Source of the DNA: a virus
Reading direction: 5' to 3' (one strand)
DNA: 64,000 bases
Virus record (IMG/VR): IMGVR_UViG_3300050821_006121
Location: 1-64,000 of that record
The translations under genes were made by a program, and so were the position numbers. This document shows, piece by piece, positions 1 to 64,000 of this stretch. Positions within the stretch are counted from its first letter, which is position 1. Each line of letters opens with the position of its first letter. Under the pieces are notes generated by a model. It was not told where the DNA came from. It worked only from the letters and a program-made list of their open reading frames with translations, and ran no database searches.

Positions 1-170
1 AGCGCCAGGCATACGGCGCCCAGGCAAACGCAATTCCAGGCGCGGCGCCCTACATGCCGGTGCCGCTGGCCGGACCGAGCTGGGGCGGCGGGAACATCTT
101 CTCGGGCGATGCCTTCGGCGGCACGGCCGCCGCGCCTCTCCCGGGCCTTACTGCGGCGGACTACGGCTAA
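1..170 (+). CDS. 3' end of an upstream virion-module gene (partial at window edge)
   Basis: Open frame from the window edge to TAA 168-170. Gly/Ala/Pro-rich. Shares an RQxxGAQANAIPG motif with the next ORF. Confidence 0.5.
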   Translation, partial: RQAYGAQANAIPGAAPYMPVPLAGPSWGGGNIFSGDAFGGTAAAPLPGLTAADYG

Positions 171-182
171 GCAGGAAAGCGA

Positions 183-2417
183 ATGGCACTAGACCCGTCC
201 AACTTTCTCTCGACGCCCCAGGGCTACGCCACGCCTCAGCAGGTGGGCGGCGCCCAGCAGCTGGCCGAGACCGTGGCCACGCCCCAGCAGATCCAGGCGA
301 TGTACGACTACGCCAAGGCGCTCAAGTCTAGCAGCACCGACCAGCCGGTCCACGCCTGGACCCAGGGCGTCTCGAACGTGGTCAAGGCCCTGATGGGGGG
401 CGTCGAGACCAACCGCGCCGCGGACGCCGAGCGCCAGCGCTTCGGCGCCCAGGCCAACGCAATTCCGGGCGACGACAAGACGTCGAGCCCGGGCGACCTG
501 CCCGGCTTCGGCTCGATCGACACCAACCGGCCCCAGGTGTCGGGCGGCGACGCGCCGTCGAACCCGGCCCTCGCCTACGCGGAGAGCGGAGGCGACGACC
601 AGGCCAAGAACCCGATGTCGTCGGCCACTGGCCGCTACCAGTTCACCGACGGCACCTGGGCCGACGTCATGAAGAAGCACCCGGACCTGGGCCTCACCCC
701 CGACGGCCGCACGGACCCGGCGCAGCAGGAGAAGGCCAAGGCCGCGTTCGACCAGGACAACGGCCGCGCGCTCCAGACCGCCGGCTACGAGGCCTCCCCG
801 ACCAACCTAGGTCTCGCCCACCGCTTCGGCGCCGCGGGCGCGACCAAGGTCTTGGGCGCCGACCCGAGCGCACCCATGAGCTCCATCGAGCCCCAGAACG
901 TCATGGCGGTCAACCCGGACCTCGCCAACGCCACGGCCGGCAGCACGATCCAGAGGTACGCGAGCCTCGGGGCGCCCAGCCTCCCGCCAGACGCCCAGGC
1001 CACGGTCAAGGCGCTGAATCCAAATTCACAGGTTGCCCAGAACGGGCCGATGCAGCCTGGCATGATGCCCCAGGGCGGCCCCCAGGCCACGATCAACCAG
1101 ATGGCCCGCCAGCTCATCATGACCGGCATGCCCCCGGCCCAGGCGCTCCAGACCGCGACCCAGTACGTCCAGAACCAGCTGGCGCTGATGCCCCAGTACC
1201 AGGCCGACGCCTACGGCCGGGAGATGGTGGTGCGCCCCGGAATGCCGCCCCAGTTCACGGGCCGCCAGATGGGCCCGGGCCAGAAGGGCGAGTTCATGGG
1301 CCTCCCGACCACGACCACGGTCGGGCCCGACCAGAGAGAGCACATCCAGATCCAGACGCCGGAGACTGGCCCCGCAACGCCGCCCCCGGGCCCCCAGGGC
1401 GCGGCCGAGGCGCCAGGCAACGTGGGCGCGGCCCAGCCACCCGGGCCGCCCCCGGCGCCCCTGGCCGCGAATGCGCCGCCCTCGGGCGCGGGTCCCGCAA
1501 CGCCCCCGGTCACCGTGGCCGGGCCGCTGCCCCAGGGCACCCAGGTTCCGCAACCACCTGCCGCTGCTCCGGAACCTCCAGCGGCAATAGCCAACGTCAT
1601 GCCTCCGATGCCCTCAGGCCCCAACGTCAAGCCCGAGGACTGGATGGCCTGGGATGCCAATCGCAAGGCCGCTGCGGCGGGAATGCTCAAGGCCGCCGAG
1701 ACATCGAGCGAGGAGGGCAACAAACTCCGCGCCAAGATCATTGACACTGACATGGAGCAGGCTAATAAGTCCTACGACACCCGGGGCACGTTGGCCCTGC
1801 TCAACGACGCCTACAAGAACGGCGGAGACAACATCTCTGGCGGCCCCTGGGGCAACTTCATCCTCCAGGGCAAGCAGTTTCTCAACCAGATGGGAATCGG
1901 GGGTGACTGGGACGAGTTCCAGAAGGGCCTCAACGCGTCCCAGGTCATCAGCAAGCTAAACGCTACCCTGGCCACCCAGATGGTCAAGGAATTGACCAGC
2001 CGTGGCACCCAAATGGAGCTCGCCCTCGGCATGAAGAACAATCCGGGCCTCTTGATGTCTAATCAAGGAGCCCAGTACATGCTCAACATTCTCGATCAAG
2101 TTCAAGATCAGAAGGAAAAGTGGGGCCAGCTCGCGTCACAGTTTGATCCAGGCGACCACAATTATCTCCAGGCCAAGCAGAGGTTCTACGACACCCACCA
2201 AATACTCAGCCCGTTTACCGGAAAGCCGCTTGTTCACGCGGCCGACTGGCAGGCGGACATGGAACAACTGCCCAAGACCTCTAGCATGACCCAAGGGACG
2301 GCACCCCCCGGCATGAACATTCCCCCACCACCCCCTCCCGCTCCGGGCAACTACACCTACGACCCCAAGACCAAGGCCTTTGGTCCCAAGGCCGTGCAGG
2401 CACCGATCTCGCAATGA
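183..2417 (+). CDS. Internal virion/ejection protein with SLT-type lytic transglycosylase domain
   Basis: 744-aa ORF. AESGG..SSATGRYQFTDGTW matches the SLT catalytic E-S / GLMQ-like motif. Long Pro/Gln-rich linkers. ATGA-coupled to the next gene. Confidence 0.7.
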   Translation: MALDPSNFLSTPQGYATPQQVGGAQQLAETVATPQQIQAMYDYAKALKSSSTDQPVHAWTQGVSNVVKALMGGVETNRAADAERQRFGAQANAIPGDDKTSSPGDLPGFGSIDTNRPQVSGGDAPSNPALAYAESGGDDQAKNPMSSATGRYQFTDGTWADVMKKHPDLGLTPDGRTDPAQQEKAKAAFDQDNGRALQTAGYEASPTNLGLAHRFGAAGATKVLGADPSAPMSSIEPQNVMAVNPDLANATAGSTIQRYASLGAPSLPPDAQATVKALNPNSQVAQNGPMQPGMMPQGGPQATINQMARQLIMTGMPPAQALQTATQYVQNQLALMPQYQADAYGREMVVRPGMPPQFTGRQMGPGQKGEFMGLPTTTTVGPDQREHIQIQTPETGPATPPPGPQGAAEAPGNVGAAQPPGPPPAPLAANAPPSGAGPATPPVTVAGPLPQGTQVPQPPAAAPEPPAAIANVMPPMPSGPNVKPEDWMAWDANRKAAAAGMLKAAETSSEEGNKLRAKIIDTDMEQANKSYDTRGTLALLNDAYKNGGDNISGGPWGNFILQGKQFLNQMGIGGDWDEFQKGLNASQVISKLNATLATQMVKELTSRGTQMELALGMKNNPGLLMSNQGAQYMLNILDQVQDQKEKWGQLASQFDPGDHNYLQAKQRFYDTHQILSPFTGKPLVHAADWQADMEQLPKTSSMTQGTAPPGMNIPPPPPPAPGNYTYDPKTKAFGPKAVQAPISQ

Positions 2418-4225
2418 CGGTAACGGTCACGGGCCCCGACGGGTCGACGTTCGACTTTCCGGACGGCACGGCCCAGGACGAGATGACCCAGGCGATGGAT
2501 TCGCACTACGGCGCCGCGTCTCCGACCGAACCCGCGCATAATCCGGACGCCGCGGTCCCGGTTGGCATTGCCGAGGCGTTCGGCTCGGGCATCGTCAAGG
2601 GCGGCGCGGACATCGCGGGCCTGCCCGGAGATGCGAAGGCACTCGTGAACAAGGGCCTGGAAAAAATACTCCCGACACCGCCCCAATCGACGCCGCAAGC
2701 CCCCTCGGACGGGTGGTACGGCAATCTGGTCGGTGGTCTTGAGTCGGTGCGCAAGGCCATAGAGCCGCCAACATCCGAGCAGACCCTCAACGCGGTCAAG
2801 CAGGTCGTTCCGCTCCATGAACCCCAGACCACGGCCGAGAAGTACGCATCGACGGTCGGGGAGTTTCTCCCAGGCGCTATGGCCGCACCAGGCGAGTCCA
2901 TGATCGGCAAGGCGGTCCAGTATGCGGTTGCTCCAGGTCTCGCGTCCGAGGCTGCGGGACAGGCGACAGCCGGGACCTCCATGGAGGCACCGGCCCGCAT
3001 CGCCGCCGGATTCGTGTCCCCCGGTATTGTTCGCAAGGTCGTCACGCCCTTCGGCATCGCACCGGAGCGTCAGGCCATGGTCGACGCACTGCGCGGCGAG
3101 GGCGTCCAGCCCACGGCGGGGCAGGCTACCGGAAGCCAGGGACTCAAGTACTGGGAGGGCGACCTCAACCCGGGCCGCAACGAGCAGCAGGCCGAGCAGT
3201 TCACCCAGGCCGCGCTCAGTCGCATCGGGGTCAACGAACCACGCGCCACCATCGGGCCGAGCGGAAACGTTACCCAGGCAGCCGACCGCATTGGCCAGAA
3301 CTTTGACAATCTCTCATCGCGCAACACGTTGGTTCCTGATCAGCAGCTTGCCGACGACCTGCGCACCACCCATGCCGATTACAACTCGGTCCCCGGACTG
3401 TACCCCCCGGACACGACCAACGCAATCAACGGCGCCATCAGGCGCGTCGCTAACGTCCTGGGCACCTCGGCCAACACCATGATGACCGGGGCCGAGTACC
3501 AGACCCTGAGGTCGCAGCTCAATAAGGCGGCCATGGGGTCGACCAATCCTGCGACGTCGTCGGGGCTTCGCGACGTCGTCGAGCACCTTGACGACGCCAT
3601 GGAAAGATCGATTGCCGCCAACAACCCCGCCGATGCCGGTGCCTGGTCCCAGGCGCGACGCGACTATCGAAATCTCTTAGTCATCGAGAAGGCCAGAGGC
3701 GCGGCAGGAGAGGGCGCCGCGTCCGGCCTGATAACTCCGGCGCAGTTGGCCTCGGCAGCCAAGTCGGTCTACGGCAAGCGCGCCTACCTGCGCGGCTACG
3801 ACGACTTCTCAAACCTCGCCGAGCCTGGGGTTGGGGTTCTTTCCCCGCTCCCCGACTCGGGCACGAGCCAACGCAGCAGAATAAATCAGCTCATTGGCGC
3901 GGGATCTGCGGGCCTCGGTTCCCTCTTGGGAGGCGCGGCCGGGGGGTCGATTATCGGAAGTGCCGCTGGAGGCGGCGAGGGCGGCGTTCTTGGGCTTCTG
4001 CTGGGTCACGAAATGGTCGGCCCGGTGGTCGAACCTGCAATGCGGAAGGCAATCAACAGCGTCCTGATGTCGCGGCCGATGCAGCGCGGCTATCTACCGA
4101 ATAACGCGCTGCCGCAGACGCCACTCAGCGGCGACGCGGCCAAGCAACTGCTCATGGCCAAGATGCTCATGCAGCAGCAGTCACCGCAGTCTCAAGCCCA
4201 GCCTTCGATTCCGGCTCCGCAGTAG
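2414..4225 (+). CDS. Virion structural protein, function unknown
   Basis: 603-aa ORF with high GC3, ATGA overlap with the upstream gene and a Gly-rich C-terminal segment. Confidence 0.6.
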   Translation: MTVTVTGPDGSTFDFPDGTAQDEMTQAMDSHYGAASPTEPAHNPDAAVPVGIAEAFGSGIVKGGADIAGLPGDAKALVNKGLEKILPTPPQSTPQAPSDGWYGNLVGGLESVRKAIEPPTSEQTLNAVKQVVPLHEPQTTAEKYASTVGEFLPGAMAAPGESMIGKAVQYAVAPGLASEAAGQATAGTSMEAPARIAAGFVSPGIVRKVVTPFGIAPERQAMVDALRGEGVQPTAGQATGSQGLKYWEGDLNPGRNEQQAEQFTQAALSRIGVNEPRATIGPSGNVTQAADRIGQNFDNLSSRNTLVPDQQLADDLRTTHADYNSVPGLYPPDTTNAINGAIRRVANVLGTSANTMMTGAEYQTLRSQLNKAAMGSTNPATSSGLRDVVEHLDDAMERSIAANNPADAGAWSQARRDYRNLLVIEKARGAAGEGAASGLITPAQLASAAKSVYGKRAYLRGYDDFSNLAEPGVGVLSPLPDSGTSQRSRINQLIGAGSAGLGSLLGGAAGGSIIGSAAGGGEGGVLGLLLGHEMVGPVVEPAMRKAINSVLMSRPMQRGYLPNNALPQTPLSGDAAKQLLMAKMLMQQQSPQSQAQPSIPAPQ

Positions 4226-4471
4226 GTTAGAGCCAAACGGAATTGTTGGAGGTGGCGTCAGACCTCTCCGGTAGTGCCAAACTCGGCAGTGGATGCCCGA
4301 CAAAATGCGCGCGGCAAAGATGCCCAGCAAGACGGCCAGGTAATTATTGGGGGTCCAGTGCCACACGGCGTTCGACCAGATAACGAGACCGATCAGGCCT
4401 CCTTGGATTAGTTTCCACACGTAGCGCCTATATAAGGCGGTAAGGAATAGATGCCAATGACCAGAGGCCAC
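4181..4471 (-). CDS. Candidate small two-TM membrane protein, antisense between structural genes
   Basis: GTG-start sub-ORF of the 4181..4621 ORF fills the lower-GC gap 4226-4472. Two hydrophobic helices. No clear SD or promoter. Confidence 0.25.
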   Translation of the reverse strand: MASGHWHLFLTALYRRYVWKLIQGGLIGLVIWSNAVWHWTPNNYLAVLLGIFAARILSGIHCRVWHYRRGLTPPPTIPFGSNLLRSRNRRLGLRLR

Positions 4472-4472
4472 A

Positions 4473-5411
4473 TTGCCCCGTAACGGATCAGGTGCATTTA
4501 CACTCGCAGAAGCCGCGTTTGTACCCGGAACAACCATAGAATCTGCGGCAGTCAACGCAGACTTTTCGGACATTGCAAGCGCTCTGACCGATAGCTTAGC
4601 CGCCGACGGCCAGACGACCATGACTGGAGGAATAAAGGCCTACCCGGGATCGGCCACGGGCCCGTCCTACACCTGGGCGTCTTCCCCGACCGACGGCTTC
4701 TACCTGTCGGGCAGCCACCAGATCGGCCTGGCGATCAACGGCGCCTTCGTGGGCTTCTTCAACGCCAACGGGTTCAACACCACGGCGGGCCAGCCGACCG
4801 GGACGCCGATCGGCACCATCAACGACTTCGCCGGCTCCAGCGCCCCGTCGGGCTGGTACCTGTGTTACGGCCAGAACGTCAGCCGCACCACCTATGCGGC
4901 CCTGTTCGCGATCATCGGCACGACCTACGGCGCGGGCGACGGCCTGACCACCTTCGGCCTCCCCGACTGCCGCGGCCGGGCCACGTTCGGCCAGGACAAC
5001 ATGGGCGGAACCCCCGCCAACCGCATAACGGCGGCCGGGGGCAACTTCGACGGCACGGTGCTGGGCGGCTCTGGCGGCTCCCAGAACCAGACCCTGACCA
5101 CGGCCCAGCTCGCGGCCCACAGCCACGGCAACTCGCTCACCGACCCGGGTCACAACCACGCGCTCACCGACCCCGGCCACATCCACACCATATCCCAGAT
5201 CGCCACGGTCGACGGCGGCGGCGTCACCAAGATCGTGGCCCAGGGCGTGGGCGGCTCGGGCACCAGCGTCGCGAGCGCCACCACGGGCATCACGCTCGCC
5301 CCTAACACCACGGGCATCACGATCACCAACGCCAGCGCGGGATCGGGATCGGCCTTCGCCGACCTGTCGCCCGCCATCATCTTCTCCAAGATCATCTTCG
5401 CGGGAGCATAA
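4473..5411 (+). CDS. Tail fibre protein with phage tail-collar domain
   Basis: GTINDFAG..PSGWYLCYGQNVSRTTYAALFAIIGTTYGAGDGLTTFGLPDCRGR is a tail-collar signature. The N-terminus (NGSG..DIASALTDSL) is typical of tail fibres. Confidence 0.8.
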   Translation: MPRNGSGAFTLAEAAFVPGTTIESAAVNADFSDIASALTDSLAADGQTTMTGGIKAYPGSATGPSYTWASSPTDGFYLSGSHQIGLAINGAFVGFFNANGFNTTAGQPTGTPIGTINDFAGSSAPSGWYLCYGQNVSRTTYAALFAIIGTTYGAGDGLTTFGLPDCRGRATFGQDNMGGTPANRITAAGGNFDGTVLGGSGGSQNQTLTTAQLAAHSHGNSLTDPGHNHALTDPGHIHTISQIATVDGGGVTKIVAQGVGGSGTSVASATTGITLAPNTTGITITNASAGSGSAFADLSPAIIFSKIIFAGA

Positions 5412-5414
5412 ACC

Positions 5415-5978
5415 TTGCCATTCCTCAACGGTGTGTACACGCCACCAGACGGCGCTGAGGACGCGGTTCCCGGCGAGGTCATTCGCTCGGCCACCTGGAA
5501 CACGATCTTCACCGACCTGTCCAACGCCCTCACCCAGGTCGGCACGTCCCAGGTTCCCGGCATTCACAATTTGCAGGCGTCGCTGGGCGTATCGCGCATC
5601 TTAATTCTCTCGCGAGGCGTCTCGTTTGCCACGGCGAGCGTGGATACCGCGCTTCCTGTTGTCCTTCCGACAGGATTTACAGAATATGTTGTTAGTAACA
5701 TAAGGCTCGTCAATAACGGTCCAGTAGCCACCTTGACCACGGCAACTTGCGGGGTGTTTACATCGCCAGGGGGCGGTGGGGTAACTGTTGTTAATAGCGG
5801 AGTAGCTGTGACAATTACGTCCAATACTCCAGGCACAAACAATAATACACAACCATTAGGTATTAATAACACAAACACTCAGTATTACACTAATGGTACC
5901 ATTTATTTTAGACTTCTGATCCCGCAAAGTAGTTTGGCAACCTGCAATGTGATGATGGAGATTTCGCCAATTTCATGA
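5415..5978 (+). CDS. Second tail-fibre-like protein with AT-rich C-terminal half
   Basis: N-terminus resembles the N-terminus of the preceding fibre. GC content drops sharply after about 5560. Confidence 0.6.
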
Positions 5979-6346
5979 AAACTATCATCCTAATTGTTAC
6001 TGCGCTTACATCACCTATTTCTGTCCACGCCGAAGTAGCCTCCATCTACGGCGGACGCGACGGCCTGTGCGGGTCGCGCACCGCGTCGGGCGAGCGTTTC
6101 AACTGCGCGGCCATGACGGCGGCGCACCGGACCTTACCATTCGGGACCTGGGTTCGAGTGACCCACGCCGGGAGGTCGGTCGCGGTCAAAATTAATGATC
6201 GTGGGCCTTGGATACATTCTCGCAGTATTGACTTGTCAGTAGCGGCCGGAAAAAGAATAGGCTGCGCCGGAGTGTGCGAGGTCCAGATCGAGGTCATAGA
6301 CAAGCCCTATACCCCAGAGCGCGGCTTTGGCCGGGGGACGTTCTAG
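5975..6346 (+). CDS. Secreted RlpA-like double-psi beta-barrel (DPBB) protein
   Basis: Signal peptide [19 protein letters not shown]. Motifs [15 protein letters not shown]...[15 protein letters not shown]...VKINDRGP match the RlpA family. Confidence 0.75.
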
Positions 6347-6347
6347 G

Positions 6348-6593
6348 ATGGACATCGACGAGGGCCAGTACCCGCCGCCCCGGCGTAAGCCGCGCGCCTG
6401 GAACGCCCAGCGCAACGGATACGGCTGCTCGATCAGCCGCCCGTGCGCGACCTGGCTCGGAGCGTCGAACCCGACGGAAAATTTAGTGCGACGCGCCCTC
6501 ACCAACCCCAGCGCCTTCATTGCGGTCCAGTGCCACGACGGTGGCCCGGCGATGATATGGCCAATCGACTTTGGAGCATATAGCCAAACATGA
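6348..6593 (+). CDS. Hypothetical protein
   Basis: Starts 2 nt after the rlpA-like stop and ends in an ATGA overlap with the endolysin start. High GC3. Confidence 0.5.
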   Translation: MDIDEGQYPPPRRKPRAWNAQRNGYGCSISRPCATWLGASNPTENLVRRALTNPSAFIAVQCHDGGPAMIWPIDFGAYSQT

Positions 6594-7285
6594 CACAGAT
6601 CAATTTCACTGACCCAACACAGGTCTGCTTCGTGGCCGACTTCTACCACGGCAATCCCGTTGACCTGGAGAAACTTTCCAGGTCAAATTGGAACGGCGTA
6701 AAGTGCCCAGGCGTCATTATGAAGTGCACCCAGGGCGGCGGCTACGTCGACCCGGCCTACCGAGGTCGCGCCGCCCAGGCCACGGCCGCGGGCTTCCTGG
6801 TCGCGGCCTATCACTTCGGGACCGCCGAGCCGGTATCGACCCAGGTCAACAACTTCCTGACCCACGCCCAGCCCACCGACACCACCGGGTTATGGCTCGA
6901 CTACGAGGACAACGCCAGCCAGATGACCCTGGCCCTGGCCATCGCCTTCATGGAAGGCGTCGACCAGGCCACCGGCCGCACCTGCGGTGTCTACTCCGGC
7001 AACACCCTCAAGCAGGCGATCACCAAGGCGACCTCTTCGCAGCGCGACTTCCTGGCGGCCCACGCCTTCTGGCTGGCCGACTACGCGCTGACCCCCGTCA
7101 TGACCGACGTCGACCGGAAACAATTGCCGTGGGACGTTCCGTTCCTGCACCAATTCACTGGCGATAAGGCGGGTCCTGAGCCGCACTCGTTGGACGGCCT
7201 CCAGAACGGGGCCGACCTGTCGATCTTTCGCGGGTCGGCCGAGCAGCTCGCGGCGGCCTGGCCGCTGCCGAAAGTGATCGCATGA
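6590..7285 (+). CDS. Endolysin, glycoside hydrolase family 25 muramidase
   Basis: GH25-like blocks are present: VIMKCTQGGGYVDPAY, VAAYHFG, LWLDYE, WLADY, HQFT. Confidence 0.8.
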   Translation: MTQINFTDPTQVCFVADFYHGNPVDLEKLSRSNWNGVKCPGVIMKCTQGGGYVDPAYRGRAAQATAAGFLVAAYHFGTAEPVSTQVNNFLTHAQPTDTTGLWLDYEDNASQMTLALAIAFMEGVDQATGRTCGVYSGNTLKQAITKATSSQRDFLAAHAFWLADYALTPVMTDVDRKQLPWDVPFLHQFTGDKAGPEPHSLDGLQNGADLSIFRGSAEQLAAAWPLPKVIA

Positions 7286-7968
7286 CCACCGTCGTCCAGT
7301 GCGGCATGCCAGACGAGTTCCGCGTCCTGACGACCATGTTCGGGACCGGCACGCTGGTCCTAAACGGCAGCGACAAGTTCTACCTGTCCAACCGTGACGT
7401 CCTCCCGGCCGCCTGCACCCGCCTCGTCTGCATGGGTGTTGCCGGGGGGCTGAGCCCCGACCTCGTGGTGCCCGACGTGGCCGTGGCCTCGACCGTGGTC
7501 GACCACGCCGGTGACACCGCGTCCGCCGACGCCGCCTGGAACGCCAGGGCCGTCGCGGCGCTGACCGCCTCTGGGATCGTGCCCCACGTCGTGCCCTATT
7601 ACTCGTCCGGGCTGTTCGACGAGGCCGACACCGCCGACCAGCGCGCGGCGATGTACAAGAAATACGGAGCCCACGCCATAGACGACGAGACCCGCTACGT
7701 CGTGGCCGAGGCCGCCAGGCGCGGCATCCCGTTCAACGTGGTGCGCCCGCTGTCCGACGACTACCGCGACACCCTCCCGCTGATGGCGCGGGGCAAGATC
7801 ATGAATCCGGACGGCAGCACGAACCTGGCCTTCCTCCTGTCCGCTCTGGGCCAGGACCAGGGCGCCGGATCCGAGTCGGTCTTCACGGTCGCGGACCACT
7901 ACCGACAATCGATCACCGCGCTGGAGGCCGTGGCCAAGGCGCTCGCAAACCTCGTAGGAGAAAGCTAA
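7282..7968 (+). CDS. PNP/UDP-phosphorylase-superfamily nucleosidase (HpnG / MTA-nucleosidase-like)
   Basis: LVCMGVAGGLSP..VVD and AIDDETRYVVAEAARRGIPFNVVRPLSD resemble the nucleosidase fold. ATGA-coupled to the endolysin. Confidence 0.5.
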   Translation: MTTVVQCGMPDEFRVLTTMFGTGTLVLNGSDKFYLSNRDVLPAACTRLVCMGVAGGLSPDLVVPDVAVASTVVDHAGDTASADAAWNARAVAALTASGIVPHVVPYYSSGLFDEADTADQRAAMYKKYGAHAIDDETRYVVAEAARRGIPFNVVRPLSDDYRDTLPLMARGKIMNPDGSTNLAFLLSALGQDQGAGSESVFTVADHYRQSITALEAVAKALANLVGES

Positions 7969-8150
7969 TGGCTACACAGGCACAGTACGACGCGGCAACC
8001 GCTGCCGCGTCCGCCGTCTTCACAAAATTCATCGAGCAGAACGTCCCCGGCTTCGAGCAGGCCATGGCCGAGAAATTCCTGGGCCAGTGCGTGCCGGGGG
8101 CCGCAAAGGCCGCGGTCGACGCCGCTGCGAAGGTTGGGAGCACAGCATGA
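7968..8150 (+). CDS. Small hypothetical protein
   Basis: 60-aa Ala-rich ORF, coupled by TAATG at its start and ATGA at its end. Confidence 0.5.
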   Translation: MATQAQYDAATAAASAVFTKFIEQNVPGFEQAMAEKFLGQCVPGAAKAAVDAAAKVGSTA

Positions 8151-8566
8151 CCATCCAGACCACTGCCAGCAGGTTTCCCATGCCGACCAGGGCCCAGCTC
8201 GCCACCGCAGGGCGCTACGCGGGCGCTGCGGCAGGTACTGCGGCCTCCGTGGCCGCCGTTCTCGGCGTCATGACCCCGGAGCAGTCTGCCGCCTTCGTGG
8301 CCGACGTCCACGCCATCATCGACGACATGGCCAATCTGTTCGGCGACGTGTCCAAGCTGGTCCTCCTGGTCCTCCCGATTGCGACTCTCTGGCTCGGCAA
8401 GATCGGCTACAACAAGTCCAGCCCGGCGAGTCAGACCGCCGCAGCGGTCGCGGCCGACCCCAAGACAATGATCGCCGCCGTCCAGGCCCTCCCGGCGGCC
8501 CAGGTCACGGTCAGCGACCCCGCGCTGGCGTCGCCCGGCGTCAAGGTGGGACCGGTCGCCCCCTAG
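8147..8566 (+). CDS. Membrane protein, holin candidate
   Basis: Internal ATG at 8147 overlaps the upstream stop. Hydrophobic segments AAGTAASVAAVLGV and LVLLVLPIATLWLG. Sits in the lysis cluster. Confidence 0.45.
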   Translation: MTIQTTASRFPMPTRAQLATAGRYAGAAAGTAASVAAVLGVMTPEQSAAFVADVHAIIDDMANLFGDVSKLVLLVLPIATLWLGKIGYNKSSPASQTAAAVAADPKTMIAAVQALPAAQVTVSDPALASPGVKVGPVAP

Positions 8567-8647
8567 TGCCCATCGAGATGGCCTAGGTCTTTGTCGTGGC
8601 GGCGTTCGCCATCGCCGTGATCCTGGCCGTCGCCGAATAATCGGCGG

Positions 8648-8866
8648 CTAGTGCCCATTCGTGGGATGCCAGACCCACATTCCGTTTTGATCCGGTGAGA
8701 AATGGTACTCACCCAACTTGGCGCCCCGCACATTCAAATCGTCAGGGGCTTTTGCTAAGTTAAACTCCATCGCCGGATCAAACACGTCGAAGTTCTCGGC
8801 AAAGTGGACATGCCATTGTCCAGCCCAGGGGCCGCCCATACACTGCCCAGTGTTTTTAAGTGCCAT
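8648..8866 (-). CDS. Hypothetical protein (antisense moron)
   Basis: 72-aa ORF in a lower-GC island on the strand opposite its neighbours, with its own near-consensus promoter. Confidence 0.55.
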   Translation of the reverse strand: MALKNTGQCMGGPWAGQWHVHFAENFDVFDPAMEFNLAKAPDDLNVRGAKLGEYHFSPDQNGMWVWHPTNGH

Positions 8867-8901
8867 GCTAAACCCCGTGTTAGTCCCTTTTAACCGCCCC
8901 C

Positions 8902-8929
8902 ATTATACCTAAGTCCAAACCACAGTAAA
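8902..8929 (-). promoter_or_regulatory. Sigma70-like promoter TTTACT-N16-TATAAT
   Basis: The reverse complement reads GGGGGTTTACT-16nt-TATAAT, about 35 nt upstream of the ATG at 8866. Confidence 0.55.
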
Positions 8930-8949
8930 CCCCCAACGGAGATCAGAAC

Positions 8950-9516
8950 ATGAAGAAGATTCTACTCGCCCTGGCCATGGTGGCCTTGGCTACCCCGGCA
9001 CTTGCCCAGAGCTCGCGAATCGGCGGCGCGGTGCCGCTGCCGAGAGCCAAGCCCGCTGCGGCATCGACCGCGACCGCCACGCCAGCCAAGACGCTCACCC
9101 AGGCCCAGGTCCAGCAGAACCCGTTCGCCATGCTCCAGCAGTTTTCGGCGGCCGACCTTACCGCGGCCCTGGCAGACGCCAACGCCCAGACGCCCCCGGA
9201 CACGACCAGCGCCCAGTGCTACACCGCCCTGCTCGCCCTAGTCAACTCCCCGCTCAACAGCCCGCTGCCCGCGGGCCCCGGCGCGTTCCAGCTGCTCCAA
9301 AAGGCTCGCGACATGAAGGCCTTCCTGGCCAACATCCAGTCGCCCAACGGGCCGCTGAGCCAGCTCAACCTGGCGTGCGCTCCGTTAATTCTCGATGTCA
9401 ACGCCACGTTGCTCGGCCTCGGCGTCCAGACGGGAATCGTCGCGGCGACCGGCGGCGTGGCCCTCCCGGCCCTGCCAGCCTTGAGCAGCCTCCTGACGCT
9501 CTTGCCGATCAAGTAG
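8950..9516 (+). CDS. Secreted protein, function unknown
   Basis: Sec signal MKKILLALAMVALATPALA-QS followed by an Ala/Pro-rich linker. Confidence 0.6.
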   Translation: MKKILLALAMVALATPALAQSSRIGGAVPLPRAKPAAASTATATPAKTLTQAQVQQNPFAMLQQFSAADLTAALADANAQTPPDTTSAQCYTALLALVNSPLNSPLPAGPGAFQLLQKARDMKAFLANIQSPNGPLSQLNLACAPLILDVNATLLGLGVQTGIVAATGGVALPALPALSSLLTLLPIK

Positions 9517-9517
9517 C

Positions 9518-9889
9518 ATGCCGGACATCTCGGCGGCCCCCCTCGTCATCAACCTAGGCGACCTACCCTCGTGGGTCATCGCGGGGGTGGCCGCCGCGGG
9601 ACTGTGGAAGGCGTGGAAGGCCGAGCGCAACTCGGCCAAGGCCGCGACCATCGCGGCCAGCTCGGCCACGGCGATCGAGGCCATCCACAAGGAGACCAAC
9701 AGCATGCGGTCCCAGCTTGAGACGGCGGCCACGGCCCGCGGCGTCCTCGTAGGCAGGACCCAAGTCCACGACGAGCACGCGGCCCAGCTCACGTCAGACA
9801 AGGACACCGTCAGGTCGGACGCGATATCGGACGCCGAGACAGCAGAGAAGATAAAAGGTATTCAGTCACCAATCCCGGATCAGAAATAG
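9518..9889 (+). CDS. N-terminally anchored membrane protein with coiled coil (i-spanin-like topology)
   Basis: TM segment LPSWVIAGVAAAGLWKAW followed by a helical, charged region. Starts 2 nt after the upstream stop. Confidence 0.45.
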   Translation: MPDISAAPLVINLGDLPSWVIAGVAAAGLWKAWKAERNSAKAATIAASSATAIEAIHKETNSMRSQLETAATARGVLVGRTQVHDEHAAQLTSDKDTVRSDAISDAETAEKIKGIQSPIPDQK

Positions 9890-9893
9890 AACA

Positions 9894-10313
9894 GTGCAAA
9901 AAGGATACTCCATCGCTTCCCCCGTACCCGAGCTGACGCCTCCGGCCCTCCATCTCCCCCTCCCCGTCACCATAATCACGGACATAGTCAGCGCGGGGGC
10001 CATCCTCGGCACCATCCTGGGCGACCTGCCGTACGTGGCGGCCCTCGCGGGCATGATCTGGTACACGATACAGATATGGGAGTCCAGAACCGTGCAGCAC
10101 TGGTGGCGCAACCACCAGATGATCCTTAAGGCCAAGAAGATCACCAAGCTCCGCGCCAAGGAGAAGGTTATCGTGGCCCAGCTGGAGGCGCTTGAGATCA
10201 AGCGCCAGGCCAGGGTCATCGCCCGGGACAAGGTCGAGGCCGCCAAGGTCGAGGCCGCCATGCAGGAGGTCCACGAGGCCACGGAGAACGCGATAAAGTC
10301 CGGGGAAACTTAG
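9894..10313 (+). CDS. Membrane protein with C-terminal coiled coil
   Basis: GTG start. Two hydrophobic segments (IITDIVSAGAILGTILG, VAALAGMIWYTIQIW) followed by a Lys/Glu-rich helix. Confidence 0.45.
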   Translation: MQKGYSIASPVPELTPPALHLPLPVTIITDIVSAGAILGTILGDLPYVAALAGMIWYTIQIWESRTVQHWWRNHQMILKAKKITKLRAKEKVIVAQLEALEIKRQARVIARDKVEAAKVEAAMQEVHEATENAIKSGET

Positions 10314-10316
10314 GGC

Positions 10317-10345
10317 TTTACTGGGGTCCGCGGCCGTGGTACGTT
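10317..10345 (+). promoter_or_regulatory. Phage promoter GGGCTTTACT-N17-TACGTT
   Basis: Motif family member. The -10 ends 8 nt before the ATG at 10354 and there is no SD, which predicts a leaderless mRNA. Confidence 0.5.
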
Positions 10346-10353
10346 AGCCCCAG

Positions 10354-11583
10354 ATGGCGGCGCAACCCCTAAGCGAGCAGGACTGCATAGACGCCGTCAA
10401 CGCCCTCAAGGCGGCCGACGGCAATCAGACGAGGGCCGCGCACTCGCTGGGGATCCCCCGTCCCACGTTCCAGAGCAGGTTGCACACGGCCGCCCTGAGG
10501 GGGTTCTGCGGCACCGACCCGGTCATCCCGGGGTTCGGCATCAGGCAGGTGTCGCGGCAGACCGACGCCTCGGGCGCGCTTCAGAAAGAGTGGGTCAAGC
10601 AGGGCAGGCTGGGGGAGGAGTTCGTCCTCCCGGCGGGCCACGTGATCAAGGGCGTCTCGGCCCTGACCGATGCCGACGGAAGGCTCCTCCAGCAGTGGGT
10701 CAAGACCCGGTTCGACGAGGCCATAGTCGACGTCACCGCGGCCCTGACCGAGTCGTTCAAGGCGTACAAAGGCCACGCCACGCTGCCTTCTCCGCCCAGG
10801 CACCCCGACAGGGACACGGTCACCGTCTACCCCATAGGCGACCACCACCTGGGGCTCTACACCTGGAAGCCCGTGACCGGGAACAACTACGACCTGTCCA
10901 TAGGCCAGAAGCTGCTCATGGACACCATGGCGTCCCTGGTCGCCGACGCGCCGTCTTCCAAGACCGGCGTCATCCTCAACCTGGGCGACTTCTTCCACTC
11001 CGACAACGACTCCAACCGGACGCCCAAGTCGGGCCACGCCCTGGACGTTGACGGGAGGTACGCCAAGATCCTGAGGGTCGGCGTGGACCTGCTGATCCAC
11101 TGCATCCAGCTGGCGCTCCAGCGCCACGAGCGGGTCATCGTCAGGTGCCTTCCCGGCAACCACGACCCCTACGCCTCCCTGGCCCTGGCCACGGCCCTGG
11201 GCGCGTTCTTCTCCAAGAGTCCCCGGGTCTTGATCGACACTGACGCGTCGCCGTTCTTCAAGTACCGGTTCGACAAGGTGCTGATCGCGTCGGCCCACGG
11301 CGACATGATCAAGGCCACCGACATGCCCGGCTTCGTCGCGGCCACGTGGCCGGAAGATTGGGGCGCGACGCGATTCAGGTACGTCTACCTTGGCCACGTC
11401 CACCACAAGAGCATAGGCGGCGGCGAGAAGGCCGGCGTCATCTGGGAGACCTTCCAGACCCTGGCGCCCAAGGACATCTGGCACCACTCGTCTGGCTACG
11501 TGTCCGGCAGGTCCATGGTCTCGATCACCCACCACCGCGAGAAGGGCGAGATCAAGCGCAGTACGGTGTCGGTCAAGGAATGA
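10354..11583 (+). CDS. HTH domain fused to calcineurin-like metallophosphoesterase
   Basis: N-terminal NQTRAAHSLGIPRPTFQSRL is a Fis-type HTH. Phosphoesterase motifs follow: GDHHLG, GDFFHSDN, GNHD, GHVHH. Confidence 0.7.
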   Translation: MAAQPLSEQDCIDAVNALKAADGNQTRAAHSLGIPRPTFQSRLHTAALRGFCGTDPVIPGFGIRQVSRQTDASGALQKEWVKQGRLGEEFVLPAGHVIKGVSALTDADGRLLQQWVKTRFDEAIVDVTAALTESFKAYKGHATLPSPPRHPDRDTVTVYPIGDHHLGLYTWKPVTGNNYDLSIGQKLLMDTMASLVADAPSSKTGVILNLGDFFHSDNDSNRTPKSGHALDVDGRYAKILRVGVDLLIHCIQLALQRHERVIVRCLPGNHDPYASLALATALGAFFSKSPRVLIDTDASPFFKYRFDKVLIASAHGDMIKATDMPGFVAATWPEDWGATRFRYVYLGHVHHKSIGGGEKAGVIWETFQTLAPKDIWHHSSGYVSGRSMVSITHHREKGEIKRSTVSVKE

Positions 11584-11596
11584 GGGAGGTATTGTC

Positions 11597-11734
11597 ATGC
11601 GACACAAGCGTAAGATTTCCGCCCCCAAGAGACTGCGGCGCCTGACCAGGACCAAGCGATGGTCCCTGGACGAGGATGAGGACCGCGTCAGCGACGGCAC
11701 CGAGTGCGGGACCGTCGAGACCAAAGAGACCTAG
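11597..11734 (+). CDS. Small basic protein (45 aa)
   Basis: ATG preceded by GGGAGG at a 7-nt spacing. Too short to appear in the ORF track. Confidence 0.3.
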   Translation: MRHKRKISAPKRLRRLTRTKRWSLDEDEDRVSDGTECGTVETKET

Positions 11735-12360
11735 AGCAGATCGTCCCTGTATTCCAGTTCGTTGAGGCACACGAACCTCGTGCCGCGCAGCACGTGGTCG
11801 AAGCTGACGTGCCAATGCCCGAACACCCAGAGCTCGGGCGAGTGCGCCGACCACATGGCCTGCAGCGCCTGGCACGTCCGGGACTGCAACTTGTCGCGCG
11901 AGTTGTAGGCGCTCATCAGTATCTCCTCGCCGACCTCCATCGGACAGTTGTGGGTGATCATGACCCTCGGCTTGACCCGAACATAGACATCCACCAGATA
12001 GTTTAGTTCGGTGATCGACAGTTCCTCGTCCGGCCACCAGCTGTAGCCCTCAATTCGGTACTGCTTGTCGATCGATACCGCGCCGCCGACGTACATGACG
12101 TCGCTCTCCAGCGTACCGTCCTTGATCCACTGCGAGTGTCTCTCGCACTCTGCGGGGTTGTCGTGGTTACCACGAATGAATCTGTGGTCGCCCCTGACCA
12201 TGGCGTAGTGGGGCGGGTTGGCGTACAACTCTCCGGCATTCGGCCCCTGGGTCCTGCGGAAGCCCACGCCCATGTCGCCAACCTGAATCGATGCCGGGCA
12301 GTCCTTGATGATCTTCTTGTACTGATCGTATTTTCCGTGGACGTCACCTATTAAGCGCAT
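11731..12360 (-). CDS. Metallophosphoesterase (Ser/Thr phosphatase-like)
   Basis: Motifs GDVHG, GDMG, RGNHDNP and FGHWH are present. Confidence 0.8.
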   Translation of the reverse strand: MRLIGDVHGKYDQYKKIIKDCPASIQVGDMGVGFRRTQGPNAGELYANPPHYAMVRGDHRFIRGNHDNPAECERHSQWIKDGTLESDVMYVGGAVSIDKQYRIEGYSWWPDEELSITELNYLVDVYVRVKPRVMITHNCPMEVGEEILMSAYNSRDKLQSRTCQALQAMWSAHSPELWVFGHWHVSFDHVLRGTRFVCLNELEYRDDLL

Positions 12361-13169
12361 AGTTGCCGTTTCCTGTTTCTTTTGAACCCATGATTCTCTG
12401 ATCTCGCGTATCGCGCTTTAGCAGAAATGCTCATTTTCAAACGTGATTCCTCCGAACGTTTTTTACCACGGTTTGCGGCACCAATCTTTGCGCGATGTTC
12501 TGGTGTCCGTTTTTGACCTTTCTGGAACGCGCTAATTTTGCGTTTAACCTCGTCTGAATGACGATAGCCAATCATCGCAATTTTTCGAGCAGCCATACAC
12601 TCCGGGGATGGTGGTCGACCATTGCGCGATTTACGCATCTTTTCAATGGTCTCTGGCGAATAGACTCTTCCTAAATTAGCCTGTCTAGTCTTCTCGACGG
12701 CATCGCGTGGTTGTTTGCGACCTAAATTCTTTTGTCGGGATTTCTCGATTGATTCTGGCGACATCTTCCGGCCAGTCGCAGCCCTGCGCATTTTCTCAAT
12801 TGCCTCTGGAGTGTGTCTTCTACCAGTTGCGTGTTTGCGTACATTTTCTTTGAATTCGTCTGATCGTTTCACACCAAGACAAGTCCCGGCGGTTGGAGAC
12901 GCATTATAACAACTATTGAGCCTGTCTATCCAAAATTGTTCGCGCTCAATCCCATGCGGCTTACCGAAGGCTAGATCAATTGGTTCAATAACAAACCTAA
13001 ATCTACCGTACTTATTCCATGCACGTTGAAGACGCTGAGCGTGATGTTCATTACTAAAGAGAAGTTTAGCATGAGCACCTTTACGTCTAGTCCAATGAAC
13101 TGTTTGGCCTACGTAACACTTATCCGAATCGAGATGACGGATTCGATATATCCAGACTAGATCAGCCAA
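12351..13169 (-). CDS. GIY-YIG homing endonuclease with NUMOD3 repeats
   Basis: IYRIRH..KCYVGQT..RRKGAH is the GIY-YIG core. Repeated HTPEAIEKMR / SPESIEKSR / SPETIEKMR motifs. Lies in a low-GC island. Confidence 0.85.
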   Translation of the reverse strand: MADLVWIYRIRHLDSDKCYVGQTVHWTRRKGAHAKLLFSNEHHAQRLQRAWNKYGRFRFVIEPIDLAFGKPHGIEREQFWIDRLNSCYNASPTAGTCLGVKRSDEFKENVRKHATGRRHTPEAIEKMRRAATGRKMSPESIEKSRQKNLGRKQPRDAVEKTRQANLGRVYSPETIEKMRKSRNGRPPSPECMAARKIAMIGYRHSDEVKRKISAFQKGQKRTPEHRAKIGAANRGKKRSEESRLKMSISAKARYARSENHGFKRNRKRQLCA

Positions 13170-14608
13170 GTCTTATACCCGTCATTGGTTATAGCTGACG
13201 CGATATCAATTTTATCGCGTAATGTCTGAATGATCCTTTCCTCTACCGTTCCAGGCACTACAAGATCAATTCTAGTCGCCTGATTGAATTTTTCAACTCC
13301 CTCACTGCGATCTTCCGCTTGATACCTATGCTCAAGGTCGGCGGTCGAGCTATAAAACACGTGAAGGTCCGCAACGGACCACGTCCTGCCCCGGCCCCCA
13401 GCCGCGGGCGTCGCAACCTCGAACCGGCACTCCGGGTCATTCTTGAACCTGGACTCCTCCTCCTCCCTCGTATCCCGGTTTCCCCCCCAAAACCTCGCCA
13501 CCGCCCTCTCGCCATACTCCTTGATCAGCCGATCCGAGACCTTCCTCACGTCGTGGTCGTAGGAGCACCAGATGATCGCCTTCCCGTCGTAGTCCTCCAA
13601 TACTCGTAACAGCTCCGCCGTGCGGTTCTCCGGGACGTCGTGTATCTCGCCGGTGTCGTCATCGATCACATGGCCGCACAGCAGCTGGTGCAGCCGAAGT
13701 ATCTGCGTGATCACGGCCGTGGCCGTGACGTGCTTGTCGGCCTCGATGGCCGACGTCGCGAACTCTTTCAGCTCCCGGTAAATGCGCTCCTGCTCCGCGG
13801 TCATCTTGACCTCGCGCATGACGTAGACCGGGGGCGCGGCCTCCCTGACCTGGTCCAGGGTCACCCGGTAGGAGTGGGGCGCTATCAGGTTCCACAGCTC
13901 GTCGGTGTTGCGGTAGCCCACCACGATGCTCACGGCCCTGCCGCCGAAGTCCATCTTCTTGACCACGGCGTAGCGAGCGCGGAAGGAATAAAACGAGCGA
14001 TGTCCTAAGATTCTCCAATCTAAAAATTCGAATTGCGAAAAAAGATCAAGTGGGGATCGGGGTGTCGGGAGGCCCGACAGTATCCTGCGGTACGCGGCCT
14101 TTGGTGCGAGTTTTTGCTGGATGAACTTGGTGCGCTTGGCCGAGGGGTTCTTGACGACCGTAGACTCGTCGATGGCCATCACCACACGACCCTGGCCAAG
14201 GAACTCTTGCGCCGCTTTACGGGCCTTGTCCACCGAGCTCAGTGCCTCGACGTTGACCAGGAATACCCGGGCAACACCGAGGTCGTTAGCCCCCATAAAG
14301 TTTTTCAAGTTTCTTGCGTGACCAGACCCTCCGCCAGACTGCCACGTGTGGACCATGGTCTTCTCTCTGGCGTAGTCAGGAAGCTGCTTACCTATCTCGG
14401 TCTCCCAGGTCTTGTAGACGCCGCCCGGTGCCACGACCATGAGGTCCTGAGCTAGGTCATCTTCAACAAGACCACCCCAATCATCTATGAGCACCTTCGA
14501 TTTTCCGGTTCGCATGCTCATCAAGAGGGCAAACGCCTCCCGCCCCCGCATCTTGTCCAGGGCCTCGGTCTGGTGCGCGTAGGGGGGGAGGCGGGGGGTG
14601 TAGACCAA
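13157..14608 (-). CDS. SNF2-family (DEAD-like) helicase
   Basis: PYAHQ..ALLMSMRTGKS is the Walker A region and AIDESTVVKN is the DExx box. A C-terminal helicase domain follows. Confidence 0.85.
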   Translation of the reverse strand: MVYTPRLPPYAHQTEALDKMRGREAFALLMSMRTGKSKVLIDDWGGLVEDDLAQDLMVVAPGGVYKTWETEIGKQLPDYAREKTMVHTWQSGGGSGHARNLKNFMGANDLGVARVFLVNVEALSSVDKARKAAQEFLGQGRVVMAIDESTVVKNPSAKRTKFIQQKLAPKAAYRRILSGLPTPRSPLDLFSQFEFLDWRILGHRSFYSFRARYAVVKKMDFGGRAVSIVVGYRNTDELWNLIAPHSYRVTLDQVREAAPPVYVMREVKMTAEQERIYRELKEFATSAIEADKHVTATAVITQILRLHQLLCGHVIDDDTGEIHDVPENRTAELLRVLEDYDGKAIIWCSYDHDVRKVSDRLIKEYGERAVARFWGGNRDTREEEESRFKNDPECRFEVATPAAGGRGRTWSVADLHVFYSSTADLEHRYQAEDRSEGVEKFNQATRIDLVVPGTVEERIIQTLRDKIDIASAITNDGYKTWLI

Positions 14609-14611
14609 GGG

Positions 14612-15145
14612 TCAGTCCTTGGCGGCCATCGGGAACGGGCTGACGATCACCCGCGGCTCGACGTAGACCGGGTCGAGCTTCTTGCCGTCGGGATCCAGGC
14701 AAATGACCCAAGTGCCTTCGGCAGCGGCCGGCATGTAAAGACCATTCGGTTCGGCTTGCGGCATCGCCAGATGCTGCGATGATCCCGACGTGTAGAAGGC
14801 GTCCTTCTGCGGATTGCTGTACTGCGTCGCGTAGGGCAGTCCGTAGCCGACCGATGTCGCGGGGCAAATCTTGTGCTTGCCGCCATTCAAATCGAGGTAG
14901 TACGCATAGGTGACAAGGTTCGCGCTGTCACGCAACTCGTAGAGCATTTTCAGTTGGCGCTTTTCGGTGAAATTGGTGATGCCGGGAAGGCCGAGCTGCA
15001 CGGATGCTTGGCCGGTAAGCTGTTCGGTTGCCTGTCGCTCACGTTGATCCGCTGTCGGCGTGCCGCTGCAGTCCCCGCCGTCACCCATCAGGAGTGTGAT
15101 AGAGGCGAACAGTGTTCCTGCGATAACGATGGTCTTGGTGCGCAT
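14612..15145 (-). CDS. Exported protein, function unknown
   Basis: N-terminal hydrophobic signal MRTKTIVIAGTLFASITLLMG. Tightly packed in the minus-strand operon. Confidence 0.6.
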   Translation of the reverse strand: MRTKTIVIAGTLFASITLLMGDGGDCSGTPTADQRERQATEQLTGQASVQLGLPGITNFTEKRQLKMLYELRDSANLVTYAYYLDLNGGKHKICPATSVGYGLPYATQYSNPQKDAFYTSGSSQHLAMPQAEPNGLYMPAAAEGTWVICLDPDGKKLDPVYVEPRVIVSPFPMAAKD

Positions 15146-15148
15146 GGT

Positions 15149-15469
15149 CTAGTTTCCCATTGGGTTGCAGAACGACGCCAGATCGGCGGGAAGGCGCGAG
15201 CGGTCGAGTGCCTCGCACTCGTGGCGCGCGGCCAGGACCAGGGTCTGCCTGGCCTCGGGCGTGGGCGCCGCGTCCGACTGTATCTTGAGCCGATACAGGT
15301 TGCGGGTCTCGCCTTCCGAGTAGGCGCGCGACTGGAGCATCACGTCGCGCCTGGTCGCCTCGTACTTGGGGGCGAAGAAGTTGTAGGTGCCGTAGGCGTA
15401 GTAGTTGAGGCCGAAGATGGCCGCAAAGAACAACGGAATGCCCAGGATGATTGCTAGTGCGATTTTCAT
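15149..15469 (-). CDS. Small membrane protein
   Basis: ATG at 15469 with a GAGGAG SD is preferred over the TTG at 15493. TM segment IALAIILGIPLFFAAIFGL. Confidence 0.6.
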   Translation of the reverse strand: MKIALAIILGIPLFFAAIFGLNYYAYGTYNFFAPKYEATRRDVMLQSRAYSEGETRNLYRLKIQSDAAPTPEARQTLVLAARHECEALDRSRLPADLASFCNPMGN

Positions 15470-15491
15470 GTCAGGTCTCCTCTCGCTGGTC

Positions 15492-15520
15492 AATGTAGCC
15501 CGATGCCGGGGAGTAGTAAA
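15492..15520 (-). promoter_or_regulatory. Phage promoter GCTTTACT-N17-TACATT
   Basis: Reverse-complement motif family member upstream of the 15469 operon. Confidence 0.5.
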
Positions 15521-15540
15521 GCGTCCCGACGCCCGCGGCC

Positions 15541-15700
15541 CTATCGCCTTATATACTGCACAGGGGGGTAGAGAAATTTTTTATTGTGACGCCCCCGCGG
15601 AAAGTATAAAGCATAACTGCTCTCTATGTACGTGATGTTGCTGGCCTTTTGCCCTATAGGCCACACAAAAGCCATGATATAATGGTATAGGGCTTTACGG
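15541..15700 (-). repeat. 160-bp AT-rich regulatory repeat, copy A (inverted partner at 46004-46160)
   Basis: The reverse complement aligns by eye over about 160 bp with 46004-46160. It contains CTTTAT-N17-CACAAT (15583-15611, minus strand) and abuts a GGGCTTTAC promoter. Confidence 0.7.
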
Positions 15701-15722
15701 CACCCTCTCGGCGTGCTACATT
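15694..15722 (+). promoter_or_regulatory. Phage promoter GGGCTTTACG-N17-TACATT
   Basis: Motif family member facing the tRNA array. Confidence 0.5.
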
Positions 15723-15821
15723 GACCGTGCTGCGCAAGCGAACCCCAACGATGGAGGCAGCCCCAGGCAATCACCCCACTCTCTGGTAGCACATAACTCT
15801 TTGTGGTTGTTGAACTTCCTG

Positions 15822-15859
15822 GCCCCCAGGAACTTTTTTGGTCCTGGGGGCTTTACTTT
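15822..15859 (+). terminator. Hairpin plus T-rich tail (candidate intrinsic terminator)
   Basis: A 10-bp stem GCCCCCAGGA/TCCTGGGGGC is followed by CTTTACTTT and overlaps the next -35. Confidence 0.35.
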
Positions 15860-15880
15860 GCATGTTAGGCGTGCTAAATC
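15852..15880 (+). promoter_or_regulatory. Phage promoter GGGCTTTACT-N17-TAAATC
   Basis: Motif family member about 170 nt upstream of the first tRNA. Confidence 0.5.
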
Positions 15881-15975
15881 TGTGAGCAGAATGGACCCGA
15901 GCGATCCTCTTACGCGCTTACTATCGCATGTGGCGATAGGGCTGTACCTTCATCGTGAAAGCTCAGAATTTTCTG

Positions 15976-16047
15976 GGCGCGCGCTGTACGACCGCCTGCC
16001 TCGATGAGGGGCACGCTCAGCGGCGCGCGCCTCTTTGATCATTTTTC
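15976..16047 (+). terminator. GC-rich long hairpin followed by a T-run (terminator, attenuator or processing site)
   Basis: A 9-bp stem GGCGCGCGC/GCGCGCGCC encloses a sub-hairpin and is followed by TCTTTGATCATTTTT, just before tRNA 1. Confidence 0.35.
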
Positions 16048-16048
16048 A

Positions 16049-16119
16049 TCCCCCAAAGCACTACGGTAGTGCAGCGTCCTCGTACGGCGTTGGACCGGGT
16101 TCAATTCCTGGTGGGGGAA
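16049..16119 (+). tRNA. tRNA-Thr(CGT)
   Basis: Hand-folded. Acceptor TCCCCCA/TGGGGGA, anticodon loop cT-CGT-ac, T-arm CCGGG-TTCAATT-CCTGG. Confidence 0.7.
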
Positions 16120-16120
16120 C

Positions 16121-16193
16121 GCCGGGGTGGCTCAGTGGCAACAGCAACTGTTTTGTAAGCAGTCAATCGCGAGTTCGAGTCTCGCTCCCGGCT
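16121..16193 (+). tRNA. tRNA-Thr(TGT)
   Basis: Acceptor GCCGGGG/TCCCGGC, loop tT-TGT-aa, T-loop TTCGAGT, encoded CCA. Confidence 0.75.
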
Positions 16194-16204
16194 CCATCTT
16201 TTTC

Positions 16205-16277
16205 GCCGCAGTAGCTCAAACGGAAGAGCGTCGCTTTGGTATAGCGAAGGCAGCTAGTTCGATACTAGCCTGCGGCA
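16205..16277 (+). tRNA. tRNA-Thr(GGT)
   Basis: Acceptor GCCGCAG/CTGCGGC, loop tT-GGT-at, encoded CCA. Confidence 0.75.
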
Positions 16278-16285
16278 CCACTTAT

Positions 16286-16366
16286 GCGAGCGTGGCCTCG
16301 TAGGAAACGGCACACCTTGCGGTCTCAGACACCGTGGCTTTGGGAGTTCGAGTCTCCCCGCTCGCA
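16286..16366 (+). tRNA. Atypical tRNA, best anticodon CAG (Leu?)
   Basis: Perfect acceptor GCGAGCG/CGCTCGC and T-arm, encoded CCA. The anticodon hairpin is GCGGT-cT-CAG-ac-ACCGT, with about 6 extra nt between the D arm and anticodon stem and no long variable arm. Confidence 0.5.
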
Positions 16367-16373
16367 CCAATAA

Positions 16374-16447
16374 CCCCTTGTAGCCCAAAGGCAGAGGCCA
16401 CCGCTTCAAAACCGGTTGATGTGTCGGTTCGAGTCCGACCTTGGGGA
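16374..16447 (+). tRNA. Atypical tRNA or pseudo-tRNA, anticodon CAA (Leu?)
   Basis: Good T-arm GTCGG-TTCGAGT-CCGAC and encoded CCA. Loop tT-CAA-aa. The acceptor has two T.T mismatches and the variable arm is short. Confidence 0.45.
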
Positions 16448-16455
16448 CCACACAC

Positions 16456-16527
16456 GCTCCCTGCGCCAGATGGGAAGGCATCGGTTTTACACGCCGACAC
16501 GACTCCGTTCGATTCGGAGAGGGAGTA
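16456..16527 (+). tRNA. tRNA-Val(TAC)
   Basis: Acceptor GCTCCCT/AGGGAGT, loop tT-TAC-ac, encoded CCA. Confidence 0.75.
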
Positions 16528-16534
16528 CCATAAC

Positions 16535-16606
16535 GCGTCTTTGGCGCAGTGACAGCGCGTCTCTTTGACATGGAGAAGGCCGCAAGTTTGATTCTTGCAA
16601 GACGCA
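16535..16606 (+). tRNA. tRNA-Val(GAC)
   Basis: Acceptor GCGTCTT/AAGACGC, loop tT-GAC-at, encoded CCA. Confidence 0.75.
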
Positions 16607-16610
16607 CCAC

Positions 16611-16682
16611 GCAAGCTAGTCCGAACGGCGAGGGCCTCGGCCGATAACCGAGTGGTAGCTGGTTCAACTCCAGCAGCTTGCA
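16611..16682 (+). tRNA. tRNA-Ile(GAT)
   Basis: Acceptor GCAAGCT/AGCTTGC, anticodon hairpin CTCGG-cC-GAT-aa-CCGAG (C33 is unusual), encoded CCA. Confidence 0.65.
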
Positions 16683-16689
16683 CCAATAC

Positions 16690-16768
16690 GGATCCTGAAC
16701 GTAAAGCCGAATGGATAGGCGCTGAACTTTTAATTCAGTCGTAAGAGGGTCGGAACCTCCAGGATTCT
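16690..16768 (+). tRNA. Atypical tRNA-Lys(TTT)
   Basis: Acceptor GGATCCT/AGGATTC, anticodon hairpin CTGAA-cT-TTT-aa-TTCAG, encoded CCA. There are 9 nt rather than 2 between the acceptor and D stem, and the T-arm is weak. Confidence 0.5.
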
Positions 16769-16776
16769 CCATTTCC

Positions 16777-16857
16777 GGATCGTTGACCCGAGCGGCAAAG
16801 GGACTGGCCTCTTAAACCAGTGCGAAAGCTTCGTGGGTTCGAGTCCCACACGATCTT
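16777..16857 (+). tRNA. Atypical tRNA, anticodon CTT (Lys?) with 12-nt variable region
   Basis: Acceptor GGATCGT/ACGATCT, T-arm GTGGG-TTCGAGT-CCCAC. Loop cT-CTT-aa has a C.A closing mismatch, or alternatively forms a 9-nt loop. Confidence 0.5.
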
Positions 16858-16858
16858 C

Positions 16859-16939
16859 GTCCGCGTGGCGAAACGGTAGACGCACGACCTTGAGGAGGTC
16901 GCGCCTTACGGCGTGTCAGTTCAAATCTGACCGTGGACA
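16859..16939 (+). tRNA. tRNA-Leu(GAG)
   Basis: Acceptor GTCCGCG/CGTGGAC, loop tT-GAG-ga, long variable arm CGCCTTACGGCGT, encoded CCA. Confidence 0.75.
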
Positions 16940-16945
16940 CCAATT

Positions 16946-17017
16946 GCTCTGTTACGCATCTGTCGAGGCGGATCCGCTGTCTACGGATTGAGGAGGGTTA
17001 GATTCCCTTACAGAGCG
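16946..17017 (+). tRNA. tRNA-Asp(GTC)
   Basis: Acceptor GCTCTGT/ACAGAGC, anticodon hairpin ATCCG-cT-GTC-ta-CGGAT, encoded CCA. Confidence 0.7.
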
Positions 17018-17020
17018 CCA

Positions 17021-17093
17021 CAGAATGTAGCTCAGTAGGCAGAGCGCCTGTTTCGGGAACAGGAGGCCGCTGGTTCGAGACCAGCCATTCTGA
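17021..17093 (+). tRNA. tRNA-Pro(CGG)
   Basis: Acceptor CAGAATG/CATTCTG (C1-G72), loop tT-CGG-ga, encoded CCA. Confidence 0.75.
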
Positions 17094-17101
17094 CCATTTA
17101 C

Positions 17102-17172
17102 GGGCCTGTAGCTCAGTGGCCGAGCCGATCGCTCATAACGGTCTGACGTTGGTTCGATTCCAAACTGGCCCA
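17102..17172 (+). tRNA. tRNA-Met(CAT), elongator-type or Ile2
   Basis: Acceptor GGGCCTG/CTGGCCC with one mismatch, loop cT-CAT-aa, encoded CCA. Confidence 0.65.
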
Positions 17173-17195
17173 CCAACAAGCGCGAGGAGACTCTC

Positions 17196-17744
17196 ATGAA
17201 GAACCACCCCGCGCTGCTGCTCAACGCGGACTTCCAGCCGCTCAACCTGTTCCCGTTGTCGACGCTGCCCTGGGACCGTGCTATCAAGGGCGTCTACGAG
17301 GAGACCCACGCGGTCGTGGCCGAGTACGACGAAGTCGTGCGAAGCCCGTCGACCACCATGAGGATCCCCTCGGTCGTGGCGCTTCGCAAGTACTCCCCGG
17401 TCCCGCGCCACGTGGCCTTCACCAGGTTCAACGTGTTCTTGCGCGACAGGTTCAGGTGCCAGTACTGCGGCCAGAAGCACGCGTCGGCCGACCTCACATT
17501 CGACCACGTCGTGCCGCGGAGCCAGGGAGGCCAGACGTCCTGGGACAATGTCGTCGCGGCGTGCTCACCGTGCAACGTGCTCAAGGACGACGCCACGGTC
17601 ATGAGGCCGTTGAGGCAGCCCAGGGTGCCGACTGCCGGGGAATTGATGGCGGCGAAGCGCGCCTTCCCGCCGAGCTACCTGCACGAAACCTGGCTGGATT
17701 TTTTGTACTGGGACTCAAGTCTCAGCGAGAACGACGTCTCTTAG
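17196..17744 (+). CDS. HNH homing endonuclease inserted in the tRNA array
   Basis: Contains CQYCGQ..DHVVPRSQGGQTSWDNVVAACSPCNVLK. Starts 24 nt after the tRNA-Met, and its stop lies inside the next tRNA. Confidence 0.85.
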   Translation: MKNHPALLLNADFQPLNLFPLSTLPWDRAIKGVYEETHAVVAEYDEVVRSPSTTMRIPSVVALRKYSPVPRHVAFTRFNVFLRDRFRCQYCGQKHASADLTFDHVVPRSQGGQTSWDNVVAACSPCNVLKDDATVMRPLRQPRVPTAGELMAAKRAFPPSYLHETWLDFLYWDSSLSENDVS

Positions 17745-17807
17745 CGTAGTGGACAGCGCGCCGCCCTCCGAAGGCGGGGGTCGCCGGTTCGAATCCGGCA
17801 GAGACGG
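17735..17807 (+). tRNA. tRNA-Arg(CCG)
   Basis: Acceptor CGTCTCT/AGAGACG, anticodon hairpin CCGCC-cT-CCG-aa-GGCGG, encoded CCA. The 5' 10 nt overlap the end of the HNH ORF. Confidence 0.7.
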
Positions 17808-17814
17808 CCAATAC

Positions 17815-17901
17815 GGAGGAGAGAAGCGGAAGGGTTTCCGTCGTGCTCTTGAAAAGCAAGGGTGCCCATTGGGCATGGAGTTCGAATCTACCCCTCCTCC
17901 G
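17815..17901 (+). tRNA. tRNA-Ser(TGA)
   Basis: Acceptor GGAGGAG/CTCCTCC, loop cT-TGA-aa, variable arm TGCCC-att-GGGCA, encoded CCA. The T stem is imperfect. Confidence 0.65.
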
Positions 17902-17977
17902 CCACCATTATCTCGCAAGCACGGACGTACTGTAGCGAAGCCATGGAGTTAGTAGCCTGGCACAATTACGATAGGAC

Positions 17978-18580
17978 ATGTCTATGATGTACACTATCTA
18001 CCAGACGACAAATACGCTCAATGGTAAAACTTATGTTGGGAAGCATCAGACCGATGAGCCATACGACACATATATGGGGTCAGGTATAGCAATTTATCGA
18101 GCTATATCAAAATATGGTAGAGAAAACTTTACTAAGCGTGTTCTTTATACTTTCGAATTTGAGTGGCAAATGAATTTAGCAGAACGTATTCTTGTTGTTC
18201 CTGATTACGAACTGTCTTACAATTTGGGGCCTGGTGGTGAGGGTGGACCTCATTTTCGTGGCCGTAAGCACTCTGATTTGACTGTGCAAAAAATCAAAGA
18301 AACAAGAAAACAACGCGGCCATGACGTCAAGGTGTTTAAGCCCAAACCTGTAAAGATAAAAGTCATTGTTCCACGCGGCGCAGATCACATACTATCGAAA
18401 ACACGTCATCCTGTAAAAGGAGAGAAACTTTCTTCTGAATGGAAAGAAAATATCCGAACATCTATGACTGGAAAGCATAGATCAGAAGAAACAAAGGCAA
18501 AACTTAGCGCAGCATTCAAGGGCCGCGTGCCTTGGAATAAAGGTTTAAAGTTTAACGCGGAGAAAAGCACCGGGAGCTAA
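17978..18580 (+). CDS. GIY-YIG homing endonuclease inserted in the tRNA array
   Basis: YTIYQTTNTLNGKTYVGKH is the GIY-YIG core, with NUMOD3-like repeats. Strongly AT-rich. The last 25 nt overlap the next tRNA. Confidence 0.85.
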   Translation: MSMMYTIYQTTNTLNGKTYVGKHQTDEPYDTYMGSGIAIYRAISKYGRENFTKRVLYTFEFEWQMNLAERILVVPDYELSYNLGPGGEGGPHFRGRKHSDLTVQKIKETRKQRGHDVKVFKPKPVKIKVIVPRGADHILSKTRHPVKGEKLSSEWKENIRTSMTGKHRSEETKAKLSAAFKGRVPWNKGLKFNAEKSTGS

Positions 18581-18629
18581 CGAGCCTCATAAGCTCGTAA
18601 CCTAGTGAGTTCGATTCTCACCTCCGCAA
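18556..18629 (+). tRNA. Initiator-like tRNA-fMet(CAT)
   Basis: Acceptor CGCGGAG/CTCCGCA has the C1.A72 mismatch and ends ..GCAACCA, as in bacterial tRNA-fMet. Loop cT-CAT-aa. Confidence 0.65.
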
Positions 18630-18637
18630 CCAACTAC

Positions 18638-18719
18638 GGGTGTCGTCAAGTCTGGTGACTGAGGGGCTCTGTAAAAGCTCCGCCTTCGGGCACGCCGAGT
18701 TCGATCCTCGGGACACCCA
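18638..18719 (+). tRNA. tRNA-Tyr(GTA)
   Basis: Acceptor GGGTGTC/GACACCC, loop cT-GTA-aa, long variable arm, encoded CCA. Confidence 0.75.
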
Positions 18720-18723
18720 CCAC

Positions 18724-18795
18724 GCGGACGTAGCTCAGGGGCAGAGCGCAACCTTGCCAAGGTTGATGTCGTCAGTTCGATTCTGATCGTCCGCT
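18724..18795 (+). tRNA. tRNA-Gly(GCC)
   Basis: Acceptor GCGGACG/CGTCCGC, loop tT-GCC-aa, encoded CCA. Confidence 0.75.
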
Positions 18796-18802
18796 CCAAT
18801 TC

Positions 18803-18875
18803 GTCTCATAAGCTAATCTGGTGAAAGCGTCTGCCTGAAGAGCAGAAGAGCGTGGATCGAAACCACGATGAGACA
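18803..18875 (+). tRNA. tRNA-Phe(GAA)
   Basis: Acceptor GTCTCAT/ATGAGAC, loop cT-GAA-ga, encoded CCA. Confidence 0.75.
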
Positions 18876-18882
18876 CCACATC

Positions 18883-18951
18883 GGGCCGGGCTTCGGGAAG
18901 CAGGGACGCCTTGCAAGCATCTCGTTCTCAGTTCAACTCTGAGTCGGTCCA
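18883..18951 (+). tRNA. tRNA-Ala(TGC)
   Basis: Acceptor GGGCCGG/TCGGTCC includes G3.U70. Loop cT-TGC-aa, encoded CCA. Short D arm (69 nt total). Confidence 0.65.
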
Positions 18952-18961
18952 CCATATCTAT

Positions 18962-19037
18962 TGCCGTAAAGCCGAGCTAGGTGCACGGACTCGCCTGTTA
19001 AGCGATGATTAGCCCGGTTCGAATCCGGGGACGGCAG
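18962..19037 (+). tRNA. tRNA-Asn(GTT)
   Basis: Acceptor TGCCGTA/GACGGCA, loop cT-GTT-aa, encoded CCA. Confidence 0.7.
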
Positions 19038-19044
19038 CCAACAC

Positions 19045-19117
19045 GTCTCCATCTTCTAGCGACCCAGGAAATCGCCCTCTCACGGCGAGAACGCGGGTTT
19101 AAATCCCGCTGGAGACT
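19045..19117 (+). tRNA. tRNA-Glu(CTC)
   Basis: Acceptor GTCTCCA/TGGAGAC, loop cT-CTC-ac, encoded CCA. Confidence 0.7.
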
Positions 19118-19124
19118 CCACTAT

Positions 19125-19197
19125 CTTCTCGTAGCTCAATGGAGGAGCGCCCGGCTACGAACCGGGAGGAATGCAGGTTCGACCCCTGTCGGGAAGA
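19125..19197 (+). tRNA. tRNA-Arg(ACG)
   Basis: Acceptor CTTCTCG/CGGGAAG, loop cT-ACG-aa, encoded CCA. Confidence 0.7.
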
Positions 19198-19205
19198 CCA
19201 CCTAA

Positions 19206-19279
19206 CTGTGCGTAGCTCAGGCTGGTAGAGCGCCTGCTTTGGGAGCAGGATGTCGCGAGTTCGATTCCCGCCGCACAGA
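19206..19279 (+). tRNA. tRNA-Pro(TGG)
   Basis: Acceptor CTGTGCG/CGCACAG (C1-G72), loop tT-TGG-ga, encoded CCA. Confidence 0.75.
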
Positions 19280-19285
19280 CCAACT

Positions 19286-19356
19286 GCCTCTTTCGTTCAA
19301 AGGTAGGACGGCACGCTCTGAACGTGCAGACGGTGGATCGATACCATCAAGGGGTG
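19286..19356 (+). tRNA. tRNA-Gln(CTG)
   Basis: Acceptor GCCTCTT/AAGGGGT, loop cT-CTG-aa, encoded CCA. Confidence 0.7.
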
Positions 19357-19363
19357 CCAATAC

Positions 19364-19433
19364 GAGCAGATGCCCGAGTGGTTAGGGAGCGCTCTGCAAA
19401 AGCGTTTACGACAGTTCGATTCTGTCTCTGCTC
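19364..19433 (+). tRNA. tRNA-Cys(GCA)
   Basis: Acceptor GAGCAGA/TCTGCTC, loop cT-GCA-aa, encoded CCA. Confidence 0.7.
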
Positions 19434-19441
19434 TCCAATAC

Positions 19442-19516
19442 GGTTCCGTGGCTCGAATGGATAGGCATCCGCCTTCTAAGCGGACTTTGACGGAGGTTCG
19501 AATCCTCCCGGAATCG
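19442..19516 (+). tRNA. tRNA-Arg(TCT)
   Basis: Acceptor GGTTCCG/CGGAATC, loop cT-TCT-aa, T-arm GGAGG-TTCGAAT-CCTCC. Confidence 0.75.
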
Positions 19517-19517
19517 C

Positions 19518-19590
19518 GGTCACGTAGCTCAGCGGATAGAGCGTCCCGGTCCTAACGGGAAGGTCGCCAGTTCGAATCTGGCCGTGATCT
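19518..19590 (+). tRNA. tRNA-Arg(CCT)
   Basis: Acceptor GGTCACG/CGTGATC, loop gT-CCT-aa, encoded CCA. Confidence 0.75.
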
Positions 19591-19598
19591 CCAGATAA

Positions 19599-19683
19599 GG
19601 AACGTTGGGTGAGAGGATTAAACCACCTCCCTGCTAAGGAGGCAGACCGCAAGGTCTCCAGAGTTCAAATCTCTGACGTTCCG
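19599..19683 (+). tRNA. tRNA-Ser(GCT)
   Basis: Acceptor GGAACGT/ACGTTCC, loop cT-GCT-aa, long variable arm, encoded CCA. Confidence 0.75.
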
Positions 19684-19691
19684 CCATCTAC

Positions 19692-19763
19692 GCGGGCTTG
19701 GGTCATTGGCTGATCGGCGCCCTTCCAAGGCGTTCTAAAGGGGTTCGATTCCTCTAGCCCGCA
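19692..19763 (+). tRNA. tRNA-Gly(TCC)
   Basis: Acceptor GCGGGCT/AGCCCGC, loop cT-TCC-aa. Confidence 0.75.
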
Positions 19764-19764
19764 C

Positions 19765-19836
19765 GCCACGTTCGTCTAGCGGAAGGACGCTTGCCTTTCA
19801 AGCAGGAGAACATCAGTTCGAATCTGATACGTGGCT
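19765..19836 (+). tRNA. tRNA-Glu(TTC)
   Basis: Acceptor GCCACGT/ACGTGGC, loop cT-TTC-aa, encoded CCA. Confidence 0.75.
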
Positions 19837-19846
19837 CCATCTTTGT

Positions 19847-19914
19847 TGCGGGACCTTCGGCAAGGAAGCGGGTCTTTGAAACCCGCCAAGAGGGGTCGGC
19901 ACCCTCGCCCGCTG
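19847..19914 (+). tRNA. tRNA-Gln(TTG)
   Basis: Anticodon hairpin CGGGT-cT-TTG-aa-ACCCG, T-arm GAGGG-GTCGGCA-CCCTC, encoded CCA. The 1-72 and 7-66 pairs are weak. 68 nt. Confidence 0.55.
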
Positions 19915-19921
19915 CCAACAA

Positions 19922-19993
19922 CGCTCGACCTCGGTGGGGCAGGGGTCCTCTCTCATAAGGAGGTCCAGGCCGGTTCGACCCCGGCACGAGCGA
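19922..19993 (+). tRNA. tRNA with anticodon CAT (elongator Met or lysidine-type Ile2)
   Basis: Acceptor CGCTCGA/ACGAGCG, loop cT-CAT-aa, encoded CCA. Confidence 0.7.
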
Positions 19994-20000
19994 CCAATGA

Positions 20001-20073
20001 GCCGGTTAGGCCGATCAGGTGATGGCGCAGGTCTGTGGAACCTGTCAGGCTGGATCGATACCAGCAGCCGGTA
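20001..20073 (+). tRNA. tRNA-His(GTG), A73, no encoded G-1
   Basis: Acceptor GCCGGTT/AGCCGGT, loop cT-GTG-ga. Position -1 is A and the discriminator is A. Confidence 0.7.
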
Positions 20074-20074
20074 C

Positions 20075-20145
20075 GGGAGTGTGGTTCAACGGCAGAACGT
20101 CGGTCTCCAAAACCGAAGACCAGGGTTCGACACCTTGCACTCTCG
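20075..20145 (+). tRNA. tRNA-Trp(CCA)
   Basis: Acceptor GGGAGTG/CACTCTC, loop cT-CCA-aa, encoded CCA. Confidence 0.75.
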
Positions 20146-20184
20146 CCACTATTCTGGGCCAATCACAATGATCGAAAAAAGGGC

Positions 20185-20213
20185 TTTACGGCCCCCAGGC
20201 GATAGGCTATAGT
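20185..20213 (+). promoter_or_regulatory. Phage promoter GGGCTTTACG-N17-TATAGT
   Basis: Motif family member. The predicted TSS at about 20220/20221 coincides with the first base of the Y-RNA-like stem. Confidence 0.6.
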
Positions 20214-20220
20214 GCTGTTC

Positions 20221-20292
20221 GTGGGCGAGCCCCAGGACTTCGGTTATCAGGAAAATGACACACCGATATCCACCTACTGCGCTCGCCCGCAC
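20221..20292 (+). ncRNA. Y-RNA-like ncRNA 1
   Basis: Terminal helix GTGGGCGAGC / GCTCGCCC(GC)AC. Shares the conserved 5' GAGCCCCAG and 3' CTGCGCTC(G/A) halves, which form a bulged helix, with the two following modules. Confidence 0.6.
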
Positions 20293-20297
20293 TACTA

Positions 20298-20457
20298 CGC
20301 TGCCTCCGGGGCGCGAGCCCCAGAGTGTTGGTTATCCCTTGTAAGGAGGTGGTCGTCGGTTCGAATCCGACCGCAGGGCTGAAAGGTCTCGCGTAGCTCA
20401 GCGGTAGAGCACCTAAACCCGACGCTCGATTCTGCGCTCGTGCCCACGGAGGCAGCG
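20298..20457 (+). ncRNA. YrlA-like Y RNA 2 with permuted tRNA-like domain
   Basis: About 20-bp terminal helix (CGCTGCCTCCGGGGCGCGAGC / GCTCGTGCCCACGGAGGCAGCG). The interior holds a T-arm GTCGG-TTCGAAT-CCGAC, a closed acceptor-like hairpin, then a D-arm GCTC-AGCGGTA-GAGC. Confidence 0.7.
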
Positions 20458-20467
20458 ACTAGACGAC

Positions 20468-20576
20468 GTGACGACAGGTGATGAGCCCCAGGTTATCGGT
20501 TATCTTGGTTCGACTCCAAGACCCTTAAAACAGGTCTGTTCCGATCTCCGACACTGCGCTCATCTCCTGTCCTCAC
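20468..20576 (+). ncRNA. Y-RNA-like ncRNA 3
   Basis: 19-bp terminal helix GTGACGACAGGTGATGAGC / GCTCATCTCCTGTCCTCAC with two mismatches. Interior T-arm-like CTTGG-TTCGACT-CCAAG. Ends 23 nt before the rsr ATG. Confidence 0.6.
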
Positions 20577-20598
20577 CAACCTACAGGAGGGTAGACCC

Positions 20599-22185
20599 AT
20601 GGGACGATACGCAAACCTGGCCCGCCAGCCGGTTCCGCAGTCGGAGCCGCTGACCGCTGCGCAGGTCAAGAACAATGCCGGTGGCTTCGTCTACGCGCTG
20701 GACGACTGGAAGCGCTTGGAGCGCTTCCTGATCCTCGGCAGCGACTCGTCGACATACTACCAGAAGGCCCGCGACCTCACGCGCGAGAACGCCGCGTGCG
20801 TCGAGCGGTGCTGGAAGGCCAACCCGGAGCGGACGGCCGCCGTCATCGCGGACATCTCCAAGGACGGCCGAGCCCCGAAGAACGACCCCGCGATCTTCGC
20901 TCTGGCCCTGGGCGCCTCGAACGCCCTCCCGGCAGTGCGAGCCGCAGCCCTGGGCGCTATGCCGGCGGTCTGCCGCACCTCGACCCACCTCTTTATGTTC
21001 GTCGACTGCTGCCGGGCCCTGGGCCGCGGCTGGGGACGCGCGATGAAGCGCGCCGTGGCAGCCTGGTACGAGAGCCGGACGCCGGACAACCTGGCCTACC
21101 AGGTCGTCAAGTACCGCCAGCGCGAGTCCTACACCCACAAGCGCCTGATCGAGTCGAGCCACGCGCGCTCCCTCGGCTCTCCCGAGAGAGCGGCCGTGTA
21201 TCGCTGGGCGCGTGGCAAGCAGGACTGGCTCCCCGACCAGATCGAGGCGTGCCCGCTCATCATCCGCCAGCACGTGGGTGCCATGGCGGCCACCGACGCC
21301 GCGACCGTCGCCAAGTACGCCACGGTACTGCCGTGGGAGGCGCTGCCGACCGAGTTCGTCCGCAGCCCGGAGGTCACGCGCGCCCTCCTCCCGTTCATGG
21401 GCCTGGGCGCCCTGGTGCGCCAGCTGGGCATCATGACCGGGTCCGGCGTGATCGCGCCCCTGTCGTCGGAGGCGCGGCTGGTGGCCGACCGCCTGGGCGA
21501 CGCTGCCGAGATCAAGAAGGCTCGCCTGCACCCGTTCAACATCCTCCTGGCTCTGGCGACCTACAACCAGGGCCACGGCCACCTGGGAAAGGCTTCTTGG
21601 ACCCCGATGCCGGTGGTCCAGGACGCGCTTGAGGCCGCCTTCTACGCGTCCTTCGCCACTATCGCGCCTTCCGGCGCCCGGACCCTGATCGGGCTGGACG
21701 TGTCGGGATCGATGTCGTCTCCGCTCATGGGCTCGCCGCTGACCGTGTGCGAGGGCGCCGCGGCCATGGCCATGGCGACCATGAGGGCCGAGAAGAACTG
21801 GCACGTCATGGCCTTCGACCGGGGCTTGCGCGACCTGCGGCTGACCGCCAAGATGAGCCTGAGCGACGTGACCGAGAAGACCCGCAACGTCAACGGCGGC
21901 GGCACCGACTGCGCCTTGCCGATGCTATGGGCCCTGGAGAACAAGGTCGACGTCGACGTGTTCCAGATATTCACGGACAACGAGACGTGGGCCGGCCACG
22001 TTCACCCGTCCAAGGCGCTGCAGCACTACCGCCAGGGCCGGGGAATCGCGGCCAGGCTGGTCGTGGCAGGAATGACGTCCACTGGCTTCACGATCGCCGA
22101 CCCCCAGGACGGCGGCATGATGGATGTCGTGGGCTTCGACAGCGCCGCGCCGGCCGTGATCGCCGACTTCAGCCTGCCGAACTGA
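20599..22185 (+). CDS. rsr: Ro60 orthologue Rsr (TROVE domain plus vWA domain)
   Basis: NNAGGFVYALDDWKRLERFLILGSDSSTYY is the TROVE signature and GLDVSGSMSSP is a vWA MIDAS motif. 528 aa. SD GGAGGG. Confidence 0.9.
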   Translation: MGRYANLARQPVPQSEPLTAAQVKNNAGGFVYALDDWKRLERFLILGSDSSTYYQKARDLTRENAACVERCWKANPERTAAVIADISKDGRAPKNDPAIFALALGASNALPAVRAAALGAMPAVCRTSTHLFMFVDCCRALGRGWGRAMKRAVAAWYESRTPDNLAYQVVKYRQRESYTHKRLIESSHARSLGSPERAAVYRWARGKQDWLPDQIEACPLIIRQHVGAMAATDAATVAKYATVLPWEALPTEFVRSPEVTRALLPFMGLGALVRQLGIMTGSGVIAPLSSEARLVADRLGDAAEIKKARLHPFNILLALATYNQGHGHLGKASWTPMPVVQDALEAAFYASFATIAPSGARTLIGLDVSGSMSSPLMGSPLTVCEGAAAMAMATMRAEKNWHVMAFDRGLRDLRLTAKMSLSDVTEKTRNVNGGGTDCALPMLWALENKVDVDVFQIFTDNETWAGHVHPSKALQHYRQGRGIAARLVVAGMTSTGFTIADPQDGGMMDVVGFDSAAPAVIADFSLPN

Positions 22186-22189
22186 GCGC

Positions 22190-22218
22190 TTTACTACCCT
22201 CCCCTTGGAGGGTAGTAT
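22190..22218 (+). promoter_or_regulatory. Phage promoter GCTTTACT-N17-TAGTAT
   Basis: Motif family member upstream of 22243, which has SD AGGAGAG. Confidence 0.5.
22193..22216 (+). terminator. 10-bp hairpin after rsr, embedded in the next promoter's spacer
   Basis: ACTACCCTCC-cctt-GGAGGGTAGT starts 8 nt after the rsr stop. No T-run follows. Confidence 0.35.
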
Positions 22219-22242
22219 CTCGACCTGCACAGGAGAGCAGTT

Positions 22243-22449
22243 ATGAAAAGCCCGAACATGAGCATCCACCCGCACCGGTGGGACTACGGCAGCGACTACC
22301 GGCGGTCGAACACCGCCAAGCCCCGGTCGCGGTCCAAGCTGGAGCGCCAGCTCAAGAGCATCGAGGGCCACCTCGAAACGCATCCCCAAGACCACATGAG
22401 TCGGACCCGGGTCGATGCCATCAAGTCAGCCATGGCAGAACTCCGATGA
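22243..22449 (+). CDS. Hypothetical protein
   Basis: 68-aa ORF with an SD and an ATGA overlap with the next gene. Confidence 0.55.
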   Translation: MKSPNMSIHPHRWDYGSDYRRSNTAKPRSRSKLERQLKSIEGHLETHPQDHMSRTRVDAIKSAMAELR

Positions 22450-23045
22450 ATCAGCCATCGCCCGCCCTAGCCGCCGCCATGCGCGGGAACCAGAGCCCCC
22501 TTCCCGAGGACAAACTCGACGCGCTCCGCGACATGGCCCGCCAATTACGGGACAAGGAAAAAGAGATCGCCGACCTCGACGAGCGGATCAAGGCCACCAA
22601 GGCCGAGGTCGCCGAGATACGCACGAAAAAGCTGGTCGACCTCATGGCCGAGGTCGGCGTTGACAGAGTCGGCCTCCCGGCCGAGGGCAACTACCCGGCG
22701 TGCGACGCCGAGCTCAAGCCCTACTACCACGCGGTCATATCAGCGGACTGGGAGCCCGAGCGGCGCCAGGCCGCCTTCGCGTGGCTCGACAGCGCGGGCC
22801 ACGGCGACCTTATCAAAACTGCAATAACAGTTTTGATACCACGTGACGACCGCGCCATGGCCAAGAGCATCGAGCTCTACCTGGAGCAGACCGGCGTCCA
22901 GCACACGGTCCTGCTCGACGTGCCCTGGAACACGCTCACGGCGTTCGTGAAGGAGCAGGTCGAGAAGTACCACCGCACGCCGCCCCTGGAGACCCTGGGG
23001 GCCACGGTGGGGCAGGTGGTCAAGCTCAAAGTCAGAAAGGAATAG
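22446..23045 (+). CDS. Coiled-coil protein, possible recombination accessory factor
   Basis: ATG at 22446 within the 21747..23045 ORF; the upstream part of that ORF overlaps rsr out of frame. Precedes the SSB-like gene. Confidence 0.55.
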   Translation: MNQPSPALAAAMRGNQSPLPEDKLDALRDMARQLRDKEKEIADLDERIKATKAEVAEIRTKKLVDLMAEVGVDRVGLPAEGNYPACDAELKPYYHAVISADWEPERRQAAFAWLDSAGHGDLIKTAITVLIPRDDRAMAKSIELYLEQTGVQHTVLLDVPWNTLTAFVKEQVEKYHRTPPLETLGATVGQVVKLKVRKE

Positions 23046-23048
23046 ATC

Positions 23049-23252
23049 ATGGGCGGAGGATGCGCAGAAGCCAACTATCAAAATCAAGTCGCGCAACGAA
23101 GAATGTCAGCGAAAGACGGCGGCACCGAACTCGCTAAACTCATGGATCGACATCTTGACTGCAGGGTCGATCCTGTTGCGCTTCGCCTTTTCATCGTGGC
23201 ATACTGGAGCAGAGTCTCTCTGTGTGCCCACGCAATTCACGACGAGACCTAA
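23049..23252 (+). CDS. Hypothetical protein
   Basis: 67-aa ORF filling the gap in a lower-GC stretch. The start is uncertain (alternative ATG at 23103). Confidence 0.4.
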   Translation: MGGGCAEANYQNQVAQRRMSAKDGGTELAKLMDRHLDCRVDPVALRLFIVAYWSRVSLCAHAIHDET

Positions 23253-23270
23253 CCACAAACAGGAGGACCA

Positions 23271-24152
23271 ATGGCGTTCGGACAGACCAAGACCAAGGAA
23301 GACATCACCAAGACCACGACAGGAGGGCCGATGCAGTCGGCGCCGACCCAGGGCACCAACGTGACCAAGATCCACGCCGGCCCCCCGGCCGCGCTGGCCG
23401 ACAAGCTCAAGGCCGACTCTGGCAAGGGCGTGTCGACCGACCAGGCCGACAACCAGGTACCGCTGATCTACGTCCTCCAGCCCCTGAGCCCCCAGGTCGA
23501 CAAGCGAGACCCCCGCTACATCGAGGGCGCCGAGGCGGGCGACATCTGGCTCCGTGGCGCGCCGTCCCCGATCGTGAAAGGCGACGAGGGCATCGTTTTC
23601 CAGCCCTGCTCGTTCTGGCACGACGTGGGCGAGTGGATCCCCCGCGACGACGGCGGCGGCTTCGTGGCGCGCCACAAGACCCTCCCCGCCAACGCGGTCA
23701 AGACCGTGGACCCCAAGAACCCGGCCCTGGTCAAGTTCAGGACCCCCGACGGCAACGAGCTGGTCGAGACCCGCAACCACGCCGGCTACGTCGTGACGGC
23801 CGACGGCCCGATCCCCTACGTCCTCCCGCTCACCTCGACCGGGCACTCCACGTCGCGGTCCTGGATGTTCATGATGAACTCCCAGCGGGGACCCGACGGC
23901 TCCAAGCCGCCGTCGTGGGCCTGCGTCTACAGGCTCAAGACCATCCAGAAAAAGAACAAAAAGGGAAGTTGGTTTGTCCTGGTGGCCGAGAACGGCGGCG
24001 ACCACGGTCAGACCCGGTGGGTCGACACGGTCGAGGACTACGAGCGAGGTTCTGCCCTGTACGAGGCCTTCGCGTCTGGCCAGAAGCAGGCAGAGGCGCC
24101 GGTGGCGGATGTCGGAGCATCTGACGACCAGGACGGGCCCGTCCCCTTCTGA
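23271..24152 (+). CDS. Putative ssDNA-binding/annealing protein with SSB-like acidic C-terminal tip
   Basis: 293 aa. The C-terminus ..ASDDQDGPVPF resembles the bacterial SSB tip DDDIPF. Sits next to the primase. Confidence 0.5.
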   Translation: MAFGQTKTKEDITKTTTGGPMQSAPTQGTNVTKIHAGPPAALADKLKADSGKGVSTDQADNQVPLIYVLQPLSPQVDKRDPRYIEGAEAGDIWLRGAPSPIVKGDEGIVFQPCSFWHDVGEWIPRDDGGGFVARHKTLPANAVKTVDPKNPALVKFRTPDGNELVETRNHAGYVVTADGPIPYVLPLTSTGHSTSRSWMFMMNSQRGPDGSKPPSWACVYRLKTIQKKNKKGSWFVLVAENGGDHGQTRWVDTVEDYERGSALYEAFASGQKQAEAPVADVGASDDQDGPVPF

Positions 24153-24437
24153 TAGCGGCCTAATCCGCGGTACCCGAACGGGCCGGAGGGGCGTCACCCG
24201 CCCCTCCACCGCGCCACCAACGCTTCCCCCCCGAAGCGCGGCGCGGCACCCTCCTGGGCCACGTTGGGTCGAAAGTCCGGCGACGGAGCCGTTGCTATCC
24301 CAGTGCTAGACGCAGAGCCGTTTGATCCGATCTTGTAAAGGCGCGCCATGACGGGATTGGAGAGGCCGAACAGGGGCTGCAAATGCCCCGACTGGGGCCT
24401 ACTAGACCAGACGCACCTCTAAAAGTCTGGAGAAACA

Positions 24438-26030
24438 GTGTCAACAACCGCAGAGCGCATGATGGCACTCTTTGCCGGATTCTCAGGAGCTCACGGCACC
24501 CACGGCGAGCCCGTGCAGGACGGCCTCAAGTGGGCCATCAAGACCACGGCAAGAACCGTGCGCGAGCCCGTGACCAAGGCGTTGTGGGAACAACACTTGG
24601 CCGGAAAGATTTCGCTAGGTGTTATTCCAATACGCGAGGACGGCACCTGCTCGTGGGGCTCGATCGACGTCGACCAGTACGGCGAGGACTTCCTCAAGCT
24701 CATAGACCGGGTCGAGCGCGGCGGCTTCCCGTTGGTGCCGTGCCGCTCCAAGTCCGGCGGCCTGCACCTCCTGATGTTCCTGAAAGCACCAGAGCCGGCT
24801 GCCTCGGTGCAGTCGGCGCTTCGTGACATGGCCGCCAAGTTGGGCCTCGCTGGGTGCGAGATATTCCCCAAGCAGACCGTGGTCCTGGCGGACCGCGGCG
24901 ACCTGGGCAACTGGATCACGGTCCCGTTCGGTCCCACCTACGGCGGCAAGATCAAGGACCAGGTGGGCTTGAAGAAGACCGGCGCCGAGATGACGATCGA
25001 GGAGTTCCTGTTGATCGCCGAGAAGGCGCGGACCGACATCGCGTCCCTGGCAGAGCTCCGCAAGGCCGCCAGGCCGCGCGTGGCCGGCAACGTGGGAGAA
25101 GCTGCCGAGGCCCGGGTTCCCTTCGGCGACGGGCCGCCCTGCCTCCAGCACCTGGTCGAGCGCCAGATGCTGGGCGACGGCCGCAAGCGAGCGATCTTCC
25201 ACATGGGCATCTACTACAAGCGCGCCGCGCCCGACAACTGGGAGTCGGGCCTTGAGAAGGCCAACCAGGACTACATGACGCCGCCGCTGCCGTCTCAGGA
25301 GGTGTCGACGGTGATCAAGAGCCTGGTCAAGAAGGACTACAACTATCTGTGCCGGGAAGAACCCATGGTCAGCCACTGCGACGCGCTGACGTGCCGCAGC
25401 AGGCGCTTCGGCGTGGGGGAGGGCTCGGCCCTCCCGGCAATCGCGGGCCTGGCCAAGCTGGACACCGACCCCCCGATATGGTTTGCCGACGTCGAGGACA
25501 AGCGGATCGAGGCCACGACCCAGCAGCTCCAGAACTACAATCTGTTCCACATGCTGTGCATGGAGCGCCTCAACCGGTGCTACACGGCGGTCAAACATGC
25601 CGACTGGCTCATGCTGGTGGGCAACGCCATGGCAAACCTGACCCTGATCGAGGCGCCGCCAGAGGTGGGCGTCGGCGGGAGGTTCCTGGAGCTGCTCGAG
25701 GACTTCCTGACCAACAGGGCAGCCGCGGAACGCCGCGATGATATCTTATCGGGGCGTCCTTGGTTAGACGAGGAGGGCACCGCCGTCAGCAGCCTCCCGA
25801 CAATGCCGCGCTACTTCTTCCGGCTGCGCGACCTCCAGGCCCACGTGGTCAGGGAAGGCGAGCGGTCCATGGGCCGCAACTGGATGGCCCAGCGGCTCAA
25901 GGCCCTGGGCGGCGCCGACCACCTGTTCAACATCAAGGGCAAGGCGTGCGGGTGCTGGTGGGTGCCGGCGTCGTGCGTGAGCCCCGCGCCCAAGTTGGAT
26001 TTACCTAAGGGTAGGACGGAGGCGATATGA
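24438..26030 (+). CDS. AEP-family DNA primase/polymerase (prim-pol)
   Basis: GTG start. The N-terminal block ISLGVIPIREDGTCSWGSIDVD...SKSGGLHLLMF is typical of phage/plasmid AEP primases. Confidence 0.75.
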   Translation: MSTTAERMMALFAGFSGAHGTHGEPVQDGLKWAIKTTARTVREPVTKALWEQHLAGKISLGVIPIREDGTCSWGSIDVDQYGEDFLKLIDRVERGGFPLVPCRSKSGGLHLLMFLKAPEPAASVQSALRDMAAKLGLAGCEIFPKQTVVLADRGDLGNWITVPFGPTYGGKIKDQVGLKKTGAEMTIEEFLLIAEKARTDIASLAELRKAARPRVAGNVGEAAEARVPFGDGPPCLQHLVERQMLGDGRKRAIFHMGIYYKRAAPDNWESGLEKANQDYMTPPLPSQEVSTVIKSLVKKDYNYLCREEPMVSHCDALTCRSRRFGVGEGSALPAIAGLAKLDTDPPIWFADVEDKRIEATTQQLQNYNLFHMLCMERLNRCYTAVKHADWLMLVGNAMANLTLIEAPPEVGVGGRFLELLEDFLTNRAAAERRDDILSGRPWLDEEGTAVSSLPTMPRYFFRLRDLQAHVVREGERSMGRNWMAQRLKALGGADHLFNIKGKACGCWWVPASCVSPAPKLDLPKGRTEAI

Positions 26031-26194
26031 CGTTGCGCACGCCTTATGACGGCGCTCCATATTACTGCATCGTGTGCGGCGCAGGGTTCTATGAATTTAT
26101 TAACTGCGAACAGCTAGATTGTGAACGAGAAGATGTTCGTGAAGCTGAACAACGCCGAGACAAGATGATTCGCGATCATGAGAGGACCACATGA
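26027..26194 (+). CDS. Small Cys-containing protein (55 aa)
   Basis: ATGA overlaps at both ends. Contains CIVCG...C..LDC. Confidence 0.45.
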   Translation: MTLRTPYDGAPYYCIVCGAGFYEFINCEQLDCEREDVREAEQRRDKMIRDHERTT

Positions 26195-26367
26195 CCAACC
26201 GCTACTACTGGGTCACTCTCCTAGAGTGGGAGGCCATGACCCCGGCCGTCCGCAAGCACGTCGAGGACTGGGCCCGGGCCAACGGCCTGGAGGTCGCGGT
26301 GGACCTGCGCGACGACCACCAGAAGGGTCCCAGGACCCCAGAACCTGAGGAGGACGTCGATGTTTGA
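26191..26367 (+). CDS. Small hypothetical protein (58 aa)
   Basis: ATGA-coupled to the upstream ORF, with high GC3. Confidence 0.45.
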   Translation: MTNRYYWVTLLEWEAMTPAVRKHVEDWARANGLEVAVDLRDDHQKGPRTPEPEEDVDV

Positions 26368-26440
26368 CCCGGTGTGGCTCGTCCTGGGCGCGCTGGCCGC
26401 GGCCCTGATCGTGTGCGTCGTGATGGGGTGGAGGGCATGA
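26360..26440 (+). CDS. Tiny single-TM peptide (26 aa)
   Basis: Sequence MFDPVWLVLGALAAALIVCVVMGWRA. ATGA-coupled to the mutase-like gene. Confidence 0.3.
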   Translation: MFDPVWLVLGALAAALIVCVVMGWRA

Positions 26441-27549
26441 AGACCGCCCTGATCATAGGCGGCGGGTTCGCCGGCTGCGCCGCGGCCCACCAGCTCCAGC
26501 TGCAGCGCGGCTGGGACGTGACCCTGGTCGAGGCGGGGCCCCAGCTCGGCGCGGGCGTGCGGACCCAGTGGCTCGGGGGCCACCCCCATACCTTCGGCCC
26601 CCGACATTTCCTCACGCAGAGGCCGGAGCTATTCGAATTCTTGAATAGCTACGTGCCTATGCGTCGATGCCCGGAACATCAGTTCCTGGCCTACGTCGAG
26701 CAGGACCAGGCCTTCTACAACTACCCGATCCACGAGGACGACATCCGGAGAATGCCCGACCGCGCGCAGATATACGGCGAGCGCGACCTGGGCGTCGCGG
26801 CGAGCGCGGCCGAGAACTTCGAGGAGTTCTGGATCCGGTCGGTCGGGGAGACGCTCTACCACAAGTTCGTCGACTCTTACTCCAAAAAGATGTGGCAGGT
26901 AAAGAGCAACACCGAGATCGACACGTTCGCCTGGTCGCCCAAGGGCGTGACCATCAAGCAGGGCCCCAGGGCCGCGTGGGACACGGCCATCTCGGCCTAC
27001 CCCAGGGCCGCCAACGGCTACGACGACTACTTCAGGGTGGCCACCGACGGCGTCGAGGTCGTGCTCGACTGCTGCCCGTCCCAGTACTGGATCGGGCGAA
27101 AGACGGCCATGGTCGGGCGCGAGGTGCGCAAGTTCGACGCGATCATCAGCACGATCTCGCCCGACTCGCTCTTCGACGAGTGCTACGGCCGCCTCCCGTT
27201 CGTCGGGAGGGACGTCGTGCCGATCGTGCTGCCGGTCGAGTTCGCCCTGCCGAAGGACGTGTACTTCTGCTACTACACGGGTGAAGAAAAATACACCCGC
27301 GTGACCGAGTACAAGAAGTTCACCAGGCACCGCGACCCGACGTCGACCCTGATCACGATCGAGACGCCGTCCGCGAACGGCAGGCTGTACCCGATGCCTG
27401 TAAAGAGGTACAAGGACTTGGCGCAGAAGTACTTCGATCTTATGCCTGATCGAGTCTTCTCGATCGGGCGTGCCGGTTCCTACGACTACGGGGTCGATAT
27501 CGATGACTGCATCGCGCAGGCCATGGACGTGGTGGAAAAGCTAAAATGA
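26437..27549 (+). CDS. UDP-galactopyranose mutase (Glf)-like flavoprotein
   Basis: IIGGGFAGCAAA is an FAD-binding Rossmann motif. FGPRHF, NFEEFWIRSVGETLYHKFVDSYSKKMW, YTRVTEYKKF and RLYPMP..GRAGSYDY align by eye with E. coli Glf blocks. Confidence 0.75.
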   Translation: MKTALIIGGGFAGCAAAHQLQLQRGWDVTLVEAGPQLGAGVRTQWLGGHPHTFGPRHFLTQRPELFEFLNSYVPMRRCPEHQFLAYVEQDQAFYNYPIHEDDIRRMPDRAQIYGERDLGVAASAAENFEEFWIRSVGETLYHKFVDSYSKKMWQVKSNTEIDTFAWSPKGVTIKQGPRAAWDTAISAYPRAANGYDDYFRVATDGVEVVLDCCPSQYWIGRKTAMVGREVRKFDAIISTISPDSLFDECYGRLPFVGRDVVPIVLPVEFALPKDVYFCYYTGEEKYTRVTEYKKFTRHRDPTSTLITIETPSANGRLYPMPVKRYKDLAQKYFDLMPDRVFSIGRAGSYDYGVDIDDCIAQAMDVVEKLK

Positions 27550-28070
27550 AGATCGGCTATGCAGACCCGCCGTACATCGGCTGCGCGTATCTCTACAAAG
27601 ACCATCCTGACTATGCCGGGGAGGTTGATATGGCGGTGCTTATCGAGCGACTCGATTCTGACTATGACGGCTGGCTCCTGCATACCCACGCCACGCCAGA
27701 AGCGTTCGCCTTCCTAGGTCCGTTAGTGAAGGCCAAGGAGGGTGCTCGATGGTGTGCTTGGGTCAAAACTTTCGCTGCGTTCAGGCGGAATGTTCCGGTG
27801 GCTTATGCCTGGGAGCCCGTTATCATAAAACCCGCGCGGAAGCCAGTAGTGAGTAAGCGGATGGTGATGCGGGACTGGATCGACTGTCCCATGACCATGA
27901 GGAAAGGCTTGACCGGGGTGAAGCCCGAGAAAGTCTGCCATTGGACTTTCGAATTGCTTGGCATGCGACCGGAAGATGAGCTTTGTGATCTGTTTCCCGG
28001 TACGGGCGCCGTGACCAAGGCATGGAAGACGTGGCAAGGAAAGTTTACTCTCCCAGCGGAGATTACATGA
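27546..28070 (+). CDS. Small DNA methyltransferase (DPPY motif; N6-adenine or N4-cytosine)
   Basis: GYADPPY is motif IV, near the N-terminus, and DLFPGTGAV is motif I, near the C-terminus. This is a permuted beta-class order. Confidence 0.7.
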   Translation: MKIGYADPPYIGCAYLYKDHPDYAGEVDMAVLIERLDSDYDGWLLHTHATPEAFAFLGPLVKAKEGARWCAWVKTFAAFRRNVPVAYAWEPVIIKPARKPVVSKRMVMRDWIDCPMTMRKGLTGVKPEKVCHWTFELLGMRPEDELCDLFPGTGAVTKAWKTWQGKFTLPAEIT

Positions 28071-28306
28071 CCTTCGCCTTCGACGACCTAAACGAGCGCG
28101 GCCTCCGCGACGGCCTGATCGAGCTGGCCGACATCCGGCGCTCCATAAAGGGGCGCCTGCAGGACGCCGAGACCCAGGTCCAGGTCCACGAGACCGCGGC
28201 CAACGCGCTGCGCAAGGTCGAGGCGCTCCTGGCCCAGGTCGAGGGGCACATGCGGGGAAGGCTGGAGCAGATTGAGCGCAAAAGGAAACAGGAGCAGACC
28301 ACATGA
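28067..28306 (+). CDS. Coiled-coil hypothetical protein
   Basis: The ATG at 28067 overlaps the upstream stop (ATGA). Confidence 0.5.
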   Translation: MTFAFDDLNERGLRDGLIELADIRRSIKGRLQDAETQVQVHETAANALRKVEALLAQVEGHMRGRLEQIERKRKQEQTT

Positions 28307-29541
28307 TCAACACTCTGATCCACTACGCCTCGACCAACCCACTTCTGATTGGCGGCATTGGCACGCTGTTGTTCGGGTCGGTCATGTATCTCGTGCGTGA
28401 CATTCCAGTTCGCATCTACCACACCATCAAGCGCATGACCACCATCGAGATCAGCCTGACCTCGGACAGCTTTCTCTACCACGAGATACTGCGGGTCTTG
28501 AGCACAGCCCGGATCGGTCTATTCGCCCGCAACTACTCGACCGACCACGAGGGAGACGTGGTGTCGGGCTACGGCGGCTCGGTCGCCATCTTTGAGCGCC
28601 GCCTGGTCACGTTCAATCGCGAGCTGATCGAGGGCAAGCTGAGACTTGACGAGAAGCTCCACGTCACGGTGTTCAGCCGCGACGTCGGTGTCCTCAGAAA
28701 GATGATCGCCAAGGCGCGGTTGCCCAAGCCCGATGATATGGTCAAGATATATTCGGCCTCCAGCGGCTACTGGGGGTCTCCGATCAGGAGGCGTAAGCGT
28801 GGCCTCGATACTATCTTTACCAACGGCGACGCCAAGGACGCGATCATTGCCAAGATAAGATGGTTCGTGGCCAACGAGCAGTGGTACGTTAAGCGCGGCA
28901 TCCCCTACAAACTGATCTTCCTGCTCCACGGCGAGCCGGGGACAGGGAAGACATCGCTGATCTATGGGATAGCGTCCTATTTTGACCGAGGTATCGGTTC
29001 AGTGGACACTATCGCCAATATCGACGACACCCTCAAGAACTTGCCTGAGAACACTTTCGCCCTAATCGAAGACATCGACATGATATCGATCAGCCGCGAC
29101 GAAGATGACGACGACACCCCAGGCAAGCCCCAGGCAGCGGCACCAGCCCGAGCAGAGCGCGACCTGACGTCCACCGCGACTCAGATGAGCGCGCTCCAGG
29201 TCCTAATCAACGCCCTTGACGGTATAGCCACGCCCCACGGCCTGATCATGTTCATCACCACCAACTTCAGAGAGCGGCTTGATGCAGCGCTCATCAGGCC
29301 CGGACGTGTGGACTGCGACCTTGAGATCACGCCGCTAGAGGCCGACGCCACCGAGGAAATGTTTGTGGCATTCTACGGTGACGAATATGCTCACCTCATC
29401 CAGACTTATACTCAGTTGCCTCAATTTAAACCTCGTACTGGCGCCGTGCTTCAGCAATTGTTCATGACCGAGAGCCCGGAGCGAGCCGTCGAGCGCCTGC
29501 GTCAGCACGCGCGGCTGATGATCGTGGGGGCCGCGTCTTGA
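28303..29541 (+). CDS. Bcs1-like membrane-anchored AAA+ ATPase
   Basis: N-terminal TM LLIGGIGTLLFGSVMYLV and a BCS1_N-like region. Walker A LHGEPGTGKTS, Walker B ALIEDID, arginine finger region RPGRVD. Confidence 0.75.
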   Translation: MINTLIHYASTNPLLIGGIGTLLFGSVMYLVRDIPVRIYHTIKRMTTIEISLTSDSFLYHEILRVLSTARIGLFARNYSTDHEGDVVSGYGGSVAIFERRLVTFNRELIEGKLRLDEKLHVTVFSRDVGVLRKMIAKARLPKPDDMVKIYSASSGYWGSPIRRRKRGLDTIFTNGDAKDAIIAKIRWFVANEQWYVKRGIPYKLIFLLHGEPGTGKTSLIYGIASYFDRGIGSVDTIANIDDTLKNLPENTFALIEDIDMISISRDEDDDDTPGKPQAAAPARAERDLTSTATQMSALQVLINALDGIATPHGLIMFITTNFRERLDAALIRPGRVDCDLEITPLEADATEEMFVAFYGDEYAHLIQTYTQLPQFKPRTGAVLQQLFMTESPERAVERLRQHARLMIVGAAS

Positions 29542-31061
29542 ATCCGGAGATCATCCTCGGCCCTCCCGGTTGTGGAAAAACTACGTCACTACTCGACATT
29601 GTAGACGAGGAGCTGGCCAGGGGCACCGAGCCCGAGAAGATCGGGTTCGTCAGCTTCACCAGGAAGGCGGCGGACGAGGCGGCCGAACGCGCCGCGACGC
29701 GCTTCAACCTTCCCCGATCGCGATTCCCGTGGTTTAGAACAATTCACAGCACTTGTTTTCGTCGGCTTGGTATGCGGCGCGATGACGTCCTGGAGGGACG
29801 GCGCCTGCAGGAGTTTGGTCACTACGCGGGAATACGCATCACAGGTCGCTGGACCGACGACGGCACGATGTCGGGCTTTGAGCTCGGTGACCGAATCATC
29901 TTCATGGAGAACCTCTCGCGGGTCAAGGGCACGAGTCTCAGGGACGAGTACCACGAGATCAGCGATAACCTGCCGTGGCGGGAGGTAGAGCGGGTCGCCG
30001 CCGCCCTGGCACAGTTCAAGCGCGAACGTGGTCTCATGGACTACACCGACATGCTGTCTGAGTTCGTCGCTGCGGATCGAGATTTAGGTCTAGAGGTGCT
30101 GCTCTGCGACGAAAGTCAGGATTCGAGTTTTTTACAATGGCAGGTCATCGGCCTCATGGCCCGGTCGTGCCGCCGTGTCGTTGTCGGAGCCGACGATGAC
30201 CAGGCCATCTTTTCCTGGAGCGGGGCCGATGTCGAGCACCTGATAAGCCTTCCCGGCACCGTGAGGGTCCTGGACCAGAGCTACCGCGTGCCACGCAAGG
30301 TGCAGGCCCTGGCCAGCAGCATCATCGACCGGGTCCACAATCGGCGGCCCAAGGAGTGGAAGGCCCGCGACTCGGAGGGCGTCGTCGGCCACGCAGTCTC
30401 CGCCGAGGAGCTCTCCTGGGACGACCCCGACACCGGCGGCAACAGCCCGCCGATCCTGGTCCTGGCCCGCAACGCCTTTGTGCTGCGCGACCAGGTGATC
30501 CCCACGCTGCGCAGGCAGGGCGTGCTGTACGAGAAGTCGGGTTATCCCTCGATCGCCCCGGGTATCCTGGAGGCCATAACGCACTGGGAGCGCCTGCGCC
30601 AGGGCGCGTCCCTCCCGGTCGGCGCGTGCCAGGAGATCTACCGGCACATGTCGTCCGGCGCCAGGATAGCCCGCGGCTTCAAGGAGCTGCCGGGCATGGA
30701 CGACTCGGAAGAGCTGTCCATGACCGATCTGAGGCAGAGGGGCGGCCTGCTCACGGAGGCGATATGGCACGAGGCCATGGACCGCCTCCCCAGGGACGAC
30801 GTGGGCTACATCGTTCGAATGAGACAGCGGGGCGAACGGTTGAAAGCACGCCCGAGAGTTTGGCTTTCCACCATCCACTCTGCCAAGGGCGGCGAGGCCG
30901 ATCACGTGGTGCTGTTCAAGGAGGTCGCCAGGCGGACGGCCAGGGAGGCCAATATCAATCCGGATGCCGAGCGAAGGGTTTGGTATGTCGGCTGTACTAG
31001 AGCCAAGGAAAAGCTTACAATTGTCGAGTCCCAAGGCCCACAGGAATGTGCATGGGTATGA
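29538..31061 (+). CDS. UvrD/Rep-like superfamily 1 helicase
   Basis: Motifs GPPGCGKTT, LLCDESQD, GADDDQAIFSW, STIHSAKGGEADHVVL and VGCTRAKEKL. Confidence 0.85.
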   Translation: MNPEIILGPPGCGKTTSLLDIVDEELARGTEPEKIGFVSFTRKAADEAAERAATRFNLPRSRFPWFRTIHSTCFRRLGMRRDDVLEGRRLQEFGHYAGIRITGRWTDDGTMSGFELGDRIIFMENLSRVKGTSLRDEYHEISDNLPWREVERVAAALAQFKRERGLMDYTDMLSEFVAADRDLGLEVLLCDESQDSSFLQWQVIGLMARSCRRVVVGADDDQAIFSWSGADVEHLISLPGTVRVLDQSYRVPRKVQALASSIIDRVHNRRPKEWKARDSEGVVGHAVSAEELSWDDPDTGGNSPPILVLARNAFVLRDQVIPTLRRQGVLYEKSGYPSIAPGILEAITHWERLRQGASLPVGACQEIYRHMSSGARIARGFKELPGMDDSEELSMTDLRQRGGLLTEAIWHEAMDRLPRDDVGYIVRMRQRGERLKARPRVWLSTIHSAKGGEADHVVLFKEVARRTAREANINPDAERRVWYVGCTRAKEKLTIVESQGPQECAWV

Positions 31062-31459
31062 TCGAACGCAACAAGACCCTCCAGGAGCGCGAGAGCACCC
31101 ACGGCAATTTCAAGAACAATGCCGCGATCAGCCAATTCCTGAAGGCCTATTTCCGCAAGACCCAGGATGGCTATGCGGACGCTATTGCCAATGCTGCCCA
31201 GTGGGAAGCCCTGGACATGATCTGCCTCAAGCTATCCCGGGTCCTTTCGGGGCAGGCGGATTTCAAGGACCACTGGCGCGATATTGCTGGCTATGCCCAC
31301 TTGGGTATGGAATCGTGCGACGAGCGCAAGTTGATCGAGCGCCGTATCAGGTACCTGGATCTGCGAATCGGGGCAACGCCTGGGTGGGATAATGAACTGG
31401 AAGTTCTGAAGGGTGAACGTCAAGTTTTGCTAAATCGACTTAAGGTAATGGGCGAATGA
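31046..31459 (+). CDS. Hypothetical conserved phage protein
   Basis: 137-aa ORF. Motif RESTHGNF..W..LDMICLKLSRV..G..DHWRDIAGYA. Confidence 0.55.
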   Translation: MCMGMIERNKTLQERESTHGNFKNNAAISQFLKAYFRKTQDGYADAIANAAQWEALDMICLKLSRVLSGQADFKDHWRDIAGYAHLGMESCDERKLIERRIRYLDLRIGATPGWDNELEVLKGERQVLLNRLKVMGE

Positions 31460-32709
31460 TAGCTGCAAGTCTCTTCAGCGGCATCGGAGCGCCAGAGACC
31501 GCCATGTCATCGTGGGACTGGGTCTGGTCGGCCGAGTTCGAAAATTTTCCATCGGCCGTGCTGGCCGAGCGCCATCCGCACACAACCAACCTTGGGGACG
31601 TGACCGCCAATGACTTCACCGAACGAGCCAGAGCAATCGCCAGCCCCGACGTCATCGTCTTCGGAAGCCCATGCCAGTCCTACAGCATCGCAGGAAAGCG
31701 CCTCGGACTGGATGACCCACGCGGCAACCTGGCCCTCGTCGCCCTTCGAATTATTGCGGAACTTGGACCCAGATGGTTCGTCTTCGAAAACGTCCCTGGT
31801 CTCCTGTCCTCCTCCAAAGGATGCGACTTCGGGATTTTCCTCAAAACGGTGGATGAACTCAGGTATTCTGGCGCATGGGGAGTGCTGGACGCTCAGCACT
31901 TCGGAGTGGCGCAGCGGCGCAAGCGCGTGTTCTTTGTCGGACATTCTGGAGATTGGCGATATCCCGCAGCGGTACTTCTTGAGCCCCAAGGCGTGTGCGG
32001 GCATTCTCCGCCGAGCAGGACGCCGCGAGAAGACCTTGCCGCGAGCCTTAGAGCAAGCGCTTCGCCAAGGGGCCATGGACACAGTCATGGTGATCGCGGA
32101 GACGGAAACGATAACTTAATCGCTTTCGGGAAAAACAACACGTCAGGCCCAATCGACTGCGCCACTGCGGTCAACGCTCATGGCGGTCCTTGCGGTCGCA
32201 TGGACTTTGAGTCCGAGACCTTCGTTACCCACGCATTGCGCGCAGGTTATGCCAAGGGCGCAGGCCACAATGACGGGAAGAAGGGTTCGCCGCAGAATTT
32301 GGTGATGTGCTTTACCAGCAAGGACCACGGCGCGGATGCCATGAATAACTTGTCGCCTACCCTGCGATCAGGCGCGCACGATAAGTCGCACGCCAATGCG
32401 GGTGTGCCTCCCGCCATAGCCTTTCAAAGTTCCCAGAGCGGCGTTCGCGTAACGGAGACCCACGCTACATTGGATTCAAATAATGGAAGCAGACGACATA
32501 ACGGAACGATTGCAGGCTCTGCTGTCAGGCGTTTGACGCCGCGTGAATGTGAGCGCCTCCAGGGCTTCCCCGACGACTACACAAATATAAGCTATCGCAA
32601 CAAGTCCGCAGCCGATGGTCCACGCTATAAGGCTCTAGGCAACAGCATGGCAGTCCCAGTCATGCGCTGGATACTCAGGCGCATCGAGGCGGTCGATGGC
32701 CAAGGCTAA
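31456..32709 (+). CDS. DNA (cytosine-5)-methyltransferase
   Basis: Motifs FSGIGAPE (I), GSPCQSYS (IV), ENVPGL (VI), QRRKRVFFVG (VIII), RLTPRECERLQGFP (IX) and GNSMAVPV (X). Confidence 0.9.
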   Translation: MIAASLFSGIGAPETAMSSWDWVWSAEFENFPSAVLAERHPHTTNLGDVTANDFTERARAIASPDVIVFGSPCQSYSIAGKRLGLDDPRGNLALVALRIIAELGPRWFVFENVPGLLSSSKGCDFGIFLKTVDELRYSGAWGVLDAQHFGVAQRRKRVFFVGHSGDWRYPAAVLLEPQGVCGHSPPSRTPREDLAASLRASASPRGHGHSHGDRGDGNDNLIAFGKNNTSGPIDCATAVNAHGGPCGRMDFESETFVTHALRAGYAKGAGHNDGKKGSPQNLVMCFTSKDHGADAMNNLSPTLRSGAHDKSHANAGVPPAIAFQSSQSGVRVTETHATLDSNNGSRRHNGTIAGSAVRRLTPRECERLQGFPDDYTNISYRNKSAADGPRYKALGNSMAVPVMRWILRRIEAVDGQG

Positions 32710-34666
32710 GCTAAAGGACTACCACCGAGGCGGCGAGCAGCTACCACTGATCGTCCCGCCATCGGCCTGGAAGGTGCCGACCGAACTGCCGGACCTTAGG
32801 CGCATGGGTATGATCGCGGTCGATACAGAGGGGCGTGATGATAGCATCGGTGCAGGTAGGGGATCTGGATGGGTCTATGGATCAGGTTTTATTTCTGGCG
32901 TCGCTGTAGCCTGGGATGGCGGTTCGCTCTACGCTCCCGTAAGGCATCCCGATACAGACTGCCTTGATTCGCAAAGGGTCGCGAACTGGCTTCGCGATCA
33001 CTTTGCGACACCTGACCTTAGGGTCATCATGCACCACGCGTCCCACGACGTGGGTTGGCTCAAGGCGGATTGGGGACTAGAGTCCCCAATCCGCCTTGAC
33101 GACACCGAGGGCATGGCCGCGATCATCGACGAGAACAGGCTCAAGTACAACCTCGATAGCCTCTGTGAATGGCGCGGCATCGCCGGGAAGGACGAGACCT
33201 TATTGAACGAGGCCGCCGCGGCCTATGGGGTCGATCCCAAGAGCGGCATGCACAAGCTACCGGCGCGCTTCGTTGGCTCCTATGCCGAGCAGGACGCCAC
33301 GTGTACGCTGGCCCTGGCCAAGTCGCTCGACCCGGTGCTGGACGAGGAGGGCACGCGCAAGGCCTACGAGCTTGAGATGGACCTAGTGCCCATGGTCCGG
33401 GAGATGCGGGCCCGTGGCATTCGGGTGGACCTGGACGCGGCACAGAGGGCCTATACGACGCTGATCGATCTGCGCAACGCGGTCTTCAGGGACCTGTGCG
33501 ATCGGCTCGATACCCGGGTCGGCATGGAGGAGATTGGGCGCACGTCGTGGCTGGAGCGAGTGTTCGACAAGGCCAAGATCACCTATCCTAGGACCGCGCC
33601 GACCAAGAATTTTCCCAATGGGCAGGCGTCCTTTAGGTCCGGGTCGCTTGGGTGGATGGACTCCCACCCCCACTGGCTGCCCCAACTGATCGTCAAGGCC
33701 GACCGCTACAATAACGCGGCCGAGAAGTTCGTCAAGAACTTCATTCTGGACTATGCCCACAAGGGCCGACTGCACGCGTCGATCAATCAGTACCGAGGCG
33801 AGGAGGGCGGCGCTCGCACGTCGCGGTTTTCCTATTCGGATCCGGCACTCCAGCAGATGCCGGCGCGGGATAAGGAGATTACGCCCTTGATTCGGGGGTG
33901 CTTTTTGCCGGAGGAGGGATGCGCGTGGCTCAAGGCAGACATTTCCCAAACCGAATATCGATTGATTGTCCATTTTGCCTCCCTGCTCAAGTTACCCAAG
34001 GCCGACGAGGCCGTTGCCAAGTACAGAGACAACCCCGACACGGACTTCCACAAGGATATTCAGGACTGGGGCACGCTCGACCGTGACGGTGCCAAGTCTC
34101 TGAACTTTGCCAAGGCGTACCGAGCGGGCATTCCCAGGTTCGCCCAACTACTCAAGAAAGACGAGTCGGAGGCCGAGGAATACTACGACCGCTACGATTC
34201 CGAGCGGCCCTACGTTCGTGGCTTGGCCGAATACTGTCAGCGCCTAGCCGAGCGCCGCGGCTATCTGACCTTGATCGACGGCGCCAGGATACATTTTGAT
34301 CGATGGGAACAGGCGTGGCGTCAGGGTGGTTACATCAATCCCAAGAGCCTGGAGGACGCGCGCAAAGCTTGGCCAGGGGAGAAATTACGACGCGCGTTCT
34401 GCTACCATGCCGTCAATTCGCTCGTCCAAGGTTCCGGAGCCCGGCAATCGAAGTTGGGCATACGCGCCTGCTGGCGCGAGGGGATTGTTCCTTTACTCCA
34501 GGTCCACGATGATCTAAATCGTAGCGTGTCCGATGAGCGCGAAGGCACATACATGGCTGAATTGATGCGCGATTGCATCAAGCTCAGTGTACCGATCAAG
34601 GTGGACCTTAAGTTTGGGCACAATTGGGCCGATGCTAAGCACAACTGGAAGGAGTTAAACAGATGA
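32696..34666 (+). CDS. polA: Family A DNA polymerase with 3'-5' exonuclease domain
   Basis: Exo motifs IAVDTEG and HHASHDVGWL. Pol motifs ADISQTEYRL (A), RDGAKSLNFAKAYRAG (B) and LLQVHDD (C). Confidence 0.9.
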   Translation: MAKAKLKDYHRGGEQLPLIVPPSAWKVPTELPDLRRMGMIAVDTEGRDDSIGAGRGSGWVYGSGFISGVAVAWDGGSLYAPVRHPDTDCLDSQRVANWLRDHFATPDLRVIMHHASHDVGWLKADWGLESPIRLDDTEGMAAIIDENRLKYNLDSLCEWRGIAGKDETLLNEAAAAYGVDPKSGMHKLPARFVGSYAEQDATCTLALAKSLDPVLDEEGTRKAYELEMDLVPMVREMRARGIRVDLDAAQRAYTTLIDLRNAVFRDLCDRLDTRVGMEEIGRTSWLERVFDKAKITYPRTAPTKNFPNGQASFRSGSLGWMDSHPHWLPQLIVKADRYNNAAEKFVKNFILDYAHKGRLHASINQYRGEEGGARTSRFSYSDPALQQMPARDKEITPLIRGCFLPEEGCAWLKADISQTEYRLIVHFASLLKLPKADEAVAKYRDNPDTDFHKDIQDWGTLDRDGAKSLNFAKAYRAGIPRFAQLLKKDESEAEEYYDRYDSERPYVRGLAEYCQRLAERRGYLTLIDGARIHFDRWEQAWRQGGYINPKSLEDARKAWPGEKLRRAFCYHAVNSLVQGSGARQSKLGIRACWREGIVPLLQVHDDLNRSVSDEREGTYMAELMRDCIKLSVPIKVDLKFGHNWADAKHNWKELNR

Positions 34667-35631
34667 CATTTTATCTTGGCAGTAAGGCCGACCACGCCAA
34701 CGACATTCTCAAGATTGTTCTGGCCAAGCGCAAGTCGGGCCAAACCTTTGTCGACGCCTTCACAGGTGGTGCCAACGTCATCTGCCGCGTGCCCAATACC
34801 GATGGCCCGCGCCTAGGTGCCGACATCAACCCCTACATGGTCGCGCTCCACACCGCACTGGCCAACGGCTGGCAGCCACCGTTAGCGGTGAGCGAGAAAG
34901 AGTACAACGCGATCAAGAAGAAGCCCCAGGACTTCCCAGCAGAGCTTGTGGGCTTCGTCGGCACCGGCTGCACCTTTGGCAGCATGTGGTTTTCGACTTA
35001 TGTGAAACCGGAAAAAGACAAGCCCACACGCTGCACCATTGCGCGTAACAACTGCCTGTGCACGGCTGAAGGACTCCGAGGTGCCAAGTTCGTCTGTTCT
35101 AGCTACGATCAACTGGAGATACCACCAAACTCTTTATGCTACCTCGACCCTCCATACAGCGGCACGACCGGCTACCTCGGCGCAAAGACCAAGATCGCCA
35201 TTGGCGAATCGCTGAACAAGAACGACTGGAACGCCAAGAAGTTCTGGCAATGGGCCGACCGCATGGTCGACCGGGGCCACACGGTCTTTGTCTCCGAGTA
35301 CAAAGGCCCCCAGGCCGAGGCCTACCCCACGCCGCCCCGGACCGATGCCCACAACGCCACCATGGCCGAGCTAAAGCAGCTCCAGGCCGACATGCAGGCC
35401 CTAGGCGACGCGCCCACGCCGGCCGATATGGTGGCCAAGCGCGAAGAACTGGCCTCCCGGTTGGCCGAACATGAAGCCGCACGTCGGGCGCCTTGTGAGG
35501 CTTTGGCGGCCCGCTGGAAGGTGGTCTGGGAGAAGGAGGTCAAGGTCAATTTTGCCGCGGTAAGCGTCGACGTCGAGACTGGCGAATCGGCCAAGACCGA
35601 GACTGAGAAGCTATTCCATCGCGAGGCCTGA
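34663..35631 (+). CDS. Dam-like N6-adenine DNA methyltransferase with C-terminal extension
   Basis: FVDAFTGGANV is motif I and CYLDPPY is motif IV. The C-terminal 100 aa form an Ala-rich coiled coil. Confidence 0.8.
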   Translation: MTFYLGSKADHANDILKIVLAKRKSGQTFVDAFTGGANVICRVPNTDGPRLGADINPYMVALHTALANGWQPPLAVSEKEYNAIKKKPQDFPAELVGFVGTGCTFGSMWFSTYVKPEKDKPTRCTIARNNCLCTAEGLRGAKFVCSSYDQLEIPPNSLCYLDPPYSGTTGYLGAKTKIAIGESLNKNDWNAKKFWQWADRMVDRGHTVFVSEYKGPQAEAYPTPPRTDAHNATMAELKQLQADMQALGDAPTPADMVAKREELASRLAEHEAARRAPCEALAARWKVVWEKEVKVNFAAVSVDVETGESAKTETEKLFHREA

Positions 35632-35641
35632 TCTTCGCTCT

Positions 35642-35670
35642 TTACTCTTGATTAGTTTTGGGCTATCCTG
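35642..35670 (+). promoter_or_regulatory. Phage promoter CTCTTTACT-N17-TATCCT
   Basis: Motif family member. Followed by SD AGGAG and the ATG at 35697. Confidence 0.45.
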
Positions 35671-35696
35671 TGATCATCGAAACACAGGAGCAGACC

Positions 35697-36197
35697 ATGC
35701 ACACCGATCTATCGACCAAGCCAGACTTCAGCCAACTGAGCGGCCAGGACCTGGTCCGCTACAACAACGCCATGGTGCGGGAAATCCTGGCCACGGGGCT
35801 CACCGGCTATCGCGAGGTGACCATCTTCCAGAACAAGGAAGCAGGCATTAAGCGGTGCGAGGCCAACTGGTCGTCCCTGGTCTGCGGCCGGGCCAACGTG
35901 GCGGCCGAGACCAAGGAAGCGGCCAAGCGGACCATGCCCGAACCGGGGCGCTCGCCGATCGCTGAGAGCGTGCTCAAGAAGCCCCGCACGCCGAAGCCGG
36001 CGATCGATACCGCAGTGGTCAAGATCGACAAGCCCTTGATGCTCAAGGCCATGCTGGAGCGTGGGGCTACCGTCGACGCCATGTGTGCGGCCCTGGGTTG
36101 GCAGGCCCATACACTTCGGGCGCGGATCAGTACGTCGGGGATCAAGGTTACGCGGACCCGGGTCGATGGCGTGACCAGCTATCGGGTCAAGAGCTGA
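35697..36197 (+). CDS. DUF3489-like protein
   Basis: C-terminal ..ATVDAMCAALGWQAHTLRARIS..G..TSYRV matches the DUF3489 pattern common in alphaproteobacteria. Confidence 0.6.
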   Translation: MHTDLSTKPDFSQLSGQDLVRYNNAMVREILATGLTGYREVTIFQNKEAGIKRCEANWSSLVCGRANVAAETKEAAKRTMPEPGRSPIAESVLKKPRTPKPAIDTAVVKIDKPLMLKAMLERGATVDAMCAALGWQAHTLRARISTSGIKVTRTRVDGVTSYRVKS

Positions 36198-36586
36198 GCA
36201 ATACGGGTCCAGTCCCACCGGGCTGGACCCCCGTTCCACATCCACAAGTCATCAAGCGGCGTCATCTGCAGGCCGCGCAGGCCGTGGGTCTTGAGTTCCG
36301 CAGCCCAACGGCCCCACACCATCCAGAGCTCATCGTCCTTGCGGCGCACGCATATCCACACCCTCCCGCCATGGCGGATCCTGCGGAGCGTCCAGCCAAT
36401 TTGTTCAGGCCTGAGCGGCACGGCCCATCCGGAAACTTTCTTGTGTTCCAGCCATCCTTCATAGCCCTTGTGGCAATAGTTATCATCGGGAGTTCCCCTC
36501 CCGGTTCCTCCAGTCTCTATCGCCTGGAGATCGAAACCGGGAAGGTTGCGCCTGAATATCACCCTGAGGTCGCCGTCGCGGGCCAC
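36179..36586 (-). CDS. VRR-NUC / PD-(D/E)xK nuclease
   Basis: GTPDDNY..GWLEHKK fits the D..ExK pattern. 135 aa. Confidence 0.55.
   Translation of the reverse strand: MARDGDLRVIFRRNLPGFDLQAIETGGTGRGTPDDNYCHKGYEGWLEHKKVSGWAVPLRPEQIGWTLRRIRHGGRVWICVRRKDDELWMVWGRWAAELKTHGLRGLQMTPLDDLWMWNGGPARWDWTRIAQLLTR
36205..36230. terminator. Hairpin at the convergent junction (candidate bidirectional terminator)
   Basis: 8-bp stem GGGTCCAG/CTGGACCC. It lies within the 3' end of the minus-strand gene. Confidence 0.3.
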
Positions 36587-36587
36587 G

Positions 36588-36725
36588 TTACCCCACCCAA
36601 TAGTGCCAGGAGTAAAGGATCAGGGGCCACCAGAATAGGGCGCCGATCAGGAACTCTAGGGCAACTAGGGCCGCGGCGGCGCTCCAGTCGTCCAGGTCGT
36701 CGTAGCCGTCGAACTTCTTCTTCAC
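36588..36725 (-). CDS. Small C-terminally anchored membrane protein
   Basis: GTGA overlap with the upstream RHH gene. TM segment LVALEFLIGALFWWPLILY. Confidence 0.3.
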   Translation of the reverse strand: MKKKFDGYDDLDDWSAAAALVALEFLIGALFWWPLILYSWHYWVG

Positions 36726-36928
36726 TTGATCCTCCCGTCGATGGTCCGGGCCAGCACCATCTCGATCTGCGAGCTCAGGGTCCGCTTCTTGGACACGGCC
36801 TCGGACTTGACCCAGTCGAATATCCACTCGTCCATCCGCACCAGGACCTGGCTCTTGCCCGACGGCCTGTTCTTGCGCCGGCCGTGGGCCTCCCTGGTCC
36901 TGGTGGTGTAGTCCCGGGCCTCAGGCAT
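36722..36928 (-). CDS. Ribbon-helix-helix (Arc/CopG-like) DNA-binding protein
   Basis: VLVRMDEWIFDWVKSEAV..RTLSSQIEMVL fits the RHH beta-alpha-alpha pattern. Confidence 0.55.
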   Translation of the reverse strand: MPEARDYTTRTREAHGRRKNRPSGKSQVLVRMDEWIFDWVKSEAVSKKRTLSSQIEMVLARTIDGRIK

Positions 36929-37211
36929 CGGAGGCCTCCCTGATCGGCACGGGAGCCTCGAACGGGGGCGGGGGGCGCGTGCACCTGAGCGCCGTGGGGT
37001 AACACCAGTCCAGGTCGTGGGTCGACGGGAGGGCGCTGAACTTCTCGGGGGTGGGGCCCGCTAGCAGGCTGCCGCTGTCGAGGTTCCTGGCCAGGCAGAC
37101 CCGGTTCCAGAACACCCAGGCGTCCATGGCTCGGTCCTCCTCGCCGTTGTCCTGGGAGAGGTTGCGCCACTCGGCGAGCTCGGCTTGGGTCAGCTGGTGC
37201 TTTTGTCGCAT
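36921..37211 (-). CDS. Hypothetical protein
   Basis: 96-aa ORF in the minus-strand operon with high GC3. Confidence 0.5.
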   Translation of the reverse strand: MRQKHQLTQAELAEWRNLSQDNGEEDRAMDAWVFWNRVCLARNLDSGSLLAGPTPEKFSALPSTHDLDWCYPTALRCTRPPPPFEAPVPIREASDA

Positions 37212-37234
37212 ATCAATCTCCTGTTAATTGGCCA

Positions 37235-37594
37235 TTAGCGCGTTAAAGCGACTATCCGATCATCCTCGATCGAAAACGGTCCTTTGCGTCCCCATACTTG
37301 CAAGTAAACCTCGTCGGCAAGTTCGGGGCGCCGCAGGATTGCCTCTCCGACGCCGTTGATGCCGAAGTATGTAGCGCCTTTTTCCTTCATCATGCCATTG
37401 TTACCGCCGTAGGTAATCGAGACCGCTACATGATCGAGAAGTTGGCGTAACACCTTCCAATTGGTCTGCCGGTTTCCGCAGTAAACGGCGATGCCCTCCG
37501 CGACGAGATCGCAATCGTCATCTTCGGCAAGTTCTTTCAAAACTCGTATGGCGGCTTTGGTCAACATCCCGGCTAATCGCTTAGTAGTCGCCAT
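37235..37594 (-). CDS. Hypothetical protein
   Basis: 119-aa ORF in a lower-GC segment. Confidence 0.55.
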   Translation of the reverse strand: MATTKRLAGMLTKAAIRVLKELAEDDDCDLVAEGIAVYCGNRQTNWKVLRQLLDHVAVSITYGGNNGMMKEKGATYFGINGVGEAILRRPELADEVYLQVWGRKGPFSIEDDRIVALTR

Positions 37595-37784
37595 CTTGCA
37601 GCACGAATGCTCGCGGCGCTTCGGTATTGATACGACGTAGCGTAAATGGCTTGGCGCCGTCCAGGCCGTGCGTTTTCAGTTCGGCGGCCAAGAGGGCCCG
37701 CGCCTGATCCTCGCTATCGGCGACCACCACAGACGCGACGCCGACCCAATGGCCGTCATGATCTGTGCAGGTGTAGATGTTCAT
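37581..37784 (-). CDS. Hypothetical protein
   Basis: 67-aa ORF overlapping both neighbours by a few nt. Confidence 0.5.
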   Translation of the reverse strand: MNIYTCTDHDGHWVGVASVVVADSEDQARALLAAELKTHGLDGAKPFTLRRINTEAPRAFVLQDGDY

Positions 37785-38176
37785 TTGCTTTCCCCCGCTG
37801 TCTGCTCATCTGTCGTCGCGAGTGCTACTGTAGCGAGCCGCCGGCATGTCTCATGGGCATCGCGATTGCCGCGCCAATAGTTCTCGCCGATCTCTGAACC
37901 GCTGAAAGTAGTGAGCTTAATGACCTCAAGCGCCTTCCTTAACGCCGCGATCTCCTTCTTTTGGTCTGCAATCTTTTCCCCCTGCAGCCGCATTCCGTCC
38001 ACGTCCGAATTGTGGACGGCAATCATGCTGCGAATCTCGGCATCCTTCTCCGCGATCACCTTCGCGTCGGATTCGATCTTGGCGGCGGCCTCCTGGCAAC
38101 GACAACCAAAAGGACAAAGTTCGCCTGGGTCTGATTTAAAAAACCACGGCTCGTATCGAGGATTAAAATCACTCAT
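37781..38176 (-). CDS. Coiled-coil hypothetical protein
   Basis: The ATG at 38176 with SD AGGAAG is preferred over the longer ORF reaching 38329. Confidence 0.5.
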   Translation of the reverse strand: MSDFNPRYEPWFFKSDPGELCPFGCRCQEAAAKIESDAKVIAEKDAEIRSMIAVHNSDVDGMRLQGEKIADQKKEIAALRKALEVIKLTTFSGSEIGENYWRGNRDAHETCRRLATVALATTDEQTAGESK

Positions 38177-38192
38177 ATTTTCTTCCTGATGT

Positions 38193-38396
38193 TCAGGGAT
38201 CAGCATTCGCGAGATGTGCTCGAACACAATCCGAATAGGCAAATTTCTGAGGGCACGGCTGCGGCGGACAATCGTCGGGATGACAGGTGCAGTTGACTGT
38301 CTGCCGTTCTGGGCAGCACGAAATGGCACGCGGATGTCGAGCTAGAATCTGTTCCAGAGTTCCGAAGAATCCGCAATTCTGACAGCGCTCAGTCAT
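38193..38396 (-). CDS. Cys-rich small protein
   Basis: 67 aa with 10 Cys (CQNCG..CC..C.C..C..C). Confidence 0.5.
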   Translation of the reverse strand: MTERCQNCGFFGTLEQILARHPRAISCCPERQTVNCTCHPDDCPPQPCPQKFAYSDCVRAHLANADP

Positions 38397-38419
38397 GATC
38401 TTTCCCGACTATCTCGGCG

Positions 38420-38605
38420 TTACTCTGGGTCCATTCGTTGACATCCGCATGTCTCGCAGACCTCTGCGCCCCAGGCAACTTCGGCATTGCACTCGAAGCA
38501 GCGCGTCATCCAGAGACCCAGGTTTGCGATTTGCACGCTGGCCGGAACGCTTTTGAGGCGTTCTCGCATGGCGGCAATCTTTGCTTCACGTTCCTGCTGT
38601 GTCAT
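38420..38605 (-). CDS. Zinc-ribbon small protein
   Basis: 61 aa with CFEC..16..CETCGC. Confidence 0.5.
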   Translation of the reverse strand: MTQQEREAKIAAMRERLKSVPASVQIANLGLWMTRCFECNAEVAWGAEVCETCGCQRMDPE

Positions 38606-38607
38606 CG

Positions 38608-38805
38608 TTACTCTCCGGCCGGCATGGCGTTGGGCATCCCTGTCTTGTCGTAGAAGGCGTTGAGAATTTCGAGGTCATGTGACCATTGATCGCCAGCCAC
38701 AGCACCAAAGACCTTGGACACCTTCATTTTTGGAACGAGCTTCGCCGGAACTCGAACGCGAATGACCATCATGTAGCTCTTTGCTTTCTTGCGTTTCTTC
38801 GCCAC
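38608..38805 (-). CDS. Hypothetical basic protein
   Basis: 65-aa ORF beginning MAKKRKKAK. Confidence 0.5.
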   Translation of the reverse strand: MAKKRKKAKSYMMVIRVRVPAKLVPKMKVSKVFGAVAGDQWSHDLEILNAFYDKTGMPNAMPAGE

Positions 38806-38927
38806 ATCACTCTCCTACTTGTGGGGGTTTAACGGACTCTTTTGCATGTATGCGAGGTCGTCACCCATTTGCGGCAAGAGCAACACCAGATCGTTCCACG
38901 CATAAGGCTTCTCCGGTATATGTGATG

Positions 38928-39032
38928 TTAGTGGACGAGATTACCAAACGAATCCCGCACCTCGATGAGGTACATGCCGATGTACCCCTCCCACCATTTC
39001 ATTTGCCGATTCCATATCCACTGGATGTTCAT
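38928..39032 (-). CDS. Tiny Trp-rich ORF (34 aa)
   Basis: Internal ATG with a GAGG SD, within the 38928..39221 ORF. Speculative. Confidence 0.2.
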   Translation of the reverse strand: MNIQWIWNRQMKWWEGYIGMYLIEVRDSFGNLVH

Positions 39033-39042
39033 TTTCAGGCCT

Positions 39043-39264
39043 CTAATCGAAAGGAATATCCCGACGCATTTCTCGCTCAATCCAACGGTCAATACGCCAC
39101 AGCTTGAAAGCAAAATGCCAAAGACGCCAGCGCCAAACGCGGCCAGTCTCATTGCTGCCGTCTGGATTGCAGCACTCACATTCGGACCACTCGTCCCAAT
39201 AGTCCTTGCTGCTGCTTTCACTAGCGCAGTGGGGGCATTCTGGGCATATTAGGTGCTTCAACAT
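39043..39264 (-). CDS. Cys-rich small protein
   Basis: 73 aa with CPECPHC..CECC. Confidence 0.5.
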   Translation of the reverse strand: MLKHLICPECPHCASESSSKDYWDEWSECECCNPDGSNETGRVWRWRLWHFAFKLWRIDRWIEREMRRDIPFD

Positions 39265-39280
39265 GGGCGTTGACTACTGA

Positions 39281-39493
39281 TTAGCCGGTGCGCGTGAGGG
39301 ATGTATCAAGCGGGTGCCGGCGCCACTCAAGCGGGATGAACGGAATGCGGGTGCCGTTGGCGGTATTGATCCATCCGGGCGCCGAGCCAATAAAGCCGCC
39401 ATCCCAATAAGCCAGTGCCTCAAGGGCACCGCGGCTGATGATAACCCACGTTCCGTTTTTTGGCGCCGTATCGATCGGTTGCTTTTCGTTCAT
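39281..39493 (-). CDS. DUF551-like protein
   Basis: ATG at 39493 with SD GGGAGA. The pattern PIDTAPKNGTWVII...AYWDG...W...I..IPLEW resembles DUF551. Confidence 0.5.
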   Translation of the reverse strand: MNEKQPIDTAPKNGTWVIISRGALEALAYWDGGFIGSAPGWINTANGTRIPFIPLEWRRHPLDTSLTRTG

Positions 39494-39518
39494 GGGTTTT
39501 CTCCCTGCTTTGGACGGG

Positions 39519-39830
39519 TTAACCGGCTTCGCTTTGCTGTGACACTTCCCTGTCATAGCGTTCGATTTCAGCAGCTATCAGTGCGGCCGCCCGAACAAGA
39601 TCGCGACGGAAATCTTTTGGCTTCCACCATTCCTGCGACCAAGGCCATGTGCGCGGAGCGTTCGATAATGGAACGCCGGGCATGAACACTCGCTGCCGAG
39701 CGGCAAGAGCGTAGCAAGCGCCCGCAAGAGCAAGCTCGCCGGCCGAATGTTCGTCATCATGCGTGGCATCCCAGCCTTCGACTTCGACTTGCCGTTTCCG
39801 TTCCGCTGCAATGTCCTCAATGGCACTCAC
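39519..39830 (-). CDS. Hypothetical conserved phage protein
   Basis: 103-aa ORF containing EGWDATHDDEHSAGELALAGACYA. Confidence 0.55.
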   Translation of the reverse strand: MSAIEDIAAERKRQVEVEGWDATHDDEHSAGELALAGACYALAARQRVFMPGVPLSNAPRTWPWSQEWWKPKDFRRDLVRAAALIAAEIERYDREVSQQSEAG

Positions 39831-39875
39831 GGTTTTTTCTCCATGCTTGTCGGCGGTTAGTGCCTATTCGGCGGC

Positions 39876-40214
39876 CTAAAACGGCATTTCGCTTTCGTCC
39901 ACTTGACCGGGTTGTTGCTGCCATTCCTGTTCGCCGAGGATGCGCTGTTGCTCGGCCTCGTAGGCTTGCTGCATTTCCCATTCTTCGCGCTCGCTAGATT
40001 CTTGCCGGCGCCGAGCGGCAGCGCGTTCTTCGGCAATCTGTTCTTCGCGGTATGCAAATTCCCGACCATATTCGCGTCGATAGGTCTCGTTGCCTTCATC
40101 GCAGTCGTAGGGATGCCGATATCGGCGGTCGCCATTTTCAGCGTCATATGATGCGTCAGAACGGGCGCGACGGCGCGCTTCCCATTCATCTGGGCAGTCG
40201 TAGCGATGGCTCAT
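39876..40214 (-). CDS. Highly charged Arg/Glu-rich protein ending ..DESEMPF
   Basis: 112-aa ORF with strong low-complexity charge content. Confidence 0.5.
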   Translation of the reverse strand: MSHRYDCPDEWEARRRARSDASYDAENGDRRYRHPYDCDEGNETYRREYGREFAYREEQIAEERAAARRRQESSEREEWEMQQAYEAEQQRILGEQEWQQQPGQVDESEMPF

Positions 40215-40237
40215 ATCTTCCTCCTACTTACGTCCTG

Positions 40238-40642
40238 TTATTGCCCAGGTGTTGCGATAATTAGATCGTCGGAAGAAAAACCATCCGTGCAATCACCGTC
40301 GCTCTTGGGTGGCCAGTGGTCTGAGACACCGATCGACATGCCCCCTCCAGGAAGCGCGCGGATAAAGCAGACAAAGCCCTTCCAGTCGCGCCACTCTCCG
40401 AAACGGTCAATGAAATTCGGAGATACAGACACGCTCTGGCCGATCTGTGGAACAGCGATGGCGGCTCCAATTCTATGAAGCGCATCGAAGGCGGATTTTT
40501 GTTCTCTGTCGCAATACTCGGTCCACGGCTCTCCGCTCTTAATGACCGAGGATAGAAAGCTAAGCGTGGTGGCCGCGATCCCGATGTCGTGCTGCATGCT
40601 CATGGCTGTTAACCCCGTGTTAGCGGCCACCTTCACCCCCAC
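40238..40642 (-). CDS. Hypothetical protein
   Basis: 134-aa ORF. The start is uncertain: GTG at 40642 or ATG at 40602. Confidence 0.5.
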   Translation of the reverse strand: MGVKVAANTGLTAMSMQHDIGIAATTLSFLSSVIKSGEPWTEYCDREQKSAFDALHRIGAAIAVPQIGQSVSVSPNFIDRFGEWRDWKGFVCFIRALPGGGMSIGVSDHWPPKSDGDCTDGFSSDDLIIATPGQ

Positions 40643-40947
40643 CTAGGCACCCGGGCGAGGGCCGCCTCGTGGGCCTCCCCGGCCGAGGCCGCGAACGCGT
40701 CCTCCTTCATCCCCAGGCCCACGGCTATGGCCGCGGCCACGTGGAGCAGGGTGCCCACGAAGGCGCCGCCCACGGCGGTCTTGGGCAGCGCCGGGAGGCG
40801 CGAGCGCTCGGCCGCGTAGAGGTCCCTGTAGGCCTGGAACATCGGGCCGTAGGCGCGCTCGACCACGCCCTGGAGGGCGCGATTGAGCTCGTCGCGCATG
40901 GCCATCTGCCGGGCCTCGGCGTCGTCGGGGGTGTCGGTCACAGGCAC
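40633..40947 (-). CDS. Hypothetical protein
   Basis: 104-aa ORF with high GC3. Confidence 0.55.
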   Translation of the reverse strand: MPVTDTPDDAEARQMAMRDELNRALQGVVERAYGPMFQAYRDLYAAERSRLPALPKTAVGGAFVGTLLHVAAAIAVGLGMKEDAFAASAGEAHEAALARVPRWG

Positions 40948-41258
40948 GACCTGGCCCTCTCCAGGGCGGAGCCGAACGTCCTGGGACGACTGATGGCGAT
41001 GATACCGCTACAGGGGCCGTCTCCGCCGCTGTCGTTGCACCGCTTGTAGTACGGCCGTCCCCCGTCGGGGGGCCAGGTGCACATGTCGCTGTAGCTCAGG
41101 CCCATCGACGCGGCGTAGAGTCCCATCAGACATCCGCCATTGGTGCACTCCCAGTCGTATTCGGTCGCCGGGTCCTGGGTCTCCAGCCACGCGATCAGGC
41201 CCCGCAGGCTGGGGGTCTTTGTCGCTGCCTCGCCGTGCTTCTTCTCGTCTAGGAACAT
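40938..41258 (-). CDS. Hypothetical protein
   Basis: The ATG at 41258 with SD GGAGG is preferred over 41288. Confidence 0.5.
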   Translation of the reverse strand: MFLDEKKHGEAATKTPSLRGLIAWLETQDPATEYDWECTNGGCLMGLYAASMGLSYSDMCTWPPDGGRPYYKRCNDSGGDGPCSGIIAISRPRTFGSALERARSCL

Positions 41259-41272
41259 GGTGGTCCTCCGTG

Positions 41273-41614
41273 CTATTGCCGCAGCCAATCTTCCGGACTC
41301 ATGGGGGTAGCGATCACGTCGTGGCCGTGGCTGCGCGCCATCAAGTCCACCCTATCACTCTGGACCAGGACAGTAAAGCGCGCTTTTTCGATCGCGAAAT
41401 AGTAGGCGCCCTCCCGGCAATAGAGCGGGTCGGAGCGCATGCGGTGGTACTCGCCGCGCATCCGTTCGCGCTCGCAGGCGTTCTCGCCCTCCAGTCGAAG
41501 GATCGCTTGATCCTTCGACTTGTAGGCATCGAGCAGGATGTCCAGCAGGCGGTCCTCAGATATGTCGTCGAAGGTGATGTTCAGGGCCTCTAGTATCTTG
41601 GTCTTTACGGTCAT
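41273..41614 (-). CDS. Hypothetical protein
   Basis: 113-aa ORF. Confidence 0.55.
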   Translation of the reverse strand: MTVKTKILEALNITFDDISEDRLLDILLDAYKSKDQAILRLEGENACERERMRGEYHRMRSDPLYCREGAYYFAIEKARFTVLVQSDRVDLMARSHGHDVIATPMSPEDWLRQ

Positions 41615-41615
41615 T

Positions 41616-42344
41616 CTAGTATCCTAGCCAGTGCTTCGCAGTGTGAACGACATCGTCCTCGAACGGGGGGTTGCTCTGCGCGATCACCCACTTCAGGTAA
41701 TCACGGGGAACGTCGGACCAGGCCACGTTCCTGTGTTTCCCAAAGCGGCAGACCTTCTGAAGTACCGGTTGCGTTTGAAGATCCAAGAGCGCTTGAAGCG
41801 GGCGCTCTTGGAGCATCCTCTGCAGCAGGTGCGCCGTCACCGTGGCGTCGTAGAGGGCCCGATGGGTCCTGGCCTCGGTCACGGGCATGGTCTTATCGAT
41901 TCCCAGCCAGTAGAACAAGGCACCGGTACTAAACGACGGCGCGTCGGGGTAGAGGTGCATGGCCAAGCGCCAGGTGTCGAGCCAGGGCATGTTGGACGGA
42001 AAGTACTGGCCGATGAATCCTCTGTCAAAAGAGGCGTTGTGGGCCGCCAGGGCCTCGCACAGCCCGCCCTTCTGGTCGACGGCCGTCAGCACGTCGGCCA
42101 GCGCCCGGGGCAGCTGGGGCGCCGTGCGCAGCTCCTCGTCGGACAAGTGGTGGACGGCGCGGGCCTCGGGCGGCACGCGGCGGCCGGGGGCTACCAGGGA
42201 AGAGGTCCCTGGAAGAACGATCCAGTCACCCTCATGCTCACCCATGATGTTGACGGAAAGTTTTAAGGGTACGGCCGCTATTTCACAAACAGCATCCGCC
42301 TTTGCATCAAGTCCTGTAGTTTCACAGTCTAAACAAACGATCAT
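41616..42344 (-). CDS. DnaQ-like DEDDh 3'-5' exonuclease with C-terminal DUF3820-like tail
   Basis: Motifs CLDCETTGLD (Exo I), AHNASFD (Exo II), HRALYDA (Exo III) and KHRNVAWSDVPRDYLKWV. ATGA-coupled. Confidence 0.8.
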   Translation of the reverse strand: MIVCLDCETTGLDAKADAVCEIAAVPLKLSVNIMGEHEGDWIVLPGTSSLVAPGRRVPPEARAVHHLSDEELRTAPQLPRALADVLTAVDQKGGLCEALAAHNASFDRGFIGQYFPSNMPWLDTWRLAMHLYPDAPSFSTGALFYWLGIDKTMPVTEARTHRALYDATVTAHLLQRMLQERPLQALLDLQTQPVLQKVCRFGKHRNVAWSDVPRDYLKWVIAQSNPPFEDDVVHTAKHWLGY

Positions 42345-42967
42345 GGCGCAAACCCTAACACACGTTTCGTAGTCCAACCACGATAGACTCGTTTACGAGT
42401 TCGATTGTAACTAATCCCGAGCCGTTTAGCCCACATAGATACGCTCAATTTTTCTCCTTTATAGGTCAAATAGAGATTATTTCGTTTATTGTTGTTCTGG
42501 GTTTCAATGTCTGCCCAACGACAATTAGTCGGCGTGTAGTTCTTGTTTGAATCGATACGGTCTAACGATGTCATATTTTGGGGTCGTTCGCCCATATCCA
42601 AAAAGAACGCCTTAAAGTCGTGTCGCCATTTTTTGCAAACCTTTATCCCACGACCCCCAAACCTAGGATAATCTTTTGCTATTTTCCTTTCGCATCGATT
42701 GATCATGCGACGCCAAGTGTGATATTCGATTGGATAGAGCTTCTTAAGTCCGTGCCTAAAATTCATTTTTGCTGCATTGTCGCGGTGTAGACACCCACAC
42801 GACTGTGCATGTTTAGTCACTAGGGAAGCCCCAGTCGTAATTTTTGTTGCACCACAGTCGCACTTACACACCCACAGCAGTTTTCCATGGCGTGTCTTAT
42901 CGCCTGTTAGTTTGAGCACAACAAGACGACCAAATCGTTGACCAGTGCGATCCTTAAAGACTGACAT
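42341..42967 (-). CDS. HNH-family-like homing endonuclease / DNA-binding protein in an AT-rich island
   Basis: Contains FGRLVV..WVCKCDCG..SCGC and DRIDSNKNYTPTNCRWA. GC content is far below that of the flanks. The ATG at 42967 is preferred. Confidence 0.6.
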   Translation of the reverse strand: MSVFKDRTGQRFGRLVVLKLTGDKTRHGKLLWVCKCDCGATKITTGASLVTKHAQSCGCLHRDNAAKMNFRHGLKKLYPIEYHTWRRMINRCERKIAKDYPRFGGRGIKVCKKWRHDFKAFFLDMGERPQNMTSLDRIDSNKNYTPTNCRWADIETQNNNKRNNLYLTYKGEKLSVSMWAKRLGISYNRTRKRVYRGWTTKRVLGFAP

Positions 42968-43076
42968 TGTCTTTCTTCTCTTTGCCCGTACCGCAGTACC
43001 AGCACTCCCTGCGGTGGGCGCTGCAGTGGGGGCACTGCCAGCCGTCACGGGGGTCGTTGCGCTTGGGGTCGGTCAT

Positions 43077-43565
43077 CTAAAATTCCCCATCATTGACCTG
43101 GGCGCAGGGAACACCCGCTTTTCTCCAAGCTCTAACGCAACGAGCTCGATCATCGAAGATCATAAGTGGTTGATAACCATCATCTTTCAGGCGTTGTAGC
43201 AGCTCGATCTTGATAATATCGTCGTTGCGCCGATCGCCCGCGGGCCTCATGTAAAGCGGCCCCGACGGGAGGTGGTGCCGGCGCATCCACCGGCGCGTGG
43301 GCTCGCGGTACTCCTCGGGGCGCCCGGTCACGTAGACCACGTCGTAGGCCTCGGCCAGGCACTTGCACACCTCGGCCACGTGGACGATCAGGTCGTCGTC
43401 TTCCAGCTTGCTGAAGTACGTGTCCCAGTCCTTGGGGTGGGCGAGGATGTGGTGGATCCGGTGGGTGCCGTCGGCGAGCGTCCCGTCGAGATCAAATAGG
43501 AACGCCTGGGTCGTGGCCACGCGGAGGGGTGGCGGCGATAGGTGGGGGAGGGCGGAGATGGTCAT
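43077..43565 (-). CDS. HAD-superfamily phosphatase (nucleotidase / PNK-phosphatase-like)
   Basis: FLFDLDGTL is motif I. VVYVTGRP and IFDDR follow. Confidence 0.7.
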   Translation of the reverse strand: MTISALPHLSPPPLRVATTQAFLFDLDGTLADGTHRIHHILAHPKDWDTYFSKLEDDDLIVHVAEVCKCLAEAYDVVYVTGRPEEYREPTRRWMRRHHLPSGPLYMRPAGDRRNDDIIKIELLQRLKDDGYQPLMIFDDRARCVRAWRKAGVPCAQVNDGEF

Positions 43566-43825
43566 CGGTACGGCTCTATGAAGATGCGGTGCTGGCCCGC
43601 GCGGCTCACTGGGTTGGGTATCTCGATCAGCTCGCCAAGTTCGACGAGCCTATCGATGCAGGCCAGCATGTTCCACGTGTCGCCGGTGACACACATCAGC
43701 TTCATGCTCGTCACGGCGCCGGCCTCGTCTAGTAGTCGCTTGGCCGTGTCGCGTATCTTGAGAAAGTCGCGCTGGCCCTCTTCTGTGAATACAAAAGATC
43801 TCCGAGTCTGGTAACTGTAACTCAT
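43562..43825 (-). CDS. Hypothetical protein
   Basis: 87-aa ORF overlapping the downstream gene by 4 nt. Confidence 0.55.
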   Translation of the reverse strand: MSYSYQTRRSFVFTEEGQRDFLKIRDTAKRLLDEAGAVTSMKLMCVTGDTWNMLACIDRLVELGELIEIPNPVSRAGQHRIFIEPYR

Positions 43826-44019
43826 TCTCCGTCCTCCGCCACGAACCTGAGGTCATCGATAGCCTGCTCCCTGGTCGGCCCCCACCCGATCAGGGCGCCC
43901 TCGTCGCCCTCCTGGTCCTCGAAGTAGGCCATGTAGTCGAATATGCGGGCCGGGATCGGGGGGCGGACGTGGACGGTCTTGATCTTGCGGTCGGCGGTCA
44001 TTCGATGTTCTCCAGCCAC
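43822..44019 (-). CDS. Hypothetical protein
   Basis: 65-aa ORF with 4-nt coupling. Confidence 0.5.
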   Translation of the reverse strand: MAGEHRMTADRKIKTVHVRPPIPARIFDYMAYFEDQEGDEGALIGWGPTREQAIDDLRFVAEDGE

Positions 44020-44186
44020 GACCTGATCTCGTCCCGTTCACTCGCGGTCAGTTCCTTCTTGAGCAGCTGCTTGCCGCTTCCGTCGTATTTTGGCCCCGCT
44101 ATTCGATAACCAATTCTATCGTTACCAATGCTGACCTGTACGGCACCGTCCACGTTGCGCTTGTCTACTGTGAGATAGACCTTCAT
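43998..44186 (-). CDS. Hypothetical protein
   Basis: The ATG at 44186 forms an ATGA overlap with the upstream gene. Confidence 0.5.
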   Translation of the reverse strand: MKVYLTVDKRNVDGAVQVSIGNDRIGYRIAGPKYDGSGKQLLKKELTASERDEIRSWLENIE

Positions 44187-44488
44187 GCCTTGGCCTCGTC
44201 GGGAAGGAGGGACCTGAGGAAGGCGAGCTCGGCCAAGGCGGCGCCCTTGAGCTCCTCGTCGGTCTCGGCGGCGCACCAGTCATCGTAGGGGGAGTCGACG
44301 CAGCAGGTCGAGTCTGTGGCGTCTGCCACCGGGCACCCAGCACAGCAGCTCTGTCCATCGTTATGTTCGTCGTAGAACATCTGGCACAGGGGGCAGTTGC
44401 TATGTCCCTTGTCCTCTCCCGTGCCGTCCACTATCGCCTGCCACTTGGCTATGGAGCCGCGCAGGGCCCTCAGGGTTGCGGGGTCCAT
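44183..44488 (-). CDS. Cys-rich hypothetical protein
   Basis: Contains NCPLCQ..CCAGCPV..CC. Confidence 0.55.
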   Translation of the reverse strand: MDPATLRALRGSIAKWQAIVDGTGEDKGHSNCPLCQMFYDEHNDGQSCCAGCPVADATDSTCCVDSPYDDWCAAETDEELKGAALAELAFLRSLLPDEAKA

Positions 44489-44491
44489 GTC

Positions 44492-44689
44492 TTATTCCTT
44501 GATCATGCCGGCCAACACACGGCCGATGTATTGCTGGAACCGAGGACGATCCTCGAACGACACGAGCGCAAACGGGGGGTAGTCGTGTCGACGATGATAC
44601 CCGTCAGAAATGGCGCGCTCGATATAAAAGACTTGTTCCTTGGTCAGAAACTTGTCGTAAATCGGATTGGCCTCTTCTTTTTTAGCCAT
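44492..44689 (-). CDS. Hypothetical protein
   Basis: 65-aa ORF. Confidence 0.5.
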   Translation of the reverse strand: MAKKEEANPIYDKFLTKEQVFYIERAISDGYHRRHDYPPFALVSFEDRPRFQQYIGRVLAGMIKE

Positions 44690-45122
44690 GACGATCTCCT
44701 AGCGTCAGCCAACCCTGGCGGGAGGCGAGGTGGATGTCCTGCTCTGTCACGCCGCGGCAGAGCATCTGCTGCACCGTGCGGCCCTGCTTGATCTCGTCGA
44801 GGCGCGGGTTGGGGATCGGGGCCCAGCCCTCCCTCCCGTGGGGCCGCTGGCCGACCTTGAGGGCCACCTTGCGCTCGAACGGGGTCGGGGTGTTCCTGGC
44901 CGCCACGCGGTCTAGGATGGCGCGGTCGCCGTAGGCGGTGTCCCTGGCGGGAGGGCACTTGGTGTAGGCGACCATGGTGGCGAGCTGGGAGATGGCCTGC
45001 GGCGTGTTGGAGGCCAGCAGGTTTAGGATGAAGGTGGTGCGGTGATCATAAACGGTGTTCGTCCCGTCGCGCACCGCGCGCTTGCCGGGAAGACGTGGTT
45101 CCGTGGCGTAGGTGATGGACAT
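44682..45122 (-). CDS. Hypothetical protein
   Basis: 146-aa ORF with SD GGAGGG and a promoter upstream. Confidence 0.6.
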   Translation of the reverse strand: MSITYATEPRLPGKRAVRDGTNTVYDHRTTFILNLLASNTPQAISQLATMVAYTKCPPARDTAYGDRAILDRVAARNTPTPFERKVALKVGQRPHGREGWAPIPNPRLDEIKQGRTVQQMLCRGVTEQDIHLASRQGWLTLGDRHG

Positions 45123-45152
45123 CTGTCCCTCCTGGGGTCGTCCTGATTTGGG

Positions 45153-45181
45153 ATTGTAGCGTCTTGGTGGGTGGGAGTAAA
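45153..45181 (-). promoter_or_regulatory. Phage promoter CACTTTACT-N17-TACAAT
   Basis: Reverse-complement motif family member. Confidence 0.5.
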
Positions 45182-45215
45182 GTGGGTATTGCGGGTCCGT
45201 GTTTGCTCTTGCGGT

Positions 45216-45398
45216 TTATTCGGCACGGTCGATGTAACGGAAATTCCAAGGGCCATGCTTTTTGTGAAAGGCATCACCATCCACGATCTCGTCGAGGCGG
45301 GCGCGGGCCGCGTCCTCGATGCCATTCCAATTCGCATTGCAAAAACGAAATTGGAAAGTGTCGTTCGAAGCATTGTAGGCGGTTGCGCGGTAGATCAT
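45216..45398 (-). CDS. Hypothetical protein
   Basis: 60-aa ORF. Confidence 0.45.
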   Translation of the reverse strand: MIYRATAYNASNDTFQFRFCNANWNGIEDAARARLDEIVDGDAFHKKHGPWNFRYIDRAE

Positions 45399-45495
45399 GG
45401 CGGTCTCCTCTGTTTCGATGAGGGTAGCCTACGTCGGTTCGGGGTCGGGGGTCAAGGGGGTCTGAGCAGATTTATGGAACGGAATGGGAACGGAA

Positions 45496-45975
45496 TTAGA
45501 CCTTGCCAAAAATAGCTAATCGATGCTTTTTCAAGTACTCGATGGCCTTCTCTAGCCTGGAAATATTGTCTTTAAACTGTCCCAACCCATGATTGCAGTT
45601 CGAGCAGAGAAGGCCGCGCACTAAGGTAGTTTCGTGACAGTGATCAACGTGTAGAAACGGGGGTGTGGCTCTTTTGTCGGAAACGGGTGGTGACGAACAT
45701 ATCGCACAGAGCCCGTTTTGCTCGTCAAAGAGCTTGTCGTAGGTGCCAGGCTGAAGTCCGTAGCTTCGATCTATGCGCTTGTTCCGAGCGGTTCTCCCGC
45801 TCCTTGTGGCGGCCCGTATCCTTCGTAACATGCGGACGCATGCTTTACATGTGGGATACGCTTTGCCACCGCGCGTGCAACTAAACTCCTCGTCATCCTT
45901 GCTCTCGCCGCAGGTGTCGCACTGACGGAGGGGATCGATCACGTACTGGTCGTAGAAATTGTCCTGAGTCGACAT
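45496..45975 (-). CDS. Endonuclease VII family protein with N-terminal Cys cluster
   Basis: FLHVDHCHETTLVRGLLCSNCNHGLGQF is the Endonuclease_7 signature. The ATG at 45975 coincides with the predicted TSS. Confidence 0.8.
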   Translation of the reverse strand: MSTQDNFYDQYVIDPLRQCDTCGESKDDEEFSCTRGGKAYPTCKACVRMLRRIRAATRSGRTARNKRIDRSYGLQPGTYDKLFDEQNGLCAICSSPPVSDKRATPPFLHVDHCHETTLVRGLLCSNCNHGLGQFKDNISRLEKAIEYLKKHRLAIFGKV

Positions 45976-45982
45976 GTTCAAG

Positions 45983-46011
45983 ACTGTAGCCTGATTGCCG
46001 GAAAACGTAAA
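45983..46011 (-). promoter_or_regulatory. Phage promoter GGGCTTTACG-N17-TACAGT
   Basis: The -10 ends 7 nt before the ATG at 45975, which predicts a leaderless mRNA. Confidence 0.55.
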
Positions 46012-46160
46012 GCCCCCATCGTGCCTATATCTTTATATTATGGTTTTTTTGTGGTCCATAGCCAGAAAGACTAGCATCATCACACACATGGGAGATGATT
46101 ATTGTTTATACTTTTTGCGCGGGCGTCAGAATAAAAAATATTTTTCTACGCACGCGATAG
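46004..46160 (+). repeat. 160-bp AT-rich regulatory repeat, copy B (inverted partner at 15541-15700)
   Basis: Aligns by eye with the reverse complement of 15541-15700. Contains GTTTAT-N17-CAGAAT at 46104-46132 (plus strand). Confidence 0.7.
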
Positions 46161-46364
46161 AATAGCAAAAAACATAACCCCCCGTTCTTGCGGGAGATTT
46201 TCGAACTTTTGGCCTATATCGTATATTTTCGGAAAGTATAGGGCGGTCCTGAGGCGCCTCCGTCTGGTCTACTCACGCCTCCGCATATGAAGGCGCAGAG
46301 GTAGACGCGCAAACCCCGTCCTCGGTTCCTTGGCCAGCTGACAAAAAATACTTTGCGAAGGGGC

Positions 46365-46393
46365 TTTACTACCCCCCGTCCCTGTGCTAAAAA
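46365..46393 (+). promoter_or_regulatory. Phage promoter GGGCTTTACT-N17-TAAAAA
   Basis: Motif family member upstream of the NusG-like gene. Confidence 0.5.
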
Positions 46394-46434
46394 ACTGAAT
46401 CCGCGTTCACTCCAACGAGTCAACGGAGACCTGT

Positions 46435-46926
46435 TTGCAGCCAATCTGGGGCGTAGTTCGCACGATGACCGCCCAGGAGGACCGCGCCAAAACGGAGTGC
46501 GAGCGCCAGGCGTTCGAGACCTTCTTGCCCAAGTTCCGGACCTACGTCGTGGCCCGCAACGGCCGCCGCCCGGTCGTAAGGTGCCTCTTTCCCGGCTATC
46601 TATTTGTAAAGATTGTGGATCACTGGTACTCCCTTCGCGGAACCCGTGGCGTGATCGACCTGATCCGCGACGGCGAGCGGCCGGCCCGGGTCCACGAATC
46701 CGAGATCCACTACCTGCGCGAGCGCTACGGCGAGTCGGGCCAGCACGAGCTCACGGCCTCCCGTTTCCGCGAAGGCCAGCCCGTTCGGGCCATCTCCGGC
46801 GTCTGGCGCGACAACGTGGGCGTTTTCGAGGCCATGGGAACCGGGGACAGGGTTCGGGTGTTGTTCGAGATGATGGGCCGCGCCGTGCCGGTAGAACTTG
46901 GGGAAAGGGAGCTGGCGGCGGCATAA
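46435..46926 (+). CDS. NusG/RfaH-like transcription elongation/antitermination factor
   Basis: NGN pattern W.VVRT...E..A...L...FE.FLP......R.....V.RCLFPGYLFV, followed by a KOW-like region GQPVRAISGVWRDNVGVF. Confidence 0.75.
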   Translation: MQPIWGVVRTMTAQEDRAKTECERQAFETFLPKFRTYVVARNGRRPVVRCLFPGYLFVKIVDHWYSLRGTRGVIDLIRDGERPARVHESEIHYLRERYGESGQHELTASRFREGQPVRAISGVWRDNVGVFEAMGTGDRVRVLFEMMGRAVPVELGERELAAA

Positions 46927-46929
46927 TAA

Positions 46930-46947
46930 CGCCCTATCTATAGGGCG
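46930..46947 (+). terminator. Short hairpin after the NusG-like gene
   Basis: CGCCCTA-tcta-TAGGGCG. The downstream T content is weak. Confidence 0.3.
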
Positions 46948-47236
46948 GTAAGTGCATTTGTGGCCTATTGATGGAGCAGACCAGATGCAGACCGACGATC
47001 AGGGACCGCCGAGCACCGCTCAAGAAAAACCGAGCGAGGCTACCGGCGGTAGCGTGCGTGGTCAACGACAGGTGTTTGTCGTCCACAAACCAGACAAGGG
47101 CCGAGGTGAGGGAGCGCGCGTGTGGGTGTTTAGCTCGCACGACGCCGCGATACATTGTCGGCGAGATCAAAAACTTGACAGCCACCATTTGTTCGGCTGC
47201 GTTGTCGATTGCTACGAAACTTGAAAGACGAAACGA

Positions 47237-47563
47237 ATGGCTGAGACCGGCATAGTCAAGTGGTTCGACGGCAAGAAGGGCTACGGCTTCATCACCCGCA
47301 GCAACGGCGAGAAGGACGTGTTCGTCCACGCCACCGACCTGCGCAAGAGCGGTATCGAGGATGAGGACGTCGACGAGGGCCAGGCACTGCAGTTCGAGAT
47401 CGCCACCACGCCGCGGGGGCTCAAGGCCGTGAAGCTGGCTCGGCTGGTCGATAATCCAGTCGCTATTGCCGCGCTTGAAGCCGGACGATCCGGCACCGAC
47501 GAAGATGGGAACGTTGTCGAGGGCGTCGTGTCCGACGCGACTATCCCGGATCCGGAAGCGTGA
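47237..47563 (+). CDS. Cold-shock domain protein (CspA-like) with a 40-aa C-terminal tail
   Basis: GIVKWFDGKKGYGFI and DVFVHAT are the RNP1 and RNP2 motifs. Confidence 0.9.
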   Translation: MAETGIVKWFDGKKGYGFITRSNGEKDVFVHATDLRKSGIEDEDVDEGQALQFEIATTPRGLKAVKLARLVDNPVAIAALEAGRSGTDEDGNVVEGVVSDATIPDPEA

Positions 47564-47726
47564 ACGACGCCAACAAGGTGTTCTGGCGCATTCGCCAGTT
47601 GCTCGGTGTTCGTGATCTTGACGATGTCCCAGAGGTTGATCGAGTGATCCGGGAAGAGATTGAATGTTACTCGCCACCGAGCATGCGACGTATTCGTGCT
47701 GCGCTGCAACTGCCGGACGATGGGGT

Positions 47727-47882
47727 ATGGCGGTGAACGCCAAGATCGAGAAGACCGCCCAGGACCTCCGCGCCTACATCCGCAAGCGCGCGGGGCTGGC
47801 GCCGGACTGGGAGACGGCGAGCGAGGACATGAAGAACTTCTACCGCGAGCACGCGCGGCGGATTGGTGGAGATGATGCGTGA
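47727..47882 (+). CDS. Hypothetical protein
   Basis: Internal ATG of the 47664..47882 ORF. 51 aa. Confidence 0.4.
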   Translation: MAVNAKIEKTAQDLRAYIRKRAGLAPDWETASEDMKNFYREHARRIGGDDA

Positions 47883-47910
47883 CGTACGGTGAGGGTGGTT
47901 TGCTCTTATT

Positions 47911-48390
47911 TTGCGCCATAGCTGCGGTGTGGGTTTATCTAGCGTGACCGACCACGCCGCCATCGACCTCTACCGCCAGGCGCTGGCCGATCACGCCAAG
48001 ACGACCGGCACGCCGCGCCCGAGCGCCGAGCGCGACGTCGAGCAAAGCGTGCGCCGTCTCCCGGCACCGCAGCTGGACGACGCGGCGTCGCTGGCCGAGG
48101 TCGAGAAGCACCTGGCCGCAAACCTCCACCCGCGTGCCGCCAACATGCTGCGCCAGCTCAGGGCCCAGGTTCCTCAGGCTCCAAAGAAGACCTTGGGGCT
48201 CTGGGCCAAGAAGGCCGTCAAGCGCGACGCGGCCAGCGCCGCTGAGCAGCACGCGCTGAGCGTGGCCGCGCTGGAGAGCGCCGTGGACCACCTGAGCCGC
48301 GGCAAGGTGCCGGCGATGTTCGCCCATCTGATGCCCAAGAAGGCGCCGCTTATAGCGAGCGGGCCCGACGCGTTCGAGGTGGTCGCGTGA
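47911..48390 (+). CDS. Hypothetical protein
   Basis: 159-aa Ala-rich ORF. The start is uncertain. Confidence 0.5.
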   Translation: MRHSCGVGLSSVTDHAAIDLYRQALADHAKTTGTPRPSAERDVEQSVRRLPAPQLDDAASLAEVEKHLAANLHPRAANMLRQLRAQVPQAPKKTLGLWAKKAVKRDAASAAEQHALSVAALESAVDHLSRGKVPAMFAHLMPKKAPLIASGPDAFEVVA

Positions 48391-48497
48391 CCGAGCTCCA
48401 GCGCCTCTGGACCATGGCAATGGTCGCGCAGATGATCGGCGCGGCCGTGGTCATCCTGGCCCTGTCGGGGTGCGTCGGGCGGCCCGAGCTGAATTGA
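48387..48497 (+). CDS. Tiny lipoprotein-like ORF (36 aa)
   Basis: GTGA overlap with the upstream gene. Hydrophobic core and lipobox-like LALSGC. Confidence 0.3.
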   Translation: MTELQRLWTMAMVAQMIGAAVVILALSGCVGRPELN

Positions 48498-48691
48498 TGA
48501 CCGAGCTGGATTCCCTTATCGCCGAGGCGCGCGCAGATCGTCGCACATACGCAAGTCAAGGCAATAGGATCGAGGCAGCTGCCTCGGCGATAAGGGAGTC
48601 GGCCCTGCTCGACGCCAAGCGCGCGGTGGTGTTCGAGCGCGATGGGAGGCGGCTCACGGATTACGAGATGAGGTGGCGGGCGTATGGCTAA
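48497..48691 (+). CDS. Hypothetical protein
   Basis: Internal ATG of the 48470..48691 ORF, abutting the previous stop. Confidence 0.45.
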   Translation: MTELDSLIAEARADRRTYASQGNRIEAAASAIRESALLDAKRAVVFERDGRRLTDYEMRWRAYG

Positions 48692-48857
48692 ACCACGCAA
48701 TGATTGGCCCTATGTTTGTGGGGTTTATGATGATCGAGAGTATATTCGTCACGCGATATTTGATCCTGAGATGCGTGATGCAATGATTCGTCAGGTTACG
48801 AAAGAGATTGAGGATGCTCAACGAAATCACAACGACAGCCCTGAGGAACCGAGCTGA
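48684..48857 (+). CDS. Hypothetical protein (57 aa)
   Basis: ORF in a low-GC patch. Not in the ORF track because it is under 60 aa. Confidence 0.4.
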   Translation: MAKPRNDWPYVCGVYDDREYIRHAIFDPEMRDAMIRQVTKEIEDAQRNHNDSPEEPS

Positions 48858-48858
48858 C

Positions 48859-49314
48859 ATGCCGATCAAGACGCCGCACACCAAGAAGGAGCGCCAGGCC
48901 GTTGTCGGCCAGGAGATGCATGAGTTCAAGCACGGCACGCTTCACAGCGGTTCGAAGCACGGCCCGAAGGTGACCAACCGCAAGCAGGCCATCGCGATCG
49001 GCTTGAGCGAGGCCGGCCTTAGCAACAAGGGCGGTGCCAAGCAGCCTCACCCAAAAACTAATCCAGGCGATTACAACGACTCGGCCCACAGGCGCTCCTA
49101 CGGCGCGGTCGAGTCCGACCTGGGCGAGCCAGGCAGGCCTGTAGGCCGCGCCGAGGGCGTCGAGATCGGTCCCGCGATCAAGCGCGACCGGACGCCGCAC
49201 AGCTTCGATCGCCCGTCGGCACGTGAATCACACGGATATGGCCATTCGGCAACCGCCCGTGACGGAGCGCTGAGACTCAGCGGTTCGCGCGGCGCGCACA
49301 GGATTGGAAAATGA
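48859..49314 (+). CDS. DUF6496-like protein with GAHRIGK C-terminal motif
   Basis: VGQEMHEFKHGTLHSGS..G.KV.NRKQAIAIGLSEAG. The C-terminus is HGYGH..R.GALRLSGSRGAHRIGK. Confidence 0.55.
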   Translation: MPIKTPHTKKERQAVVGQEMHEFKHGTLHSGSKHGPKVTNRKQAIAIGLSEAGLSNKGGAKQPHPKTNPGDYNDSAHRRSYGAVESDLGEPGRPVGRAEGVEIGPAIKRDRTPHSFDRPSARESHGYGHSATARDGALRLSGSRGAHRIGK

Positions 49315-49532
49315 CCGACGAATCAGCCAAGGAATTGGCGGACGCGATGAACCGACTGGCTGCCGCTATCGAGAGCGTCCGTGGCCAAGGACTCATGAAC
49401 AGCATCCAGGTTCATCACACAGGAATACCGTACCCGTTACCGCCATGTCAGCAGCCTTGGCCGCAGCCCTATGGACCGCAGTGGGGAACGTGGTGCGGAA
49501 CCTCAAACCTCGGCACGACAGGAGGCCAGTGA
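49311..49532 (+). CDS. Hypothetical protein
   Basis: 73-aa ORF coupled by an ATGA overlap at its start and a 1-nt TGATG overlap at its end. Confidence 0.5.
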   Translation: MTDESAKELADAMNRLAAAIESVRGQGLMNSIQVHHTGIPYPLPPCQQPWPQPYGPQWGTWCGTSNLGTTGGQ

Positions 49533-49843
49533 TGGCCAACAAGGACTACCAGCTAGACGCCCAGACCCCAACCTACCACGGCCCCTCAGGCAAGGCGGTC
49601 GGCGCCAAGGGCGACAACAAGGGCCCGTTCGACTGGAAGCAGCCGACCAACCAGGAGTCCGGGGTCACCGTGGCCCAGGACACCGACGGCGCGGCGCACC
49701 ACCCCAACTTTCCGTCCAAGGGCCACCAGTTCAAGCCGCCGGCCGCTGCCGGCGCGCACGGCTTCGGCCACGGTGCTCACGTGAGGTCGGGCCCGCTGCG
49801 CAACAGCGGCCACAAGGGCGCCCACCGCGTGGGCAAGCGTTGA
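49532..49843 (+). CDS. Hypothetical protein with GAHRVGK C-terminal motif
   Basis: ATG with SD GGAGG. The C-terminus is HGFGH..R.GPLRNSGHKGAHRVGKR. Confidence 0.55.
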   Translation: MANKDYQLDAQTPTYHGPSGKAVGAKGDNKGPFDWKQPTNQESGVTVAQDTDGAAHHPNFPSKGHQFKPPAAAGAHGFGHGAHVRSGPLRNSGHKGAHRVGKR

Positions 49844-49938
49844 TCGAGCAGGTCACCCAGGCCGCCTACGGCGCGCTCCTGCTGGGAACGTTCGCCGCAA
49901 CCGTGGCCGCGTGGCTGATGTACTACCAATCATGGTGA
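49840..49938 (+). CDS. Tiny TM peptide (32 aa)
   Basis: TTG start overlapping the upstream stop. Hydrophobic core GALLLGTFAATVAAWLM. Confidence 0.25.
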   Translation: MIEQVTQAAYGALLLGTFAATVAAWLMYYQSW

Positions 49939-50195
49939 TGGACCCCAACAGCGCCGTGGCAGAGCCCGAGGTCGCCGTCCAGATCAATGCGCCGAGCGAC
50001 AACGATGTTTGCACCTGGACCAGCGACGTGGACGAGAAGCGCAGAGCGTTCGTCGTGAGCCAGATGGCCAACTGCGATGTCGATGGGAAGATATTGGTCC
50101 AGAATATGCATGCGGTTTGCGAGTGGCTCAAGAGCGGCAAGGTTCCCGATGCCCGTGTTGACGGGAGCAGGTCGGTGCCGAGGGTTGTTGCGTGA
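49932..50195 (+). CDS. Hypothetical protein
   Basis: Sub-ORF of 49911..50195. The start is uncertain. Confidence 0.45.
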   Translation: MVMDPNSAVAEPEVAVQINAPSDNDVCTWTSDVDEKRRAFVVSQMANCDVDGKILVQNMHAVCEWLKSGKVPDARVDGSRSVPRVVA

Positions 50196-50899
50196 GTTCT
50201 GGTCACCACCACCAGGAGTCGGCGGCCGTGAGCGTCGAGAGCTTGGACAAGATATTATCGATGCCGGCCGTGCGTGACAGGTTATGGCAACCGCGTGAGG
50301 AAGATAATTCCAGCGACGTGCCTTTCATCGCGGGCTACTCTAACGACCGCAAGACGATATTTTACGACCGCCATTTGCCTGAGACCATTACGCTCAAGCT
50401 CGATGGAAAGACGCGCGACATTCGCCCGCGTGAGCACATTAGGCCGCACGAGACTATCGAGCCGATCATCATCGACGTCCTCGGCTGGTCTTACTTCCCG
50501 GCACACGCGGTCGCCACGGCCTATGAGAAGCGCCAGTTCATCCAGCGCATTGGACCCGAGTGGTGGATGCCCTACACGCACGCCATGGACGGTTTCGCGA
50601 ATTCGGACGAACATGAACGCGTCACCAAGGTCCCCAAAGACCTGGACATGACTCCTTACTTGGCGCCCCCCGTCAACCGGCGCCTGGTCGAGGCCATGAA
50701 GAAGGCCATGGGCGGGGCGGCCAAGGAGTCAAAGGCGCTGGCACATTACACTGCGACCGGGAGGCCGGCCGAGCACTGCGGTCCCGTCACCGGGTGGCCC
50801 AAGGGAAACTGCGAACACTACGAGGCACCTAACGCCTGCGAGATCGTCCAGGGCCACATCGCGGCTCGGGGATGGTGCTCGCACTGGAGCCGCGCATGA
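50192..50899 (+). CDS. Hypothetical protein with Cys/His-rich C-terminus
   Basis: 235-aa ORF with a GTGA overlap at its start. Confidence 0.55.
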   Translation: MSSGHHHQESAAVSVESLDKILSMPAVRDRLWQPREEDNSSDVPFIAGYSNDRKTIFYDRHLPETITLKLDGKTRDIRPREHIRPHETIEPIIIDVLGWSYFPAHAVATAYEKRQFIQRIGPEWWMPYTHAMDGFANSDEHERVTKVPKDLDMTPYLAPPVNRRLVEAMKKAMGGAAKESKALAHYTATGRPAEHCGPVTGWPKGNCEHYEAPNACEIVQGHIAARGWCSHWSRA

Positions 50900-51096
50900 T
50901 CTGCCAAGCGTGCTATGGTCGAGGAGTCGAAACTGTTACGCGACCGATGTGCCAATTCTGTAACGGATCGGGCATCATTTATTGTTGTGATGACGCAGGC
51001 GTGGGCATCGTGGGTTTCCCGGTAAAGCCAAACTGGGTCGACAAGACTTATCCAATAGTCTTCGCGGAGGACCAAGAGCCGCGCACCAGGGAATAG
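50896..51096 (+). CDS. DnaJ-type zinc-finger small protein
   Basis: CQACYGRG and CQFCNGSG are two CxxCxGxG repeats. ATGA-coupled. Confidence 0.5.
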   Translation: MICQACYGRGVETVTRPMCQFCNGSGIIYCCDDAGVGIVGFPVKPNWVDKTYPIVFAEDQEPRTRE

Positions 51097-51100
51097 CGCG

Positions 51101-52222
51101 ATGAGTTCCGCCGTAGTCTACACCCCGCTCCTGGCCCAGCTCAACAAGCGCCAGTACCCGGTGACCACCGACCAGCTCAATTCGCTCCTCGCCGGGGCCA
51201 GCGTGGTCACGTTCTCCAGCCTGACCCAGGCTCTAGCGCCGTACCTCCTAATTTCGAGCCTGCCTGGATCGCTCGCCCCTTACGTCACCGCGGCAAGTCT
51301 CGCCGCGACCCTGGCAACCTTCCCGGCACTGTCGACCACGAACATCTGGACCGGGAAGCAGGAATTTAAGGACCTGCCGTGGGCCGACATAACGGCCTGG
51401 GGCGCGGTCAGGGGCCAGGACTCGACCACGGCGATCCAGGCGGCCGTGGACCACATGAACGGCGTCTACGGAGGCGGGTTTGTTTTCGTTCCCCCCGGGA
51501 CGTGGGTGACCGGGTCCGCGGGCATCACGATCAAGGGCGGCGTCATCCTGCTGGGGTCCGGTGCCGGCGTGTCGTACATAAACGGGACCGGCCAGGACGC
51601 GACGGTCATAACGTTCGACGGCTCGTGCAACTTTGCCGGGCTGAGGGACGCCCTGGTCGGGGGCTTCCTGACCACGGCGGCGACCCAGAACGCAGTAGTC
51701 GTGTCCAACGGCGTGCCGATGACCATGCGCGACACCTTGATAGTCGGCGGCCAGTACGCGCTCGACGTTCGCGGGGCCGGGAGGTTCTACAACGTGTCGC
51801 CCCAGGGCTACGTGGGGTGCGTGATCAGCTCCGGCTCTAGCTGGTTTACCGACTGCGCGTTTGACGGCCCCAACATCCCCTTGCTGTACGCCTACAACCG
51901 CGTGGCCCCCGGTGCCGCTGGCGGCTTCGAGGACCAGATAGTAGACTGCGACTTCTCGGGCAATTACCGCAACAGCATCCACATCGACGACGGGACGCTC
52001 CACCAGGTCAGGACCAAGATACTGGGCGGCATCATCTCGTCGCCGATCGCGGTGGTCAATCACGGCTGGACCCTGCTCAGCGGGTGCGAGCTCGGTAGCT
52101 CGGTCTACTCGCTGACCCCGACCAACCCGATAACGATCACCGGATGCTACCAGCAGGCTTCGGGCACCGTGACCCTGGCCGGAGCCAACGTGATCAAGAG
52201 CGCCAACTACCAGATCGCATGA
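51101..52222 (+). CDS. Tailspike/fibre with pectate-lyase-like beta-helix
   Basis: DITAWGAVRGQDSTTAIQAAVDHMNGVYGGGFVFVPPGTW is the Pectate_lyase_3 N-terminal signature. Confidence 0.7.
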   Translation: MSSAVVYTPLLAQLNKRQYPVTTDQLNSLLAGASVVTFSSLTQALAPYLLISSLPGSLAPYVTAASLAATLATFPALSTTNIWTGKQEFKDLPWADITAWGAVRGQDSTTAIQAAVDHMNGVYGGGFVFVPPGTWVTGSAGITIKGGVILLGSGAGVSYINGTGQDATVITFDGSCNFAGLRDALVGGFLTTAATQNAVVVSNGVPMTMRDTLIVGGQYALDVRGAGRFYNVSPQGYVGCVISSGSSWFTDCAFDGPNIPLLYAYNRVAPGAAGGFEDQIVDCDFSGNYRNSIHIDDGTLHQVRTKILGGIISSPIAVVNHGWTLLSGCELGSSVYSLTPTNPITITGCYQQASGTVTLAGANVIKSANYQIA

Positions 52223-52226
52223 CCTA

Positions 52227-52376
52227 ATGGGCGGCCACAACAACAAAGAGATACCGTATCCGGCCGACGCTCCCGAGCGCGCCGAGAAGCTCTACGCCGG
52301 GGGCGCGGTCGACCAGGCCGTGGCCGAGCACTTCGGCGTCAGCCGCCAGATCATCTACCTGTGGCGCTCGCGATGA
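52227..52376 (+). CDS. Small HTH protein (49 aa)
   Basis: AVAEHFGVSRQIIYLWRS is HTH-like. ATGA-coupled to the HNH gene. Confidence 0.45.
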   Translation: MGGHNNKEIPYPADAPERAEKLYAGGAVDQAVAEHFGVSRQIIYLWRSR

Positions 52377-53068
52377 ACAAGTACAAGTGTTGGCATGACC
52401 AGATAATTAAGTCTGCTAGAGGCAGGCCGAAGTCTGAGGAAACTGAAAGCCACCACATTTTGCCAAGGGCAATGGGTGGCTTGGACAGGAAAGAGAATCT
52501 AGTCAATCTGACCTATCGCGAGCACTTCCTGGTCCATTGGCTGCTGACCAAGTTCGTTGAACCAAGATTCACTCGCAAGATGCTCTGGGCCTTGAGCACG
52601 ATGCGTCGCAGTAGTCCAACGCGAGAGCGCGTTGTGTCGGGGTGGCAGTTTGCGGTAGCGAGGCAGGCCCATAGAGACTCTATGTTGGGGAGAGAATTAA
52701 CCCCGAGCCAAAAACTATGGCTACAGGAGCATGCGCGGGCGATAGGAAAGGCTACAACTGGAATTCCTAAAACAGCCGAGCATTGCGCCGCAGTTAGTGC
52801 AGCTAAAACAGGTAAGGTCCAATCTGAAAAACAATTAGCGCATCTAGCAAGAATGCGTGCGGCCAAAAATCCTGTCGTTTCGCAGGAGACTAGACTTAAA
52901 ATAAGCGAGACTGGTCAAGGGAGAAAACGTTCTCCAGAAACAATTGCAAAGTTTAGCAAGGCGATGACTGGACAACGCAGAACAGATGAGAGCCGTGCTA
53001 AGATGCGTGCCTCTCGACTAAAATATGTGGCGCAGCAGCGTGGAGAGTTAGTCACGACCAATGTCTGA
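52373..53068 (+). CDS. HNH homing endonuclease with NUMOD3-like repeats
   Basis: SHHILPRAMGG..ENLVNLTYREH is the HNH core, followed by repeated helix motifs. Lies in a low-GC island. Confidence 0.8.
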   Translation: MNKYKCWHDQIIKSARGRPKSEETESHHILPRAMGGLDRKENLVNLTYREHFLVHWLLTKFVEPRFTRKMLWALSTMRRSSPTRERVVSGWQFAVARQAHRDSMLGRELTPSQKLWLQEHARAIGKATTGIPKTAEHCAAVSAAKTGKVQSEKQLAHLARMRAAKNPVVSQETRLKISETGQGRKRSPETIAKFSKAMTGQRRTDESRAKMRASRLKYVAQQRGELVTTNV

Positions 53069-53420
53069 TACTGAAAAGCCCAAAGGTGTCGGGCGTCCGG
53101 CTGGCGCTATCGTGGTCGCCAACCGTTATGTGGCCAAGGCGTTATCGATCGATGGAGGCGTCCTCCCGTTAGAGGTCCTTGTCCATTCCATGCGATCTTA
53201 TTGGAAGCGGTTCCAGACCAGTCACGATGAAAAAGATCGGGCGATGGCCTGCGCGATTGCCGAAAAAGCCGCGCCGTATTTCCATGCCAGGCTGGCTTCT
53301 ATTGAGCACTCGGGCGAGGTATCTATTCCAACCGTGGCGCGAGTTCCCGAAGTATCAAAGGACACAGACTCTTGGCGCAAGCAGCACGTACCGAAGGAAC
53401 CCAAGACGACGTTGCAGTAG
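53061..53420 (+). CDS. Terminase small subunit (putative)
   Basis: N-terminal GVGRPAG, central ..KAAPYFHARL motif, and position immediately upstream of TerL. Confidence 0.55.
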   Translation: MSDTEKPKGVGRPAGAIVVANRYVAKALSIDGGVLPLEVLVHSMRSYWKRFQTSHDEKDRAMACAIAEKAAPYFHARLASIEHSGEVSIPTVARVPEVSKDTDSWRKQHVPKEPKTTLQ

Positions 53421-54946
53421 TTTGGGAAGCCCAGCCTGGACCGCAAACCGCACTCATAGCTTGCCCAGTCTTTGAGGTTTTCTTTGGCGGGGCACGCGGC
53501 GGCGGCAAGACCGATGGCATGCTTGGCGAGTGGATAAGCCACCAAGACTTGTACGGGGCCAGCGCCTCTGGCCTCATGATCCGGCGCACTTTGCGGGATC
53601 TTGAAGACACAATAAAGCGGTCTAAGCAAATATTCCTGGCACTCGGAGCCAAGTTCAACGAGACCGATAAGGTCTGGAAATTCCCGAACAAGTCCGAGAT
53701 CAAGTTCCGGTATCTCGACAACGACAGCGACGCCGACCACTATCAGGGACATAGTTACACGCGGGTATACGTCGAGGAGATCGGTCAGTTCCCGTCTCCC
53801 GACCCGGTGCTGAAGCTTATGGCGACCCTGCGATCTGGCGCCGACGTTCCGTGCGGATTCAGGGCCACGGGAAATCCTGGGGGACCTGGGCACCAGTGGG
53901 TCAAGGCCAGGTACATTACGCCGAACCCAACAGGCTGGCAGGTCATAACGAGCGAGTTTAAAAATCCCTGGACCGCCAAGGCGATCGTCAAAGAGCGGGT
54001 GTTTATTCCTTCCATGCTGCGGGATAACACGTATCTTGGGGACGAGTACGTTGCCAATCTTTACCTCTCCGGCAACTCAAATCTAGTCAAGGCGTGGCTC
54101 GATGGTGACTGGTCGGTTATTGATGGGGCGTTCTTCCCTGAGTGGAACTCGTTTCGTCATATTGTTGCACCTTTTCAGATTCCGTTTGTTTGGTCAAAGT
54201 TTCGCTCTGGTGACTGGGGTACCGCTAAGCCGTTTAGTGTCGGGTGGTGGGCCGTTGTTGGCGATGACTACGTTCTTCCTACTGGCTACACTCTTCCGCG
54301 CGGTGCGTTAGTCCGTTACCGGGAATGGTACGGCTCGAATGGTCAGGCGAACGTTGGGTTGCACCTGACCGCCGAGGAAGTCGCCAAGGGCATCGTTGAC
54401 CGCGAAGGTCGTGAACTTTACGAAACCAACAAGAATGCGGATAGCATCTACGGGGTCCTTGACCCGCGCTGCTTTGCCAATGACGGCGGCCCATCTATTG
54501 CCGAGCGGATGTTTACGTCACATAAGGTTGCGTGGCGTCCAGCGGACAATGCTCGCGTTCCTCGTGCCGGCGCCATGGGCGGATGGGACCAGTTGCGGTC
54601 AAGGTTGCTGGGCACTGCAAGGCGCCACCAAACAACCGGCGAGATAGACTGGTCGACCGGCGACCCGATGATCTATTTCTTTTCAACGTGCGTCGATTCA
54701 ATTCGAACAGTTCCAGCCCTCCCGCACGATTCGCACAGGCCTGAGGACGTGGACACCGAAGCCGAGGACCATGCGGCGGACGAGATTCGATACGCCTGCA
54801 TGTCGCGGCCGATGACCAAGTCATCGCCGATGAAGGCAGTAGAGAAGATCATCAGCACCGACCCGACCAAGACCACGGTCACCCTCACCGACATGTGGGA
54901 GGCCAACGAGCGCGGGCACAAGCGGAGCGGAGGACGAATTGCGTAG
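53372..54946 (+). CDS. Terminase large subunit
   Basis: FGGARGGGKTD is the Walker A motif, YVEEIG the Walker B-like motif. A nuclease-domain acidic motif lies near the C-terminus. TTG start. Confidence 0.85.
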   Translation: MAQAARTEGTQDDVAVVWEAQPGPQTALIACPVFEVFFGGARGGGKTDGMLGEWISHQDLYGASASGLMIRRTLRDLEDTIKRSKQIFLALGAKFNETDKVWKFPNKSEIKFRYLDNDSDADHYQGHSYTRVYVEEIGQFPSPDPVLKLMATLRSGADVPCGFRATGNPGGPGHQWVKARYITPNPTGWQVITSEFKNPWTAKAIVKERVFIPSMLRDNTYLGDEYVANLYLSGNSNLVKAWLDGDWSVIDGAFFPEWNSFRHIVAPFQIPFVWSKFRSGDWGTAKPFSVGWWAVVGDDYVLPTGYTLPRGALVRYREWYGSNGQANVGLHLTAEEVAKGIVDREGRELYETNKNADSIYGVLDPRCFANDGGPSIAERMFTSHKVAWRPADNARVPRAGAMGGWDQLRSRLLGTARRHQTTGEIDWSTGDPMIYFFSTCVDSIRTVPALPHDSHRPEDVDTEAEDHAADEIRYACMSRPMTKSSPMKAVEKIISTDPTKTTVTLTDMWEANERGHKRSGGRIA

Positions 54947-55268
54947 AGCACCCAACAGACTTCACGACAACCTCATCGTGGGACTTCGCGACGTCAGCCA
55001 CTCGCGCCCGCTCGACTTCAACGACCCGATAAAGAGCCCCCGAGTTTTTGGCCGACCGACGAACATCCGCCAGATTGTCTCGTGGTGGGGGCGGCTAAAG
55101 GCGGCGTGGCTCGTCTTCACGCTGAACGCGGTGGCCCTGAGGTGGTACGACGAGAACAACGCTCACCAGTACGGCAAGACGTGGTACGAGGCGCATGAAA
55201 ATAGACACAGTAACCCTATCCGACCTAGTCCGCCGCCTGACCGTCGGCGCCATGACCAACGAGCATAA
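54939..55268 (+). CDS. Hypothetical protein
   Basis: TTG start with SD GGAGG. GC3 drops after about 55195, where the next gene begins. Confidence 0.45.
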   Translation: MRRAPNRLHDNLIVGLRDVSHSRPLDFNDPIKSPRVFGRPTNIRQIVSWWGRLKAAWLVFTLNAVALRWYDENNAHQYGKTWYEAHENRHSNPIRPSPPPDRRRHDQRA

Positions 55269-55509
55269 TCCCCAGGCCGTGGCCAAGGTCATAAACGATC
55301 TGTGCCGGGAGCGCGACAGCGCAACCGCCCGCATCCGCGAGCTGGAGCAAGTCTGCCTCCCGTCGGTGCAGATCGCCGAGCGCAACGGATACGCCAAGGG
55401 GTTCAGGGCAGGGATCATGGCCGCGGCCCAGATGGAGCGCGACCCGATGACGGCCGACGCCATTGCGGCGCTCCAACCCGACTACGCGTTGGCGGGAGAA
55501 AGCCTATGA
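55195..55509 (+). CDS. Hypothetical protein
   Basis: 104-aa ORF overlapping the previous ORF by 74 nt. Confidence 0.5.
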   Translation: MKIDTVTLSDLVRRLTVGAMTNEHNPQAVAKVINDLCRERDSATARIRELEQVCLPSVQIAERNGYAKGFRAGIMAAAQMERDPMTADAIAALQPDYALAGESL

Positions 55510-55682
55510 CACACCGCTATACTTTGCTCGTTAAGAGTGATGAGGGCGACGGCTATTTCACCGTGCCGATTAACCTAACAGGTGACGAGGTAGATGGAGC
55601 AAAGGTGGCACGCATAAAAGACGCATTGACGATCGCCAAGGACATGCAGATTCAGAGGGCGGAGTCTCGATGCATCAACTGA
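55506..55682 (+). CDS. Hypothetical protein (58 aa)
   Basis: ATGA-coupled internal ATG of the 55302..55682 ORF. Confidence 0.45.
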   Translation: MTHRYTLLVKSDEGDGYFTVPINLTGDEVDGAKVARIKDALTIAKDMQIQRAESRCIN

Positions 55683-55870
55683 TCGCCGTCCCCAACAACA
55701 AGTTCGACGGCCACGGCTGGCAGGACCCGAGCAAGGTCGAGGCCGCCGCGGTCCTTAACCGCGCGCTTCGTGACGAGTTCAATCACCAAGCCGAGGCCAG
55801 GTGCACGGCCACGCTGGCGTGTTTCCTGGAGTTCAGGATCGCTGAGGCGTTGCGGTCGAGGGACAACTAG
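55670..55870 (+). CDS. Hypothetical protein
   Basis: 66-aa ORF. Confidence 0.45.
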   Translation: MHQLIAVPNNKFDGHGWQDPSKVEAAAVLNRALRDEFNHQAEARCTATLACFLEFRIAEALRSRDN

Positions 55871-55871
55871 G

Positions 55872-56243
55872 ATGGCGGGAGAGATCATCAGGCTCAAGAA
55901 GCCCACGCTAGACATCAAGCGCGTAGCTCAATCGACCGCCGCGTCGGGCGCTCCGCCCGACGGACAGTCGCCCATGTTCGAGACCAACCTTCTGGAGACC
56001 TTAGGGATTCGCAAGTTCATCGAGATGAGCATCGCAGACATCAGGACCCAGCTGGAGAAGGCGGCCCGGGACGGCACGCCCCGCAAGTTATTCCTTGCCC
56101 AGAAGCAGAACGCATTCGTGATAACGGCGTGGCTCACCAGCGCGCTCATGATGGTCGACGGCATGCTCGCCAGCGCCGCCCTGACCGGCAACACCAACTT
56201 GGCCGACGAGATGAGGACCGATGAAGAAGTACTTGCCGCATAG
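55872..56243 (+). CDS. Hypothetical protein
   Basis: ATG located 2 nt after the upstream stop. 123 aa. Confidence 0.5.
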   Translation: MAGEIIRLKKPTLDIKRVAQSTAASGAPPDGQSPMFETNLLETLGIRKFIEMSIADIRTQLEKAARDGTPRKLFLAQKQNAFVITAWLTSALMMVDGMLASAALTGNTNLADEMRTDEEVLAA

Positions 56244-56595
56244 CCTGCTGCTCCTTGCGCTGCTGATTGTTCCTGCGTCCTCGGCCGTGGTCACGTCGGG
56301 GGGATACGTCTCTGCTGGCGCAGGCCAGTACGGGGTGTCGATCTCAACGTCGGTTGTGTCGACCTTGACCGTTCCAGCGGGATCGGCCGGTGCCCAGATA
56401 TGCGTCGAGACCGCGGGCATCAGATATACCGACGACGGGTCGACCCCGACGTCATCGACGGGGATGCCCGCCGTCCCAGGTTCATCTTCGATTCCGGTCT
56501 GCTTCCAGTATTTTGGCCCACTCAATAAACTGAAGATCATTGGTATCTCTGGGTCGCCGACTATCGATGTTAGCTACTACAAGACGAGTGGTTAA
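56221..56595 (+). CDS. Signal-peptide protein in the structural module
   Basis: Signal MKKYLPHSLLLLALLIVPASSA followed by a Ser/Thr/Gly-rich beta-type sequence. Confidence 0.55.
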   Translation: MKKYLPHSLLLLALLIVPASSAVVTSGGYVSAGAGQYGVSISTSVVSTLTVPAGSAGAQICVETAGIRYTDDGSTPTSSTGMPAVPGSSSIPVCFQYFGPLNKLKIIGISGSPTIDVSYYKTSG

Positions 56596-56601
56596 CGTCA
56601 G

Positions 56602-58197
56602 ATGATGAATTTTCTTAGGTCGCTTGCACTTCTCGCGGTTCTCAGCGGCAGCGCCGCTGCTCAGAATCAGCAGGTGCCGATCGGTCCTAGTGGAGGAGGC
56701 GGAGGCAGTTCTGGCGGCGGAGGCACCGTCACGTCGGTTTCGGTTGTAACGGCCAATGGTGTTTCCGCCACCGTCACAAATCCCACGACGACTCCCGCAT
56801 TCACGTTCACGCTCGGGGCGATCACGCCGACATCGGGTGCGTTCGGTGGATGTACTCTCGGCAGCAATGTCCTTTGCGCAACCGGGACTGATCAATTCAA
56901 TATTCCAAGCACGAGTCCAGGTGGAGTTCCAAGCTATTTTCTCATCACCGGTAATGCTGCCGCAGCAGCGGCAACACCGCATCAGCAAGGCTTGCAGATC
57001 AGTGCATCTGACAATAATTTTGCTGCTATCTACCTTGACAGTTACGGGGCCGGATTCCGCAGCATTGAGAATTTGCGCGCGGCACGCGGCACGGGCGCGT
57101 CGCCTACGGCTTTACAGCAATGGGACGAAATGGCGCGGTGGTCAGGTCGCGGCTATGGCGCCACTGCATTTAGCGGTAGCTTGGGCTCAATATCAGTTGT
57201 TGCTGCGCAAAACTTTACAGACAGCGCACAAGGCACTTTCGTTTGCGTTCGCACGGTTGCACTTAATGCGGTTGGCGGCGGGTCAGTCTCCGTACCGCCA
57301 TGTGTTGTGGGCTTTACGCCGAGCGGTGGTCTAGTCGTTGGCCCGTCGTTTTTCACTTACAACGCAAATACAAATACCCAGCTTGTGAGCGACCCTGGCG
57401 CGGGCGCCATTAATGCCTCTGCTTCTGTGACGATTGGAGCGGGCTCGGCAATCACGTCGAGCGGTCCAGGGGGAGTGCTGGGTACAGCGGCATTCGTAAA
57501 TACCGGAACAAGCGGTGCGACGATCCCGCTCAACAATGGCGGCTTCACCCAATCAGGCACGGCCAATTTCACCAGCACGTTCCAGATCAACAGCAACACG
57601 ATCACGTGGCCGGCTGCGGCGATTTCAGTGGCGCGTATCGACGCTGGCCAGACATTCATTGGCAACGAAGTCTTTCAGGCGTCGGGTGCAACGAGCACGA
57701 ATGCGACAGTAAGCATCGGCACTTCGACCACAACTTCCAGCAATCAAGCCGTATCACTTTTGAATGATAATTCCCTAGGTACGGGGAATATACGCGTCAA
57801 CAATTCAGCCAGTGCTGGCACTACCCTCGTCAATGTGCCGTCCGCTTATGTTCTAACTAACGGCGGAACAGCGGCTGGTGGTCTCTACTTAGGTACTTCG
57901 GCGAACAGCGCGCCAATAGTGTTTTATACTGGCGGCACCGTCACAGCGACCAACGCAGCGATGGTCATCAGTGGAACTGGACAGGGCGTGACGGTCGGAT
58001 CGGCAACCCCAGCGGCAGGCCAACGCGGCGATCTCTCGCAGATCAAGGAGACCGATGCCGCTGCCGCTCCCGGCGCGGGATACGCCGTTCTTAAATGGGT
58101 CGCGGGAACGAATTCTGGCTCATGTAAACTGATCGGCTACGCGGGAACATCTGCAACGCCGGTCACGATTGTAGACAACATTGGTGGTGGGTGCTGA
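56602..58197 (+). CDS. Fibre-like Gly/Thr/Ser-rich protein with N-terminal signal-like sequence
   Basis: 531 aa. N-terminus MMNFLRSLALLAVLSGSAAAQ, followed by a Gly run. Confidence 0.6.
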   Translation: MMNFLRSLALLAVLSGSAAAQNQQVPIGPSGGGGGSSGGGGTVTSVSVVTANGVSATVTNPTTTPAFTFTLGAITPTSGAFGGCTLGSNVLCATGTDQFNIPSTSPGGVPSYFLITGNAAAAAATPHQQGLQISASDNNFAAIYLDSYGAGFRSIENLRAARGTGASPTALQQWDEMARWSGRGYGATAFSGSLGSISVVAAQNFTDSAQGTFVCVRTVALNAVGGGSVSVPPCVVGFTPSGGLVVGPSFFTYNANTNTQLVSDPGAGAINASASVTIGAGSAITSSGPGGVLGTAAFVNTGTSGATIPLNNGGFTQSGTANFTSTFQINSNTITWPAAAISVARIDAGQTFIGNEVFQASGATSTNATVSIGTSTTTSSNQAVSLLNDNSLGTGNIRVNNSASAGTTLVNVPSAYVLTNGGTAAGGLYLGTSANSAPIVFYTGGTVTATNAAMVISGTGQGVTVGSATPAAGQRGDLSQIKETDAAAAPGAGYAVLKWVAGTNSGSCKLIGYAGTSATPVTIVDNIGGGC

Positions 58198-58288
58198 TCA
58201 TGAAAAAGCTTCTCATTCTCGCTATACTCTTACCAATTCGGTGCTGATCATGAAAAAGCTTTTCTTCCTCGCTGTCCTCTTTCCAGTT
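58189..58288 (+). repeat. Diverged 50-bp tandem duplication of a gene start
   Basis: GGTGCTGATCATGAAAAAGCTT occurs at 58190 and again at 58240. The first copy encodes only a 15-aa MKKLLILAILLPIRC stub. Confidence 0.7.
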
Positions 58289-58579
58289 CAAAGCTTCGCG
58301 GCGGGACTAGTCCCGCCGGTTAATGTCGACATGGGCTGCACGATTGCCGGGCAGACGCTGCAATACAATGGATCGGTATTGGCTTGCGCGGCGCCGACGC
58401 GGCCTCTCGCAACCGTTGGTGCCGGCGGCGGACAATTGCCGACCTGTAATTCGACCACCAAAGGCGCAATGTTTCTGGTAACCGATGCCCTGACGCCGGT
58501 TGCCATAGCCACGGTTGTTGGCGGCGGCGCAGTCTCGATTGGCGTTACCTGCAACGGTACGAATTGGATCGTGCAATGA
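58250..58579 (+). CDS. Signal-peptide protein
   Basis: Signal MKKLFFLAVLFPVQSFAA. 109 aa. Starts at the second copy of the duplicated start. Confidence 0.55.
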   Translation: MKKLFFLAVLFPVQSFAAGLVPPVNVDMGCTIAGQTLQYNGSVLACAAPTRPLATVGAGGGQLPTCNSTTKGAMFLVTDALTPVAIATVVGGGAVSIGVTCNGTNWIVQ

Positions 58580-58585
58580 TGCGGC

Positions 58586-59002
58586 TTACTTGGTATCTGC
58601 GGATGTAAGTAACGTGTTTACCCGCGTATCGAACAGTGGACTGTGGAACACGACCGTGATGCGGGTCTTGATTAGGTCAGCATCAGCCTGTGTCAGATCG
58701 TAGGGTGCCTTGGCGTGGTAGACCGCGATGCCTAGATCGGCGCGACGGCGAAGTTCGGGGCCATCGGCCGCCTGGTCCTGCACCATCAGGGCGCGCACGG
58801 CCAAGAGGCCAAGAGTCAATGGTTGCTTGTCCTTGCAGGCCGGATCGGTCGGCTCGATGTTGACCGGACTGGTACACTGGTAGATCGGCACGTTGTCGAT
58901 ATCGGTGAGAATGACCGTGAAATCGACCTTGTGGGTCGTGTCCGCGGCGAGCGCGGTGGTGGCAATGAGACCTGAAACTAGGGCTGTTGCGAGGCGGATC
59001 AT
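58586..59002 (-). CDS. Secreted protein (antisense moron)
   Basis: Signal MIRLATALVSGLIATTALAAD. Own promoter. On the strand opposite the flanking structural genes. Confidence 0.6.
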   Translation of the reverse strand: MIRLATALVSGLIATTALAADTTHKVDFTVILTDIDNVPIYQCTSPVNIEPTDPACKDKQPLTLGLLAVRALMVQDQAADGPELRRRADLGIAVYHAKAPYDLTQADADLIKTRITVVFHSPLFDTRVNTLLTSADTK

Positions 59003-59043
59003 GTGGCAAGAACTCCCTTGGGGCTTGGACTAGGATGAATACC

Positions 59044-59072
59044 ACTATAGCGGCAAACCATCCCCCAGTAAA
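59044..59072 (-). promoter_or_regulatory. Phage promoter GGGCTTTACT-N17-TATAGT
   Basis: Reverse-complement motif family member upstream of the ATG at 59002. Confidence 0.55.
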
Positions 59073-59095
59073 GCCCAAAATGGCTCAGGATATAG

Positions 59096-61678
59096 ATGGC
59101 CGTAGACCTTGACCCAATAGCCGATCCGGCCGCCGACCAGAGGACCCGCGACAGGTCCTCCCGGCTCGCGGCCTACTGGAAGGAGGCCATCGACGCTTAC
59201 AAGGACGGCAACCGCAAGTTCGTTAAGCGGGCCAACCGCATCGAGCAGCGCTACCGCGACGAGCGCAGCCGTGTTGACGAAGAGTCCCAGCGCCGTTATG
59301 CCCTGCTCTGGTCCAACACCCAGGTCATGCTGCCGGCGATTTATGGCAAGGCGCCGACGCCGATCGCGGAGCGGCGCTTCCGCGACAAGGACCCTGTCGG
59401 GAGGCAGGCCGCCCAGATGCTGGAGCGCGCCTTGAGGAACGAGGTCGAGGTCAATGGCTTCCACGACTCGATCAACCGCGCGGTCCTGGACTTCCTGCTC
59501 CCCGGCAAGGGCCAGGTGTGGGTTCGCTACGAGCCCGAGATCGAGGAGGGCGTCTCCATCCCGATCGAGGACGAGATGGACATGCGCGATACCCAGGGCC
59601 AGATCGTGCCCGACGGTGACGAGAAGGCCAACGACGAGGGCAGCGAGGACGCCCAAGACGACGCCGACCGCGAGGACCCCGACAAAATAGAGTCCGAAGA
59701 GAAGCTCCGCAACACCGGAGACCGTATCAAGCGCGAGTCGGTCCCGGTCGACTACGTCCCGTGGGGCGACTTCCTGACGTTTCCCATCCGCGCCCGCCTC
59801 TGGTCCGAGGTCGTGGCCGTCGGAAAAAGAATCCACATGTCGCGCGACCAGATGAAGCGGAGGTTCGGTGACGAGGTCGGGAAGAAAATACCGCTCCAGG
59901 GCGAGGGCCGGACCGACCGACGCCAGACCGAGACCCTGGTCCACGAGGACGAGGAGGACAAGAAGGGCGAGGTCTACGAGATCTGGTCCAGGACCGACGA
60001 GAAGGTCTACTGGGTGGCCGACGGCTACGACTTCCTGTGCGACATGAAGGACGACCCGCTGCAGCTGGAGGACTTCTTCCCGGTGCCGCGGCCCCTGCTT
60101 GCCAACGCCACCAACACGACCCTGATCCCGGTCCCGTTCTACATCCAGTACCAGGACCAGGCGATCCAGGTCGATGAGCTGACCCAGCGCATATCGATGC
60201 TGGTCAAGGCGTGCAAGGTCGCGGGCCTCTACAACGCGGCCGACAAGAACATCCAGCGCTTGCTCGACGAGTCGGTCGAGAACGAACTGATCCCGGTCGA
60301 CAACTGGGCGGCGTTCGCCGAGAAGGGCGGCGTCTCCGGCGCGATGAGCCTCCTCCCCTTAAAGGAGATCATCGGCGTCATTAACGAGCTGACCGCGGTC
60401 AAGGAGAAGGTCCTGGCCGAGGCCGACCGCATCACCGGGATAACCGACGTGATGCGCGGAACGGGCGACGCCCGCGAGACCATGGGCGGCCAGAAGCTCA
60501 AGTCCAACTCGGCCGGCACGCGGCTCACGCATTTGCAGAACGAGGTTGCCAGGTTCTGCCGCGACACGATCCGGCTCATGGCCGAGGTCATGTCGACCCA
60601 CTTCTCGCCCCAATCTTTGATCGAGGTCTCGGGCGCGCTCTACGAGGAGGGCCTGGGCTCCCCCGACATGCCCACCCTTAGTTCGCTCCAGCCTCCGCAG
60701 CCGGGAGCACCGCCCCCAGGAATGCCGCCACCGCCCCCGCAGGCCGCGTTGCCGCGACCGGGGATGCCAGCCGCCCCGGGCCAGCCGCCCGCGCCTATGG
60801 TCGCCCCTGGCGGCCCTGTGCCGCCTCCTACAGGCCAGCCTGGGATGCCCCCGGGCCAGAACGTCGTGCCTTTCCAACGCCCGGGAATGCCGGCCGTGCA
60901 GCCTCAGCCCCCGGCCGGCGTCGCGCCGCCTCAGCCGCCCGCCCCTCCTCCCATGCCGCCCGAGCTCATGGCCAAGATGGAGGGCCTCAAGAGAATTGCC
61001 GCGGCCATCGGCCTGCTGCGCGACGACAAGCTGCGTGGGTTCCGGGTCGACATCGAGGTCGACTCGACCGTCTACGGCGACGCGGCCCAGGAGAAGCAGG
61101 ACCGGATCGAGTTCGTCGAGGCCGTGACCAAGTACATCGAGACCGCGGCCCAGATCGGCGCCACGGTGCCCCAGGCCTCCCCGCTCCTTGGCAAGATGCT
61201 CCAGTTCGCCGTGCGCGGGTTCCGCGTCGGCCGCGACCTTGAGGCCGCGATCGACGACTTCTGCGACGAGATGGACAAGCTGGCCGAGCAGAAGGCCGCT
61301 GCACCGCCCCCGCCCAACCCCGAGCAGGTCAAGGCCCAGGCCGCGATGGCCACGGCCCAGTCGGACCTCCAGCAGGCCAAGATCAAGAGCCAGGCCGACC
61401 TGCAGCAGACCCAGATCAAGAGCCAGGCCGACACCCAGCAGTCCCAGGCCGAGGTCCAGCGCCAGCAGGTCGAGGCCCAGACCGACGCGGCCAACGCACA
61501 GGCCGAGATGCAGCGGACCATGCTGGACATGAAAATGCGCGCCATGGAGCAGGAGATCGAGAAGCAGAAGCTCATGCTTGAGGTCGCCAAGATGAACCAC
61601 GAGAAGCACATGGGCGCCATGGAAGCCATGAACCCGCCGCAGCCAAAACAAACAGGATCGCTGGGAGGCGCGCTTTGA
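59096..61678 (+). CDS. Portal protein with long Pro-rich and Gln-rich C-terminal extension
   Basis: ADRITGITDVMRGTGDARETMGGQKLK is a P22-type portal signature. 860 aa. Confidence 0.8.
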   Translation: MAVDLDPIADPAADQRTRDRSSRLAAYWKEAIDAYKDGNRKFVKRANRIEQRYRDERSRVDEESQRRYALLWSNTQVMLPAIYGKAPTPIAERRFRDKDPVGRQAAQMLERALRNEVEVNGFHDSINRAVLDFLLPGKGQVWVRYEPEIEEGVSIPIEDEMDMRDTQGQIVPDGDEKANDEGSEDAQDDADREDPDKIESEEKLRNTGDRIKRESVPVDYVPWGDFLTFPIRARLWSEVVAVGKRIHMSRDQMKRRFGDEVGKKIPLQGEGRTDRRQTETLVHEDEEDKKGEVYEIWSRTDEKVYWVADGYDFLCDMKDDPLQLEDFFPVPRPLLANATNTTLIPVPFYIQYQDQAIQVDELTQRISMLVKACKVAGLYNAADKNIQRLLDESVENELIPVDNWAAFAEKGGVSGAMSLLPLKEIIGVINELTAVKEKVLAEADRITGITDVMRGTGDARETMGGQKLKSNSAGTRLTHLQNEVARFCRDTIRLMAEVMSTHFSPQSLIEVSGALYEEGLGSPDMPTLSSLQPPQPGAPPPGMPPPPPQAALPRPGMPAAPGQPPAPMVAPGGPVPPPTGQPGMPPGQNVVPFQRPGMPAVQPQPPAGVAPPQPPAPPPMPPELMAKMEGLKRIAAAIGLLRDDKLRGFRVDIEVDSTVYGDAAQEKQDRIEFVEAVTKYIETAAQIGATVPQASPLLGKMLQFAVRGFRVGRDLEAAIDDFCDEMDKLAEQKAAAPPPPNPEQVKAQAAMATAQSDLQQAKIKSQADLQQTQIKSQADTQQSQAEVQRQQVEAQTDAANAQAEMQRTMLDMKMRAMEQEIEKQKLMLEVAKMNHEKHMGAMEAMNPPQPKQTGSLGGAL

Positions 61679-61845
61679 TCGACAAGGACAAGCTGAGCAA
61701 GGAAGATCGCGAGAAGCTGGAGAAGCGCGCCGACGTCATCCGTGGCTACTTCGACGAGGCCCACCTGCTCGCCGACGAGCTGCACCTAACGGCCGGGGAC
61801 ATCTTCTCCGTCGCGCTCATGCTGGCGATCATCGAAAAGCGGTGA
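61675..61845 (+). CDS. Hypothetical protein (56 aa)
   Basis: TTG start overlapping the portal stop. High GC3. Confidence 0.4.
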   Translation: MIDKDKLSKEDREKLEKRADVIRGYFDEAHLLADELHLTAGDIFSVALMLAIIEKR

Positions 61846-62051
61846 CCAACAAGGAGATCGCCCTGGTGGCGATCGACGACCGCATCGCCCAGGCCGAGGT
61901 CGCCGGGCTAAGATCGACGGTCAAGTCATGGCAGGACTACCGCAGGAACGTAGAGGCGCGGCCCGACAACGAGATCATCGTCGCGACGACGCGCTTGTCC
62001 TCTACATCAACTTCGCCCGACTCATGGTCGAGCGCGACAGGGAACGGCTAG
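61842..62051 (+). CDS. Hypothetical protein (possible 5' part of a frameshifted gene)
   Basis: GTGA-coupled start. The GC3 signal leaves this frame near 61990. Confidence 0.35.
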   Translation: MTNKEIALVAIDDRIAQAEVAGLRSTVKSWQDYRRNVEARPDNEIIVATTRLSSTSTSPDSWSSATGNG

Positions 62052-62062
62052 GATGGACGAGA

Positions 62063-62341
62063 ATGAGCAAGCTTGAGAATATAGCGGCCCGCGCGCCGAA
62101 GATCGTGGCCGACCTTGAGGCCCAGGCCGACAAGCTCGACGCGCGCCTGACCGCGCTGGAGTCCAAGGGCAACGGGGCGTTTGGCAAGTGGAACGACCAC
62201 CTCGCTGCCCAAGAGAGCGCCATAGCGGTCGCAGAGGACGCGATCAACAAGCTCTCCAACGGCGGCCCCCCTTTGGAAGATTCGCAGCCCGCCTCGCCAC
62301 CCTTTCGCCAGCCCGGCGCGGGCGGCGGCGCAGCGAGCTGA
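62063..62341 (+). CDS. Coiled-coil protein (scaffold-like?)
   Basis: ATG with AGGATGG upstream. An alternative start is at 62024. Confidence 0.45.
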   Translation: MSKLENIAARAPKIVADLEAQADKLDARLTALESKGNGAFGKWNDHLAAQESAIAVAEDAINKLSNGGPPLEDSQPASPPFRQPGAGGGAAS

Positions 62342-62415
62342 GCATGTGACGCCTAGGCCCGACAACTACACCAGGAATTATCCGACCAAGACTCACAGAT
62401 CGTAGGAGATTAGAC

Positions 62416-62694
62416 ATGACGCTTTCGCGTAGATCACTTTTTCCGTTAGCGGGACTCGCCGCGACGGGAATAACCGCAGCCGATGCATCACCGCAGTACG
62501 ATCCCACGAGCTACGGTCTGATGGTCAGACTGCGGTGGTCATATGGAAAGTGGATGGTCACAATGCCAGACTGGGATGCGATGGAGAATATGGGGTGGTA
62601 CCCAGGCATGTCGCTCATGTGGAAGCATGAGCCGTTGGAAAGGTATCTTAAACAGGTCGAAGACGCTTGTGGCCTCGTTAAGCGTGACGCATGA
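62416..62694 (+). CDS. Small protein with twin-arginine (Tat) signal
   Basis: MTLSRRSLFPLAGLAATGITAADA matches the S-R-R-x-F-L pattern plus an h-region and an AxA site. Confidence 0.55.
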   Translation: MTLSRRSLFPLAGLAATGITAADASPQYDPTSYGLMVRLRWSYGKWMVTMPDWDAMENMGWYPGMSLMWKHEPLERYLKQVEDACGLVKRDA

Positions 62695-62999
62695 TCACAT
62701 ACGTCTACCACAACGGCAAGGTCATCGACAAGGCCAAGGCGCCCGCGAAGTACTTTGCCGGGAAGGCGGCCTACGTGATATCGGACGAGATGGCACCGAC
62801 CAAGCACATGGCGAACGGGCGCACGTACACGAGCAAGCACAAATTTCGCCAGGCCACGCGCGACGCCGGCTGCGTCGAGGTCGGCAACGACCCGGCGATA
62901 CTAGGCAGGCCTCGCGCGCCCGTCGCGTTCAACCCGCACGTTCGGCGCCAGGAAATACGAGAGTCGATCAGACGACAGCTGCACGGAGGACGTGCGTAG
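62691..62999 (+). CDS. Hypothetical protein
   Basis: 102-aa ORF, ATGA-coupled. Confidence 0.55.
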   Translation: MITYVYHNGKVIDKAKAPAKYFAGKAAYVISDEMAPTKHMANGRTYTSKHKFRQATRDAGCVEVGNDPAILGRPRAPVAFNPHVRRQEIRESIRRQLHGGRA

Positions 63000-63011
63000 A
63001 CAGGAGATCAG

Positions 63012-63431
63012 ATGGGCTTTGACGATCCGGTGAAGATTCATCCGAGCTGGCAAAAAATAAAGCAAGGAGATCACGAGTTCTTATGGCAGGTTGGAGATCG
63101 TCTGACAATGATCCCGATCACGCCCCCCAAGAATTATTCTTGGCTGCGCAAGCTCTGGCTCCAGTATGCCCCGGAGTTCTGGAAACGCCACAAGAGACAC
63201 AGGTCGCATCTCAAGTTCCTCGACAACGTCGGGGTAACAGACAAGGATGGACGGAAGTACTTTGGTACTGACGGTCACATCGCAACCGAGAAGGTTCGCG
63301 TCACGCGACTACCGCCGATTGAATACAACGACTTTGATCCTCGCAGGCGAACGTCAACAGAACGACGCAACACGCTGCGGGCGATCATCAGACGAGCCAT
63401 AGACGATAACAGGCCGGACAACCCCGCCTAG
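63012..63431 (+). CDS. Hypothetical protein
   Basis: 139-aa ORF at lower GC. Confidence 0.55.
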   Translation: MGFDDPVKIHPSWQKIKQGDHEFLWQVGDRLTMIPITPPKNYSWLRKLWLQYAPEFWKRHKRHRSHLKFLDNVGVTDKDGRKYFGTDGHIATEKVRVTRLPPIEYNDFDPRRRTSTERRNTLRAIIRRAIDDNRPDNPA

Positions 63432-63443
63432 GAAAGGACCACG

Positions 63444-64000
63444 ATGAACAAGTTCTTAGACCGATTTCTCCCGTACTATGCGCCTGAGACCGAGGCCGGG
63501 CTGCCGGAGGCAGTGCCGCAGACACCACCGCCCGACGCAGGTGGTGCTGGAGAGGCCGCCACGCCGGAGCCGCGTGACGGGAAGACCGAGAAATTATCGA
63601 TCCGCCAGTCCCTGGAGAGGGGGTTCGCCGACGCCAAGCTACAGGACCCTGCGCAGAAGCCCGCGCCCAAGGCCCCCAAGGCCAAAGACAAGCCCGCCCG
63701 TGCCGCCGACGAGATGCGCGCCGAGGCCGAAGGCGCCCAGCCCGCGGAAGGCGAGGCACCGGCCGGGGAGGCTGCCGAGACTCCCGCGGAGACCGCCCCC
63801 AAGACCGCCGCGCCTGCCGCGTGGCCCAAGGAGGCAAAAGAGACGTGGGCGGCACTCCCGCCAGCGGTCCAGGCCGCCGTCCTCAAGCGCGAGACCGACG
63901 TCCAGAAGGGCGTCGACGAGCTTAAAGGAAAGTACGCCGAGATCGACGGCGCCATAGCGCCACACATCGACGCCATCAGGCGCCACGGCCACACCCCGGC
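63444..64000 (+). CDS. Ala/Pro/Glu-rich protein, 5' part (runs off the window); scaffold-like
   Basis: ATG at 63444 with SD AGGAAAGGA. The frame stays open to the window end, so it is absent from the ORF track. Confidence 0.55.
   Translation, partial: MNKFLDRFLPYYAPETEAGLPEAVPQTPPPDAGGAGEAATPEPRDGKTEKLSIRQSLERGFADAKLQDPAQKPAPKAPKAKDKPARAADEMRAEAEGAQPAEGEAPAGEAAETPAETAPKTAAPAAWPKEAKETWAALPPAVQAAVLKRETDVQKGVDELKGKYAEIDGAIAPHIDAIRRHGHTP

What the first reader, a model, noticed from the sequence alone, without database searches (positions are those of the whole stretch)
20185..22185. Three tandem Y-RNA-like ncRNAs, one a YrlA-type tRNA mimic, between the tRNA array and Ro60/Rsr
Directly downstream of a motif-family promoter lie three hairpin-closed modules (20221-20292, 20298-20457, 20468-20576). 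Each has a long terminal helix that contains the conserved halves 5' GAGCCCCAG and 3' CTGCGCTC(G/A). These pair as GAGC/GCTC, then an asymmetric bulge, then CAG/CTG. That is the architecture expected for a Ro-binding site.
Module 2 encloses a permuted tRNA-like domain: a T-arm GTCGG-TTCGAAT-CCGAC, a closed acceptor-like hairpin, then a D-arm GCTC-AGCGGTA-GAGC. This is the arrangement described for bacterial YrlA. Module 3 has a T-arm-like hairpin.
The gene that follows encodes a clear TROVE+vWA Ro60 orthologue. Rsr/Y-RNA RNPs are known in bacteria and in some phages. New here are the triple array, its fusion to a 36-tRNA operon and the shared promoter logic. Together they suggest a phage-borne RNA quality-control or tRNA-surveillance module.
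Basis: partly seen in the sequence, partly recalled or inferred. Interest (0 to 1): 0.8.

Follow-up and report, generated by a model that had tools for sequence, protein, structure and literature searches.

The report
Phage Y-RNA array with Ro60 gene
A large soil phage encodes three small structured Y RNAs, one of which mimics a tRNA, directly in front of its Ro60/Rsr gene; this is a known kind of RNA-protein module, seen here with a different conserved RNA motif and a fixed place in the phage's tRNA gene array.

Summary
Window 20220-20576 (+) contains three stem/internal-loop/stem RNAs, followed by a 528-aa Ro60/Rsr gene (TROVE + vWA_Ro60). All three share the motif GAGCCCCAG-N6-GGTTATC.

- **Independent detection.** A covariance model built only from related loci finds exactly these three sites in 64 kb: 60.6, 40.4 and 32.0 bits.
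- **Module 2 is a YrlA-type tRNA mimic.** It has a T-arm, then a closed acceptor hairpin, then a D-arm. It aligns with the YrlA RNAs of four actinophages, with compensatory changes.
- **Modules 1 and 3 are YrlB-like.** The same model also detects the second Y RNAs of phages BearBQ and Sparky.
- **The layout is shared by a clade.** Dozens of uncultivated soil phage contigs and two Bradyrhizobium assemblies carry 2-6 such modules with Rsr, inside or beside the same syntenic tRNA array.

- Family covariation does not favour the CAG/CTG pairing.
- I detect 31 tRNAs, not 36.
- A triple array already exists in phage FuzzBuster.
- Four to six modules occur in relatives.
- The promoter is a general phage promoter.

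Phage Ro60 with upstream Y RNAs is already published (2014, 2025). What differs here is the loop motif (CCCA where CGAA is expected), the array expansion and the conserved link to the tRNA array. Verdict: a real feature, and a new variant of a known kind.

The parts
16049..20148 (+). Phage tRNA gene array. It holds 31 tRNAs, interrupted by HNH (17196-17744) and NUMOD3 (17978-18580) homing-endonuclease ORFs, and ends with tRNA-His and tRNA-Trp 33 nt before the promoter.
   Evidence: ARAGORN tRNAs. A tRNA-Ser(UGA) at 17815-17900 is added. The same tRNA order occurs in L034, L085, L081, L083, L023 and L025.
20183..20213 (+). Sigma-70-like promoter of the Y-RNA/rsr unit: GCTTTAC-N17-CTATAGT, with -35 TTTACG at 20185-20190 and -10 TATAGT at 20208-20213.
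   Evidence: Consensus scan. The motif family has 8 sites against 0.06 expected. The motif is retained in close relative L081 within an otherwise diverged spacer.
20220..20291 (+). Y RNA module 1, a short YrlB-like hairpin. It has a terminal helix ending GAGC/GCUC, an internal loop (5' CCCCA), helix 2 ending CGG/CCG, then GGUUAUC and a small distal hairpin.
   Evidence: R1 60.6 bits, E = 1.4e-13. Fold z = -4.28. The class alignment has 16 pairs, 7 with compensatory changes. R1 also detects the second Y RNAs of BearBQ and Sparky.
20298..20458 (+). Y RNA module 2, YrlA-type. A 21-bp extended terminal helix with one bulged A encloses the core (20308-20446). The core has the GAGCCCCAG loop and helix 2, then a small hairpin, T-arm 20355-20371, closed acceptor-like hairpin 20372-20393 (GAAA loop), UA, and D-arm 20396-20410.
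   Evidence: Rfam YrlA 33.8 bits, E = 1.1e-5, at 20347-20416. It aligns with the YrlA RNAs of Sparky, FuzzBuster, Colt and BearBQ plus 6 relatives; 27 pairs, 16 compensatory. The T-arm stem is fully compensated in L081, L083 and L084. Fold -88.3 kcal/mol, z = -5.62.
20468..20576 (+). Y RNA module 3, YrlB-like with a T-arm-like hairpin (CTTGG-TTCGACT-CCAAG, 20504-20520). The core is 20476-20568, inside an extended terminal helix that ends 23 nt before the rsr start codon.
   Evidence: R1 40.4 bits, E = 2.7e-8. Fold z = -4.23. The T-arm is kept in L081 and L084, changed compensatorily in L027 (ATTGG/CCAAT), and missing in L083.
20599..22185 (+). rsr, a Ro60 orthologue of 528 aa with a TROVE/HEAT ring and a vWA domain carrying an intact MIDAS motif (D-V-S-G-S). 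The RBS GGAGGG lies at 20586-20591.
   Evidence: Pfam TROVE 1.8e-30 and vWA_Ro60 2.3e-66. PDB matches 1YVP 1.7e-112, 9NEN and 2NVO. Identity to annotated phage Ro-like proteins is about 42%. Metagenomic relatives reach 84-87%.
22186..22220 (+). Next promoter-like site directly after the rsr stop codon: GCGCTTTAC-N17-GTAGTAT. Its spacer holds the hairpin ACCCTCC-CCTT-GGAGGGT. It marks the 3' boundary of the Y-RNA/rsr unit.
   Evidence: Read. It was not tested statistically on its own.

Best explanation
Window 20183-22185 is one phage transcription unit: a phage sigma-70-type promoter, three tandem Y RNA genes, then rsr (Ro60).

**Shown.**
- The three RNAs share one conserved protein-binding scaffold. 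It consists of a covarying terminal helix that always ends GAGC/G(Y)UC, an internal loop with 5' CCCCA, a covarying helix 2 ending (U)CGG/CCG(A), and the junction sequence GGUUAUC.
- Each RNA carries a different distal domain. Module 1 has a small hairpin. Module 2 has a permuted tRNA-like domain (T-arm, closed acceptor stem, D-arm) of the YrlA type. Module 3 has a lone T-arm-like hairpin.

**Inferred from M. smegmatis, S. Typhimurium, D. radiodurans and Thermus phage phiLo.**
- The array is transcribed with rsr as one precursor, possibly also by read-through from the tRNA array.
- The precursor is cut into separate 70-160-nt RNAs. The long terminal helices would suit RNase III, and the tRNA-like part would suit RNase P or tRNA enzymes.
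- Each RNA binds the outer face of the Rsr ring through the GAGCCCC loop and helix.
- The distal domains act as tethers or gates that couple Rsr to host partners such as PNPase (a RYPER-like machine), redirecting degradation or quality control of structured RNA during infection.

The conserved placement inside the phage tRNA array suggests shared processing and expression with tRNAs, and perhaps an action on the phage or host tRNA pool. That last step is speculation.
For: **Identity of the RNAs**
- Three exact motif copies in the window, and none of 100 shuffles reach three.
- Model R1, built without any window sequence, finds only these three sites in 64 kb.
- The same model detects the second Y RNAs of actinophages BearBQ (30.5 bits) and Sparky (27.9 bits).
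- Module 2 aligns with the YrlA RNAs of four Ro-encoding actinophages. Its T-loop and D-arm are invariant, and 16 of 27 pairs show compensatory changes.
- Its Rfam YrlA score of 33.8 bits equals the 33-37 bits scored by those phages.

**Structure**
- Terminal helix over 26 modules: 90.9% paired against 74.1% shuffled and 24-50% in slid registers.
- Over 93 distinct modules: 98.3% paired, with 221 double changes against 57 in shuffles.
- Helix 2 covaries at positions 17-41 and 18-40.

**Link to Rsr**
- The modules lie on the same strand directly upstream of Rsr in L012, L017, L023, L025, L026, L027, L029, L034, L040, L046, L058, L078, L081, L083, L084 and L085.
- Rsr is a complete TROVE + vWA protein.

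**Precedent**
- M. smegmatis YrlA and YrlB lie upstream of rsr, come from one precursor and bind Rsr, and YrlB has a T-arm (PMC4201824).
- phiLo Ro60 binds two upstream Yrl RNAs and host PNPase (PMC12135203).
Against: - There are no expression, processing or binding data for this phage.
- The published Rsr-contact motif GNCGAA(N0-1)G / CGAA is absent. The loop reads GAGCCCCAG, so assigning it as the Rsr site rests on its position and on alignment with CCGGA/CCGAA loops.
- The Rfam YrlA hit is below gathering. The same model gives 20-26 bits on tRNA-tRNA junctions in the array, so that hit alone discriminates poorly.
- No PNPase, RtcB or RNA ligase gene was found among the window ORFs I scanned, so any partner must come from the host.
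- Some modules in relatives lie far from any Rsr gene in the DNA held (L016, L007), so Rsr dependence is not proven for all copies.
- The covariation counts use an alignment fitted to the model. In one search, four rows had their 3' register set by hand.
Confidence: 0.8

Rival explanations
1. The modules act in cis as an Rsr-binding leader of the rsr mRNA. They would provide autoregulation, attenuation or mRNA stabilisation, rather than being released as stable trans-acting Y RNAs.
For: Module 3 ends only 23 nt before the start codon and 10 nt before the RBS. No terminator-like site lies between the modules and rsr. The arrangement directly upstream and on the same strand is conserved.
Against: Homologous modules occur away from rsr inside tRNA arrays: L016 (two modules, no Rsr in 13.5 kb), L007, and L027 9456-9534. 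In L029 about 650 nt of other sequence lies between the array and Rsr. M. smegmatis YrlA and YrlB in the same position are processed to stable Rsr-bound RNAs (PMC4201824). A tRNA-like domain with an intact T-loop/D-loop elbow has no obvious use in a leader.
Confidence: 0.08
2. They are decayed or rearranged tRNA genes, or tRNA-tRNA junction remnants and processing hairpins of the tRNA array, with no relation to Rsr.
For: They sit at the end of a tRNA array. The Rfam YrlA model also scores real tRNA-tRNA junctions at 20-26 bits. Two degenerate tRNA-like cloverleaves lie nearby at 19847-19996.
Against: Modules 1 and 3 are not tRNA-like overall. All three share a 22-nt motif absent from the tRNAs. 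The permuted order T-arm, closed acceptor hairpin, D-arm is enclosed in a conserved covarying stem in 29 distinct relatives. The acceptor hairpin is a closed GAAA-capped loop, not two tRNA ends. ARAGORN calls nothing here, and Rfam tRNA reaches only 20.7 bits against 29. Co-occurrence with Rsr is strong.
Confidence: 0.03
3. They are real Y RNAs, but their main role is as tRNA decoys or protectors against host tRNA-targeting defences (anticodon nucleases, tRNA-modifying or sensing systems). Rsr would serve mainly to stabilise them, and no PNPase-type degradation machine would be involved.
For: They are consistently embedded in large phage tRNA arrays. T-arm or full tRNA-like domains occur in 40 of 80 distinct modules. 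Jumbo-phage surveys place TROVE proteins among RNA-repair systems (PMC7824862).
Against: There is no direct evidence. No anticodon-stem mimic is present, because the tRNA-like domain lacks an anticodon loop. Precedents in three bacteria and phiLo point to exoribonuclease tethering (PMC4201824, PMC12135203).
Confidence: 0.09

Closest known systems
YrlA / YrlB of Mycobacterium smegmatis and of mycobacteriophages (Chen et al. 2014, PMC4201824; Rfam RF02553)
   Same: - The RNAs are encoded upstream of rsr on the same strand.
- One has a permuted tRNA-like domain (T-arm, acceptor hairpin, D-arm), followed by a shorter RNA that can carry a T-arm.
- The scaffold is stem, internal loop, stem, with CGGUUAUC after helix 2.
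- Module 2 aligns column by column with the YrlA RNAs of Colt, Sparky, FuzzBuster and BearBQ.
   Different: - The internal-loop motif is GAGCCCCAG instead of GNCGAA(N0-1)G (CCGGA or CCGAA in the actinophages).
- There are three modules rather than two, and the short one comes first.
- Rsr is only about 42% identical.
- The likely host group is Bradyrhizobium/Hyphomicrobiales rather than Actinobacteria.
Thermus phage phiLo Ro60 with Yrl1 and Yrl2 (PMC12135203, 2025)
   Same: A phage-encoded Ro60 has tandem Y-RNA-like genes directly upstream. In phiLo, binding to the phage Ro60 and formation of a complex with host PNPase were shown experimentally.
   Different: The phiLo Yrls were identified by a CGAA motif. 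Two RNAs were described there. That paper does not use the term YrlA and mentions tRNA only twice, so I could not tell from it whether a tRNA-like domain or a tRNA-array context exists in phiLo.
Deinococcus radiodurans Yrn1/Yrn2 and S. Typhimurium YrlA/YrlB with Rsr and PNPase (RYPER)
   Same: Several Y RNAs are encoded next to rsr, and one has a tRNA-like module. The proposed tether-and-gate mechanism is taken from these systems.
   Different: Those are cellular and stress-induced systems, and in Salmonella rsr lies in an rtcBA operon under RtcR. Here the unit is phage-borne, driven by a phage promoter, with no rtc genes nearby.
Unannotated Y-RNA modules of sequenced actinophages (FuzzBuster, Sparky, BearBQ, Beuffert)
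   Same: FuzzBuster has three tandem modules upstream of Ro. Sparky has four tRNAs, then two modules, then Ro. In Beuffert, YrlA and a short module lie inside the tRNA array upstream of Ro.
   Different: They carry CGAA-type loops. DNA similarity to the window is undetectable by megablast.

Membership tests
YrlA (Rfam RF02553; Chen et al. 2014) | Encoded within 4 kb of rsr on the same strand | tested here: met
   Module 2 lies at 20298-20458 (+) and rsr starts at 20599 (+).
YrlA (Rfam RF02553; Chen et al. 2014) | tRNA-like domain in the order T-arm, closed acceptor-like stem-loop, D-arm, with canonical T-loop and D-loop sequences | tested here: met
   The YrlA model matches positions 23-87. 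The domain aligns with four known phage YrlA RNAs. GGTTCGA, TCC and TAGCTCA..GAGC are invariant, and the T-stem covaries.
YrlA (Rfam RF02553; Chen et al. 2014) | GNCGAA(N0-1)G motif near the 5' end (the proposed Rsr contact) | tested here: not met
   The sequence is GAGCCCCAG. In alignment it occupies the same columns as GAGCCGGAC, GGGTCGATC and AGGCCGAGA of the actinophage RNAs, but CGAA/CGGA is replaced by CCCA.
YrlA (Rfam RF02553; Chen et al. 2014) | Score at or above the Rfam gathering threshold | tested here: not met
   33.8 bits against 69. The YrlA RNAs of Sparky, Beuffert, FuzzBuster and Colt also reach only 33-37 bits. tRNA junctions reach 20-26 bits.
YrlA (Rfam RF02553; Chen et al. 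2014) | Bound by Rsr; carries D and pseudouridine modifications; substrate of RNase P or the CCA-adding enzyme | not testable with these tools
   Needs RIP, EMSA and modification mapping.
Y RNA in general (Ro60-binding ncRNA) | 5' and 3' ends pair into a helix interrupted by a conserved bulge or internal loop, with a variable distal module | tested here: met
   The terminal helix and helix 2 covary across 93 distinct modules. The 5' loop CCCC is invariant (partly by construction of the search pattern).
YrlB-like short Y RNA of actinophages | A second, shorter hairpin Y RNA next to YrlA that shares the Rsr-binding scaffold | tested here: met
   Model R1, built from this clade's short modules, hits the second RNAs of BearBQ (30.5 bits, E = 7e-6) and Sparky (27.9 bits, E = 3e-5) end to end.
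Ro60 / Rsr protein | TROVE HEAT-repeat ring plus a C-terminal vWA domain with a MIDAS motif | tested here: met
   Pfam TROVE and vWA_Ro60. Full-length matches to 1YVP, 9NEN and 2NVO. D-V-S-G-S was read from 21697-21711.
Canonical tRNA | Cloverleaf with acceptor stem formed by the ends and an anticodon arm; called by tRNA finders | tested here: not met
   ARAGORN calls nothing in 20149-20598. Rfam tRNA reaches 20.7 bits against 29 on 20319-20379.

The most novel reading that the evidence does not exclude
This clade of large soil phages (Bradyrhizobium-associated) carries a distinct Y-RNA subclass. Its Rsr-recognition loop has switched from CGAA to CCCA. The subclass has expanded to arrays of up to six RNAs with varied distal domains, and it behaves as an integral part of the phage tRNA gene array, including orphan copies between tRNA genes far from rsr. 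On this reading the Rsr/Y-RNA particle acts on the tRNA pool during infection, through quality control of phage tRNAs or protection from host tRNA-targeting defences. YrlA itself may have arisen from a tRNA-tRNA junction in such arrays.
Probability: 0.2. Interest if true: 0.7.

Novelty: new variant of a known kind. Interest (0 to 1): 0.45.

Why it matters
What bacterial and phage Y RNAs do, and why one of them mimics tRNA, is still largely unknown. This locus and its roughly 100 homologous modules offer three things.

1. A natural variant of the proposed Ro60-contact motif (CCCA for CGAA), paired with a diverged Rsr clade. This gives a direct handle on RNA-protein specificity.
2. A set of paralogous Y RNAs that share one scaffold but differ in distal domain, which suits tests of the tether model.
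3. A conserved physical link between Y RNA/Rsr and phage tRNA arrays, in elements found in culturable Bradyrhizobium strains (Ai1a-2, C9). There the idea of a tRNA-directed function could be tested genetically.

It does not change the current picture, because phage Ro60 with upstream Y RNAs is already published.

Tried and rejected
- **Megablast against the phage collection.** Neither 20150-22250 nor window 1-25000 gave any match, so no close cultured relative is available.
- **Protein-pattern scan of viral contigs with Rsr.** Nothing found. The DNA motif scan worked instead.
- **Rfam at gathering thresholds.** Only tRNAs were found.
- **Single-copy motif hits in viral contigs.** About 20 loci without Rsr (L006, L008-L011, L013-L015, L018-L022, L024, L028, L031, L032) lack a proper closing helix: all but L011 score 8 or fewer of 11 pairs, and L011's one 10/11 closure is a 277-nt span. 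None is hit by R1. I treat them as chance matches of a 16-base pattern.
The family covariation favours G16-C42 as the first pair of helix 2. The alternative cannot be excluded within the window's own lineage, where CTGCGCTC is invariant.
- **The '36 tRNAs'.** Only 31 are supported. Two further degenerate cloverleaves are not called by either tool.
- **Partner enzymes (RtcB, RNA ligase, PNPase, CCA-adding enzyme).** None was found among 33 window ORFs scanned with Pfam.
- **Literature access.** The supplementary tables of Chen et al. 2014, the 2018 review and the 2020 review are not held. I therefore could not check whether any member of this clade was already listed.
- **Contig look-up for the window's own Rsr (P0001).** Not on record.
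- **My first automatic pairing of 5' and 3' arms.** It mis-registered several modules and was replaced by nearest-partner rules and by the covariance model.
Full report
**What is in the sequence**

The window is part of a large phage genome. It encodes a tail collar protein, terminase, family-A DNA polymerase, AEP primase, UvrD helicase, two DNA methylases and several homing endonucleases. G+C content is about 60%.

From 16049 to 20148 (+) lies a tRNA array. ARAGORN tRNAs. Rfam adds one at 17815-17900; its anticodon loop CUUGAAA makes it tRNA-Ser(UGA), not tRNA-Sec. That gives 31 tRNAs, not 36. Two further degenerate cloverleaves lie at 19847-19996 and are not called by either tool.

A promoter-like site lies 33 nt after tRNA-Trp: TTTACG-17-TATAGT at 20185-20213. 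Three structured modules follow, and then a 528-aa ORF at 20599-22185. That ORF is a complete Ro60/Rsr:
- Pfam TROVE 1.8e-30 and vWA_Ro60 2.3e-66.
- Full-length matches to X. laevis Ro60 (1YVP, 1.7e-112), human RO60 and D. radiodurans Rsr.
- The MIDAS residues D-V-S-G-S are readable.

**Check of the observation**

- GAGCCCCAG-N6-GGTTATC occurs exactly three times in the 64 kb, at 20227, 20315 and 20483, all on the + strand. None of 100 shuffles gave three matches, even allowing two mismatches.
- Each copy is closed by a 3' CTGCGCTC plus the complement of its own 5' flank.
- The modules fold far better than shuffled sequence, with z = -4.28, -5.62 and -4.23.
- Module 2 contains T-arm GTCGG-TTCGAAT-CCGAC (20355-20371), a closed GAAA-capped hairpin (20372-20393), and D-arm GCTC-AGCGGTA-GAGC (20396-20410).
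- Module 3 contains CTTGG-TTCGACT-CCAAG (20504-20520).

**Is module 2 a YrlA?**

At gathering thresholds Rfam reports only tRNAs. With E-value reporting, the YrlA model (RF02553) matches 20347-20416 at 33.8 bits, E = 1.1e-5, over model positions 23-87. That span is the tRNA-like core.

This is below the gathering score of 69. However, Ro-encoding actinophages score the same: Sparky 36.6, Beuffert 34.0, FuzzBuster 33.3 and Colt 33.2 bits, each upstream of the Ro gene. Mycobacteriophages are among the phages in which YrlA was originally reported (PMC4201824).

A caution applies. The same model gives 20-26 bits at real tRNA-tRNA junctions in this array. That is the false-positive class the original authors filtered out. 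The Rfam hit alone is therefore weak evidence.

The decisive evidence is alignment. Module 2 aligns along its whole length with the YrlA RNAs of Sparky, FuzzBuster, Colt and BearBQ and with six metagenomic relatives. GGTTA.C, GGTTC.A.TCC and TAGCTCA…AGAGC are invariant. RNAalifold finds 27 pairs, 16 of them with compensatory changes, in the terminal helix, helix 2 and the T-stem.

In the closest relatives (Rsr 84-87% identical), the T-stem GTCGG/CCGAC becomes GGGAG/CTCCC or GGAAG/CTTCC.

**Modules 1 and 3, and an independent test**

Scanning IMG/VR for the motif returned 28 loci. Seven of them have a Rsr homologue (53-60% identity) directly downstream of three to five tandem modules. Most of the other loci have one copy each, lack a proper closing helix, and are consistent with chance matches.

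A stricter tandem pattern was then scanned in two further collections:
- Genome collection: Bradyrhizobium sp. Ai1a-2, a Hyphomicrobiales MAG and an Armatimonadota MAG.
- Metagenomes: 38 loci, many with Rsr.

I built covariance model R1 from ten short modules of relatives, with no window sequence. Searched over the whole window on both strands at E up to 10, it returns exactly three hits:

| Module | Coordinates | Bits | E-value |
|---|---|---|---|
| 1 | 20220-20291 | 60.6 | 1.4e-13 |
| 3 | 20476-20568 | 40.4 | 2.7e-8 |
| 2 | 20308-20446 | 32.0 | 4.2e-6 |

The same model matches end to end the second, short RNAs next to YrlA in BearBQ (30.5 bits) and Sparky (27.9 bits). It matches more weakly in Beuffert and Colt. 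Modules 1 and 3 are therefore homologues of the YrlB-type short Y RNAs. As in M. smegmatis YrlB, module 3 carries a T-arm (PMC4201824). That T-arm is compensated in L027 (ATTGG/CCAAT) but missing in L083, so it is not essential to the scaffold.

**The shared scaffold**

Over 26 modules from 8 loci, the 11-bp terminal helix is 90.9% paired. The shuffled control gives 74.1% and slid registers give 24-50%. There are 58 double changes against 20 in shuffles (four rows had their 3' register fixed by hand).

R1 finds 105 modules in 71 sources, 93 of them distinct. On that model-fitted alignment 98.3% of cells are paired, with 221 double changes against 57 in shuffles.

The family consensus is 5' ..G..C-GAGCCCC-AG-N3-TTCGGTTATC and 3' CCGAT-N12-GTTC-G..C. 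Helix 2 pairs positions 16-24 with 34-42. It covaries at 17-41 and 18-40 and has a conserved U·U mismatch.

Three consequences follow:
- GAGC/G(Y)UC is supported. It is G-U in most relatives and G-C in the window's lineage.
- The 5' CCCCA lies in an internal loop.
It remains possible in the window's own lineage, where CTGCGCTC is invariant.

In alignment with the actinophage RNAs, GAGCCCCAG occupies the columns of GAGCCGGAC, GGGTCGATC and AGGCCGAGA. These correspond to the published GNCGAA(N0-1)G / CGAA motif thought to contact Rsr (PMC4201824, PMC12135203). The motif itself is not met here, because CGAA is replaced by CCCA.

**Context and what is conserved**

The promoter belongs to a family GCTTTAC-N17-CTAnAnT with 8 sites in the window against 0.06 expected.
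- Two of these sites lie upstream of the tRNA array, and several lie in other gene modules.
- A related site sits directly after the rsr stop codon.
- It is thus a general promoter of this phage that delimits a Y-RNA/rsr unit. It is not logic specific to tRNAs and Y RNAs.
- Close relative L081 keeps it, although the surrounding spacer has diverged.

The link to the tRNA array is conserved across the clade:
- L081, L083 and L061 have the same order: tRNA array, then (His)/Trp, then the modules (followed by Rsr in L081 and L083; L061 ends before it).
- L023, L025, L034, L046 and L085 have the cassette inserted in the middle of the same syntenic array, after Pro(tgg). L040 and L058 have it after Arg(acg).
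- L027 has the cassette upstream of the array.
- L085 is a 480-kb Bradyrhizobium sp. C9 contig with 33 tRNAs in the window's order and four modules plus Rsr.

Arrays range from 2 to 6 modules; L066 has six, and L040 and L058 have five. Some modules lie between tRNA genes with no Rsr nearby: L016, L007, and L027 9456-9534.

Among cultured phages, similar arrangements are visible but unannotated:
- Sparky has four tRNAs, then two modules, then Ro.
- Beuffert has its YrlA and a short module inside the tRNA array.
- FuzzBuster has three modules upstream of Ro.

**Mechanism**

The following are shown:
- Three homologous structured RNAs with a common covarying scaffold and different distal domains.
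- Their conserved position upstream of rsr, on the same strand.
- A plausible promoter, and no terminator-like site before rsr.

The following are inferred from M. smegmatis, S. Typhimurium, D. radiodurans (PMC4201824) and phiLo (PMC12135203):
- Co-transcription with rsr.
- Processing to separate RNAs. The 21-bp and 18-bp terminal helices of modules 2 and 3 look like RNase III substrates. In M. smegmatis, RNase P cuts the acceptor-like stem.
- Binding of the scaffold to the Rsr ring.
- Use of the distal domains to tether host partners such as PNPase.

I found no gene for PNPase, RtcB or RNA ligase among the window ORFs scanned, so any partner would come from the host. A role directed at tRNAs is suggested only by the conserved genomic association.

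**Novelty**

Phage Ro60 genes with upstream Y RNAs were reported in 22 phages in 2014 and shown biochemically for phiLo in 2025. The kind is therefore known. Three things differ here:
- The loop motif (CCCA in place of CGAA), in a Rsr clade only about 42% identical to annotated phage Ro proteins.
- The expansion to 3-6 modules.
- The conserved embedding in a syntenic tRNA array, in a clade tied to Bradyrhizobium genome assemblies.

I rate it a new variant of a known kind, of moderate interest.

Noticed in passing
window 17815-17900 (+): This tRNA is missed by ARAGORN and scored by Rfam as tRNA-Sec (51.6 bits, above the gathering score of 47). Its anticodon loop CUUGAAA gives anticodon UGA, so it is a long-arm tRNA-Ser(UGA) rather than a selenocysteine tRNA.
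   Followed up: partly
window 19847-19996 (+): Two degenerate tRNA-like cloverleaves lie in the gap between tRNA-Glu and tRNA-His. The second (about 19921-19996) has acceptor CGCUCG/CGAGCG, a CAU anticodon loop, a good T-arm and an encoded ACCA tail. Neither ARAGORN nor Rfam calls them. The region as a whole folds no better than shuffles.
   Followed up: partly
window 15492-15522(-), 15692-15722, 15850-15880, 20183-20213, 45153-45183(-), 45983-46013(-), 46363-46393, 59044-59074(-); also 22186-22220: A phage promoter family GCTTTAC-N17-CTAnAnT has 8 sites against 0.06 expected by chance, usually preceded by GG. The site after rsr (22186) has a perfect hairpin ACCCTCC-CCTT-GGAGGGT inside its spacer, which could be a terminator or an operator.
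   Followed up: partly
window 17196-17744, 17978-18580 (+), 12351-13169 (-), 52361-53068 (+): There are several homing-endonuclease-type ORFs (HNH; NUMOD3; GIY-YIG + NUMOD3). Two of them are inserted inside the tRNA array. Relatives L083 and L085 also carry an HNH ORF in their arrays.
   Followed up: no
L016 1603-1768; L007 214-355; L027 9456-9534; L012 2132-2209: In related phage contigs, 'orphan' Y-RNA-like modules lie between tRNA genes and away from any Rsr gene in the DNA held. L016 has two modules and no Rsr within 13.5 kb. L007 belongs to the same 103-kb contig as L017.
   Followed up: partly
L029 (reverse strand), oriented 12536-13132: An array of five modules has a real tRNA-Met between modules 2 and 3, about 680 nt upstream of Rsr. 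The intervening ORF region contains a long GGCTAT(GGC) tandem repeat encoding a Gly/Tyr-rich stretch.
   Followed up: no
L083 2960-3095: In a close relative (Rsr 87% identical), about 110 nt are inserted between modules 2 and 3. The insert lacks the GAGCCCC motif but has its own long inverted repeat (GACTGACGGTGA...TCACCGTCAG). In the same locus, module 3 has lost its T-arm.
   Followed up: no
window 19487-19543, 19172-19231, 17065-17125 (+): The Rfam YrlA model gives 20-26-bit hits on junctions of adjacent tRNAs (T-arm of one plus D-arm of the next). This shows that the YrlA tRNA-like domain has the topology of a tRNA-tRNA junction. The hits are a false-positive class, and possibly a hint about YrlA's origin.
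   Followed up: no
L085 (Bradyrhizobium sp. C9, NWTG01000004.1 192879-214501) and L034 (Bradyrhizobium sp. Ai1a-2, NZ_AUEZ01000004.1): Two Bradyrhizobium isolate assemblies carry the same tRNA array, Y-RNA modules and Rsr cassette inside large contigs (480 kb and 214 kb). This suggests integrated or co-assembled relatives of this phage, and so a culturable host.
   Followed up: partly
window 22251-24152 (+): The genes after rsr encode Pam3 gp33-like (DUF7307) and Pam3 gp34-like proteins, followed by an AEP primase. The same order occurs in relative L081. Their function is unknown.
   Followed up: no

Follow-up and report, generated by a model that had tools for sequence, protein, structure and literature searches.

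A divergent Glf-like flavoprotein gene in the replication module of an uncultured phage, and its possible part in a putative furanose glycosylation pathway encoded 44 kb away

The stretch of viral DNA analysed here, 64,000 nucleotides in length (the window), is part of a 90-kb phage contig and carries on its plus strand a Glf-like flavoprotein gene of 370 codons, extending from an ATG at 26437 to a stop codon at 27547-27549 (26437..27549) and predicted to encode an NDP-sugar pyranose/furanose mutase of a divergent subfamily. An independent gene call on the source contig chose the same start. The gene is surrounded by an AEP primase, a BCS1-like AAA ATPase, a UvrD helicase, a C5 methyltransferase, PolA and a D12 Dam, and Pfam finds in the flanks the primase, helicase and polymerase that the initial annotation had placed nearby. 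The AEP-type primase gene (24438..26030, plus strand; Pfam AEP-TOTE, E 1.9e-11; 84% identical in a sister phage) heads a translationally coupled chain that includes the Glf-like gene. Two small ORFs of 55 and 58 amino acids (26027..26367, plus strand), without family matches in Pfam or PHROG, bridge the two by stop/start overlaps; the primase gene and the 55-aa ORF overlap as ATGA, as do the 55-aa and 58-aa ORFs, and the end of the latter is overlapped by a 26-codon ORF (26360..26440, plus strand). This tiny ORF encodes the hydrophobic peptide MFDPVWLVLGALAAALIVCVVMGWRA, and its stop overlaps the Glf-like ATG, again as ATGA. The coupling to tiny ORFs upstream, remarked on at the outset, can therefore be followed through to the primase. 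Having no conserved counterpart in the sister phage, the 26-aa ORF may be a translational coupler only. Directly before the Glf-like ATG lies a purine-rich stretch, GGAGGG (26430..26435, plus strand), a possible ribosome-binding site; its short distance from the ATG agrees with re-initiation once the overlapping tiny ORF has been translated. Scanning the surroundings of the gene for promoters and terminators gave nothing beyond shuffled expectation, an Rfam search returned tRNAs only, and no match appeared when 20 kb of the window were compared by megablast with 50,697 phage records. The nearest PolA, 39% identical, is that of a Pelagibacter-type phage.

On the downstream side, the Glf-like stop is overlapped as ATGA by an ORF (27546..28070, plus strand) encoding a 174-aa protein with an N-terminal ADPPY motif and DLFPGTG near the C-terminus. 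The initial annotation described the gene as ATGA-coupled to a DNA methyltransferase here; the overlap holds, while the identity is at the level of motifs, which would suit a minimal beta-class DNA methyltransferase, and the protein has no match in Pfam, NCBIfam, PHROG or PDB sequences. A hypothetical protein encoded by Xanthomonas phage PBR31 shares 70% identity with it. The BCS1-like AAA ATPase and UvrD helicase genes that follow (28303..31061, plus strand; Pfam) are conserved neighbours, syntenic and 75-81% identical in the sister phage. The 174-aa gene and the C5 methyltransferase gene, on the other hand, are missing from the sister phage and have a foreign codon composition (GC3 of 0.65 for the 174-aa gene versus 0.88 for the Glf-like gene), and we therefore regard their adjacency to the Glf-like gene as incidental. 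Joint action of a DNA methyltransferase and the Glf-like enzyme was considered and rejected, as the methyltransferases are lineage-specific inserts. The Glf-like gene itself has the native GC3 of the phage and occupies the same position in the sister phage, at 70% identity; on this account a recent moron was rejected as a reading, and the moron label first suggested for the gene does not suit it.

A question arises, is the encoded protein a UDP-galactopyranose mutase (UGM)? It matches Pfam GLF (PF03275) with 93.8 bits against a cut-off of 26.3, across the entire C-terminal domain, and NAD_binding_8 (PF13450) at the N-terminus, and it matches solved UGMs end to end (3HDQ, E 6e-23), so that the ORF, at the coordinates first given, was rightly read as a Glf homologue. 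Over positions 2-367 the subfamily profile matches UGM and UNGM entries of the PDB, all solved UGMs among them, with E values from 1e-44 to 1e-28. Its AlphaFold (AF2) model has a pLDDT of 93.6 and TM scores of 0.84-0.86 to solved UGM structures, and the closest solved structures are all mutases. In common with bacterial UGM (E. coli K-12 b2036, D. radiodurans 3HDQ, K. pneumoniae 2BI7), the protein has a three-domain fold and an N-terminal FAD-binding GxGxxG. Yet its score to the TIGR00031 equivalog model, 80.7 bits, is far below the cut-off of 303.75, and its identity to true Glf/canonical UGM is about 25%. The protein is a genuine Glf-fold flavoprotein and is not an orthologue of canonical UGM. 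For this reason galactofuranose is not its likeliest product, and UDP-galactose is probably not its substrate. Homology over the full length and a retained catalytic core place it within the superfamily of NDP-sugar pyranose/furanose mutases, which includes Glf, UNGM, Fcf2, HS41.17 and others.

The active site is for the most part kept. The equivalents of E. coli Y151, W156, R247, R278, E298, Y311, Y346 and D348 are found across the subfamily (Y148, W153, R258, R288, E309, Y318, Y351 and D354 in phage numbering), and the diphosphate-binding arginine R288, which corresponds to K. pneumoniae R280 and E. coli R278, is invariant. The canonical H56, on the other hand, is an invariant Arg56 in the subfamily, Y181 is represented by Ala180/Trp181, and the mobile-loop arginine (K. 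pneumoniae R174, E. coli R170) is not conserved. Where canonical UGM has its mobile loop, the subfamily has a conserved SPKGV..K.GPRAAWDTAISAYP segment, with Lys replacing the loop Arg; K169 of the SPKG motif is Lys in 26 of the 31 aligned subfamily sequences and, depending on the alignment, lies at or within one residue of the loop Arg. With Arg for H56, Lys169 for the loop Arg and Ala180/Trp181 for Tyr181, the protein may differ from UGM in catalysis or in the binding of its substrate.

By sequence comparison, the protein is a member of a large, distinct and uncharacterised subfamily of the UGM superfamily. More than 1,900 database proteins belong to it at E <= 1e-5, the best 120 of these being at least 59% identical; they span many phyla and are automatically annotated as UDP-galactopyranose mutase, some being named merely 'FAD-dependent oxidoreductase' or 'NAD(P)-binding protein' in several sources. 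Bacterial members are found in clusters for surface polysaccharides, accompanied by heptose and ABC transporter genes. Among 32 bacterial subfamily loci, each at least 12 kb long, an HldE-like gene is present in 18, an SDR of the 'Epimerase_c' type in 15, a split transketolase in 12-14, GmhA in 10, and radical-SAM/SPASM and TylF methyltransferase genes in 9 each; none of these occurs in any of 31 canonical UGM loci used for comparison. The neighbourhoods of the subfamily hold heptose and deoxysugar genes, and no galactofuranosyltransferase partner was found. Relatives in viral contigs were retrieved only with the family alignment, a single-sequence scan giving none. When all proteins of the bacterial cassettes were searched against the window by tblastn, the Glf-like gene was the sole match; this phage lacks the radical-SAM, TylF and heptose partners.

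Where, then, would partners of the enzyme be encoded? Pfam scans of about 74 window ORFs revealed no glycosyltransferase, as the initial annotation had observed for the same 64 kb; it had also advised searching the rest of the genome, a check that proved decisive, and there, on the same contig (locus L106) but outside the window, we find three candidate glycosyltransferases together with a nucleotide-sugar tailoring set. The cluster occupies contig positions 76780-85770, about 44 kb downstream of the Glf-like gene, flanked by head and tail genes; it lies between a 426-aa capsid-region gene and the tail genes. Its tailoring genes encode an RmlB-like 4,6-dehydratase, closest to dTDP-glucose 4,6-dehydratase, a WbuC-type cupin that clears the TIGR04366 WbuC cut-off, an SDR with 37% identity to the SDR flanking Glf-like genes in bacteria, and a sugar C-methyltransferase of the TcaB9/TylC3 type; in the cluster as a whole the SDRs number two. 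The transferase candidates are a GT-A-like DUF5672 protein and two GT9 (heptosyltransferase)-like proteins, one of which is fused to a TPR domain. For the DUF5672 protein we found no PDB sequence match and no informative literature, and the predicted fold is what informs its assignment; the model has a pLDDT of 94.7 and its best 50 PDB matches are all GT-A glycosyltransferases. The 337-aa GT9-like protein likewise has no Pfam or PDB match as a single query and required a family profile, which matches WaaF (1PSW, E 2e-9), 3TOV, WaaC and TibC; 7 of the 18 family members match Pfam GT9. The GT9 assignment of the TPR protein is a 30-residue Pfam match at its C-terminus (E 1e-4). A small Dam-like NPPF protein (PHROG 111) is also encoded within the cluster. 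No gene of the GT2, WbbI or GlfT type was found in the phage, nor any association of the Glf-like gene with a galactofuranosyltransferase or Galf-containing glycan gene.

In this phage the Glf-like gene and the cluster lie 44 kb apart and in different expression modules, which speaks against a joint function. A split layout of the same kind is seen in the sister phage (one record, loci L001 and L108), and in two further IMG/VR contigs (L097 and L089) the Glf-like gene sits inside a homologous cluster. The gene is thus found together with this glycan cluster in four viral contigs, being contiguous with it in two, and the functional link proposed between them draws on comparative genomics of these four contigs. 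Linkage of Glf-like genes to tailoring enzymes and glycosyltransferases is found in bacterial cassettes, in viral cassettes and on the phage's own contig.

Taking fold, active site and genomic associations together, we lean slightly towards the reading that the Glf-like enzyme is an FAD-dependent pyranose-to-furanose mutase of a distinct UGM subfamily that would serve a furanose glycosylation pathway encoded by the distant cluster. The Glf-like gene would be transcribed together with the replication genes, its biochemical partners being encoded 44 kb away. The cluster enzymes would dehydrate, epimerise, C-methylate and reduce a host NDP-sugar, the Glf-like enzyme would contract the ring in a UGM-like manner, the N5 of the reduced flavin attacking C1, and the phage transferases would then pass the furanose to an acceptor. 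We infer a substrate that is more likely a 6-deoxy or C-methylated hexose, or a nucleotide-carried heptose, than UDP-galactose. As to the identity of the sugar, the cluster is ambiguous, for the phage dehydratase resembles dTDP-glucose enzymes and the transferases are heptosyl-like. Mutases acting on sugars other than UDP-Gal do exist within the Glf superfamily: C. jejuni HS41.17 is a characterised CDP-fucopyranose / 6-deoxy-altropyranose mutase, and HS10.16 and HS41.15 are predicted GDP-6-deoxy-heptopyranose mutases; each of the three lies among 4,6-dehydratase, epimerase and reductase genes and provides a 6-deoxy or heptose furanose donor for glycans (PMC12369002, PMC10680097). The likeness of these enzymes to the phage protein is one of common superfamily and gene context; the phage subfamily differs in its radical-SAM, TylF and transketolase neighbours and in its occurrence in phages.

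The acceptor is most likely a protein, for example a virion component, given that a TPR-glycosyltransferase fusion is present and that the cluster lies in the structural module. Candidate glycosyltransferase genes thus stand among the structural genes of the phage, and one product joins a protein-recognition domain, TPR, to a C-terminus of GT9 type. A precedent is FlmG, a TPR-glycosyltransferase with a protein as its substrate (PMC7591256); mycobacteriophage virions, too, are glycosylated (Freeman et al. 2023). The phage protein resembles FlmG of Caulobacter and TibC-type enzymes in the fusion of a TPR domain to a GT-B-like domain, and the phage resembles virus systems of protein glycosylation in having glycosyltransferase and methyltransferase genes within the structural module, as for the mycobacteriophages Che8, Corndog and Myrna, whose glycosyltransferases act on capsid and tail proteins. 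The structural matches of the DUF5672 model include PBCV-1 A64R, also from virus-encoded protein glycosylation, and the GT9-like family matches TibC by sequence, yet we found no family membership at the sequence level with Che8, Corndog, Myrna, A64R, FlmG or TibC. The present system also differs from the virus systems in its Gram-negative-like host and in its furanose mutase and C-methyltransferase, and protein glycosylation is here predicted from genes.

Second in likelihood as acceptor comes the host envelope (LPS core, O-antigen or capsule). Remodelled by the same enzyme and cluster in the course of infection, it might for instance become closed to superinfecting phages or no longer re-adsorb the progeny. 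We consider this possible, if rather unlikely. GT9 enzymes of known function act mostly on the LPS inner core, the best solved matches of the phage family being WaaF and WaaC, and the surface-polysaccharide clusters of the bacterial members are in line with it, as is a candidate tailspike that resembles pectate lyase and hints at a polysaccharide as receptor. Against it, no flippase, polymerase, lipid-carrier transferase or Gtr-type gene was seen in the phage, the usual targets of TPR-glycosyltransferase fusions are proteins (PMC7591256), and the GT9-like matches include a protein heptosyltransferase, TibC. Classic surface-conversion systems, moreover, belong to temperate phages, whereas this genome has no integrase that we could find and looks virulent. 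Of the O-antigen-altering moron suggested from the window, surface modification is thus possible, in which case it would act through the phage's own transferases, and the moron label does not suit a gene of native GC3. Could the mutase act with no phage partner at all, as a canonical UGM or as an enzyme that depletes a host donor pool (UDP-Galp or ADP-heptose)? Substrates of this type are present in any Gram-negative host, the protein retains the fold of UGM and most of its active-site residues, and within the window the gene stands apart from any other sugar gene. Such a stand-alone role is nevertheless improbable, considering the low TIGR00031 score, the sharp difference between subfamily and UGM neighbourhoods, and the glycan cluster that recurs in the four viral contigs. 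As the mutase equilibrium is about 92:8 towards the pyranose (PMC12369002), a lone mutase would also achieve little.

Less probable again is a different flavin-dependent activity on the Glf fold, such as an oxidoreductase step, with a sugar nucleotide or some other metabolite as substrate, in place of ring contraction. The invariant Arg in place of His56, the rebuilt mobile loop, the oxidoreductase and NAD(P)-binding labels given to some members, and the co-occurrence in bacteria with a radical-SAM enzyme of unknown role would agree with it, but R288 and the Tyr, Trp, Glu and Asp residues that line the pocket in UGM vary little or not at all, and only mutases appear among the nearest solved structures. 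We know of no characterised PF03275 member that is anything other than a pyranose/furanose mutase. Least probable of the readings weighed is the other possibility raised at the outset, a furanose donor, UDP-galactofuranose or another, for a modified base in virion DNA. This has a published precedent in Rhizobium phage RL38J1 and other Pootjesviridae, where a phage UGM is the proposed source of UDP-Galf for DNA with glycosylated 5-hydroxycytosine (5hoC) and is accompanied by DNA glycosyltransferases and a 5-hydroxycytosine synthase (NAR 2026, PMC13326640). As in RL38J1, a Glf-family enzyme is here encoded alongside glycosyltransferases, GT-B-like and GT-A-like, and the gene sits in the replication module beside DNA methyltransferase genes; the Dam-like protein inside the glycan cluster leaves some slight room for a connection to nucleic acid. 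RL38J1 gp084, however, closely matches canonical UGM, and to it are linked DNA glycosyltransferases, a nucleotide kinase and a 5hoC synthase of the thymidylate-synthase type (PMC13326640), none of which was found in the present genome, whereas our protein is no UGM orthologue and is only 25% identical to the UGM of Agrobacterium phage Atu_ph04. Across the 90 kb, covered by Pfam in the window and by precomputed annotations in the remaining contig, a search that very divergent homologues could escape, we detected no thymidylate-synthase homologue, no pyrimidine hydroxylase or hydroxymethylase of that type, no dNMP kinase and no dNTP-pool enzymes excluding a canonical base. The phage encodes instead a C5-cytosine methyltransferase, D12 Dam and further Dam-like genes, which imply ordinary C and A as substrates, and those flanking the Glf-like gene are not conserved along with it. 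As far as profile and fold searches show, its transferases resemble GT9 heptosyltransferases, generic GT-A folds and a TPR-containing protein transferase, and not known DNA glycosyltransferases. Since several DNA methyltransferases are present and no synthase of hydroxy- or hydroxymethyl-pyrimidines was found, DNA glycosylation is unlikely, and the suggestion that the gene supplies a sugar for DNA hypermodification is not upheld.

Among phages, experimental proof of virion glycosylation is, to our knowledge, confined to a few mycobacteriophages; among large viruses, chloroviruses are known to have it. If the preferred reading, a furanose pathway served by the Glf-like enzyme, is true, the biology of virion glycosylation, which is relevant to immune recognition, receptor masking and phage stability, would gain a self-contained furanose system from an uncultured phage lineage of the Proteobacteria type. 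The subfamily carries the name UDP-galactopyranose mutase, yet its genomic context points to another sugar; renaming it and finding its substrate would uncover a new bacterial surface-sugar pathway. For window-based scans there is a caution, in that the partners of a seemingly orphan gene may be tens of kilobases away. A more detailed version of the preferred reading, which we put forward tentatively and regard as doubtful in its full extent, is that a virulent phage of a Gram-negative-type host makes its own furanose donor, a C-methylated 6-deoxyhexose or a heptose, through this uncharacterised Glf branch, that TPR-fused heptosyltransferase-like and DUF5672 GT-A enzymes place the sugar on virion proteins, and that the same branch, together with the radical-SAM enzyme, forms an unknown but widespread bacterial pathway repeatedly captured by phages. 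In P22-like viral contigs, radical-SAM, Glf-like and heptose-pathway genes adjoin TerL.

As judged from its sequence, the Glf-like gene falls in a branch of the Glf mutases that is divergent, occurs widely and is at present mis-named, and it appears to have been recruited into a putative phage-encoded glycosylation system. A phage genome is the source of the window, which spans 5450-69449 of a metagenomic contig of 90,202 bp and carries genes for a tail-collar fibre, a GH25 lysozyme, TerL and homing endonucleases, as well as 30 tRNAs in an array. The Glf-like ORF (26437-27549, +; 370 aa) starts at the ATG at 26437, where a separate gene call for the source contig also puts it, and stops at 27547-27549. 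The initial annotation of this ORF as a Glf homologue holds, as its product scores 93.8 bits against Pfam GLF (cut-off 26.3), and so do the ATGA couplings and the replication setting, with overlaps read on both sides and primase, UvrD and PolA found nearby. The stop overlaps, as ATGA, the start of the ORF for a 174-aa protein (27546-28070, +), and the Glf-like start overlaps in the same manner the stop of a 26-codon hydrophobic ORF (26360-26440). This small ORF overlaps the end of another of 58 aa, and ATGA couplings connect the 58-aa ORF with one of 55 aa and the latter with the AEP primase gene. The order is AEP primase, small ORFs, Glf-like, 174-aa protein, 79-aa protein, BCS1-like AAA and UvrD, with the C5 methyltransferase, PolA and D12 Dam after UvrD; therefore the Glf-like gene lies within a translationally coupled chain running from primase to UvrD. 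The BCS1-like AAA ATPase (BCS1_N + AAA; PHROG 7485; 28303-29541, +) stands between the Glf-like gene and UvrD both here and in a sister phage.

The Glf-like protein has the N-terminal FAD/NAD Rossmann motif (Pfam), all its significant matches among solved structures are UDP-galactopyranose mutases (UGMs), and its AlphaFold model (pLDDT 93.6) superimposes on UGMs with TM 0.84-0.86. It is not an orthologue of UGM: on the curated equivalog TIGR00031 it reaches 80.7 bits, where the cut-off is 303.75, and its identity to true UGMs is ~25%. Alignment of E. coli Glf with 120 close relatives, plus a more diverse set of 31, using landmark positions verified on the K-12 sequence, reveals that equivalents of Y151, W156, R247, R278, E298, Y311, Y346 and D348 are common to E. 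coli Glf and the subfamily, R278 being one of the two diphosphate arginines. On the other hand, His56 of E. coli Glf is replaced by an invariant Arg, and the mobile loop bearing the second arginine by a conserved segment, SPKGV..K.GPRAAWDTAISAYP, in which Lys169 occupies the alignment position of the canonical loop Arg or an adjacent one. Mutase chemistry is thus probably kept, whereas the substrate pocket is predicted to differ from that of UGM.

A word-indexed search yields ~1,900 proteins at E ≤ 1e-5, the best 120 of which are all at least 59% identical, and among representatives of clusters made at 50% identity a search reveals a graded series that extends to canonical UGMs. Scanning one genome per species places the subfamily in Proteobacteria (including Pelagibacteraceae and Bradyrhizobium), Planctomycetota, Myxococcota, cyanobacteria, Firmicutes and others. 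Genes for a TylF-type methyltransferase, a radical-SAM/SPASM enzyme, a Methyltransf_3 O-methyltransferase and an SDR flank it in four annotated bacterial contexts, with split transketolase genes and the sedoheptulose-to-NDP-heptose genes (GmhA, GmhB, HldE and a transaldolase) close by. The surrounding cassette is conserved among the bacterial loci L002, L003, L006 and L007. Neighbours were counted by BLAST against labelled cassette proteins at 32 subfamily loci, each 12 kb or longer, and at 31 canonical UGM loci from the same scan. HldE-like genes (18/32), the 'Epimerase_c' type of SDR (15/32), split transketolase (12-14/32), GmhA (10/32), radical-SAM/SPASM and TylF methyltransferase (9/32 each) accompany the subfamily, and each is found at 0/31 canonical loci. 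The cassette suggests a heptose-derived sugar with heavy tailoring, as yet uncharacterised. Characterised Glf-family enzymes use CDP-fucose or 6-deoxy-altrose, and others are predicted for GDP-6-deoxy-heptoses (PMC12369002, PMC10680097); therefore a non-galactose substrate has precedent. No homologue of the bacterial cassette partner proteins is present in the window.

IMG/VR contains fourteen related loci, eight of them clearly phage by TerL and, in L096 among these eight, also by a P22-type portal. Directly upstream of TerL these phage loci have radical-SAM/SPASM, Glf-like and 267-aa protein genes, with GmhA-like, nucleotidyltransferase-like and SDR genes close by. In the P22-like loci L091-L096, L098 and L099 this module occupies ~8800-13400 of each locus, its radical-SAM/SPASM enzymes are 50-58% identical to that of the bacterial cassette, and it is a separate phage sugar module, apparently undescribed. 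The sister phage, whose replication proteins are 75-84% identical to those of the window phage, has a Glf-like gene of 70% identity at the same position, between primase and BCS1-like AAA, and lacks the 174-aa protein and the C5 methyltransferase. GC3 is 0.63-0.65 for the latter two genes, whereas the Glf-like gene and the conserved genes around it have 0.88. Given this conservation and native GC3, the Glf-like gene is long-standing in the phage lineage, which speaks against the earlier proposal of a moron, and its adjacency to the methyltransferase genes is incidental.

Pfam scans of the ~74 window ORFs detect no glycosyltransferase, as initially noted, and no thymidylate-synthase homologue or dNMP kinase. 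The search of the rest of the genome for glycosyltransferases, recommended at that time, finds a DUF5672 protein and two GT9-like proteins on the same contig. The DUF5672 gene lies ~7 kb past the window end in an alternative assembly of the same phage, and it heads a sugar cluster in a 90%-identical relative whose contig bridges both ends. With the cluster's 311-aa protein as query, a homologue (P0395) was found on the window's own contig, where the cluster occupies positions 76780-85770 (locus L106), followed by tail genes. In order, it encodes DUF5672 (238 aa), a small ORF (88 aa), a Methyltransf_13/14 sugar C-methyltransferase (414 aa), a GT9-like protein of 337 aa, an SDR of 286 aa, a small Dam-like NPPF protein (154 aa), a 179-aa cupin passing the WbuC model, a 328-aa 4,6-dehydratase with dTDP-glucose dehydratase as its closest match and a 467-aa TPR protein whose C-terminus is GT9-like. 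WaaF, WaaC, a GT9 structure and TibC, a protein heptosyltransferase, make up the seven best PDB matches of the 337-aa family profile, and 7/18 family members match Pfam GT9. The DUF5672 model (pLDDT 94.7) has GT-A glycosyltransferases as all of its best 50 structural matches, with modest TM (0.4-0.57), a PBCV-1 capsid-glycosylating enzyme among them. The phage transferases have no PHROG family. The 286-aa SDR is 37% identical to the SDR flanking the Glf-like gene in bacteria.

In the sister phage a single record holds both the Glf-like gene (L001) and the cluster (L108). Another viral contig, L097, has the order GT9-like, SDR, cupin, 315-aa methyltransferase-like, Glf-like, DUF5672, TPR-GT9, and L089 resembles it, with the Glf-like gene inside a homologous cluster. 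This linkage, seen on four viral contigs (two split, two contiguous), is suggestive rather than statistical. In the most likely pathway, a host NDP-sugar would be dehydrated at C4/C6, then epimerised, C-methylated and reduced by the cluster enzymes; the Glf-like enzyme, using reduced flavin as in UGM, would convert pyranose to furanose, and the GT-A and GT9-like enzymes would move the furanose to an acceptor.

GT9 enzymes normally act on the LPS core, and for this reason the host envelope is the main alternative to the acceptor that we favour, a protein and most simply a virion protein. A protein acceptor is preferred because of the TPR fusion as in FlmG, the TibC match and the location of the cluster between head and tail genes; virion glycosylation in mycobacteriophages, reportedly described by Freeman et al. 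in 2023, is a precedent. FlmG is itself the precedent for a TPR fusion in protein glycosylation (PMC7591256). In Pootjesviridae, a phage UGM was proposed in 2026 to make UDP-Galf for glycosylated 5-hydroxycytosine (PMC13326640), therefore the initial suggestion that the gene supplies a DNA sugar is a respectable one. That system combines a mutase closely matching UGM with DNA glycosyltransferases, a nucleotide kinase and a 5hoC synthase of the thymidylate-synthase type (PMC13326640), whereas the present protein is a distant relative, and Pfam, covering essentially all of the 90-kb genome, detects neither a 5hoC-type synthase nor a nucleotide kinase. Moreover, the phage C5 and N6 methyltransferases need canonical bases. 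The one remaining hint of a link to DNA is the small Dam-like protein encoded in the glycan cluster; we consider DNA glycosylation very improbable as the role of the gene.

At least three recognisable DNA methyltransferase genes are present: C5 (31456-32709, +), D12 Dam (34663-35631, +) and the small NPPF Dam-like gene (154 aa; 12414-12878 of L106), whose position in the cluster is conserved in the sister phage. The 174-aa protein is a further candidate; its ORF and ATGA coupling are as first described, and its naming as a methyltransferase stands on motifs, an N-terminal ADPPY and DLFPGTG near the C-terminus in beta-class order, with no match in any profile library searched or in the PDB. A hypothetical protein of Xanthomonas phage PBR31 shares 70% identity with it, a hint that the host is Xanthomonas-like. 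Because methyltransferases are many, a PNP_UDP_1 gene product (nucleoside phosphorylase or MTA/SAH nucleosidase-like; 7282-7968, +, overlapping the end of the GH25 lysozyme gene) might serve SAH recycling.

The 30 tRNA genes (16049-20148, +) represent most amino acids and are broken by homing-endonuclease genes, HNH (17196-17744) and NUMOD3 (17978-18580). Directly 3' of the array, after a 450-bp gap (20149-20598), lies a gene for a Ro60/TROVE + vWA protein (20599-22185, +; Pfam E 2e-66); in Rfam, no Y-RNA family scores at the gathering level. In the sister phage its place is taken by PNKP and RNA ligase.
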